Below are positions 1 to 32,000 of a DNA stretch of 32,000 nt, piece by piece. This DNA is from Aciduliprofundum boonei T469. Its GTDB lineage: Archaea > Thermoplasmatota > Thermoplasmata > Thermoplasmatales > Aciduliprofundaceae. The stretch covers positions 540,001-572,000 of the forward strand of contig NC_013926.1 in NCBI RefSeq assembly GCF_000025665.1, written 5' to 3'. Below the pieces are notes generated by a model. The model searched no databases. It was not told where the DNA came from and saw only the letters and a program-made list of their open reading frames with translations. The position numbers were made by a program, and so were the translations under genes. Within the stretch, counting starts at the first letter, position 1. Each line of letters starts with the position of its first letter.

Positions 1-783
1 GAAAATTCTTGATATTGCTGCTGCTACTCCAGAAGTCACGCCGGGAAGAAATCCGACTAGAGAGCCAGAGAGCGTACCCACAAGAGATGAAATGTAGTGT
101 TTTCTCTCAATTTTTGGCTTAACAATTCTCTGCTTGGGTACTATTGTATTTTGAGAGAGTAGTAAAACGGGTATGCCAAAGAGCCCCGTAAAAATGGGGA
201 ATAGGATGCTCATTCCTTTACCAAATATCACATAATTATGGTTCAAAGGGAAATGCAGGGCTATGTATCCAAAAGTTCCTGAAATGGTAATTACAAGTAT
301 GGAGAGAAGCATGCTTTTCAAATTTTTCTTACTTTCCATATATAGTAGGCCTAGAATTATGAGAAGAAGGAGCAAAGGGGTGTAAAAATAAAGATATTTT
401 GCGAGATTCATGTTTACAAGTGCAATTTGAAATAAGGGAATTAAAGGCAATGCGAAAATGGTGGCTAGGAGGGAGCCATAAGTTGAGATGTATATTGCTT
501 TGAAACCATCTCCCTGCAAGAGTAATCTGTGCATAGGGAGCACTGATAAGGAGGTATCTTCATTTGGGGCACCCAAGAATGTGGAGGGTATAAAGTCCAC
601 GAATGTATGTGTTATCATATTTGCAACGATTAGATTTGCTAAAAGTAATGGGTTAGTATGGAAGGAGGCGTATATGCAGAGAATTATTGCGGCAACATTA
701 TTAACATGAAGTCCGGGCATCAAGCCCGTTATTATGCCAAGCCCTACACCAATAAGCACAAATAAGATGTAGAGTAAAAGCAT
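1..783 (-). CDS. TctA/DUF112-family polytopic membrane protein. Only the N-terminal 261 codons are in the window; the 3' end lies beyond the edge.
   Basis: My manual minus-strand translation from the ATG at 783-781 runs to position 1 without a stop (MLLLYILFVLIGVGLGIITGLMPGLHVNNVAAIIL...SLVGTLSGSLVGFLPGVTSGVAAAISRIF). It is absent from the track because it leaves the window. It is very hydrophobic and carries GLMPGLH and GFLPGVTSG motifs like TctA/DUF112 proteins. It is a paralogue of 17291..18613. A TATA-like TTAAATAT (minus strand, 804-811) lies about 21 nt upstream. Confidence 0.75.
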   Translation of the reverse strand, partial: MLLLYILFVLIGVGLGIITGLMPGLHVNNVAAIILCIYASFHTNPLLLANLIVANMITHTFVDFIPSTFLGAPNEDTSLSVLPMHRLLLQGDGFKAIYISTYGSLLATIFALPLIPLFQIALVNMNLAKYLYFYTPLLLLLIILGLLYMESKKNLKSMLLSILVITISGTFGYIALHFPLNHNYVIFGKGMSILFPIFTGLFGIPVLLLSQNTIVPKQRIVKPKIERKHYISSLVGTLSGSLVGFLPGVTSGVAAAISRIF

Positions 784-845
784 ATATCCTCATTTTTTAG
801 GACATATTTAATTTTTCTCCAAGCATTTTTGATTTTTCAGAAAAG

Positions 846-894
846 TATATAAATAGAAAGTGATTTTACCCCACACCGAAAAGAAAGATGGAGG
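846..894 (+). promoter_or_regulatory. Promoter and ribosome-binding region of the surface-protein gene: TATA box TATATAAATA (846-855) and Shine-Dalgarno GGAGG (890-894)
   Basis: The AT-rich box lies about 49 nt upstream of the ATG at 904. GGAGG lies 9 nt upstream of that ATG. This gene is therefore leadered, unlike most genes in the window. Confidence 0.4.
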
Positions 895-903
895 GAAAAC
901 CCT

Positions 904-3900
904 ATGAACACCAAAAATTTGAAAAAAGGAGAAGTGATCGCAGCGATTGCGTTGCTGCTGCTTAGCGCCCTGGTATTTGCAGGGGCAGTGAACGCTCTTG
1001 AGCCACAAACTGGAGAGATGAGATTCGTTTTAATCTATCATGATGTTATTACTGGAGATAGTGATTTTCTTTCTGGAGTGAGTGTATCTCTGTTTGAGAT
1101 TAATGGTAAATATATATCATCCGCTGTATCATCATCCAGCGGAGTTGTGAAATTTGAGAATATACCCTATGGAAATTATGCTCTGAAAACCGATGGACAG
1201 GTCAAAGGCAACTATTTCTATGATGAATCATTCGCCACTGTAAAGTTTGACTCTTCTGGCTTGCATACTCTTGATGGCAACAGTTTCTGGAGCCTAAATG
1301 TGAATAGGTATCCTCTTCCAAATGTTCTTAACCTAACTGTAGAGAAGAATGGAGAAATCATACCTGCTCATGTATCTGTTTATTTCAAGAATGTAGAGAT
1401 TGCGAGCAAGAGCATTGATACTTATGGTTTATTTAACCTTCCTGATGGAAAGGTCACATTGAAGATAACATACTTGGATGGCGGAGTTAGCAAGGCTTAC
1501 TACAAAGAATTGGCAGTTAGTGGAAATATGAATCTAACAATTAATGTGGGAAATGCAAAGAAGATATGGGGTATAGTGGAGGATTCTTCCACAGGTTTGC
1601 CAGTGGCTACAAATGTGCACATAACACTCATAAATGAGAGCTCCAACGAGTTTAATGTTTTGCAATTCCCTGGCGGGCCGTTTAGCTTCTACCTTGTGGC
1701 TCCTCAGAATTACAAGGTAGTAATAACTGCAGATGGTTATGGAATTAAGAGCTATGCCGCCACGGAGCTTATGGGCTCTTCACCCGCAAAGATAGAGTTG
1801 AATCCTGTGGAGAATGATATTAATTACACCATCACCTTATCTAATGATCTGAAGACCATAAATATGGTTTACACGATGGATATAACAAACGAGACAATTC
1901 TTGCAAATCTTCCTTACAACGATACCGGAGTGCTCTATTACCAGCTCAAGTTCTTGGGTGTGGATAATGCATATCTTGAGAATTATTTCACAAACAATGT
2001 TGCCAAGTACACCACCAATTTGATAACTCTTGGCGGCAATATCTACGAGCTATCCACATACACTTCCGACTGGAAGGTAATAAATGCTGGAAATGAGGAG
2101 TTTAAAGTTACAATTGATGCCACTTATGTAAACGAGAATATTTCAAAGGATAATCTGCTTAAGAATGGAATGGTGGAGCTTGACCTCTATGGTGGGCAAA
2201 CTACATATCTTGGAGCTAAGCTAGTTTACAAGTATACAATTCAGCTTCCAAGTGATTTAGAGAGGAGCAATGAGGTGCGTGGAGCCGCTGTTAATGGTTA
2301 TGTGAATACCCTCACGATAACAGACATAAAGACATCACCTGTTAAGATAGATTTGAAGGAGAGAAAGAGTCCAGCCATGAATGTAGATCCACTGCATTTC
2401 AAGTTTGGATGGACAAAGATGGAGAACAAGAATTATGTTGTTAATCAGAGTGCAGACAATTATACCATCGTAGTGCCAGCAGGAAAGAGTGTATGGTTTA
2501 ATGCATCCAAGGTTGTTTACGATATGGTTCGTAATAAAGTGGATCCAGAGAACACCACTTACACCTGGGTATTTGATGGGCAGATTAAAGCTTCAGGAAA
2601 GGGTGTTTATAATGTCACAAGCACATTCTTGGTTGGAAAGCACATCTTGCAGCTTAAGGTTGCAGATATAGGTGGAAACACAAATGAGACGAATATTACA
2701 ATCCTTGCAGATGCTTATTATCCTACTGTGAATATGGTAATTGAGTACCCATCTGGCAAGATGGTTGCAAAGGTAAACATGGCGGCTGATATGAAGACTT
2801 TGAATTATGATGTATATGGTAAGAATGGGACAGTGAGCATAGTGAATGGAACTGCCTCCATACCCGTAACTCTAACATTTAACCAGACTCAGGAGATAAT
2901 TTATGATGCTTCCAAGAGCTACGATACATATGATGGCAAGAATAAGGTTGATTTGCCCTTAAATGTGGTTTGGAATTTCAATGGAGTCAAGACCACAGGG
3001 CTCAACAAGACTTACGCCTTTGAGAAGCCAACAAGAAATGGCACTTATACGATAAGTGTTAAGTTTACAGATGCGGTTAACAACACCGTTACCGTTAACT
3101 TCAAGGTAATAATTAAGGATATAACTCCACCAGTGCCCAAAGTGAACATAACATCTGGAGGAAAGCAGGTAGCTGAGATTAAAGAGGGAGAGCAGGTGAC
3201 ATTTGATGCCTCTGCCAGCTATGATCCTGATAATGGTACAATAGTATCTTACCAGTGGACTATAAAGGATCATAATTACAAAGTGCTCAATGAGAGCTCT
3301 GGAGATTTCAAGATTATCAGCGGATCTTTCACATCTCCTAAGCTCACTCTTGAGTTCACCCACTTTGGCACTTATTACATAATTTTGAACATCACCGATG
3401 CTGCAGGAAATTACAAGGTTTACAACAAGACATTTAGGGTAGCACCAGTTAGACCTGATCTCTCAGTTACAGATGTGCAAGTAAAAGGAGATAGAGTTGA
3501 AGGAAGTCAGTTAACATTCGTGGTAAATGTCACAAATAATGGAAACAAGAATGCAAGTGTGTACTATATAATTCTCCTTGTGGACGGCAAGGAAGTGGTG
3601 AATAAGACATTCTACAATCTAAGTGCAGGAAGCTCTGTAGAGGATAATATTACATATGCATTCAGTGGAGCAAACAATTATTCAGTAACTGTTAAAGTCT
3701 ACTGCCCTGACGAGCCAGCAAGCTATACAAGTGATAACAAGAAAGAAATGAACATTGATATTGCTCAGGCACCTTGGAAGACACCTGCCTTGGTTATAGG
3801 GGTTATAGCGATAATTATAGTGCTGGGATACATCGGCTGGATTGCACAGAAGAAGAAGGCAGGCAAAGGCAAATTTACAAAGAGGACCAAGGAGAAGAAA

Positions 3901-3921
3901 GAAAAGAAGGGAAAGAAATAA
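904..3921 (+). CDS. Large cell-surface (S-layer-like) glycoprotein with PKD and CARDB domains, a C-terminal TM anchor and a Lys-rich tail
   Basis: 1005-aa ORF. Signal peptide AIALLLLSALVFAGAVNA. CarboxypepD_reg-like segment (GVVKFENIPYGNYALKT). At least three PKD-like modules (YTWVFDG..LQLKVADIGGN; VVWNFNG..GTYTISVKFTDAVNN; VTFDASASYDPDNGTIVSYQWTI..GTYYIILNITDAAGN). CARDB-like module (PDLSVTDVQV..FVVNVTNNGN). TM ALVIGVIAIIIVLGYIGWIA followed by KKKAGKGKFTKRTKEKKEKKGKK. Many N-x-S/T sequons. Confidence 0.85.
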   Translation: MNTKNLKKGEVIAAIALLLLSALVFAGAVNALEPQTGEMRFVLIYHDVITGDSDFLSGVSVSLFEINGKYISSAVSSSSGVVKFENIPYGNYALKTDGQVKGNYFYDESFATVKFDSSGLHTLDGNSFWSLNVNRYPLPNVLNLTVEKNGEIIPAHVSVYFKNVEIASKSIDTYGLFNLPDGKVTLKITYLDGGVSKAYYKELAVSGNMNLTINVGNAKKIWGIVEDSSTGLPVATNVHITLINESSNEFNVLQFPGGPFSFYLVAPQNYKVVITADGYGIKSYAATELMGSSPAKIELNPVENDINYTITLSNDLKTINMVYTMDITNETILANLPYNDTGVLYYQLKFLGVDNAYLENYFTNNVAKYTTNLITLGGNIYELSTYTSDWKVINAGNEEFKVTIDATYVNENISKDNLLKNGMVELDLYGGQTTYLGAKLVYKYTIQLPSDLERSNEVRGAAVNGYVNTLTITDIKTSPVKIDLKERKSPAMNVDPLHFKFGWTKMENKNYVVNQSADNYTIVVPAGKSVWFNASKVVYDMVRNKVDPENTTYTWVFDGQIKASGKGVYNVTSTFLVGKHILQLKVADIGGNTNETNITILADAYYPTVNMVIEYPSGKMVAKVNMAADMKTLNYDVYGKNGTVSIVNGTASIPVTLTFNQTQEIIYDASKSYDTYDGKNKVDLPLNVVWNFNGVKTTGLNKTYAFEKPTRNGTYTISVKFTDAVNNTVTVNFKVIIKDITPPVPKVNITSGGKQVAEIKEGEQVTFDASASYDPDNGTIVSYQWTIKDHNYKVLNESSGDFKIISGSFTSPKLTLEFTHFGTYYIILNITDAAGNYKVYNKTFRVAPVRPDLSVTDVQVKGDRVEGSQLTFVVNVTNNGNKNASVYYIILLVDGKEVVNKTFYNLSAGSSVEDNITYAFSGANNYSVTVKVYCPDEPASYTSDNKKEMNIDIAQAPWKTPALVIGVIAIIIVLGYIGWIAQKKKAGKGKFTKRTKEKKEKKGKK

Positions 3922-3923
3922 AT

Positions 3924-5591
3924 CTACATTTTTTCTGGGGCTTCTATTCCCAGAAGCTCCAAAACATCTTTTATTAATTTTTTAAATGCTTTTACAATGG
4001 CCAATCTTGTATTTCTCGTATTATCATCTGCCTTCAGCACAGGGCAATCTCTGTAAAACTGATTGAATTGAGATGCTAGAGTGTAAGCGTATCTTGCCAT
4101 TATGTAAGGGCTCAATCTTCTAACTGCATTCTCAACCATTGAGGGATATTTTGCCATGAGTTTGAGAAGTTTAATCTCTTGAGGATGTGATATGTAATCT
4201 ATTGAATACTCTCCATTCCAATTCGTTTTTCTCAGTATACTTGCTGCTCTTGCATGGGTGTATTGTATGAAAGGAGCGCTCTCTCCTTCAAAATTGAGTG
4301 CGTCTTCCCAGCGGAATGTCATTGGCTTCTCTTCTTGCACATTTAATATGTGGAACCTTATGGCACCAACAGCGATTGCTCTTCTTATTTTTTCCATCTC
4401 TTCTTTCTCATATTCTCTATTCTTTATTATCTCATTAACTCTTGCCTCTGCCTCTTTTAGCAAATCATCAAGATATACAACCTTCCCTTGGCGCGTGCTC
4501 ATCTTACCCTCAGGAAGCTTTACAAAAGAGTAAAAAAGTGCATCTAGTTCTATATTTTCATTTAGAATTTCAACGATTTTCTTAATTGCCTGAAAATGAA
4601 GTTTATGGTCCTCCCCTAAAACATCAACATTTTTTCTGGCTCTTTCTCCTTTTAGGAGATGATAGGCTATGTCTCTAAGGGGATATAGTGTTGTGCCATC
4701 TCTCCTGAATAGGTATAATCTGTCCTTTCCCTCCACACCGAGCTCTTTCAAATCAATATAGAATGCTCCGTCATCCTCTTTAAGATAATCTTTCAAGGAA
4801 TCTGCAACATCCCTTGCTCTGTTCACAAGCGAGGATTCCCAGATGAAGCTGTCAAAGTGAATGTTTATGTTTTTCAAGCTCTCTTCGATACCTTTTAGTA
4901 CAGAGCCTACATATTTCTCCGCCATTTTGCGTAGTTCTTCATCTCCCCTCTCGTATTTCCATATAATTTCTTGTATTTCCTCTTCAATTTTGGGATTCTT
5001 TTCCAGTTCTCTATACGCTGCTTGATAATAAGGCACATATCTGTAATCTCCCCTAGTATCTTTTTCTTCGATTTTGATATTTTTTATGCCCCATAGCAGA
5101 GTTGCAACCTGCTTTCCTACATCATTTACAAAGTACTGCACTTCAACATCATATCCATATTTCCTCATTACTCTTGCCAGAGAATCGCCTATAATTGAGT
5201 TCCTTGTGCGGCCTACATGCAATGGTCCTGTTGGATTTGCACTGGTATGCTCTACAATAACTTTTTCCCTCTTTTGGAATTTGAAAATTTCCCCGCTTAA
5301 AATTTCTTGGAGAGTTAATTCCGCTAATTTCCTCGTGTGGATCCAAAAATTTACATAAGGACCCACAGCTTCAATCTTTTCAAAATATTCATCCTTCAAT
5401 TTTTCTGCAATATCCTTTGCTATGAGTGCAGGATTTTTCTTCATCTCCTTTGCCAGAGAGAAGCATGGAAGTGTGAAATCTCCAAAATTCTCCTTTGCCT
5501 CTTCAACCTCCATATTTATCCCGATGTTACGAAGCATAGCATTTGCTCTATCCCTAAAAATCGAGATTATATCCATAGAGCTTGATTGCAT
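3924..5591 (-). CDS. argS: Arginyl-tRNA synthetase
   Basis: 555-aa ORF. Class I HIGH-type motif (SANPTGPLHVGRTRN) and KMSKS-type motif (GKMSTRQG). The C-terminal anticodon-binding region is typical of ArgRS. The start could alternatively be the internal Met at 5576. Confidence 0.95.
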   Translation of the reverse strand: MQSSSMDIISIFRDRANAMLRNIGINMEVEEAKENFGDFTLPCFSLAKEMKKNPALIAKDIAEKLKDEYFEKIEAVGPYVNFWIHTRKLAELTLQEILSGEIFKFQKREKVIVEHTSANPTGPLHVGRTRNSIIGDSLARVMRKYGYDVEVQYFVNDVGKQVATLLWGIKNIKIEEKDTRGDYRYVPYYQAAYRELEKNPKIEEEIQEIIWKYERGDEELRKMAEKYVGSVLKGIEESLKNINIHFDSFIWESSLVNRARDVADSLKDYLKEDDGAFYIDLKELGVEGKDRLYLFRRDGTTLYPLRDIAYHLLKGERARKNVDVLGEDHKLHFQAIKKIVEILNENIELDALFYSFVKLPEGKMSTRQGKVVYLDDLLKEAEARVNEIIKNREYEKEEMEKIRRAIAVGAIRFHILNVQEEKPMTFRWEDALNFEGESAPFIQYTHARAASILRKTNWNGEYSIDYISHPQEIKLLKLMAKYPSMVENAVRRLSPYIMARYAYTLASQFNQFYRDCPVLKADDNTRNTRLAIVKAFKKLIKDVLELLGIEAPEKM

Positions 5592-5614
5592 AGCTGTAAA
5601 AATAACTTTTCCTG

Positions 5615-5962
5615 TTAGCTTGGATCCTCGTATATTCTCTCCTCCTCTCTTTCTTCAAAAGAAAAATGCTTGGATTTGCTTAATTCTTTTAGGTCTCTTA
5701 TTACATACTTTATTGCTTTTGATTCAGCGCTTCCCAAGCCAGTGCCTCCTCCAGCAATTATTGTCATCTTATTCTCTTCAATTAATATGCTCACCATCAA
5801 ATTCCCCTGAGCTCTAAAAAACCATCTTTCAACAAATATTGCATATAGGTTTTGAGCTTTATGAGTGTATATGGGATTTTCCCATTCTTTTAACTTATTA
5901 TTAAGAGATTCAAAAAGCTCCTCCTTAGATATTCCTCTTACCGTTACTTCTTTCACAATCAT
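5615..5962 (-). CDS. Hypothetical small protein (115 aa)
   Basis: The track ORF is 5615..6025. I prefer the internal ATG at 5962 (MIVKEVTVRGISKEELF...) because a TATA-like TTTAAATA (minus strand, 5985-5992) sits 23 nt upstream of it and inside the longer ORF. I do not recognise a family. It contains a Gly-rich GGGTGLGS segment and an acidic C-terminus. Confidence 0.55.
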   Translation of the reverse strand: MIVKEVTVRGISKEELFESLNNKLKEWENPIYTHKAQNLYAIFVERWFFRAQGNLMVSILIEENKMTIIAGGGTGLGSAESKAIKYVIRDLKELSKSKHFSFEEREEERIYEDPS

Positions 5963-6146
5963 AAAAGAAGATAAAAATTGGAAATATTTAAACCATGGTT
6001 TAAAACATGTCATCATACATTCCAAGGGAAGATAGCAGGGGGAGAAATAAATAGCAAATCATTCCAAACTATAATATTTCTTTGGGAGTAAAGCACCTAT
6101 TCCTTAGGGAAGAGTGTAGAGAGAGAAACCGTAGGTGTCTCTTCAG

Positions 6147-6270
6147 CGGGCCCGCCGGGATTCGAACCCGGGTCAAGGGCTTTCTTAAACCCCTTCTTTA
6201 CGGGTAAAGCCGCTTTCTTTAGAAAGGGGCTTCCGGAGGCCCCGAGGATATCCAGCTACCCCACGGGCCC
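6147..6270 (-). tRNA. Intron-containing tRNA, probably tRNA-Arg(CCG), with an intron of about 51 nt at the canonical 37/38 position
   Basis: Minus-strand read: GGGCCCG UG GGGU AGCUGGAUA UCCU C GGGGC CUCCGG [intron about 51 nt] A GCCCU UGAC CCGGG UUCGAAU CCCGG CGGGCCC G. The acceptor stem is a perfect 7-bp GC-rich helix. The T arm is canonical (GTTCGAATC) and the D loop has GG. The anticodon loop is CU-CCG-G. It forms a GC-rich island in AT-rich DNA. CCA is not encoded. The isotype call depends on my manual intron placement. Confidence 0.8.
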
Positions 6271-6271
6271 C

Positions 6272-6424
6272 TCATTTCTTTTTAAATTCAGTATATCCGC
6301 ATTTGCCGCAAGAGTAGCGATCCTCATGCTCAGCCATAAAAACTCCGGGACCGCACTTTGGGCAAAAACGCCTTTTGCGAACGATTTTACCGTCTTTTAT
6401 TTCATACAACTCTCTTTTTTCCAT
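6272..6424 (-). CDS. rps27ae: Ribosomal protein S27ae (eS31)
   Basis: 50-aa ORF, below the track cutoff, found manually: [50 protein letters not shown]. It has the CPxCG...CGxCG zinc ribbon typical of S27ae and follows rps24e as in other archaea. Its TGA stop at 6272-6274 is 1 nt from the tRNA 5' end. Confidence 0.9.
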
Positions 6425-6426
6425 AA

Positions 6427-6732
6427 TTATTCCTCCTCTTTCTTCTCAATGAGCTTGTTTCTTATGAGAATGTAATCGGGCTCAATCTTCTTTGCATTCT
6501 CAACATCATCGTAGATTTTGGCAAATCCAGTTGTGGTTGTTGAACCAAAGGGAGTATGCATATTATCCAAAATTACCCTATTCTTATCGGCATTTAAATT
6601 AGCAGCAAGCAAGTTCCTAACCTCATCTCTACTTGGTGTTTTACTCTTGGGGTGAGATACTTCAAACTTTACCTCTACACGGTGTAGTAAGGGATTATCT
6701 TTCTTCTCCAATATCTTAAGCTCCATGCTCAT
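6427..6732 (-). CDS. rps24e: Ribosomal protein S24e
   Basis: 101-aa ORF ([30 protein letters not shown]...LA). Typical S24e sequence and conserved operon position. Confidence 0.95.
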
Positions 6733-7238
6733 ACCTCCATTTCCTTTATTATTTCCATAACTTTCCTCTTATCTTCATCACTGACCTTTAGCCAAACTAA
6801 ACCCGTATTGGGCATTCCATATATAACATTAGCGCCTAAATTTGCAAAAAATACAACAGGTATTACGGCCAAATCCTCCTCCCCATCAACTTCTATCTTC
6901 ACAGAATCGTACTGCATTGCCTCTCTTACTGCATTCCATAATTCTGGAGTTATCTGGCTGCGAGGATTTTTCACCTTTATGATTTTTTTGCCAAATTTCT
7001 TGACATCCTCGTATATTTTTTCTCCCCTCTTTGTTTTGTAATCCACTATTGCAATTTTTGGCTTTATGCCGCGATTTAAAAGTGTGTGGGTAACGACATC
7101 ACCCACGGAAAAAATCTCACCTTCAATATTCTTCAACTCATCCTCACTGATTAATTTTCCATATATTTTTTGCAGTTTTTTCCTCGTTTCTTCTTTGAGG
7201 AGCAACGGCTTATCTAACTCGTAGTGCGTATTCTCCAT
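6729..7238 (-). CDS. DUF359 protein, GTP-dependent dephospho-CoA kinase family
   Basis: The track ORF extends to 7325. I trim to the ATG at 7238 (MENTHYELDKPLLLKEETRKKL...), which still overlaps spt4 by 29 nt; a TTG at 7205 is an alternative start. It has VGDVV, VDYKTKRG and GEEDLAVIP motifs. It occupies the conserved archaeal spt4-DUF359-S24e-S27ae position. The stop overlaps the rps24e start by 4 nt. Confidence 0.8.
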   Translation of the reverse strand: MENTHYELDKPLLLKEETRKKLQKIYGKLISEDELKNIEGEIFSVGDVVTHTLLNRGIKPKIAIVDYKTKRGEKIYEDVKKFGKKIIKVKNPRSQITPELWNAVREAMQYDSVKIEVDGEEDLAVIPVVFFANLGANVIYGMPNTGLVWLKVSDEDKRKVMEIIKEMEV

Positions 7239-7395
7239 TATCCGCACCCATTGCCTCTGCGATTTTTGATTTATCCTTGTCAAGAATGAAAACATAACCA
7301 TGCCACTCGGTTGTTGTCTCTCCACCGCAAGTGGGGCATATATCCTCCGTGGTTATTCTTCTGCAATTGCGACACGCTTTAAGCTCTCCCTTCAT
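7210..7395 (-). CDS. spt4: Transcription elongation factor Spt4 (RpoE'')
   Basis: 61-aa ORF with the zinc ribbon CRNC...CPTCG and a ...EWHGYVFI... core. It has a 4-nt overlap with the upstream rpoE'. Confidence 0.9.
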   Translation of the reverse strand: MKGELKACRNCRRITTEDICPTCGGETTTEWHGYVFILDKDKSKIAEAMGADNGEYALRVR

Positions 7396-7991
7396 TCCTT
7401 TCCCTCCTTCTCACCCTTGACCATTTCTTCAATCCATTCAAACTTGCCCAAGCCGGGCTGCCGCATTGTGAGTCCTATCTTGCTTTGTCTGGGATTTGCA
7501 TCGTTTATGCTCAGAGCAACAACTCTCGCCATTACTTTATCCTTTACCCTTAAACTTCTCTTTGTTTCCCTTCCAATAAATCTCTTATTATCCAGGTCAA
7601 TATCAATGACATCGTCCATTATCTGGCTTATGTGGAGCAAGCCGTCAATGGGTCCAAACCTTATAAATGCTCCAAATTTAAGGACATCCACAACATCTCC
7701 AACTACAACTTCTTGCAATTCGGGATGGAATGCGAGGGCTTTGAATCGAACTTTCTGGTAGACGGCCCCATCCCCAGGTACTATTATTCCCTCATCCACT
7801 TTCTCTAAGGATAGAATTAGCACTATTATGTACTTCCTCTCAGCAGGGTCTTTAACCTCGTTGCGGGGGAATGAGTAAACACTACCCTCAATTTTCTCCC
7901 TTGCCAGCTCCTCAATAACTTGGTCTATATCCTCGGCTAACATCGGGGGTGGAATGCGAATAACATCCTCTTGCTCAACAATTAAATACAT
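7392..7991 (-). CDS. rpoE: DNA-directed RNA polymerase subunit E' (Rpo7)
   Basis: I trim the track ORF 7392..8075 to the ATG at 7991 (MYLIVEQEDVIRIPPPML...), the typical Rpo7 N-terminus. It has a C-terminal S1 domain (GDVVDVLKFGAFIRFGPIDGLLHISQI). A TATA-like TTTATAAA at 8014-8021 lies 23 nt upstream. Confidence 0.9.
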   Translation of the reverse strand: MYLIVEQEDVIRIPPPMLAEDIDQVIEELAREKIEGSVYSFPRNEVKDPAERKYIIVLILSLEKVDEGIIVPGDGAVYQKVRFKALAFHPELQEVVVGDVVDVLKFGAFIRFGPIDGLLHISQIMDDVIDIDLDNKRFIGRETKRSLRVKDKVMARVVALSINDANPRQSKIGLTMRQPGLGKFEWIEEMVKGEKEGKE

Positions 7992-8067
7992 GCTTTGGCG
8001 AAAGTTTAAGGGGTTTATAAATTTTCGCATGTGGAAAGGTATATATTGCCTGTGTATATGCACCATT

Positions 8068-8709
8068 ATGCTCAAGCTCGTGATATTTGACTTGGATCAG
8101 ACTTTAATCAACACACTCCCTCGCTTTTATCGTATATTCAATCTTGCATTAGAGCATTTTGGGGGCAAGAAAATCGATTGGGATACATTTATGAAAGATT
8201 ATGAGGAGGATACTCTCAACAGGCATGTGCCTGGGGGGCCCAAAGAGTTCTGGGATTACTTTCTCTCTCATTACAACGATATTATGTGTGAGAAGGATAA
8301 GCTAATTGATGGAGCAGAGGATGTTCTTAAATTCTTGAAGGAGAAGGGCATAAATGTCGTGATTACCACGGGTAGGATGGTTTCCGCGGAGGAAGTTTGG
8401 GATGAGCTTCGCAGGTTTGGAATCGATAAGTATGTGGATTTTGTATATACTCGCCTTGATGGATATGGGGATGGACGCAGAAGAACGGAATTGATAAGGG
8501 AGGCAATGAAGAAATTTAATGCTTCCAAGGATGAGACAATGCTCGTGGCAGATTACTGGCCAGATATGCAATCTGGCAGAGAAGTGGGGATATTTACCAT
8601 AGGAGTGCTTACAGGATTTGAGAGCGAAGAAAAATTAAGGGAGAATGGGGCAGATGTTGTTATTCCCAGCGTGAAAGATTTGATAGATGTTATTAAGAAT
8701 CGGCTTTAA
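8068..8709 (+). CDS. HAD-superfamily phosphatase (phosphoglycolate phosphatase-like)
   Basis: I trim the track ORF 7954..8709 to the ATG at 8068 (MLKLVIFDLDQTLINT), which gives HAD motif I DxDxT at the N-terminus. Motif II is VITTGR and motif IV-like is VADYWPDMQSG. A TATATATT box at 8040-8047 lies 21 nt upstream. Confidence 0.8.
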   Translation: MLKLVIFDLDQTLINTLPRFYRIFNLALEHFGGKKIDWDTFMKDYEEDTLNRHVPGGPKEFWDYFLSHYNDIMCEKDKLIDGAEDVLKFLKEKGINVVITTGRMVSAEEVWDELRRFGIDKYVDFVYTRLDGYGDGRRRTELIREAMKKFNASKDETMLVADYWPDMQSGREVGIFTIGVLTGFESEEKLRENGADVVIPSVKDLIDVIKNRL

Positions 8710-8733
8710 GTACAACTTTCTCTTTCTCCAAGT

Positions 8734-10554
8734 ATGGAATTAAAGCACAGGGATGGCCTTGCGAGAATTTGTAAATTTAGAGGGGTTGAGACGCCAAATT
8801 TAATGCCTGTTGTAAATCCCAATAAGATTGTAATTTCTCCAAGGGATATGTATGAGAGATTTGGAGTTAATGCGCTGATAACGAATTCTTACATAATATG
8901 GAAAACCCCGAGATTGAGGGAGAGGGCTTTAAAAGAAGGATTGCATAACATGCTTGATTTCCCGGGATTGATTATGACCGATAGTGGCACTTTTCAGCAG
9001 CATGTTTACGGTGATGTAGAGGTCACAAACAAGCAAATTGTGGAGTTTCAGAGGGATATCGGTTCGGATATAGGCACAATGCTTGATGTATTCACAGAGC
9101 CCCATTACACGGAGGAGGAGGTTAAAAACGCCATAGATGAGACGGCTCGCAGAGGGAAGGAGGCGAAGAAGTACAAGGGTAATATGCTTCTTGCAGGCCC
9201 TATTCAGGGCTCAATATATCCGAAGTTGAGGGCTTACGCCTCAAAGCTCATGAACCGTATTGATTTTGATTATTATCCTATCGGGGGAGTTGTTCCTCTT
9301 ATGGAAGAGTATCGCTATGCTGAGGTAGTGGAAGCCATAATAATGGCTAAAAAGTATTTAGATCCTTCAAAGCCAGTTCATCTCTTTGGTGCAGGCCATC
9401 CCATGTTCTTCCCACTCGCAGCCCTGTTGGGTGTGGATTTCTTTGATTCCGCCGCTTATATAAAATACGCAAGAGATAACCGCCTTCTATTCCCTCAAGG
9501 CACGATGTATTTAAAGGAAATTAAGTATTTTCCATATTATTCTCCCGCTTTGGAGAATTATACTCCAGAAGATCTCAGAGCCATGCCCGAGGAGAAGAGG
9601 ACTAAGATTTTGGCGGAGCACAATTTGTATATGAGTATGGAGGAGATCAATCGCATAAAAGAGGCAATTATTGAAGAGAGAATTTGGGAGTACGCTGAGA
9701 TTCGTGCTAGACAGCATCCCCAATTGCTCAGGGCATATCGCAAAATTTTGAAGCATCGCAGATTCTTGGAGAAATTTGAGCCAAAATCAAGGAAGAATGC
9801 CTTTTTTTATACGGGAGAGGAGAGCATGCAAAGACCCTTCGTTCTAGGGATTAAGAGAAGGTTAAGGCAATTTGATAGGCATGTAATTTTAGAGTTGCCA
9901 AGGCCATGGAGCGCGAATTTGGAAACCATTCCGAAAGATGCAGCCGTAAATACACCCTTCGGACTCGTACCTTTAGAGCTTGAAGATAGTTACCCATTTG
10001 CTCAGAGTGAATTTCCTTGGGAAGAGAGAAAGATTGTGCCAGAATTCAAAGAAATTATGAGCGCAAAAGAATTTGATATTGCAAAGATAAAGAGCATTGC
10101 AGATTATCAATTTGCCAAAGGCGCAGGCGATGCGCTCTTCGAAGGAGAAATAAAAATAATAAAATCAAAGAATACTGGCAAGATAAGAAATGTGGTTGTG
10201 GATGGTGAGCATATTGCATCCCTCCGCGCCGAGGATGGATTATTTACCCTAAAACTTGCAGGAGCAAAAAGATTGCACAGGGCTTTTGCATTTCATAAGT
10301 TCAGGGTTATTGTGAATGAAGACTCCGCTCAATTCAACAGGCAGGGTAAGAATGTGTTTTCAAAATTTGTTATGGGATGCGATGATAGCATACGGCCCGG
10401 AGATGAGGTTCTTGTTGTTGACAGAGAAGATAACTTAGTGGCCATAGGCAAAGCAATTATGAATTGCTGGGAGATGAAAAAATTTTCAAAGGGCATGTGC
10501 GTTAAGGTGCGTGAGGGTGTGGAGCATGAGAAATCAAGATTGGTAAAGAAGTAA
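8734..10554 (+). CDS. tgtA: Archaeosine tRNA-guanine transglycosylase (ArcTGT) with a C-terminal PUA domain
   Basis: 606-aa ORF. Catalytic-region motifs MTDSGTFQ and VDFFDSAAY. LAEHNLY segment. C-terminal PUA-like IRPGDEVLVVDREDNLVAIGKAIM. See the finding on the missing Zn-binding cysteines. Confidence 0.9.
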   Translation: MELKHRDGLARICKFRGVETPNLMPVVNPNKIVISPRDMYERFGVNALITNSYIIWKTPRLRERALKEGLHNMLDFPGLIMTDSGTFQQHVYGDVEVTNKQIVEFQRDIGSDIGTMLDVFTEPHYTEEEVKNAIDETARRGKEAKKYKGNMLLAGPIQGSIYPKLRAYASKLMNRIDFDYYPIGGVVPLMEEYRYAEVVEAIIMAKKYLDPSKPVHLFGAGHPMFFPLAALLGVDFFDSAAYIKYARDNRLLFPQGTMYLKEIKYFPYYSPALENYTPEDLRAMPEEKRTKILAEHNLYMSMEEINRIKEAIIEERIWEYAEIRARQHPQLLRAYRKILKHRRFLEKFEPKSRKNAFFYTGEESMQRPFVLGIKRRLRQFDRHVILELPRPWSANLETIPKDAAVNTPFGLVPLELEDSYPFAQSEFPWEERKIVPEFKEIMSAKEFDIAKIKSIADYQFAKGAGDALFEGEIKIIKSKNTGKIRNVVVDGEHIASLRAEDGLFTLKLAGAKRLHRAFAFHKFRVIVNEDSAQFNRQGKNVFSKFVMGCDDSIRPGDEVLVVDREDNLVAIGKAIMNCWEMKKFSKGMCVKVREGVEHEKSRLVKK

Positions 10555-10592
10555 TTGAAAAATTTTAAATAGCTAATGCTATTGAGAGGTGG

Positions 10593-11066
10593 ATGAAAGC
10601 ACCAAAAATATGGAAACTCTGTGTTATCGGCGATAAAGCAGTGGGCAAAACCTCTTTGATCAGGAGATTCGTTTATGGTACATTTGAGCCGGAGGTTGAG
10701 GAGACATTAGAATCTCGAGCTTACAAGAAAAAATTTGGAGATGTGACCTTCTTGATTTGGGATGTTAGTGTTTATGAGCAGAACATAAAACCAATACTCT
10801 CTGGTGCTAAGGCTGTTATCATCGTGGGAGACTTAACAAGAAAAGAAACATTGGATACTATGAATCAAATTTCTCAATTCTTAGATGGGCACAAGGGTGA
10901 GAGAGTCTTTGTTGCCAATAAGAGTGATTTGAAGTATATGGCTCAGTTTTGGAAGGATGACCTTGAAGAAATATGTGATGGTGTTGCTCCTTATTTCCTG
11001 ACAAGTGCGAAAACTGGTGAGAATGTTGATGATGTATTCAAATATATCTTGGAAGATGCTGTATGA
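10593..11066 (+). CDS. Small Ras/Rab-like GTPase with a degenerate G3 motif
   Basis: 157-aa ORF. G1 is GDKAVGKTS, G4 is NKSD and G5 is SAK. The G3 position reads WDVSVYEQ instead of WDTAGQE. The stop overlaps the endA start (ATGA). Confidence 0.8.
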   Translation: MKAPKIWKLCVIGDKAVGKTSLIRRFVYGTFEPEVEETLESRAYKKKFGDVTFLIWDVSVYEQNIKPILSGAKAVIIVGDLTRKETLDTMNQISQFLDGHKGERVFVANKSDLKYMAQFWKDDLEEICDGVAPYFLTSAKTGENVDDVFKYILEDAV

Positions 11067-11932
11067 AAAGAACAATTTGCAACTCTCTTGCGGACAAGCT
11101 TTATTCAAGAGGTTTTGGGAATAGAGATGGGAAATGCATAGAACTCTCTTGGGTTGAGTTTGCATATCTCTCCGAGAAAGGAATTTTGGATTACGATTTT
11201 GAAGATGTTGTTAAGAAAGCATCTAGAGAAGTACCAAATTTTGATATTCTATTCATCGTTTACAGGGATTTGAGGGAGCGTGGCTATGTTTTGAAGGATA
11301 GGGGCAATTATTTTATGGGCCGCAAGAACTATTCAATGGCTTTTTACCCTCTTTCCGATATGGATTATTTTGATGTGAGTGAATTTGTAGAGAAGCAATA
11401 CCCCTTAATCCTATCCATCGTGGATTTTGATGGAGAAGTAACCTATTATTTGGTTGATATGGTAGAGCCTAAGGGAACTTATTTCAAAATTCCCAAAGAA
11501 GAGCTGAATTTTGAGATTTATGGGAAAAGGGCTTTTGTTTTTACAAATTTGCAGGATTTTGAGAATTTGACATATGGAAGGAACGAGGGAACATGGGGGC
11601 ATCTTAGCCTGCTTGAAATTAAATACCTTGCGGAAAATGGGGTGGTGGGAAAAAATCCACAAGTTGAAGGAGTTTATGATATTTACAAGGATTTGAGAAA
11701 TAGGGGTTTGATAGTAAAATCGGGATTCAAATACGGCACTCATTTTAGAGTTTATGAGAATAGTATGGAAGAGCATTCCAAGTACCTCGTTCATTTAATT
11801 TCCGAGAGAGAAGAGATTCAGAAGATAAGCCGTGCAGTTCGTGTTGCCCATGGAGTTAGAAAAACTCTGCTTCTTGCACATAATTTAAATGGGAAAATTG
11901 TTTATTTCAGTGTATCTTGGATCAGGCCTTAA
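11063..11932 (+). CDS. endA: tRNA-splicing endonuclease, two-repeat (alpha-prime-2 type) form
   Basis: 289-aa ORF. The C-terminal catalytic unit has YGTHFRVY, HSKYLVH and RVAHGVRK (Tyr/His/Lys triad context). The N-terminal half is a degenerate repeat, as in fused homodimeric euryarchaeal enzymes. Confidence 0.9.
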   Translation: MKRTICNSLADKLYSRGFGNRDGKCIELSWVEFAYLSEKGILDYDFEDVVKKASREVPNFDILFIVYRDLRERGYVLKDRGNYFMGRKNYSMAFYPLSDMDYFDVSEFVEKQYPLILSIVDFDGEVTYYLVDMVEPKGTYFKIPKEELNFEIYGKRAFVFTNLQDFENLTYGRNEGTWGHLSLLEIKYLAENGVVGKNPQVEGVYDIYKDLRNRGLIVKSGFKYGTHFRVYENSMEEHSKYLVHLISEREEIQKISRAVRVAHGVRKTLLLAHNLNGKIVYFSVSWIRP

Positions 11933-11953
11933 TGTTTTAATAGGAAAAGATGC

Positions 11954-14900
11954 ATGAAGGTTAGAATGGTGGAAACTGTCAAGATAAAAGCGGTGGTAAT
12001 TCTATCAATCCTCGTTATTGCTATAGGCATTCCCGCCATATATTATGCTTCAACAGAAAGGCAACCTACAAACAATCCTCCCGTGGCCATAATAACCGCC
12101 CCGTCTAGGGGATATACGGATACTCCCATAGAATTTTCCGCAGCTAATTCTATTGATGATGGTTTTATTCTAACTTACATTTGGGATTTTGGAGACGGAA
12201 CAAAATCTGCCGGTAAGATTGTGTATCACACTTACAGAGAAGAGGGGAACTATACCGTTACTTTGGTGGTATATGATAATGAGGGAGCATACTCCTATGC
12301 AAAGAAAATGATCACCATTGAGAAAAAGCAAGTCAAGGAAATTAAGGTATCAGTTAATGAATTATTAAAGAATGTTTCTGCTTACATAGGTAAGGAAGTT
12401 GTTGTGGATGGTATATTTGGATATGGACGCAATTACAGTTTCTTCCTTGTAAATAATTCAGGGTACAGAGGTATAAGGGTTTATGTAGAACCTGGAGCTC
12501 AAAGGCCAGAAACTATGCATTATGGAGATATCTTGGAAGTTCGTGCAAGATTTACAGTTTATAGAAATGAATTCGAGTTGAAAGTTGAGAACAATAGCAA
12601 GGATTATGTGAAAATAATAGGGTCTGGTGGAAAGAACACTTATGCTAATATAACCCTTCAAAATTGGCAAGAATACAACAATTCATTTATCCATCTAACG
12701 GGTAAGGTAACAAAGGTTTATGCCTCTTATAGATATTCCATAGGTCCCTTAACTGTTTACATATCCTTCAATGCCAACCGTACTGGGTCTCCTGCAGTAG
12801 GGGATGTTTTTGAAGTTCAAGGATTTTTAACTTATTATCGTTCTTACAAGTACAATGTGAGCTATATGGAAATTTATGTGCGCAACTCCACGGCTGATTT
12901 CTCCAAATATGTAAAATCTACCTATCAAAATGTGTCTATGAACTCTTTGCTTGAAGAACCAGATACTTACAATAACTCTGCCGTGCATATTCCATCAGCA
13001 TTTGTCATATCTTCCTACGCTTCTTGGAATTTTGAGGTGAGCGATAACATAAGCAATAATGCATCTATGCATGTTTATGTTGAAAGAGGAGGTATTGTCA
13101 AGGGAATGATATTTAATGGCGCAAAGGTAGAAATATGGGGAAATTTAGTGCTCTATCGTGGGCAGTGGGAGATAAAAATTAGAAATGCTACAACTGATAA
13201 GGTTTTAGTTTTGAGCAAGCCAGAATATAAGAATATATCCGTAGATAAACTCCTTGGAAATCCACAAGTTTACAATGGAAGCAATGTGCACTCTTGGGGA
13301 ATAATAAGTTGGTTATATCAGAATGAGAGCTCTCATTTTACCCTCTTCGGGCTTTTCTGGAATGGAAGCGAGGTAAAAGTTGTAGGATTCAATGGTTCTA
13401 GTATAGGGAGTATTCAAGAGGGATACTATGCAGATGTTTATGGAGAATTCACCTCTTATAGGGGAGAATGGGAGATTAAAATCAGGCCCAAGAGCTATGA
13501 TTATGTTGTGGCACATCCTCAAAGTTATAGAACGACAAATATCACTTCAATCCTTAAAGCTCCTGAAGATTACAACAACACTTTAGTTTATGTGCCTTAT
13601 GCGAAGGTTAAAAATGTGTTTGCAAACTGGCTTTTCTGGGTTAGCAATAATGTTTCAAATCCTAATGATTTGTCAGTGTATGTTGAGCGTGGCGGGATTG
13701 TAAATGGCACTCCTTATTTCAACGCTACAGTGGAAATATGGGGTATGGTCACGCAGTACAATGGCTCATGGGAGCTGAAAATAAGAAACAATACAGATGA
13801 CAAAGTTGTTGTGATTAGCAACGCAACATATAAAGAGGTATCAATAACCACGCTCTTGAGCTCACCTTTTAAGTATAACAATACTTTGGTTTATGTACCT
13901 GAGGCAACGGTGGTGAGTGTATACAATGCCTCCTGGCTATTCTGGATAAGTAATTCCACAAATTCCACCGAGGATGTTAGCGTATATGTGGAAAAAGGAG
14001 CTCATATAGATGCCCAGGTTTATGTCGGAGCGAAGGTTGAAGTGTGGGGTATGGTTACCCGATTTAATGGGAAATGGGAGATAAAGATAAGGGCAAACTC
14101 TGGGGATAATGTCAAGCTCATAACCCCAATTAGCAATTACACGGTGGTTAATATAACAGAACTCTTGGAGAATACAAGCGCTTATAATGGTACCCTTGTG
14201 GAAATACCAAATGCCACGGTGGTAAATGTATACGCTTCTTGGTTATTCTGGGTAAGCAATTCCACTGCGGATATCAAGGATATTGCAGTTTATGCTGAGA
14301 AAGGTGTGAAAGTCCCAACCTTGGGCAAAGGTGATACTGTCAAGATTTATGGAAATGTTACATATCATAATGGCTCATACGAGATACTTTTGCGGACAGG
14401 TACGCAAGATAAAGTCGTGGTTTTGCATTCCTCCGCTAAATATGTGAATCTGTCCTATTTGCACGAGGTGGATAGCAATGGGACTCTTATACATCTAGGC
14501 GAGCAAGTTATCGTGAATGCAACGGTTATTTCTTCTCCAGGGGTATTTTCGTTCACCTCAAGCAGTGGAAAGCCCATACTGAAAATGTATGTGGAAGATT
14601 CCACGGGGGGTGTTTTGGTATTTGGTTATGATATGGATTATGCAAAGTTGAATTTAACGGAAGGAGATATGGTACAGATTAGGGGTACAATAGCGCAGTA
14701 TAATGGGGAAGCAGAGCTTAAGATATCATCTCTTAATTACATAACTTATCTTAGAAAAGGGACAGTACCAAGTCCTCTGGTCATACCTACTGGGTATTTC
14801 TCCAATTGGAGCGCTGCAGAGAAGGTTGAGGGCATGCTTGTAAAAGTTCACGGCACTGTCACAAGCGTAAACCAGAATTATGGATATTTTTATCTGGATG

Positions 14901-15208
14901 ATGGGAGCGGTGCAGTAGAGATATATGCAAAAGCAGCAGGCATAGATATTTCAAATATTTCTCAGGGGGAGAATCTAACGGTTATAGGTGTAGTGTCTCA
15001 ATACGATAAGACATCGCCTTACACCAGTTATTATGAGATATTGCCTAGATATGCATCGGATATAATGCAGAATAATACATCATCGAAAGTTAGTGATAAA
15101 AATTTTGTAGGAAATTGGAAAGATAGTGAATTTGGTACATACTTGGAAGAGGTGTATGTATGGAGGATAGATACTGTCCTAATTGCGGCAGATATGTGGG
15201 TTCATTAG
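11954..15208 (+). CDS. Giant N-terminally anchored surface protein: TM, one PKD domain and nine OB-fold-like modules
   Basis: 1084-aa ORF. Signal anchor AVVILSILVIAIGIPAIYYA. PKD module (IEFSAANS..YIWDFGDGT..GNYTVTLVVYDNEG). Nine modules of about 100 aa end in Y-x-G-x-W/F-E-I/L-K-I/V-R. The last two carry D-x-T/S-G (YVEDSTGGVLVF, YLDDGSGAVEIY). It has dozens of N-x-S/T sequons. The start could be the Met at 11966, which is 24 nt downstream of TTTTAATA at 11935-11942. Confidence 0.85.
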   Translation: MKVRMVETVKIKAVVILSILVIAIGIPAIYYASTERQPTNNPPVAIITAPSRGYTDTPIEFSAANSIDDGFILTYIWDFGDGTKSAGKIVYHTYREEGNYTVTLVVYDNEGAYSYAKKMITIEKKQVKEIKVSVNELLKNVSAYIGKEVVVDGIFGYGRNYSFFLVNNSGYRGIRVYVEPGAQRPETMHYGDILEVRARFTVYRNEFELKVENNSKDYVKIIGSGGKNTYANITLQNWQEYNNSFIHLTGKVTKVYASYRYSIGPLTVYISFNANRTGSPAVGDVFEVQGFLTYYRSYKYNVSYMEIYVRNSTADFSKYVKSTYQNVSMNSLLEEPDTYNNSAVHIPSAFVISSYASWNFEVSDNISNNASMHVYVERGGIVKGMIFNGAKVEIWGNLVLYRGQWEIKIRNATTDKVLVLSKPEYKNISVDKLLGNPQVYNGSNVHSWGIISWLYQNESSHFTLFGLFWNGSEVKVVGFNGSSIGSIQEGYYADVYGEFTSYRGEWEIKIRPKSYDYVVAHPQSYRTTNITSILKAPEDYNNTLVYVPYAKVKNVFANWLFWVSNNVSNPNDLSVYVERGGIVNGTPYFNATVEIWGMVTQYNGSWELKIRNNTDDKVVVISNATYKEVSITTLLSSPFKYNNTLVYVPEATVVSVYNASWLFWISNSTNSTEDVSVYVEKGAHIDAQVYVGAKVEVWGMVTRFNGKWEIKIRANSGDNVKLITPISNYTVVNITELLENTSAYNGTLVEIPNATVVNVYASWLFWVSNSTADIKDIAVYAEKGVKVPTLGKGDTVKIYGNVTYHNGSYEILLRTGTQDKVVVLHSSAKYVNLSYLHEVDSNGTLIHLGEQVIVNATVISSPGVFSFTSSSGKPILKMYVEDSTGGVLVFGYDMDYAKLNLTEGDMVQIRGTIAQYNGEAELKISSLNYITYLRKGTVPSPLVIPTGYFSNWSAAEKVEGMLVKVHGTVTSVNQNYGYFYLDDGSGAVEIYAKAAGIDISNISQGENLTVIGVVSQYDKTSPYTSYYEILPRYASDIMQNNTSSKVSDKNFVGNWKDSEFGTYLEEVYVWRIDTVLIAADMWVH
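12335..15060 (+). repeat. Intragenic tandem array of nine diverged modules of about 300-309 nt (about 100 aa, OB-fold-like)
   Basis: In-frame module-start Tyr codons at 12641, 12923, 13226, 13526, 13829, 14138 and 14441 give periods of 282-309 nt. Recurrent strings: Y-x-N-[IV]-[ST]...LL..P..YN[NG][ST]; ASWLFWVSNST; VYVE[RK]G; VE[IV]WG.V..[YF][NR]G.WE[IL]KIR. Copies differ heavily at synonymous sites (compare 13929-13960 with 14233-14264). Confidence 0.8.
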
Positions 15209-15966
15209 AAGTTTGCCCGTACTGTGGCACTAAGATACCAAAGCATACCGGGTATTATTACGCAAAATATGGTGCTTTAACATTTGCTCTCATAGGTATA
15301 GTTCTCCTTTTAATATTTGCTCAAAATGTGCCTGTACAGTATGTGCACATAAAGGACATATCTCAAACATATAATTACGGCACTGTTGAGATAAAAGGTA
15401 TAGTTTCTTCTGCACCATCCTTGATAGTTTATAAGGAGGGATCCGCTACACTTTACATAGATGTGGATGATGGCACTGGAATAATGAGCGTGCATGTGTA
15501 TAGTCCAACTGTAGAAAAATTGGCAAAGGCGAATAAGCTCCCGGGATATGGCGAGTATGTGGATGTCATAGGAGAGGTGTATATAAGGGGAAGCAACATT
15601 TATATGATTGTTAACTCACCGGAGGAGATTAATATAATCAAGCCAAAACCCGTGCAGATGAGTATAGCGGATATTAATAGTATAGAATATCCTTATGCAA
15701 AATATGTGAGGGTTGAGTTGAATGCAACCGTTCTAAAAGTTTATGAAACTTCGAGGGGTAGTTATGTCCTAAATATAACTGATGGGACAGGTTATATGGA
15801 TATGTATCTTCCATATTCGGTGGTGTATTTTAGCAATATGGATGTAAAATCTCTTGAAGGTAAGAAAATAAATGTGGTGGGTTCTATAGAATGGTATGGC
15901 AGTTTTATGAATGGCTATTGGGAACTCATACCAAGCGACATTAATGATATAAAGGTGATAGGATGA
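15160..15966 (+). CDS. Zinc-ribbon, single-TM, 2x OB-fold membrane protein
   Basis: 268-aa ORF. N-terminal CPNCGRYVGSLEVCPYCG. TM YGALTFALIGIVLLLIFA. Two OB-like modules carry DxTG signatures (YIDVDDGTGIMSVHVY; VLNITDGTGYMDMYL). It overlaps the preceding gene by 49 nt. Confidence 0.8.
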   Translation: MEDRYCPNCGRYVGSLEVCPYCGTKIPKHTGYYYAKYGALTFALIGIVLLLIFAQNVPVQYVHIKDISQTYNYGTVEIKGIVSSAPSLIVYKEGSATLYIDVDDGTGIMSVHVYSPTVEKLAKANKLPGYGEYVDVIGEVYIRGSNIYMIVNSPEEINIIKPKPVQMSIADINSIEYPYAKYVRVELNATVLKVYETSRGSYVLNITDGTGYMDMYLPYSVVYFSNMDVKSLEGKKINVVGSIEWYGSFMNGYWELIPSDINDIKVIG

Positions 15967-17294
15967 AATGTCCCAGTTGTGGCAGGGATATTCCCGACGA
16001 TTCCGAGATATGCCCATACTGCACAGCCAGTATAAAACACAGGGTTAGGATTAAAGCAATATATGTTATAGCATTATCTTTGGTAATCCTTGCTGCATCC
16101 TATGGGGTGTTGGCGTATTATGGGGGAGAAGTTCCTATAACAAAGATAAAAGATTTGGGACTTACTGATAATTATAATTTCATCCGTTTGCATGGGAAAG
16201 TGGAAGGATATCCTTGGGTTTATGAAAATGATTATCAGGTAACCTCATTTAGATTCAAATTAAATGATGGTACTGGCACGGTGACTGTTAAGTTATATGG
16301 TAATGTTATAAAAAGAATGGTTGAACTGCATAAAATTCCGGCTATGGGGGATACTGTAGATATCAAAGGTACCTATATGTATAGTTCGAACTCTTTAATT
16401 TTGAACAATATAGATTATTTGGAGATAGAGAGCCCAAAACATAAGGGTTTGAATATAAGCGATATTATCAATGCCGCTCCATGGGACTATAAGAATGGTG
16501 CTAAGGTTTTTGTAAGTGGGAATATAACAAGTGTAAGAGAATTCAGTTTCGGGTTTATATGCACTATAGATGAGAAACTTGATGTTTTAATTCCCCGTGC
16601 TTACTACTCTCTACACATCTTGAACATAAGTAAAATGGGGTCTGCTTATACTAAATTTTATGGTGCTCTGCAGTTCTATCAGCCCGTTGCCCCTTCGGAT
16701 ACATACAAGGTTGTTAATCTTCCAGATTTGCTCTCCCATCCAGAGGCTTATAATGGAACATATATTAGAATTACCTGGGCAAGAGTTATGGATAGGAATC
16801 TCTTAACCAATACTATAACTGTTTATTCAAACGGCTCTTCAATTCCAGTTTATGTTAGAAATGGGGTGAAGTATTATACTCCTGGAACCTATGTGGAGAT
16901 TCAAGGAAAATTTGTAAATTACAAGGGCACATGGGAAATTTCTGTATCTCATAAGAACGATTTTGTAACAGAGCCAAAGTGGGAGTTGATAGCAGACCCA
17001 ACATACAAAGTTTTAGAGAAAAAAGAGTATGTGCCAAATGGCCCTATGAAAGAGTTCTCCCTTGTTGAGATTAAAGGCAGCGTCGTAGATTACCGTATGT
17101 TCTCTTATTCTGCGAGCTTAACCATTTGGGGCAACAACCAAAGCTATGTGGTTTATGTTGAGAATAAGGCAATGATGAAAAATATAGATTATGGAAGGCC
17201 TGTTGTTATTAGGGGTATCGTTACATATTATAATGGTCAGCCGGAGATAAAGGTTAGACCATTTACCGGTGATTTGGTGGAGGTGACTGGATGA
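15963..17294 (+). CDS. Zinc-ribbon, single-TM, 4x OB-fold membrane protein (paralogue of 15160..15966)
   Basis: 443-aa ORF. N-terminal CPSCGRDIPDDSEICPYC. TM AIYVIALSLVILAASYGVLAYY. Four OB-like modules (FKLNDGTGTVTVKLY; ...YVEIQGKFVNYKGTWEISV; ...VVIRGIVTYYNGQPEIKVR). ATGA overlaps at both ends. Confidence 0.8.
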   Translation: MKCPSCGRDIPDDSEICPYCTASIKHRVRIKAIYVIALSLVILAASYGVLAYYGGEVPITKIKDLGLTDNYNFIRLHGKVEGYPWVYENDYQVTSFRFKLNDGTGTVTVKLYGNVIKRMVELHKIPAMGDTVDIKGTYMYSSNSLILNNIDYLEIESPKHKGLNISDIINAAPWDYKNGAKVFVSGNITSVREFSFGFICTIDEKLDVLIPRAYYSLHILNISKMGSAYTKFYGALQFYQPVAPSDTYKVVNLPDLLSHPEAYNGTYIRITWARVMDRNLLTNTITVYSNGSSIPVYVRNGVKYYTPGTYVEIQGKFVNYKGTWEISVSHKNDFVTEPKWELIADPTYKVLEKKEYVPNGPMKEFSLVEIKGSVVDYRMFSYSASLTIWGNNQSYVVYVENKAMMKNIDYGRPVVIRGIVTYYNGQPEIKVRPFTGDLVEVTG

Positions 17295-18613
17295 CAATAG
17301 CATATCTACTTATGGCTATAGCGTTTGTGATAATAGGCGCCCTGATAGGCTCTGCTTTATCAATGCTTCCCGGCTTGCATGTTTACAATGTGATTGGCTT
17401 CTTCTTGCTGTTTTATTTCACGGCATCATTCGTTCTTGATCCTATGCTGATGGTTCTTATGCTTATAGGTATGCTGGTAAGCTATGCCTTTGTATTCACA
17501 ATTCCTTCAATATATTTCAGTGCTCCTGACGATTCCACAATGTTTGTTCTTATGCCCTCTTTAAGGTATCTCAAGGAGGGACGTGGTCACGAAGCTGTTG
17601 TGCTCATAGCTACTGGTGCTTTAACGGGATTGTTTGCAATAGTTCTCGTAGTTCCCCTGTTCATGGGACCTTTATCTATTGTTTGGGATATTGTCTCTAC
17701 TCATCTTCACTGGATAATAGGAGCTGTTATTGCCTATATGCTTCTTTCAGAGTTTCCAAAAGATTTTGGAAGACACAAGAATCCTCTTCATGGCTTGAAA
17801 GAAGGGTGGAAGACCATTATGGCAGGGTATCTCACTTTCTTTCTATCCTCTATCCTGGGTATAATAACATTCAGTAAAACTATAGTTCCTGCAAATCATG
17901 CATTTCAGAGCCTTATGGCTCCATTAATTGGTTTATTTGCAACATCTTCCATCATACTTAATTTGATTTCAAAGTACGAGATTCCCGAGCAAAATATACC
18001 AAAGAGCATAGATTCCACCCCCAAAGAACTGCTTCATGGTGCAGTAGCTGGCTCTTCTGGAGGTCTATTTGCAGCATTTCTACCAGCGGTAACCGCCGGT
18101 GTTGGAGGTTATATGGCATCCCATGGCTTTGCTCAGAAGGGAGACAAAAGCTTCTTGGTATCTATGGGTGCATCTCGTGTGGTTTACTATGTGGGAGCTA
18201 TAGCCCTATTCTTCCTTCCAGTTTTGCATTTGCGCCGTGGTGCTTTGGCTATGGGTATAAACTTGTTCTTCACACCGGAGAGTGTTCAGCAGTTCTACCT
18301 TGTGGATATGGGTATTGCGATAGCTGGGATATATGCATTCTTTGTTGTAATTTATGCCTCCAAGTTCCTTGCTAAGAGAATATACAAGATAAATCCAAAG
18401 GTTCTGAATTTGATAGTTCTCGGTATTGTAGTTATGCTGGTTTATTTTATGACCTCTTGGCAGGGATTGATAATAATGTCCGTGGCTACAGCTATAGGCC
18501 TAATACCCGTGCTTTTCAACTCACGCCGCTCTCACTGTCTTGCGGTTATCCTTGTTCCGATATGGTTGAATATGAGTGGAATAGCCCTCGGTGGCTTATT
18601 CGGGTTGTGGTGA
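17291..18613 (+). CDS. TctA/DUF112-family polytopic membrane protein (putative permease)
   Basis: 440-aa ORF that is highly hydrophobic throughout. It has LSMLPGLHVYN and GAVAGSSGGLFAAFLPAVTAGVGG motifs that parallel the 1..783 paralogue and TctA-type transporters. It is translationally coupled to the upstream gene. Confidence 0.75.
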   Translation: MTIAYLLMAIAFVIIGALIGSALSMLPGLHVYNVIGFFLLFYFTASFVLDPMLMVLMLIGMLVSYAFVFTIPSIYFSAPDDSTMFVLMPSLRYLKEGRGHEAVVLIATGALTGLFAIVLVVPLFMGPLSIVWDIVSTHLHWIIGAVIAYMLLSEFPKDFGRHKNPLHGLKEGWKTIMAGYLTFFLSSILGIITFSKTIVPANHAFQSLMAPLIGLFATSSIILNLISKYEIPEQNIPKSIDSTPKELLHGAVAGSSGGLFAAFLPAVTAGVGGYMASHGFAQKGDKSFLVSMGASRVVYYVGAIALFFLPVLHLRRGALAMGINLFFTPESVQQFYLVDMGIAIAGIYAFFVVIYASKFLAKRIYKINPKVLNLIVLGIVVMLVYFMTSWQGLIIMSVATAIGLIPVLFNSRRSHCLAVILVPIWLNMSGIALGGLFGLW

Positions 18614-18619
18614 TGAAAA

Positions 18620-19753
18620 ATGAAGGGATTTGCCCATTTCTTGGCGGGATTAACAACGGCCACCTTCGTGGTAGTTATTGCCAATATGTACTATGGAAAC
18701 AATGTAATTGCAAATGAGATAGTTGTTCATAAGGCCCTGATAATAATTTTGGGCGGGATATTTGGAATCCTTCCAGATACCATTGATTTTAGATTTGCAA
18801 AGTATCTGCAAAAGCATGATTATGAAGTTGATATGGACGAATGGAATTTAGATCCTCAACTTGTGGCCACAACTCTAGCAAAGGCTATTGATCAGGCGAA
18901 CGAAGAGAATAGGGAAGTTAATGTTATGCTTCATACAATAAAGATATCTTCAGATCAATGGCGTCAATATACTGTTCATTTTGATACGGAGAATAAGAAG
19001 GTTATATGTGATATTGGTCCCATAATATCTGGATTTGAAAAGAGACCTTACATAACCTCCTATCTTCCTCCAGAAAAAGCTCATGCCGAGGCAAGTTTTA
19101 AAGCAGATTTAGATTACAATTATGATGCAGTTACCCATGTGGACATTCTTTCGGGACCAGATTTCTCGTTCTTTCCAGAGGGAAATAATAGGGTGCGGGC
19201 AGATTTCATACCTTGGCATAGGCGGTGGGCACATAGCATTACCCTTGGTATAATGTTTGCACCCATTGGGTTCATGCTCTATGGTTTTACGCCTATGGGA
19301 TGGACAGCGTTTTGGATAATTATGCTGGGATTCTGGTCCCACATACTAACTGACCACTTTGGTCTGATGGGAAGTAACATGTTTCCGCCATTTACCACAA
19401 AGCGTATTCCCGGATTCAAGGTCACAAGAAGTATGAGTACATTAGCTAATGTGTATACAAACTACTTGGATATTTTGCTTATAATATTCAATGTAAACGC
19501 CCTCAATTATGCGTTATCCGGCAAAGATTATCTCTCGATGCCATGGTTATCATATTTTGGTGAAAATCTTAGCTATTTAGAGTGGTACCTCATTGGAATA
19601 ATGAACTACTTGGTTTATTACATAATTCCACCGATTCTTGTATCTTATCTCATAGTATCTTGGCTCAGAAAACGCAAAGGAGTCAGAGAATTAACTGAGA
19701 AAGAAGCGAGAAGTGCAGAGCAGTTGGAGGAATTGGGCGGAGCAAACGTGTAA
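18620..19753 (+). CDS. Membrane-bound metal-dependent hydrolase-like protein (DUF457/YdjM-like) with a large soluble insert
   Basis: 377-aa ORF. The motifs FAHFLAG, GILPDTIDF, HRRWAHSITLG and WSHILTDHFG match my recollection of the DUF457 His/Asp pattern. An insert of about 140 aa that is hydrophilic (residues about 60-200) separates PDxD from HRxWxHS. It has multiple TM segments. Confidence 0.6.
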   Translation: MKGFAHFLAGLTTATFVVVIANMYYGNNVIANEIVVHKALIIILGGIFGILPDTIDFRFAKYLQKHDYEVDMDEWNLDPQLVATTLAKAIDQANEENREVNVMLHTIKISSDQWRQYTVHFDTENKKVICDIGPIISGFEKRPYITSYLPPEKAHAEASFKADLDYNYDAVTHVDILSGPDFSFFPEGNNRVRADFIPWHRRWAHSITLGIMFAPIGFMLYGFTPMGWTAFWIIMLGFWSHILTDHFGLMGSNMFPPFTTKRIPGFKVTRSMSTLANVYTNYLDILLIIFNVNALNYALSGKDYLSMPWLSYFGENLSYLEWYLIGIMNYLVYYIIPPILVSYLIVSWLRKRKGVRELTEKEARSAEQLEELGGANV

Positions 19754-19763
19754 AAAGAGAGAA

Positions 19764-20951
19764 TTATAGAAGGTCTTCAAACTCTTCAATAAGCTCTGGA
19801 TATTTCTTCTGTACAGCTTCGAGTATGGCCCTTACTGATATTTCGCTAATATCTTCTTTTGAAACAACATCCATGAGCTTATTTAATGTATCATCGCTTA
19901 GCTCTGCAAGCTTCTCTTTAACGAACCAATTGCGTAGATGTTTCTTTTCCCATCTCTCCTTCACTTTGTTCTGATACTCTTCTAAGCACTCTTTGCTAGG
20001 ATTGTTTATGCACTTGGCGGCTATCTCCCCAGCATATTTGCCGGATATACAGGCATTTGCTATACCTCCTCCTGTTATCGGATCTATTAGCCTAGCCGCA
20101 TCTCCAACGAGCATTATACCGTTATCCACTATTCTCTTAGGCACAGGGCAAGTGGATACTGCGCCCGTAACTATCTGTATTATGCTCCCTTTATTGAGGT
20201 ACTCATGCTTTTCTATGAAATCATCCATGTACTTCTTCACCTCTCCCTTGCTTTTTAACTTGTTTAAAGCCACACCGATGCCTACATTTGCCTCCTTTCT
20301 TCCCTTGGGGAAAATCCAGACATAGCCACCGGGGGCGCAAGAGCCGATGAAGAAATGGGTAAAATTCTCTTCAATGTCTATATTCGTCATCCTGTACTGG
20401 ATGCAAGAGACTATATCCCTTTCCCTCAGCACAGTGTTTAATCCTGCCCATCTAGCAACTTGAGATTCGAAGCCATCGGCACCAATAACTATTTTTGCAC
20501 GAACCTCAACTTTCTCACCGAATCTTCTCACAATCGCTCCACGAACATAGCCATCTTCTTTTATTATCTCCACCGCGGGGCTCTTTAGCCAGATTTCTGC
20601 TCCTTCCTGCGCTGCCAAGGATGCGAGGTACTTATCAAAGTACTCACGATTCAAAACGAATCCAACTTCGTTTCCAGCCTGCTCGGCAGATAGTTTTATT
20701 ACACTCTTTTCATCGGGTGAATATATTTTTGCACCGTCTATTTCAGCATCTATCCATTTTTCTTGTGGTTCAATTTCAACCTCGTCCATCCATGCTCTCG
20801 ATATACCTTCGGCGCAGCGCACGGGCACTCCTATCTCCGGTCTTTTCTCTATTAACAATACTTTGAGTCCATGGCGAGCTGCGTACCTAGCAGCCATGCT
20901 TCCCCCAGGACCGGCCCCTATCACCAAGACATCATACTCGTATCTCTTCAT
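19764..20951 (-). CDS. Geranylgeranyl reductase (digeranylgeranylglycerophospholipid reductase family)
   Basis: I trim the track ORF 19764..21020 to the ATG at 20951 (MKRYEYDVLVIGAGPGGS), which gives the FAD GxGxxG motif at the N-terminus and an ATGA overlap with the ferredoxin stop. The GDAARLIDPITGGGI motif is typical of the GGR family. Confidence 0.88.
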   Translation of the reverse strand: MKRYEYDVLVIGAGPGGSMAARYAARHGLKVLLIEKRPEIGVPVRCAEGISRAWMDEVEIEPQEKWIDAEIDGAKIYSPDEKSVIKLSAEQAGNEVGFVLNREYFDKYLASLAAQEGAEIWLKSPAVEIIKEDGYVRGAIVRRFGEKVEVRAKIVIGADGFESQVARWAGLNTVLRERDIVSCIQYRMTNIDIEENFTHFFIGSCAPGGYVWIFPKGRKEANVGIGVALNKLKSKGEVKKYMDDFIEKHEYLNKGSIIQIVTGAVSTCPVPKRIVDNGIMLVGDAARLIDPITGGGIANACISGKYAGEIAAKCINNPSKECLEEYQNKVKERWEKKHLRNWFVKEKLAELSDDTLNKLMDVVSKEDISEISVRAILEAVQKKYPELIEEFEDLL

Positions 20952-21136
20952 TCTGACCACCAATCCGCAGAGATGGCTCCCACTGGGCAGGCACGAATGC
21001 AGAACCCACATTTTATGCATTTATCTTCGTCTATTCTAACTATCGTTTCGTCAAGGAACATACAGTTCACTGGACATGAACCAACGCAGGCACCACAGTA
21101 ATTGCATATTGCTGGATCAACATTCATCATGTTCAT
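20948..21136 (-). CDS. 2x[4Fe-4S] ferredoxin
   Basis: 62-aa ORF with two CxxCxxCxxxCP motifs (CNYCGACVGSCP, CIKCGFCIRACP). It has 4-nt overlaps with both neighbours. Confidence 0.9.
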   Translation of the reverse strand: MNMMNVDPAICNYCGACVGSCPVNCMFLDETIVRIDEDKCIKCGFCIRACPVGAISADWWSE

Positions 21137-22674
21137 CCCTCTACGCCCACCACATTGCCATGTCTCTTTCTATATTCTTCGAGGCTAATTGAATACTTCT
21201 TCTCTATTTTCGTTCTGAATGTAGGCCCTGTGTTGTATGAGCAGAATGGTATTATGCTTGGATCTGGAGTTACATAGTGTATAACGCATCTGATTGTGCG
21301 CATTATATCGTAATTGTAAGCGTCCTGGAAGTGCATAGCCCCTATGAACATAGAATCCCAGTGCAATTTACCAAGTGAATCCTTGGTTCCCTGTTCAAAC
21401 ACTCCAACTATCTCTTTCAATTTGAAGCCTGTTGGGGCGTATTCCTTATCGTAATGCTTCTTTAGAATCTTGTAGAGAGTTAAAATGCTTCCGAGTTTGC
21501 TCTTCTTTTCAAATTTCTCCTCAAATGTAAGTGGTGCGAGATCCTCAATCAATCCCGGTATGTCTATGAACCTTGTTATAGGTATGTTTTTCTTCTTCTG
21601 GTAATCGTGGAATATGTATGTGGCAGCACCGCATGCTGGATGTGTGGTGAATGCTGGTTTTGGTTCTTTAAATATTTGCGATGCAATTTCTGAGAACAGA
21701 GCAGCAACTGGTATGGGGAAGAAATCCTGTTTCTCTATGAAATCTGTCTGCTCATGCAAATCCCTGATTAAATCTCCCGTTGTATAGCGCATCTTTAATA
21801 ATTCTCCCTGAGGTATCCTTCCGGATAGGGATACTGGCTGGAAATTCACAGCACGAATAACATCCAAATTTTGTAAACCAAATTCCACAATCTTTCCCAC
21901 TTCATCATCGTTTACACCCTTAACCACGGTAGGCACAAGTACAGTAGCCAAGGGCTTAGGTTTAACCTTGCGCAAATTCTCTATGGCTTTCATCTTCGTA
22001 GGTAGGAGATTCACGCCTCTGGCAGTGATATATGTGCTTTCTTTGAAACCATCAAATTGCAAATAAACGGTATGCATTCCAGCATCGGCCATCTTCTGAG
22101 CGAAATCTTTCTGATTTGCTATTAGAATTCCATTAGTTGCAACTTGAATTTGTGCGAATCCTAACTCTTTCGCTTTGCGGATAACATCGAAAAAGCGAGG
22201 GTATATTGTTGGTTCTCCACCCGCGAATTGTATGGCTGGTGTGGGTACAGGTCTCTCCTCACGCAAGAATTTCATCATCTTTACTACTGTATCAAAATCT
22301 GGTTCGTAAACATAGCCAGCTGCGTTTGCATTGGCAAAGCAAATTGGGCATCTAAGATTACATCTATTTGTCAAATCTAAATTTGCGAGAGCAGTATAAG
22401 AGTAATGTTTATCAGCATATCCGTTTAGAATTTTTGGGTATTCGGGACCAATACCATCCAATATCGTACCCCATTTTTCCATCCAGTACCAAACTTCTGC
22501 ATCTCCGTAGTAGATATCTTTGAACTCTCCGTGCTCAGGGCAAGTTTTCTTGTACCAAATTTTTCCATTTTCCTCGTATATTGTTGCAGGTATTACTTTA
22601 CCGCAAACAGGGCATATACTCTTCGTCTCTTTGGGCAACCCTTTTTTTAATTTTGAAGGTTGTATCACATACAT
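21133..22674 (-). CDS. Radical SAM enzyme, candidate tetraether lipid synthase (Tes / GDGT-MAS family)
   Basis: 513-aa ORF. N-terminal rubredoxin/zinc-ribbon-like CPVCG...CPEHG. Radical-SAM CNLRCPIC (CxxxCxxC) with GGEPT. Additional C-terminal Cys residues (HPACG, RCVIHY, PFCSYN). Size and architecture fit the MJ0619-type family. It is linked to a GGR plus ferredoxin pair. Confidence 0.6.
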   Translation of the reverse strand: MYVIQPSKLKKGLPKETKSICPVCGKVIPATIYEENGKIWYKKTCPEHGEFKDIYYGDAEVWYWMEKWGTILDGIGPEYPKILNGYADKHYSYTALANLDLTNRCNLRCPICFANANAAGYVYEPDFDTVVKMMKFLREERPVPTPAIQFAGGEPTIYPRFFDVIRKAKELGFAQIQVATNGILIANQKDFAQKMADAGMHTVYLQFDGFKESTYITARGVNLLPTKMKAIENLRKVKPKPLATVLVPTVVKGVNDDEVGKIVEFGLQNLDVIRAVNFQPVSLSGRIPQGELLKMRYTTGDLIRDLHEQTDFIEKQDFFPIPVAALFSEIASQIFKEPKPAFTTHPACGAATYIFHDYQKKKNIPITRFIDIPGLIEDLAPLTFEEKFEKKSKLGSILTLYKILKKHYDKEYAPTGFKLKEIVGVFEQGTKDSLGKLHWDSMFIGAMHFQDAYNYDIMRTIRCVIHYVTPDPSIIPFCSYNTGPTFRTKIEKKYSISLEEYRKRHGNVVGVEG

Positions 22675-22716
22675 AATGATCCCCGCATAGATAGATGGAG
22701 CATATATTTTAAAAAT

Positions 22717-22739
22717 TTTGTAGTTTTTAGAGCTACAAA
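22717..22739 (-). terminator. Possible terminator hairpin at the end of the 22733..23665 gene
   Basis: Inverted repeat TTTGTAG (22717-22723) and CTACAAA (22733-22739) with a 9-nt loop. The stop codon lies in the stem. On the minus strand the hairpin is followed by AAAATTTTT. Archaeal terminators are oligo-T based, so the hairpin may be incidental. Confidence 0.3.
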
Positions 22740-23665
22740 CGAAATCTTCTTATCAATGGGGCGGAGAAGAGTATTGCGGCAGCTATGATTATTCCAATAC
22801 CGAGGGACAATGCGTGGTCAATGGCATAATTTATTACATTTTGCACGCCCTGTACAACTGGATTTGAATTTGTAATTGGTATCGGGAGATAGATGTATGG
22901 ATCCTGTATAATTGAACCGTTGGTGTTTTTAAATGAGAAGTAAAGAGATAGTTGAGAACCATCGTATTTATAAAATGTCCTTATATCATTTTGGTAATCC
23001 CACATGTATTTGAGAGAGACTTTATTATGACCGAAACCTATCATTCCTTTATGATCTTGTCCAAATCTATGCTCTTTAGCTTCTAAACTCCTATTCATTC
23101 TCGTCCAGTGATTGTTCGGATGGTTGCATTCGAAAACATGCGAATTATGGGATAGTAAGTCCCTATAACTCATATGCTCTTCAAGGAGAATGTATACATC
23201 TTTAACAGAACTTACTATCTTTGTATCGTATCTAATTGTGCTTCTATTTACATTAAAATCACCTTTTCGGTACGATTTATCTGCAATATAGAAATCTATT
23301 GTTATTTTTATTTTTGAATTTCTGTATTTTCCATGATTATGTGTGAATTCTATTGTTTTCCACATGGTTATCTTCGTGTAATTTCCCATAATATTGCTGT
23401 ATCCACTAATTTTTTTTACTTCCATATTTTTTATACTCTCTCCTTTGAGTCCTTGAAGTTTGGAAATTTGTGGTCCTCCCACCAGATATATTTTGCTGAA
23501 TTGCAGGTAGAAGTAATGTGTGTTATTTATGGATATTCTTACAGTAGCATTTTTCCCATCAAAAACTATGCTAACTGGAGACTGTGGGGTGGCAGCATGA
23601 GAACTGATGGTGAAGGATGAGAGAATTACGAAGATAACGGCGATTAGAGATAATAATCTTTTCAC
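22733..23665 (-). CDS. Hypothetical secreted or membrane-anchored protein
   Basis: 310-aa ORF with a GTG start. Signal peptide LLSLIAVIFVILSSFTISSHA. C-terminal TM GIGIIIAAAILFSAPLI plus RRFRL. I do not recognise a family. It is clearly more AT-rich than the housekeeping neighbours by eye. A TATA-like box (minus strand, 23687-23694) lies 22 nt upstream. Confidence 0.7.
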   Translation of the reverse strand: MKRLLSLIAVIFVILSSFTISSHAATPQSPVSIVFDGKNATVRISINNTHYFYLQFSKIYLVGGPQISKLQGLKGESIKNMEVKKISGYSNIMGNYTKITMWKTIEFTHNHGKYRNSKIKITIDFYIADKSYRKGDFNVNRSTIRYDTKIVSSVKDVYILLEEHMSYRDLLSHNSHVFECNHPNNHWTRMNRSLEAKEHRFGQDHKGMIGFGHNKVSLKYMWDYQNDIRTFYKYDGSQLSLYFSFKNTNGSIIQDPYIYLPIPITNSNPVVQGVQNVINYAIDHALSLGIGIIIAAAILFSAPLIRRFRL

Positions 23666-23703
23666 AATATAATGAGATAAAACCTTTGTTTAAATGGATT
23701 TTG

Positions 23704-23752
23704 GTACAATTTTCGAATCTTCGAAAAATGTACTAATGTTCGAATATTGTAC
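23704..23752. promoter_or_regulatory. Three copies of a 14-bp motif GTACA-W-W-TTTCGAA (candidate operator sites) in a divergent promoter region
   Basis: Site A is 23704-23717, GTACAATTTTCGAA. Site B is 23720-23733, TTCGAAAAATGTAC (reverse complement GTACATTTTTCGAA). Site C is 23739-23752, TTCGAATATTGTAC (reverse complement GTACAATATTCGAA). A and B form a near-perfect 30-bp palindrome. A lies 10 nt from the minus-gene TATA and C lies 11 nt from the plus-gene TATA (TTATATAC, 23763-23770). Confidence 0.55.
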
Positions 23753-23793
23753 CACAAATCGCTTATATACATCCAAGAATGAGCTATTTGGTG

Positions 23794-24996
23794 ATGAAAA
23801 TGAAGAGGGTATGGATATTATTACTGGCAATTCTTCTAGCTGTACCAGCTACGGCTAGTATTGCATCTGCCAGTGGGCATCAGCATGGGCATTCAGGATA
23901 CCTTGGATACTTTGAGTACAGCAACGGAGAGGTTAAAGGCAAATTTGTAAATTTTCAAGTAAATTCCAAAAGTGGAGTAATTGAAAATTACACGGTGGGT
24001 AATACAACTATTTTTGAGAAGATATCCTATGAGAACAATACTATAGGACATATCAGAGTATCAGGAGCCAGATTTTTCTATTATGGAGTTGCATCTCCTT
24101 TTGGATGGAACAATACTCATAAAATGGGTTATATGTGGAGAGTAATAATGGTTCACGATAATCCTGTGGGCGTACTTCACATAGTAACTCATGGTCAAGA
24201 TGTTATAAAATACCATCTTGCACAGGGGATAAATGCAACTCTTTCCAATAGCACTGTAGTTTTGAGTGGAAAAGTATCCGCTTATCTGTTTATTTCAAAT
24301 GCTCTGCCAACCATCCAAAATAATACAATTTACATAAAAACAAGGAACAATGCGACTGCAAGTGTGATATTTATTGATGAGGTTAATCTAAATATCCCGA
24401 AGAAAATAAAAAATATGGAAATAAAGAGCTTGCAAAAACACAAGCTTGGTGGTGAGATGTACATAGGTCCTAAAGGAACGGATTTTGTAAATTATACCTA
24501 CGGAATGAATGCAAAGCTAACTATGAAGGAAAAGAACCATCTGCAGATACAAGTGTCTGCCCAGGGAGTGAAGGGTGGGAGAATCATGTTGATTAATGTG
24601 AATCGTACAATGCTAAATTACAACTCTTCTATGCGCTTAATTGTAAAATTCGATGGCAAAGAGATAAACAAGACGAGCATGAATAACCTAATAAATTGTA
24701 GCAGTTCACAAGCGATGTACGCTGTTTACAACAATAATGATACTGTGAGTATTGCTATATATATACCACATTTCTCTGAGCATGTGATAGATGTGGAGAG
24801 CGAAGCTAGTTCTAGTGGAACCAGTAGCGGAGGAAGTTCAGCCAGTGGTGGGACATCCAATGCAGAGAGTTCAAATGAGAACACAAAATCATCTGAAGGA
24901 ATGCCCTCCCCAATGTTGTGGGGAATAGTGGCAGCGATAATAGTTATTATCATTGTTGCAGGAGTGGCAGTTGCTAAAAAATCAAAATCTAACTGA
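23794..24996 (+). CDS. Hypothetical surface-anchored protein with a Ser/Gly-rich stalk and a C-terminal TM
   Basis: The track ORF starts at 23779. I prefer the in-frame ATG at 23794 (MKMKRVWILLLAILLAVPATASIASA), which is 23 nt after the TATA box. It has a His-rich SGHQHGHSGY after the signal peptide. The C-terminal stalk is SSSGTSSGGSSASGGTSNAESSNENTKSS, followed by TM LWGIVAAIIVIIIVAGVAVA and KKSKSN. Many sequons. Confidence 0.7.
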   Translation: MKMKRVWILLLAILLAVPATASIASASGHQHGHSGYLGYFEYSNGEVKGKFVNFQVNSKSGVIENYTVGNTTIFEKISYENNTIGHIRVSGARFFYYGVASPFGWNNTHKMGYMWRVIMVHDNPVGVLHIVTHGQDVIKYHLAQGINATLSNSTVVLSGKVSAYLFISNALPTIQNNTIYIKTRNNATASVIFIDEVNLNIPKKIKNMEIKSLQKHKLGGEMYIGPKGTDFVNYTYGMNAKLTMKEKNHLQIQVSAQGVKGGRIMLINVNRTMLNYNSSMRLIVKFDGKEINKTSMNNLINCSSSQAMYAVYNNNDTVSIAIYIPHFSEHVIDVESEASSSGTSSGGSSASGGTSNAESSNENTKSSEGMPSPMLWGIVAAIIVIIIVAGVAVAKKSKSN

Positions 24997-25000
24997 AATA

Positions 25001-25513
25001 TTATATCTTTTCTTCCCATATTTTTGCAAAATTATCAACTAAAGAATCTAAGAAGGATTTTCTATGCTTAATTATTGTATATGCCACAATTTTTGGCTCT
25101 ATAACAGAATAATAATTCTCTCTACCTGCTATTTCCTTTTTTAAAATCCCATTTTTAACAAGTTTGTTCAGATAATAGGACACTGTGGAAGGGCTAAGAT
25201 TTATATACTCTACAATTTTTTTGTGATTAACTCTCTCATTATCTAAAATAAAGAGCACTATCTTCCTTGATACATTATTTCTAAGCAATCCTAAAATTTT
25301 TCTCTCTTTGGAGGACATTACAGTATTTGCAAAGAATCTTCTGTATCTCCCATCCTCTTTAGCAATTATTATTCCATCTTTAATCATAACATTGAGGTGG
25401 TATTCAAGCATACCGGTAGGCATTTTTAATCTTCTCTGCAATTCTCTAAAATGCAATCCTGGATTCATCACAATTTCCTCGTAAATTTTCTTTCTTGATT
25501 CTATATCCTCCAT
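25001..25513 (-). CDS. Transcriptional regulator with two tandem winged-helix (ArsR/TrmB-like) domains
   Basis: I trim the track ORF 25001..25540 to the Met at 25513 (MEDIESRKKIYEEI), which removes the overlap with the upstream gene. There are two wHTH-like units (GLHFRELQRRLKMPTGMLEYHLNVMIKDGII and VNHKKIVEYINLSPSTVSYYLNKLVKNGIL). Confidence 0.75.
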   Translation of the reverse strand: MEDIESRKKIYEEIVMNPGLHFRELQRRLKMPTGMLEYHLNVMIKDGIIIAKEDGRYRRFFANTVMSSKERKILGLLRNNVSRKIVLFILDNERVNHKKIVEYINLSPSTVSYYLNKLVKNGILKKEIAGRENYYSVIEPKIVAYTIIKHRKSFLDSLVDNFAKIWEEKI

Positions 25514-25517
25514 AATT

Positions 25518-25823
25518 TCAGCCCCTAAGAGCGAGGGCAAAGTAGAGGGAAATTAGAATTGCAACATCTATGCCGAGGAAAATGGCCAATGTATTTAAAT
25601 CTAAGGAATAATATACATTTAATTCGTAAATAATCCCTTTTATTAAGAAGAGAAGAAAAACGAAAAATGATATAATTGCAGCTCTTAGTTTATATCTTTT
25701 ATAGGCCAAAATAGCCACGATTAGAAGAATTAAAGCCACTACAATTAATATTCCAGCAAGCACATCTGAGGCGAATATGACCATATAGGAAAATAGAGGA
25801 ATAAAATTTAATATTTTTCTCAA
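25518..25823 (-). CDS. Small hydrophobic membrane protein (about 3 TM)
   Basis: 101-aa ORF made almost entirely of hydrophobic segments. It has a 4-nt overlap with the aminotransferase stop and sits 4 nt upstream of the regulator. Confidence 0.6.
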   Translation of the reverse strand: MRKILNFIPLFSYMVIFASDVLAGILIVVALILLIVAILAYKRYKLRAAIISFFVFLLFLIKGIIYELNVYYSLDLNTLAIFLGIDVAILISLYFALALRG

Positions 25824-26974
25824 AGTGCCTCAATAAACTCTTGTAATCTTTTTATACCTTCTTTCAGATTCTCCATAGATGTGGCGAAGGAGATGCGGAA
25901 ATAATGCTCTCCATGGGGACCAAATGCAGAGCCGGGAGTTACGGCAACTTGTTTTTGCATCATTAACTCCTCTGCAAATTGCTTGGAAGGAATATCGAAA
26001 TCGTAGCGAGGGAACATGTAGAAAGTGGCTTTTGGCTTTCTAACATGCAAGCCATCAATCTTTGAAATTTCATCGTATAAGAAATCTCTTCTCCTTCTAA
26101 ACTCTTCGACCATCTTCCTAACTGCTTCTTTTTCCTTTAGGGCTTGCAAAGCTGCATACTGAGCCATACTTGGGGCACAGGATATGGTATGTTGTTGCAT
26201 TTTTTCAAGTTGTGGTATGAAGCTATGTGGAGCAATTAGGTATCCAATTCTCCATCCTGTCATAGCATGGCTCTTGGAAAAACCATTCACTATTATTGTG
26301 TAATTCAATAAATCCTCAAAGACACCAGGAGAGATGTGCTCACCCTCATATATTATTTTCTCGTAAATTTCATCGCTTATGAGGATCAAATCAAAATCCA
26401 CAACAACATCTCTAATTGCCTTTAGATCCTCATAATTCAGCACAGCACCTGTTGGATTCGATGGTGAGTTTATTATGAGAACCTTGGTTTTGAAATTTAT
26501 TTTATTTACTAAATCATCAATATCCATGGTGAAATGTTTCTCTTCAAGGAGGCGTACTCCGACTGGCTTTCCGCGGGCAAAATTCACCATTTCCCTGTAT
26601 GATACCCATCCAGGGTCTGGAATTAAAACCTCATCTCCAGGATCTATAAAGGTGGATATTGCCATAAATATGCCAAGTTTTGCTGGAGTCACAATCACAT
26701 TGTTTGCATCTACATTTACTCCATTTTCCTCTCTGTACTTCTCAGCTATTGCTTCTCTCAATTCAGTAATCCCTGTTGGAGGAGTATAATGCGTTTTCCC
26801 CTCCCTCATTGCATTATAGGCTGCTTCTATAACGGGTTCAGGCGTGGTAAAATCAGGCTCCCCCACAGCCAAAGAGATTATGTTATAGCCCCTCTCTTTA
26901 AATTTATTTGCAAGTTCCACAAGGGAAAGTGTGCTTGAGGGGGACATTTTCTGTATCCGTTTGGAGAATATCAT
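25820..26974 (-). CDS. Class I/II pyridoxal-phosphate aminotransferase (aspartate aminotransferase-like)
   Basis: 384-aa ORF. It has the PLP-lysine context NGFSKSHAMTGWRIGY and NSPSNPTG. A TATA-like TTTATATA (minus strand, 26996-27003) lies 22 nt upstream. Confidence 0.88.
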   Translation of the reverse strand: MIFSKRIQKMSPSSTLSLVELANKFKERGYNIISLAVGEPDFTTPEPVIEAAYNAMREGKTHYTPPTGITELREAIAEKYREENGVNVDANNVIVTPAKLGIFMAISTFIDPGDEVLIPDPGWVSYREMVNFARGKPVGVRLLEEKHFTMDIDDLVNKINFKTKVLIINSPSNPTGAVLNYEDLKAIRDVVVDFDLILISDEIYEKIIYEGEHISPGVFEDLLNYTIIVNGFSKSHAMTGWRIGYLIAPHSFIPQLEKMQQHTISCAPSMAQYAALQALKEKEAVRKMVEEFRRRRDFLYDEISKIDGLHVRKPKATFYMFPRYDFDIPSKQFAEELMMQKQVAVTPGSAFGPHGEHYFRISFATSMENLKEGIKRLQEFIEAL

Positions 26975-27062
26975 TGAGCCCCTTTATAAATTTCATATAT
27001 AAAGCACTTTCTACGGTGTATACCTCAAAATGTTTTTATAGGAGTATAGGGATAGGAAAGTA

Positions 27063-27962
27063 ATGGCTGGAGATGCCAATACGACATTCATATTGTTCGT
27101 AACATTCATAGTAGTTTTCATAGTTGGGATAGCTGCAGCTTTAATGCTTCTCAAAAAGAGAGCCTCTACGAAGGTGACAAAATTGGGGGAAAGTAGCGTT
27201 GAGGATAACGCTTATAATCAAATTCAAATTGTTAAATCAATGACGAGAGTTATGAAGAATAAAGGTTATAATGTTGAGCCTGTGGAGAGTATGATAGCAA
27301 AGGCAGAGAGGGCCTATGATTATCAAAGGTATTTGGAGTCGATAGATATAACTAATAATGCAAAGCGCGCCCTTCTTCGTTTAAAAGAGGAAAACAAGAT
27401 GGAGGATTCTTTAAGTCCTGAAGTGAAAAAGGAGTTAGAGATTATAAAGAAAATTGAGGAAGAGCCGAAAAAAGATGATATTCCCCCTCAAATTAGTGAT
27501 TTTGTAAAAAAATTGCCTCCAAATTATCTTCAGTCAAAATTTGAGATTGGTGTGGTTGAGGAGAAAATTGTGAAAATGGAAGAAGGGCAGGTGAAGGAGT
27601 ATGCTAAGCTTTATATGGAGAGGGCAAAAAGGGCTTTTGAGATGGGTGATTACAGCGAAGCTCTAAAGCTTGCGGTTAAGAGTAATAGAATAATCGATAC
27701 GGGAGAGTTGCCTGAGAATGTGCCATTTAAAGAAGAGCATAAACCACTTGTTGTTGCGCCTTTGATTGAAGAGAAGGAAGAGGAAGAAGAGGAGAAAGAG
27801 GAACTACATTGTCCAAATTGCGGTGCTGTGGTTAGGCCGGAGGATAAATACTGCTGGAACTGCGGAGCAAAATTGGTATTCATTTACAAATGCCCAAATT
27901 GTGGTGCAGAGGTTAGCAGTGAGGATAAATATTGTAGAAATTGCGGGTACAAGCTGAGGTGA
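27063..27962 (+). CDS. Membrane-anchored protein with a helical domain, an acidic stretch and a C-terminal double zinc ribbon
   Basis: 299-aa ORF. N-terminal TM FILFVTFIVVFIVGIAAALMLL. Charged helical middle. EEKEEEEEEKEE run. Two ribbons (CPNCGAVVRPEDKYCWNCG and CPNCGAEVSSEDKYCRNCG). TTTTTATA at 27033-27040 lies 22 nt upstream. Confidence 0.7.
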   Translation: MAGDANTTFILFVTFIVVFIVGIAAALMLLKKRASTKVTKLGESSVEDNAYNQIQIVKSMTRVMKNKGYNVEPVESMIAKAERAYDYQRYLESIDITNNAKRALLRLKEENKMEDSLSPEVKKELEIIKKIEEEPKKDDIPPQISDFVKKLPPNYLQSKFEIGVVEEKIVKMEEGQVKEYAKLYMERAKRAFEMGDYSEALKLAVKSNRIIDTGELPENVPFKEEHKPLVVAPLIEEKEEEEEEKEELHCPNCGAVVRPEDKYCWNCGAKLVFIYKCPNCGAEVSSEDKYCRNCGYKLR

Positions 27963-27966
27963 CTCT

Positions 27967-28413
27967 ATGCGTCTTTACCATTTATCCCTCTTGCTCATAT
28001 TTGCAGGCATAGCCCTGCTATTTTACGCTGTTGCAATAGGTGAGGCAAATGCATCTCTTTTCTTGATTTTTCCTGTAATATACGGCTCGGGAGTATATTC
28101 TCTATTGGCCATATTCTTAATAATGATAGGAATGATTCTGCTATTCTTTGCACCTCTTCAAAGCGTGAAAGAGAATGTGAATGACTATTACGAGAAAGAT
28201 TATGATAATTACGATTATGTAAATTACGAAAGTTATAAAGGGACGAAAGATTCGGAAAAGTATAGAGAAAATAAAGCAAGGTATGGTGGAGTTGTGCTGA
28301 TTGGCCCGATTCCCATCATCTTTGGCTCGGATAAAAATATGGCTAAGATATCGATATTAGCTGCAATTTTGATGCTTGTAGCAATATTTTTAATTTTCCT
28401 TCTTTATGGATAG
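27967..28413 (+). CDS. Small membrane protein, DUF131-like, with a Tyr/Asp/Asn-rich insert
   Basis: 148-aa ORF with three or four hydrophobic segments. GGVVLIGPIPIIFGSD resembles the conserved core I recall for archaeal DUF131/TIGR00304 proteins. A low-complexity loop reads NDYYEKDYDNYDYVNYESY. Its 3' end overlaps the convergent gene by 10 nt. Confidence 0.55.
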   Translation: MRLYHLSLLLIFAGIALLFYAVAIGEANASLFLIFPVIYGSGVYSLLAIFLIMIGMILLFFAPLQSVKENVNDYYEKDYDNYDYVNYESYKGTKDSEKYRENKARYGGVVLIGPIPIIFGSDKNMAKISILAAILMLVAIFLIFLLYG

Positions 28414-29252
28414 GATATCTTCTTTTTCTTCTTTAAGGCCTCTATGAATTTTTCAACATCTTCATCCTTCATCTCTGTTTTCTCTTTTGCCTCTTTTTCC
28501 AAGTTTTCCAGTATTGCTCTCTCCTCATCTCTCTTTTTCCTGTACTCTCCCTTGATCTCAATGATCTTTTTTAGCATCTCTTGAGCTTTCTGGTGATAAG
28601 CATCCGCTTTTTCTCTGTATTTTAAGTACTCTTGATGCTTCTCATCCATCTTTTCCGTGAGGTATTTTAATTTCTCTTTTAATTCAAGAACTCTCTTATG
28701 ATGTTTGTTTTGTTCTTCGTACAAATTTGAAAGCTCCTTTCTCTCTTTTTCCTCTAAAATTTGAAGATTTGCTAATTCACCTTCTAAATCTTTAACCTCA
28801 CCTAGAACTTGGTTCTTCTTCTCTATCTCCTTCTTTAGCTCCTCTTTTCTGCGGGTTAATGCTCTCAATTTATCTATTAATTTATTCTCATCTCTCAAGC
28901 TGTGGGGTCTTACCTGCAGCTCCCTTTCAATTTTCTTTATTTCATCTTCAACTCTAACATACTCTGCTTCTACGGTATTCCCAGAATTTCTGCGCAGTTC
29001 TCTCATATATTTTTTAATGGCTAAAATTTTTTCTCTGTATTCATTCTTTCTCTCTTTATGCTCTTTCATAAGGGCAACGATGGAATCTCTTGCATCTCTC
29101 TCCCTTTGCAGTTCCTCTTTTATCTTCTTTCTTTCCTCGTTTATCAAATCTCTCTCTTCCCTTGCCTCTCTCGCCAGGGCATTGAACTCATCTCTTCTCT
29201 CCTTGTAGAATTGAAATTTTTCTTCTGCACTTTGTAATTCATTCTTTTTCAT
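28404..29252 (-). CDS. Archaeal coiled-coil protein (COG1340-like), directly downstream of ftsZ
   Basis: 282-aa ORF that is extremely K/E/R-rich, with heptad-like periodicity throughout and no TM. It starts 11 nt after the ftsZ stop on the same strand. Confidence 0.7.
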   Translation of the reverse strand: MKKNELQSAEEKFQFYKERRDEFNALAREAREERDLINEERKKIKEELQRERDARDSIVALMKEHKERKNEYREKILAIKKYMRELRRNSGNTVEAEYVRVEDEIKKIERELQVRPHSLRDENKLIDKLRALTRRKEELKKEIEKKNQVLGEVKDLEGELANLQILEEKERKELSNLYEEQNKHHKRVLELKEKLKYLTEKMDEKHQEYLKYREKADAYHQKAQEMLKKIIEIKGEYRKKRDEERAILENLEKEAKEKTEMKDEDVEKFIEALKKKKKISYP

Positions 29253-29263
29253 TTAAATCCTCG

Positions 29264-30370
29264 TTAGTCAATTACATCGATATCCGCATCCAAGGTCTCT
29301 CCTGCCATACTCTTTGCCGCTTTCAAAGATCCGCCCTTCTCAATGAAATAAGGAGATTTCACGCCTGAGAGCACAACAAGAACCTGAACCATATTTTCCA
29401 TCTCTGGGTCTACGCTTGCACCCCAGATGATCTTTGCCATTGGGTTTATTTTCTTCTGTACGAGGTCAACAGCCATCTGTGCTTCTGTAACACTCATATG
29501 CTCATCGCCCACAATTCTTACCAAAGCTCCTGTAGCATCGCTTATGTCTGCATCTATGAGCGGTGAGTTAATTGCCTCATCAACGGCCTCTTTAACTCTA
29601 TCTTGGGTACTATCGCTCTCTCCTATCCCTACCATTGCAACTCCACCAGAGCCAAGAACTGTGCGAAGATCAGCATAATCCACATTAACCAAACCTGGCT
29701 TTGTTAGGATTTCGGTTATGCCCTTAATTGTGATCATTAAAACTGTATCCGCAACCTTGAAAGCTTCATTTAAAGGCAATCTTGGAACGAGTTCTAAGAG
29801 CTTATCGTTTGGTATGACTATTGTTGTATCAGAATACCGGCGCAGTCTTTCAAGGCCCCACATTGCATTCTCCATTCTCAATTTACCCTCTGCCTTGAAT
29901 GGTAAGGTGACTACGGATAGCACTAATGCTCCTGCCTCCTTTGCGAGTTTTGCCACATAGGGAGCACTTCCAGTACCTGTTCCTCCTCCCAGGCCTGCTG
30001 TTACAAAAACCATATCTGCACCCTGCAATAATTTTTCAAGTTCTTCATTTGCCTCTCTTGCAGCATCCTCACCTACCAGGGGATTTGAGCCCGCTCCTAA
30101 GCCTCGGGTTCTTCTTCTACCAAGTAAAATTTTGCGATTTGCCCTTATGTGTAAAAGATGCTGAGCATCAGTGTTGGCAGCAATTAACTCAGCACCATAA
30201 ATCCCCTCTTCCATCATCCTGTTTATTGTGTTGCTTCCTCCACCTCCACAACCAATGATCTTTATGTTCACTTTAAGTTTCTCAACAAGCCTCCTCAGTT
30301 CTTCATCCTCTGGAGCGGTGTAGTCCACTTCATTTGATGTGCCAGCATTAATATCTTTCAAGAACTTCAT
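29264..30370 (-). CDS. ftsZ: Cell division GTPase FtsZ
   Basis: 368-aa ORF. Tubulin signature GLGGGTGTGSAP, plus IIGCGGGGSN and NTDAQ. Acidic C-terminal tail DADIDVID. A TATA-like TTTATAAAA (minus strand, 30390-30398) lies about 20 nt upstream. Confidence 0.95.
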   Translation of the reverse strand: MKFLKDINAGTSNEVDYTAPEDEELRRLVEKLKVNIKIIGCGGGGSNTINRMMEEGIYGAELIAANTDAQHLLHIRANRKILLGRRRTRGLGAGSNPLVGEDAAREANEELEKLLQGADMVFVTAGLGGGTGTGSAPYVAKLAKEAGALVLSVVTLPFKAEGKLRMENAMWGLERLRRYSDTTIVIPNDKLLELVPRLPLNEAFKVADTVLMITIKGITEILTKPGLVNVDYADLRTVLGSGGVAMVGIGESDSTQDRVKEAVDEAINSPLIDADISDATGALVRIVGDEHMSVTEAQMAVDLVQKKINPMAKIIWGASVDPEMENMVQVLVVLSGVKSPYFIEKGGSLKAAKSMAGETLDADIDVID

Positions 30371-30434
30371 AATATCCCATCCCTTGTTCTTTTATAAAGT
30401 AAATGTTCCATAATATAAAAGAATTTCTTGGGTG

Positions 30435-30986
30435 CTATTTCCATCTAGGGTTATCTTTCACGGCATAATTTCCATTCTCTTCAATCACTATCTTTGCAAA
30501 TCCTTTCTCAGCTATGCTTCCATAATCGTGGCCAGCGTCTCCAGGATAAATTGCCAAAAATACAAAATTCCCATTGCCTGTATTTATACTTCTATGGGCA
30601 AAATATGGAGGTACATACACAATTTTTCCTCTCTCCATCTCGATCCATCTAATCTCTTCTCCTTTTTGCATCAAGAGAAGCCCATTTCCTTTTAGTCCTA
30701 TGTACAATTCTCCCCTGTCCCTCTTCTCGTGATAATGACCCTTTGTCATAAAGTACTCATTTCCCACTTTTCCTGGATGAAGAATTGTAATTGCATAGCT
30801 TAATTCTCCCCCGCCCTCGTGAGTAACCGCATAAACTTCATATATGGTTGGGTTTCCATTTTTAATCATCTTCTCCAATGCTTCATTGTCCTGATAGAAA
30901 TTTAGCATATCACTTGCTCTTCTTATCACATTTTCCGTGTAATTCTCCAAGATTCCCTTCTCCAAGTCAATGTAATTGCTGAGCAT
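30435..30986 (-). CDS. pgiA: Cupin-type glucose-6-phosphate isomerase
   Basis: 183-aa ORF. It has the cupin metal motifs TKGHYHEKRDRGELY and PPYFAHRSINTG, as in Thermococcales-type cPGI. The size is also typical. Confidence 0.85.
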   Translation of the reverse strand: MLSNYIDLEKGILENYTENVIRRASDMLNFYQDNEALEKMIKNGNPTIYEVYAVTHEGGGELSYAITILHPGKVGNEYFMTKGHYHEKRDRGELYIGLKGNGLLLMQKGEEIRWIEMERGKIVYVPPYFAHRSINTGNGNFVFLAIYPGDAGHDYGSIAEKGFAKIVIEENGNYAVKDNPRWK

Positions 30987-31040
30987 AGCACTCTAATGAT
31001 TGCAGCATATTTATATGTGACGGAATATTGAGAGTTTAAA

Positions 31041-31817
31041 TTATTTATCCAAAATTTCTTCAGGAGCTCCAGCCAATTTCACCAACGCTTCTGCCTCTGC
31101 AAAATGAAGCTTGCCAGGGAGAACTAAGGTATGGAGAGGTGAGCCAAAATCCCCGTTAATCATATCACCAAGGTAACCTGCACGGGCTAAACTATTAGGG
31201 GCGCCAGCTCTAGCCACAACGGCTATTAGAGTGTTTTTTGAGAATATTTTTTCCCTCTTTTTCTCTTCCATCTCAAGCAGAATTTTCATTGCCTCGTTTG
31301 CAGTCATAGGTCTTGGATTTATATCAAGAAGAATTAAAGTGTGCAAGCCCAAATTTTGATTAATTTTTATGAAATCGTAGGCACTTGTGGGGAAATAATT
31401 TTCTTGGGGAAAAGGCAAAGAAACAGTTCTTCCAAATTTGTATTGCTGCAGTCCAAGCATTCCTGGGGCGGCTGTGACGATGGATGAGTTGTGCACAATT
31501 TTCGTTTTTATTCCTCTTTCTTCTGCCATGACTCTCAATGCCACATGGGTTGTGGCTATCATAGGGTCTCCAGCTACGATAAGGACCACATTTTTACTCT
31601 TTGCCTCTTTTAGTATGAGTTTACCATTTTCCACCTCCTCCCGTGATAAAATTTTTATCTCTCTCCCCAATGCTTCTCCTAAATCCTCTGGATTTACTCC
31701 AATTAATCGGGAAGTGTAAAACTCTCCAAACACAATATCTGCCTCCTCAATTTCCCTTTTTCCACGAATCGTTAGGTCCTCTGTGTTGTACAACCCTAAG
31801 CCAACAAATGTAAGCAT
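31041..31817 (-). CDS. dph5: Diphthine synthase
   Basis: 258-aa ORF. The N-terminus MLTFVGLGLY..DLT.RG...I..AD.V..E.YTS and the overall tetrapyrrole-methylase fold signature are typical of archaeal Dph5. Confidence 0.92.
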   Translation of the reverse strand: MLTFVGLGLYNTEDLTIRGKREIEEADIVFGEFYTSRLIGVNPEDLGEALGREIKILSREEVENGKLILKEAKSKNVVLIVAGDPMIATTHVALRVMAEERGIKTKIVHNSSIVTAAPGMLGLQQYKFGRTVSLPFPQENYFPTSAYDFIKINQNLGLHTLILLDINPRPMTANEAMKILLEMEEKKREKIFSKNTLIAVVARAGAPNSLARAGYLGDMINGDFGSPLHTLVLPGKLHFAEAEALVKLAGAPEEILDK

Positions 31818-31926
31818 GGGGGAGTATCAGGGTATTTATTTAAAAAAGTACTCCTCTTTTTTCAAATGGCAATTCTATGAGAACTATTGCTTTTCGGTTA
31901 TCAATTTGGCGTTAATCTTCCTATCT

Positions 31927-32000
31927 TTATATTTTGCTCATAATATCTCTCTTAAACTTCTCATATCTTCTCTCAATTCTAACGCTGCACACTGAAAGGA
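31927..32000 (-). CDS. Possible 3' end of an unidentified gene that enters from the right window edge
   Basis: The minus-strand frame is open from the window edge to a TAA at 31929-31927 (...LSVCSVRIERRYEKFKRDIMSKI*). Only 24 codons are visible, so it cannot be identified and may be spurious. Confidence 0.25.
   Translation of the reverse strand, partial: LSVCSVRIERRYEKFKRDIMSKI

Follow-up and report, generated by a model that had tools for sequence, protein, structure and literature searches.

The five tightly packed, co-directional genes described here, all located on the + strand of the Aciduliprofundum boonei T469 genome, probably encode envelope machinery for the capture of extracellular nucleic acid, with single-stranded or frayed DNA as the most likely form, and for its passage across the cytoplasmic membrane. 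The genes lie in a 32,000-nt stretch of the genome that was analysed as a whole (the window) and specify three membrane-anchored OB-fold proteins (i-iii), a TctA-like polytopic protein (iv), and a DUF457/YdjM-like membrane protein (v). On balance, we consider the cluster to be an expanded relative of the OB-fold and TctA-like gene pair that methanogens need for DNA uptake. In M. maripaludis, in-frame deletion of MMJJ_13020 or of the adjacent MMJJ_13030 abolishes natural transformation, and both deletions were complemented (PMC10133366). MMJJ_13020 is a single-TM OB-fold protein and MMJJ_13030 is TctA-like, and they were proposed to bind and transport DNA (Fonseca et al. 2023, PMC10133366). In Methanoculleus thermophilus, too, transformation depends on the TctA-like homologue (PMC10133366); a genetic requirement for DNA uptake or transformation has been demonstrated solely in these two organisms.

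The OB-fold and TctA-like genes identified by genetics in 2023 are the only known candidates for membrane passage of DNA in archaeal transformation, and no follow-up or mechanism of the pair after 2023 was found in the literature searched. The locus of A. boonei and its relatives add three parts: a conserved YdjM-like partner whose metal-type site is invariant, conserved zinc ribbons on the cytoplasmic side of the OB anchors, and a secreted PLD-type phosphodiesterase that recurs. In the same literature, no report was found of the YdjM-like third component, the zinc ribbons, the bacterial spread, or the DHVE2-specific OB expansion. A first-pass annotation of this DNA had stated that no characterised archaeal system of such composition was known, which does not hold, since the MMJJ_13020/13030 pair was already described; its interpretation stands with respect to the functional unit, the placement of the OB folds outside the cell and the ligand, and falls with respect to novelty and an extracellular hydrolase.

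The five open reading frames proposed in that annotation match the sequence together with their junctions: a 49-nt overlap between genes i and ii, ATGA overlaps between ii and iii and between iii and iv, and a 6-nt gap between iv and v (Table 1). All of its domain calls were confirmed by Pfam search. The TATA-like element TTTTAATA, which had been noted as a possible TATA of the cluster's own, is present and is kept at the same position in 8/8 DHVE2 orthologous loci examined, even in L021, where the upstream sequence differs. However, the second in-frame ATG of gene i (11966, M5) follows it by ~27 nt, a spacing that would fit a leaderless mRNA starting at 11966 rather than at 11954. None of the five proteins gave a significant match to the PADLOC anti-phage defence models.

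Table 1. Features of the A. boonei cluster; positions are counted from the first nucleotide of the window, and genes are given as open reading frames.
Feature	Position	Strand	Description
TATA-like element TTTTAATA	11935..11942	+	Directly 3' of the endA stop codon; candidate cluster promoter
Gene i	11954..15208	+	1084-aa surface protein: N-terminal signal anchor, PKD, 9 OB modules
Protein i, signal-anchor TM helix (aa 11-29)	11984..12040	+	Kyte-Doolittle peak 2.65
Protein i, PKD domain (aa 40-115)	12071..12298	+	Pfam PF18911 (PKD_4), 72 bits, E 4e-20
Protein i, OB array (aa 131-1038)	12344..15067	+	9 modules of ~100 aa; iterated HMM domains
Gene ii	15160..15966	+	268 aa: Zn ribbon aa 6-24, TM helix aa 39-57, 2 OB aa 64-266
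Protein ii, cytoplasmic zinc ribbon	15175..15231	+	CxxC-x12-CxxC (CPNCGR...CPYCG); Zn_Ribbon_1, DZR, DUF7575 matches
Gene iii	15963..17294	+	443-aa paralogue of ii: Zn ribbon aa 3-20, TM aa 32-50, OB modules aa 62-439
Gene iv	17291..18613	+	440 aa: polytopic membrane protein of the TctA family (PF01970/DUF112); conduit candidate
Gene v	18620..19753	+	377-aa DUF457/YdjM membrane protein; predicted 6 TM, N-in/C-in
Protein v, soluble alpha/beta insertion domain (aa 64-196)	18809..19207	+	AF2 secondary structure; predicted cytoplasmic

The repeated modules of proteins i-iii are OB folds, as had been proposed. The Pfam family PF01336 (tRNA_anti-codon OB) was matched above threshold by protein i (61.3 bits) and by proteins ii and iii (35.4 bits each, cutoff 27), the latter with additional zinc-ribbon matches. 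In protein i, modules 8-9 are canonical, whereas modules 1-7 are divergent and sequon-rich; hhalign nevertheless establishes the homology of these seven motif-poor central modules with the canonical type (98.1% probability, E 9e-14). No DNA-level tandem repeat was found in the array, and thus the duplications are old. Profile iteration from an OB fold that Pfam had validated assigned nine modules to protein i, two to protein ii and three to protein iii, and a leftover stretch of protein iii, with a weak profile match (14.4 bits), aligns with the second OB fold of protein ii. The initial estimate of about 15 modules is thereby resolved into 14 clear modules and one degenerate module, the latter in protein iii.

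The anchoring of these modules outside the cell is also supported. The sole hydrophobic segment of protein i has K2, R4, K10, and K12 around its start, and the protein contains 49 N-x-S/T sequons versus ~13 expected, which supports its location outside; the enrichment does not clearly extend to proteins ii and iii, where 2 and 6 sequons are found. Proteins ii and iii are paralogues, as suggested at first reading (26% identity over 246 aa, E 4e-21), and the N-terminal CxxC...CxxC of the OB gene is kept in 23/24 archaeal and 33/36 bacterial loci. Protein i is restricted to DHVE2 and related Thermoplasmata. The growth of the OB array to ~15 modules suggests that eDNA capture is important for vent Thermoplasmata such as Aciduliprofundum. 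In the proposed mechanism, ~15 RPA-like OB folds displayed outside on three membrane-anchored proteins would provide multivalent polymer binding and hand-off to the membrane. Protein i would act as a heavily glycosylated 9-OB "fishing line", while proteins ii and iii would form the conserved core, each tethered through a single TM helix to a small zinc ribbon in the cytoplasm that possibly docks on the YdjM-like protein or on TctA.

Among OB folds of solved structure, the profile of the membrane-proximal OB module is closest to the ssDNA-binding folds of archaeal RPA. Its best matches are P. abyssi RPA and RPA32 (E 3e-5 to 8e-5), followed by D. radiodurans SSB (E 0.016), and there are no BOF or sugar-binding OB folds among its matches. 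Membership in the BOF family (PF04076) was rejected at 15.4 bits versus a cutoff of 25.8 (E 0.02). Archaeal RPA and bacterial SSB are cytoplasmic replication proteins, whereas the modules of the cluster form extracellular, membrane-anchored and partly glycosylated arrays. Of the two ligands considered at the outset, nucleic acid is favoured over oligosaccharide, as judged from the RPA/SSB affinity of the profile, the sub-threshold BOF match, and the nuclease and nucleoside-catabolism genes in the neighbourhood (see below).

The cluster is a conserved functional unit according to the cross-genome synteny check that the first-pass annotation had itself proposed. The triad of genes for a Zn-ribbon–TM–OB protein, a TctA-like protein, and a YdjM-like protein recurs in 19 of 21 species-level loci in archaea and in 19 of 34 in bacteria, and is therefore not a chance arrangement. 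In archaea, the OB gene adjoins upstream in all 24 loci and the YdjM gene adjoins downstream in 22 of the 24; in bacteria, the OB gene is located within 2.5 kb in 36/43 loci. The bacterial phyla with the triad include Anaerolineae, Verrucomicrobiota, Myxococcota, Planctomycetota, and Spirochaetota. The module is widespread in bacteria and, together with the added components, this makes a defined, testable parts list of the two-gene genetic find.

Protein iv is a full-length member of the TctA family (166.6 bits, model positions 1-422 of 423), for which an AF2 model was obtained with a pLDDT of 85.3. It has no PDB relatives by sequence or by Foldseek; the Foldseek search gave no significant neighbour, and its weak matches are small-molecule carriers. 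Relatives occur in 437 species genomes. TctB and TctC were not found in the window, in the gene table for ±10 kb, or among the neighbour families recurring in at least 2 of 82 loci. Membership of the locus in the TctABC systems was rejected, since the small TctB subunit and the periplasmic TctC (Bug) receptor are absent and genes for OB-fold and DUF457 proteins flank gene iv instead. With an E-value limit of 1e-3, only two of 72,556 plasmid records matched the protein; both are from cyanobacteria and linked to OB genes. PF01336 proteins still precede the gene for these TctA-like proteins, and the OB-TctA pairing survives down to 23-27% TctA identity.

The absence of both TctB and TctC implies that another receptor is needed, and the tethered OB folds might replace TctC in a transporter of the TTT type that binds an oligosaccharide, an organic acid, a metal chelate, or an envelope polymer, with the YdjM-like protein as an envelope or lipid hydrolase and PLD as a phospholipase. 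OB folds can bind non-nucleic ligands, there is a sub-threshold BOF match, and PLD-family enzymes may be phospholipases. This explanation is nonetheless improbable, because the modules match PF01336 above threshold with a profile nearest to RPA/SSB, nucleoside and nuclease genes adjoin, LTD domains go with known surface nucleases such as Hvo_1477, and the methanogen genetics favours DNA (PMC10133366).

The comparison with MMJJ_13020/13030 is based on family and architecture, not on alignment of the methanogen sequences: in A. boonei, as in the methanogen pair, single-TM PF01336 genes are located directly upstream of a PF01970 gene that lacks TctB and TctC. By analogy with the suggestion made for MMJJ_13030, the TctA-like protein would be the conduit. 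A. boonei differs in having three OB genes with ~15 modules, zinc ribbons, PKD, and a DUF457/YdjM-like gene, whereas PMC10133366 makes no mention of zinc ribbons, PKD, OB expansion, or a DUF457/YdjM-like gene. No methanogens are present among the named matches of at least 36% identity, and the A. boonei subfamily is therefore probably a distinct branch; a search along the divergent branch reached only DPANN.

The genes adjoining the triad in other lineages point to nucleic acid metabolism. In Natronoplasma, the genes for DeoC, phosphopentomutase, thymidine phosphorylase, cytidine deaminase, and PNP are located immediately upstream of the locus, and an LTD-PLD gene is located downstream. A gene for a secreted LTD + PLD protein follows YdjM in 5/10 non-DHVE2 archaeal and 6/17 bacterial loci; all six of the proteins inspected have an N-terminal signal or anchor, and five have two HxKxxxxD motifs. 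DeoC was found in 4 loci, an HD/HD_assoc_2 gene is located 3' of YdjM in 6 DHVE2 loci, and a NERD protein gene is located 3' of the cyanobacterial TctA-like gene. The A. boonei cluster itself contains no LTD + double-HKD PLD gene. In many other lineages, the secreted phosphodiesterase beside the triad probably readies the substrate outside the cell. In Haloferax, eDNA is used as a phosphorus source (PMC3929857), and Hvo_1477, a surface nuclease with LTD, is required for growth on eDNA. The triad-adjacent secreted LTD phosphodiesterases share the domain logic of Hvo_1477 and the ExeM/NucH-type LTD nucleases, but use a double-HKD PLD for catalysis in place of a thermonuclease or EEP.

These neighbours also suit a purely nutritional scavenging system, in which the surface OB folds hold eDNA or RNA, PLD outside and other nucleases elsewhere break it down to mono- or oligonucleotides, and the TctA-like protein is an ordinary ion-coupled symporter of these small anions; long DNA would then stay out, and the system would have no part in transformation. 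A complete nucleoside-catabolism operon directly adjoins the Natronoplasma cluster, DeoC and HD phosphohydrolase genes are found repeatedly in the vicinity, and eDNA is a phosphorus source for Haloferax. The members of the TctA family are secondary transporters of small anions, in line with the weak Foldseek matches, and the cluster contains no ATPase or motor gene; both observations also speak against the passage of a polymer through protein iv. On the other hand, loss of either homologous-type gene in M. maripaludis ends plasmid transformation, which requires entry of long DNA, and both the cytoplasm-facing site of the YdjM-like protein and the OB fold inserted in a YdjM cytoplasmic domain (see below) fit a polymer arriving inside. 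We therefore regard scavenging alone as rather unlikely. The roles in transformation and nutrition are not mutually exclusive, and the import of nucleic acid by the A. boonei cluster may serve one of them or both.

Protein v matches YdjM/DUF457 (PF04307) with 37.6 bits versus a cutoff of 29. The PDxD / HRxWxHS / SHxxxDH pattern noticed in its sequence earlier proved to consist of invariant family columns in an alignment of 42 homologues (D53, D56, H200, R201, H205, S206, H241, and D245); H6 is invariant as well. Its AF2 model (pLDDT 89.2, pTM 0.86) has no structural relatives in PDB by sequence and none by Foldseek. To our knowledge, hydrolase activity has never been demonstrated for DUF457, and the metal-dependent hydrolase is an annotation only. 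Membership of DUF457 in the phospholipase C / P1-S1 nuclease zinc-phosphoesterase superfamily was considered, but protein v showed no fold similarity to P1 nuclease or Bacillus cereus PLC. According to the positive-inside rule applied to the 42 homologues, the His/Asp cluster and the soluble beta-domain most likely face the cytoplasm, contrary to the extracellular role once implied for this membrane hydrolase. The insertion domain gave only 120 matches in 1.84 billion representative proteins, nearly all at the same position, and is exclusive to its subfamily; in one relative, P0048, an OB fold is inserted within the soluble domain of the YdjM-like protein. The cytoplasmic His/Asp metal-type site and this private domain may take or process the incoming strand, by cleavage or hand-off.

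A more tentative proposal is that the triad is a self-contained three-component DNA translocon, unrelated to ComEC but following the same logic, and thus the long-sought archaeal DNA importer. We know of no ComEC in archaea. Homology to ComEC/ComEA was rejected, as none of the five proteins matched Competence (PF03772), DUF4131, Lactamase_B, or HhH models with an E-value up to 1. The likeness is one of analogy only, comprising an extracytoplasmic DNA binder, a polytopic conduit, and a metal-dependent DNA-processing hydrolase. DNA is bound by ComEA and the ComEC OB domain and processed by the ComEC beta-lactamase domain, whereas the A. boonei parts are separate polypeptides with a putative cytoplasm-facing metal site; the usual description of the ComEC nuclease has it working at the outer face of the membrane. 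The cluster offers candidate functions for two large orphan membrane families, and the translocon, if real, would provide the first function for the orphan DUF112 (archaeal TctA-like) and DUF457.

Protein v shares with E. coli YdjM/YbcI (DUF457, COG1988, annotated as membrane-bound metal-dependent hydrolase) the above-threshold PF04307 match and the conserved His/Asp pattern, but carries a subfamily-only 130-aa soluble alpha/beta domain after TM2 and has TctA-like and OB genes as genomic partners. The E. coli ydjM gene belongs to the LexA (SOS) regulon (bioRxiv 10.1101/2024.02.22.581605), which links the DUF457 family to DNA. The same SOS regulation, the capacity of multivalent surface OB arrays to tether eDNA, and the fact that the direction of transport is not readable from sequence would agree with a cluster that keeps cellular DNA at the surface or exports it, for a biofilm matrix or for DNA exchange between cells, or with a repair-linked membrane function instead of import. 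Such a role is very improbable, given that the methanogen mutants lose uptake (PMC10133366), the adjoining catabolic deo genes fit import, and a secretion ATPase is absent. YdjM-like genes are also found alone in some bacteria, a point against the proposed uptake machinery.

The five genes of the cluster in A. boonei form a unit, and this unit is probably a new, expanded form of a recently recognised, mechanistically unsolved archaeal DNA-uptake module. Two components of such a module have been described in methanogens. In Methanococcus maripaludis JJ, the single-TM OB-fold protein MMJJ_13020 and the TctA-like protein MMJJ_13030 (11 TM helices) encoded next to it are each essential for natural transformation; the evidence consists of transposon insertions and of in-frame deletions with complementation (Fonseca et al. 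2023, PMC10133366). Methanoculleus thermophilus likewise requires its TctA-like homologue, and the TctA-like protein was put forward as the archaeal DNA transporter (PMC10133366). Because this pair is published, the claim of the first-pass annotation that no characterised archaeal system has such a composition no longer holds for two of the three core components; the cluster itself is real, and the function first suggested for it pointed the right way. As published, the methanogen system includes no mention of DUF457/YdjM, zinc ribbons or bacteria (PMC10133366), and in the literature searched there was no follow-up to that work, no link between DUF112 and DUF457 and no account of the Aciduliprofundum locus. 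What this locus and its relatives add is a conserved DUF457-like third component, zinc-ribbon anchors, a PLD partner and a distribution across both domains. The proposed tie to the methanogen pair is by family and architecture; no named methanogen occurs among the matches of at least 36% identity, which points to a separate A. boonei branch.

The source of the window is Aciduliprofundum boonei (DHVE2, Thermoplasmatota), and identical proteins are encoded by GCA_000151085.1 and by a contig of 1.49 Mb. All five ORFs were recovered at exactly the positions first noted, with junctions consisting of a 49-nt overlap, two ATGA overlaps and a 6-nt gap. In the draft GCA_000151085.1, the YdjM-like gene is broken into two ORFs of 106 and 275 aa, of which the gene caller retained only the latter; the split is probably a sequencing frameshift, the gene being an intact 377-aa ORF in the window and in a second compared locus (L002). 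The element TTTTAATA is kept in all of the eight DHVE2 orthologous loci examined, one of them with differing upstream sequence. Located 12 nt ahead of the first ATG and about 24-27 nt ahead of a conserved second ATG (11966), it is best read as a dedicated promoter for a leaderless mRNA that would start at M5. Searches against Rfam and PADLOC gave no RNA-family and no defence-system match, respectively.

For the analysis of conservation, an alignment of TctA-like proteins was compared with 185,579 species, each represented by a single genome, which identified relatives in 437 genomes, and synteny was counted in the best 80 loci of these genomes by searching the locus ORFs with the window proteins. 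In the archaeal loci (DHVE2, other Thermoplasmata, Njordarchaeota and Archaeoglobales), an OB gene is immediately upstream of the TctA-like gene in 24 of 24 cases and a YdjM-like gene immediately downstream in 22 of 24, and the triad of zinc-ribbon–TM–OB, TctA-like and YdjM-like genes is complete in 19 of 21 testable loci. Among the bacterial loci, mostly from Anaerolineae with additional Verrucomicrobiota, Myxococcota, Planctomycetota and Spirochaetota, 36/43 have an OB gene no more than 2.5 kb away and 19/34 contain the triad. The architecture of an N-terminal CxxC...CxxC ribbon, a TM helix and an OB array is likewise kept (archaeal loci, 23/24; bacterial loci, 33/36), and the nine-module PKD protein (i) is an addition restricted to DHVE2 and some Thermoplasmata. 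Separate comparisons starting from distant YdjM-like homologues found this gene order again in Natronoplasma and in the MAG of a marine archaeon, and also two bacterial YdjM-like genes that are solitary. Even on two cyanobacterial plasmids, where TctA identity falls to 23-27%, a PF01336 OB protein still precedes the TctA-like gene; these OB proteins have an N-terminal hydrophobic helix without a zinc ribbon, and a NERD nuclease-related protein of 586 aa comes after one of the two pairs. In seven Anaerolineales loci, the gene directly upstream of the OB gene encodes a GNAT acetyltransferase (~290 aa), and a histidine kinase recurs in eight bacterial loci; both may reflect lineage-specific regulation.

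Coordinates of the cluster, of the compared loci and of other genes in the window
Feature	Location	Strand	Remark
Candidate promoter	11935-11942		
Gene i	11954-15208	+	1084 aa
Gene ii	15160-15966	+	268 aa
Gene iii	15963-17294	+	443 aa
Gene iv, TctA-like	17291-18613	+	440 aa
Gene v, YdjM-like	18620-19753	+	377 aa
ZnT3-aligned part of v	19292-19519	+	aa 225-300
Split YdjM-like gene	L001:11330-12462		GCA_000151085.1
Solitary YdjM-like gene, surroundings	L008:3461-6604		bacterial
Solitary TctA-like gene	L092:8001-9209		DPANN
Remote OB-fold + TctA-like pair	L095:5231-9409		Cylindrospermopsis plasmid NZ_CP060823.1
Remote OB-fold + TctA-like pair	L096:4895-7389		Pseudanabaena plasmid
GNAT gene upstream of OB gene	L090:5065-5943		example; also L056, L075, L079, L081, L083, L089
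Surface-type protein	904-3921	+	1005 aa
Small GTPase	10593-11066	+	157 aa
Anchored protein	22733-23665	-	310 aa
Protein next to it	23779-24996	+	405 aa
Zinc-ribbon protein	27063-27962	+	299 aa
DUF131 protein	27967-28413	+	

The domain calls made at first pass were all borne out by Pfam: PKD_4 (E 4e-20) and PF01336 OB (61 bits) in protein i, PF01336 (35.4 bits each; cutoff 27) with N-terminal zinc-ribbon matches in ii and iii, TctA/PF01970 over the full length of iv (166.6 bits), and YdjM/DUF457 PF04307 in v (37.6 bits; cutoff 29). With an iterated profile, seeded by a Pfam-validated OB domain and extended across 118 homologues, nine modules were counted in i, two in ii and three in iii. A leftover stretch of iii matches the profile weakly and pairs with the second OB module of ii, its paralogue (26% identity, E 4e-21), giving 14 clear modules and one degenerate module. 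The seven central modules of i, which are without the D-x-[TS]-G motif, prove homologous to the canonical modules in profile-profile comparison (98.1%, E 9e-14); no tandem repeats were found in the OB genes at the DNA level. Each of proteins i-iii has one N-terminal hydrophobic helix with basic residues ahead of it, and the first-pass observation on the location of the modules was confirmed with a caveat: enrichment in N-x-S/T sequons holds for i (49 versus about 13 expected), but not for ii and iii, which carry just 2 and 6.

The profile of the membrane-proximal OB module is closest to the OB folds by which RPA and RPA32 of Pyrococcus abyssi bind ssDNA (E 3e-5 to 8e-5), followed by Deinococcus SSB, and the neighbouring genes point the same way, to a putative nucleic-acid ligand. 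In a Pfam census of operon-linked neighbours (n=96), the top families were PLDc_2 (9) and LTD (8). Downstream of the YdjM-like gene, large LTD/PLD proteins occur in 5/10 non-DHVE2 archaeal, 6/17 bacterial and 0/12 DHVE2 loci; a signal or anchor is present at the N terminus of all six sequences inspected, and the HxKxxxxD motif occurs twice in five of them. Known surface nucleases for eDNA, for example Hvo_1477 of Haloferax, likewise come with LTD domains. In six DHVE2 loci, the YdjM-like gene is succeeded by an HD/HD_assoc_2 phosphohydrolase, and DeoC is present in four loci. In Natronoplasma, DeoC, phosphopentomutase, thymidine phosphorylase, cytidine deaminase and purine nucleoside phosphorylase are encoded ahead of the cluster, and an LTD + PLD protein and an HD protein behind it. 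A TTT-like transporter with a non-nucleic-acid ligand is improbable; the BOF family was matched only below threshold in Pfam. Scavenging of nucleotides or oligonucleotides, with TctA as an ordinary anion symporter, is the main rival: the deo context and the transporter family of TctA favour it, whereas the plasmid-transformation phenotype of the methanogens speaks against it, and we regard it as rather unlikely.

We lean towards a mechanism in which extracellular RPA-like OB arrays on single-helix anchors would catch nucleic acid, the TctA-like protein would serve as the conduit and the YdjM-like protein would, at the inner face, take in or process the strand. A link between the anchors and the TctA-like or YdjM-like partners may be made by the cytoplasmic zinc ribbons, and in many lineages the substrate would be prepared by the secreted LTD-PLD phosphodiesterase. 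Such uptake could provide for transformation or for food; a role in the retention or export of DNA appears very improbable.

The model of the TctA-like protein has no significant PDB neighbour, and thus its fold does not separate a channel from an elevator carrier. Inspection of long TctA variants (L065, 520-aa forms) revealed no OB–TctA fusions, only loop insertions or spurious extensions. Some Thermoplasmata proteins of ~520 aa (P0096-P0105) carry a charged ~80-aa insertion, not an OB module, in the loop following the conserved SE[FW]PK motif, after aa 163 of the window protein. The most divergent match, P0167, belongs to a distinct clade of ~400-aa TctA-like proteins in DPANN (Nanoarchaeota, Pacearchaeota) with 29% identity to the window protein and 2826 matches at E <= 1e-5; no methanogens occur among the matches listed in that search. 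In the DPANN locus examined, the gene lies by itself next to those for Cdc6 and DNA polymerase D; neither an OB nor a YdjM gene adjoins it.

The topology of the YdjM-like protein is predicted from the positive-inside rule. The only weak profile alignment, non-significant (E about 1), is to TM helices of the zinc transporter ZnT3 and pairs its invariant H241-x3-D245 with the ZnT HxxxD zinc site; this is not evidence, but would fit an intramembrane or interfacial metal site. A further lead, kinship of DUF457 with P1 nuclease and phospholipase C, was unsupported by Foldseek against PDB and by profile search against PDB sequences, and a literature match to "DUF457" (66 occurrences) was the prefix of DUF4579 in an irrelevant CRISPR Cap1 paper. 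The soluble beta-domain (aa 64-196), searched alone against 1.84 billion representatives, is confined to this subfamily and therefore gives no functional clue from outside; in a metagenomic homologue (P0048), an OB fold is inserted inside it. A bacterial solitary YdjM-like gene (35% identity, with the beta-domain) has genes for LpxK, a glycosyltransferase and a small PLDc_2/SACK1 protein around it, a setting of envelope and lipid functions in contrast to the nucleic-acid context elsewhere.

Several other genes of the window were noted. The small GTPase of the Ras/Roc family has archaeosine tRNA-guanine transglycosylase on one side and tRNA-splicing endonuclease EndA on the other, its gene overlapping endA by ATGA, and this trio also precedes the cluster in several DHVE2 loci (L013, L014, L016). 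The 310-aa protein has no Pfam match, a signal-like N-terminal helix and a hydrophobic C-terminal anchor; its neighbour is listed as MAST (PF27849) in the precomputed table, with no match in our Pfam scan. A second large surface-type protein, with CarboxypepD_reg, PKD, CARDB and Ig-like domains and without OB folds, appears unrelated to the cluster. The 299-aa protein, which is followed by the DUF131 protein, has two C-terminal zinc ribbons (DZR, DUF7577, DUF7575) of the same small families that weakly match ii and iii.
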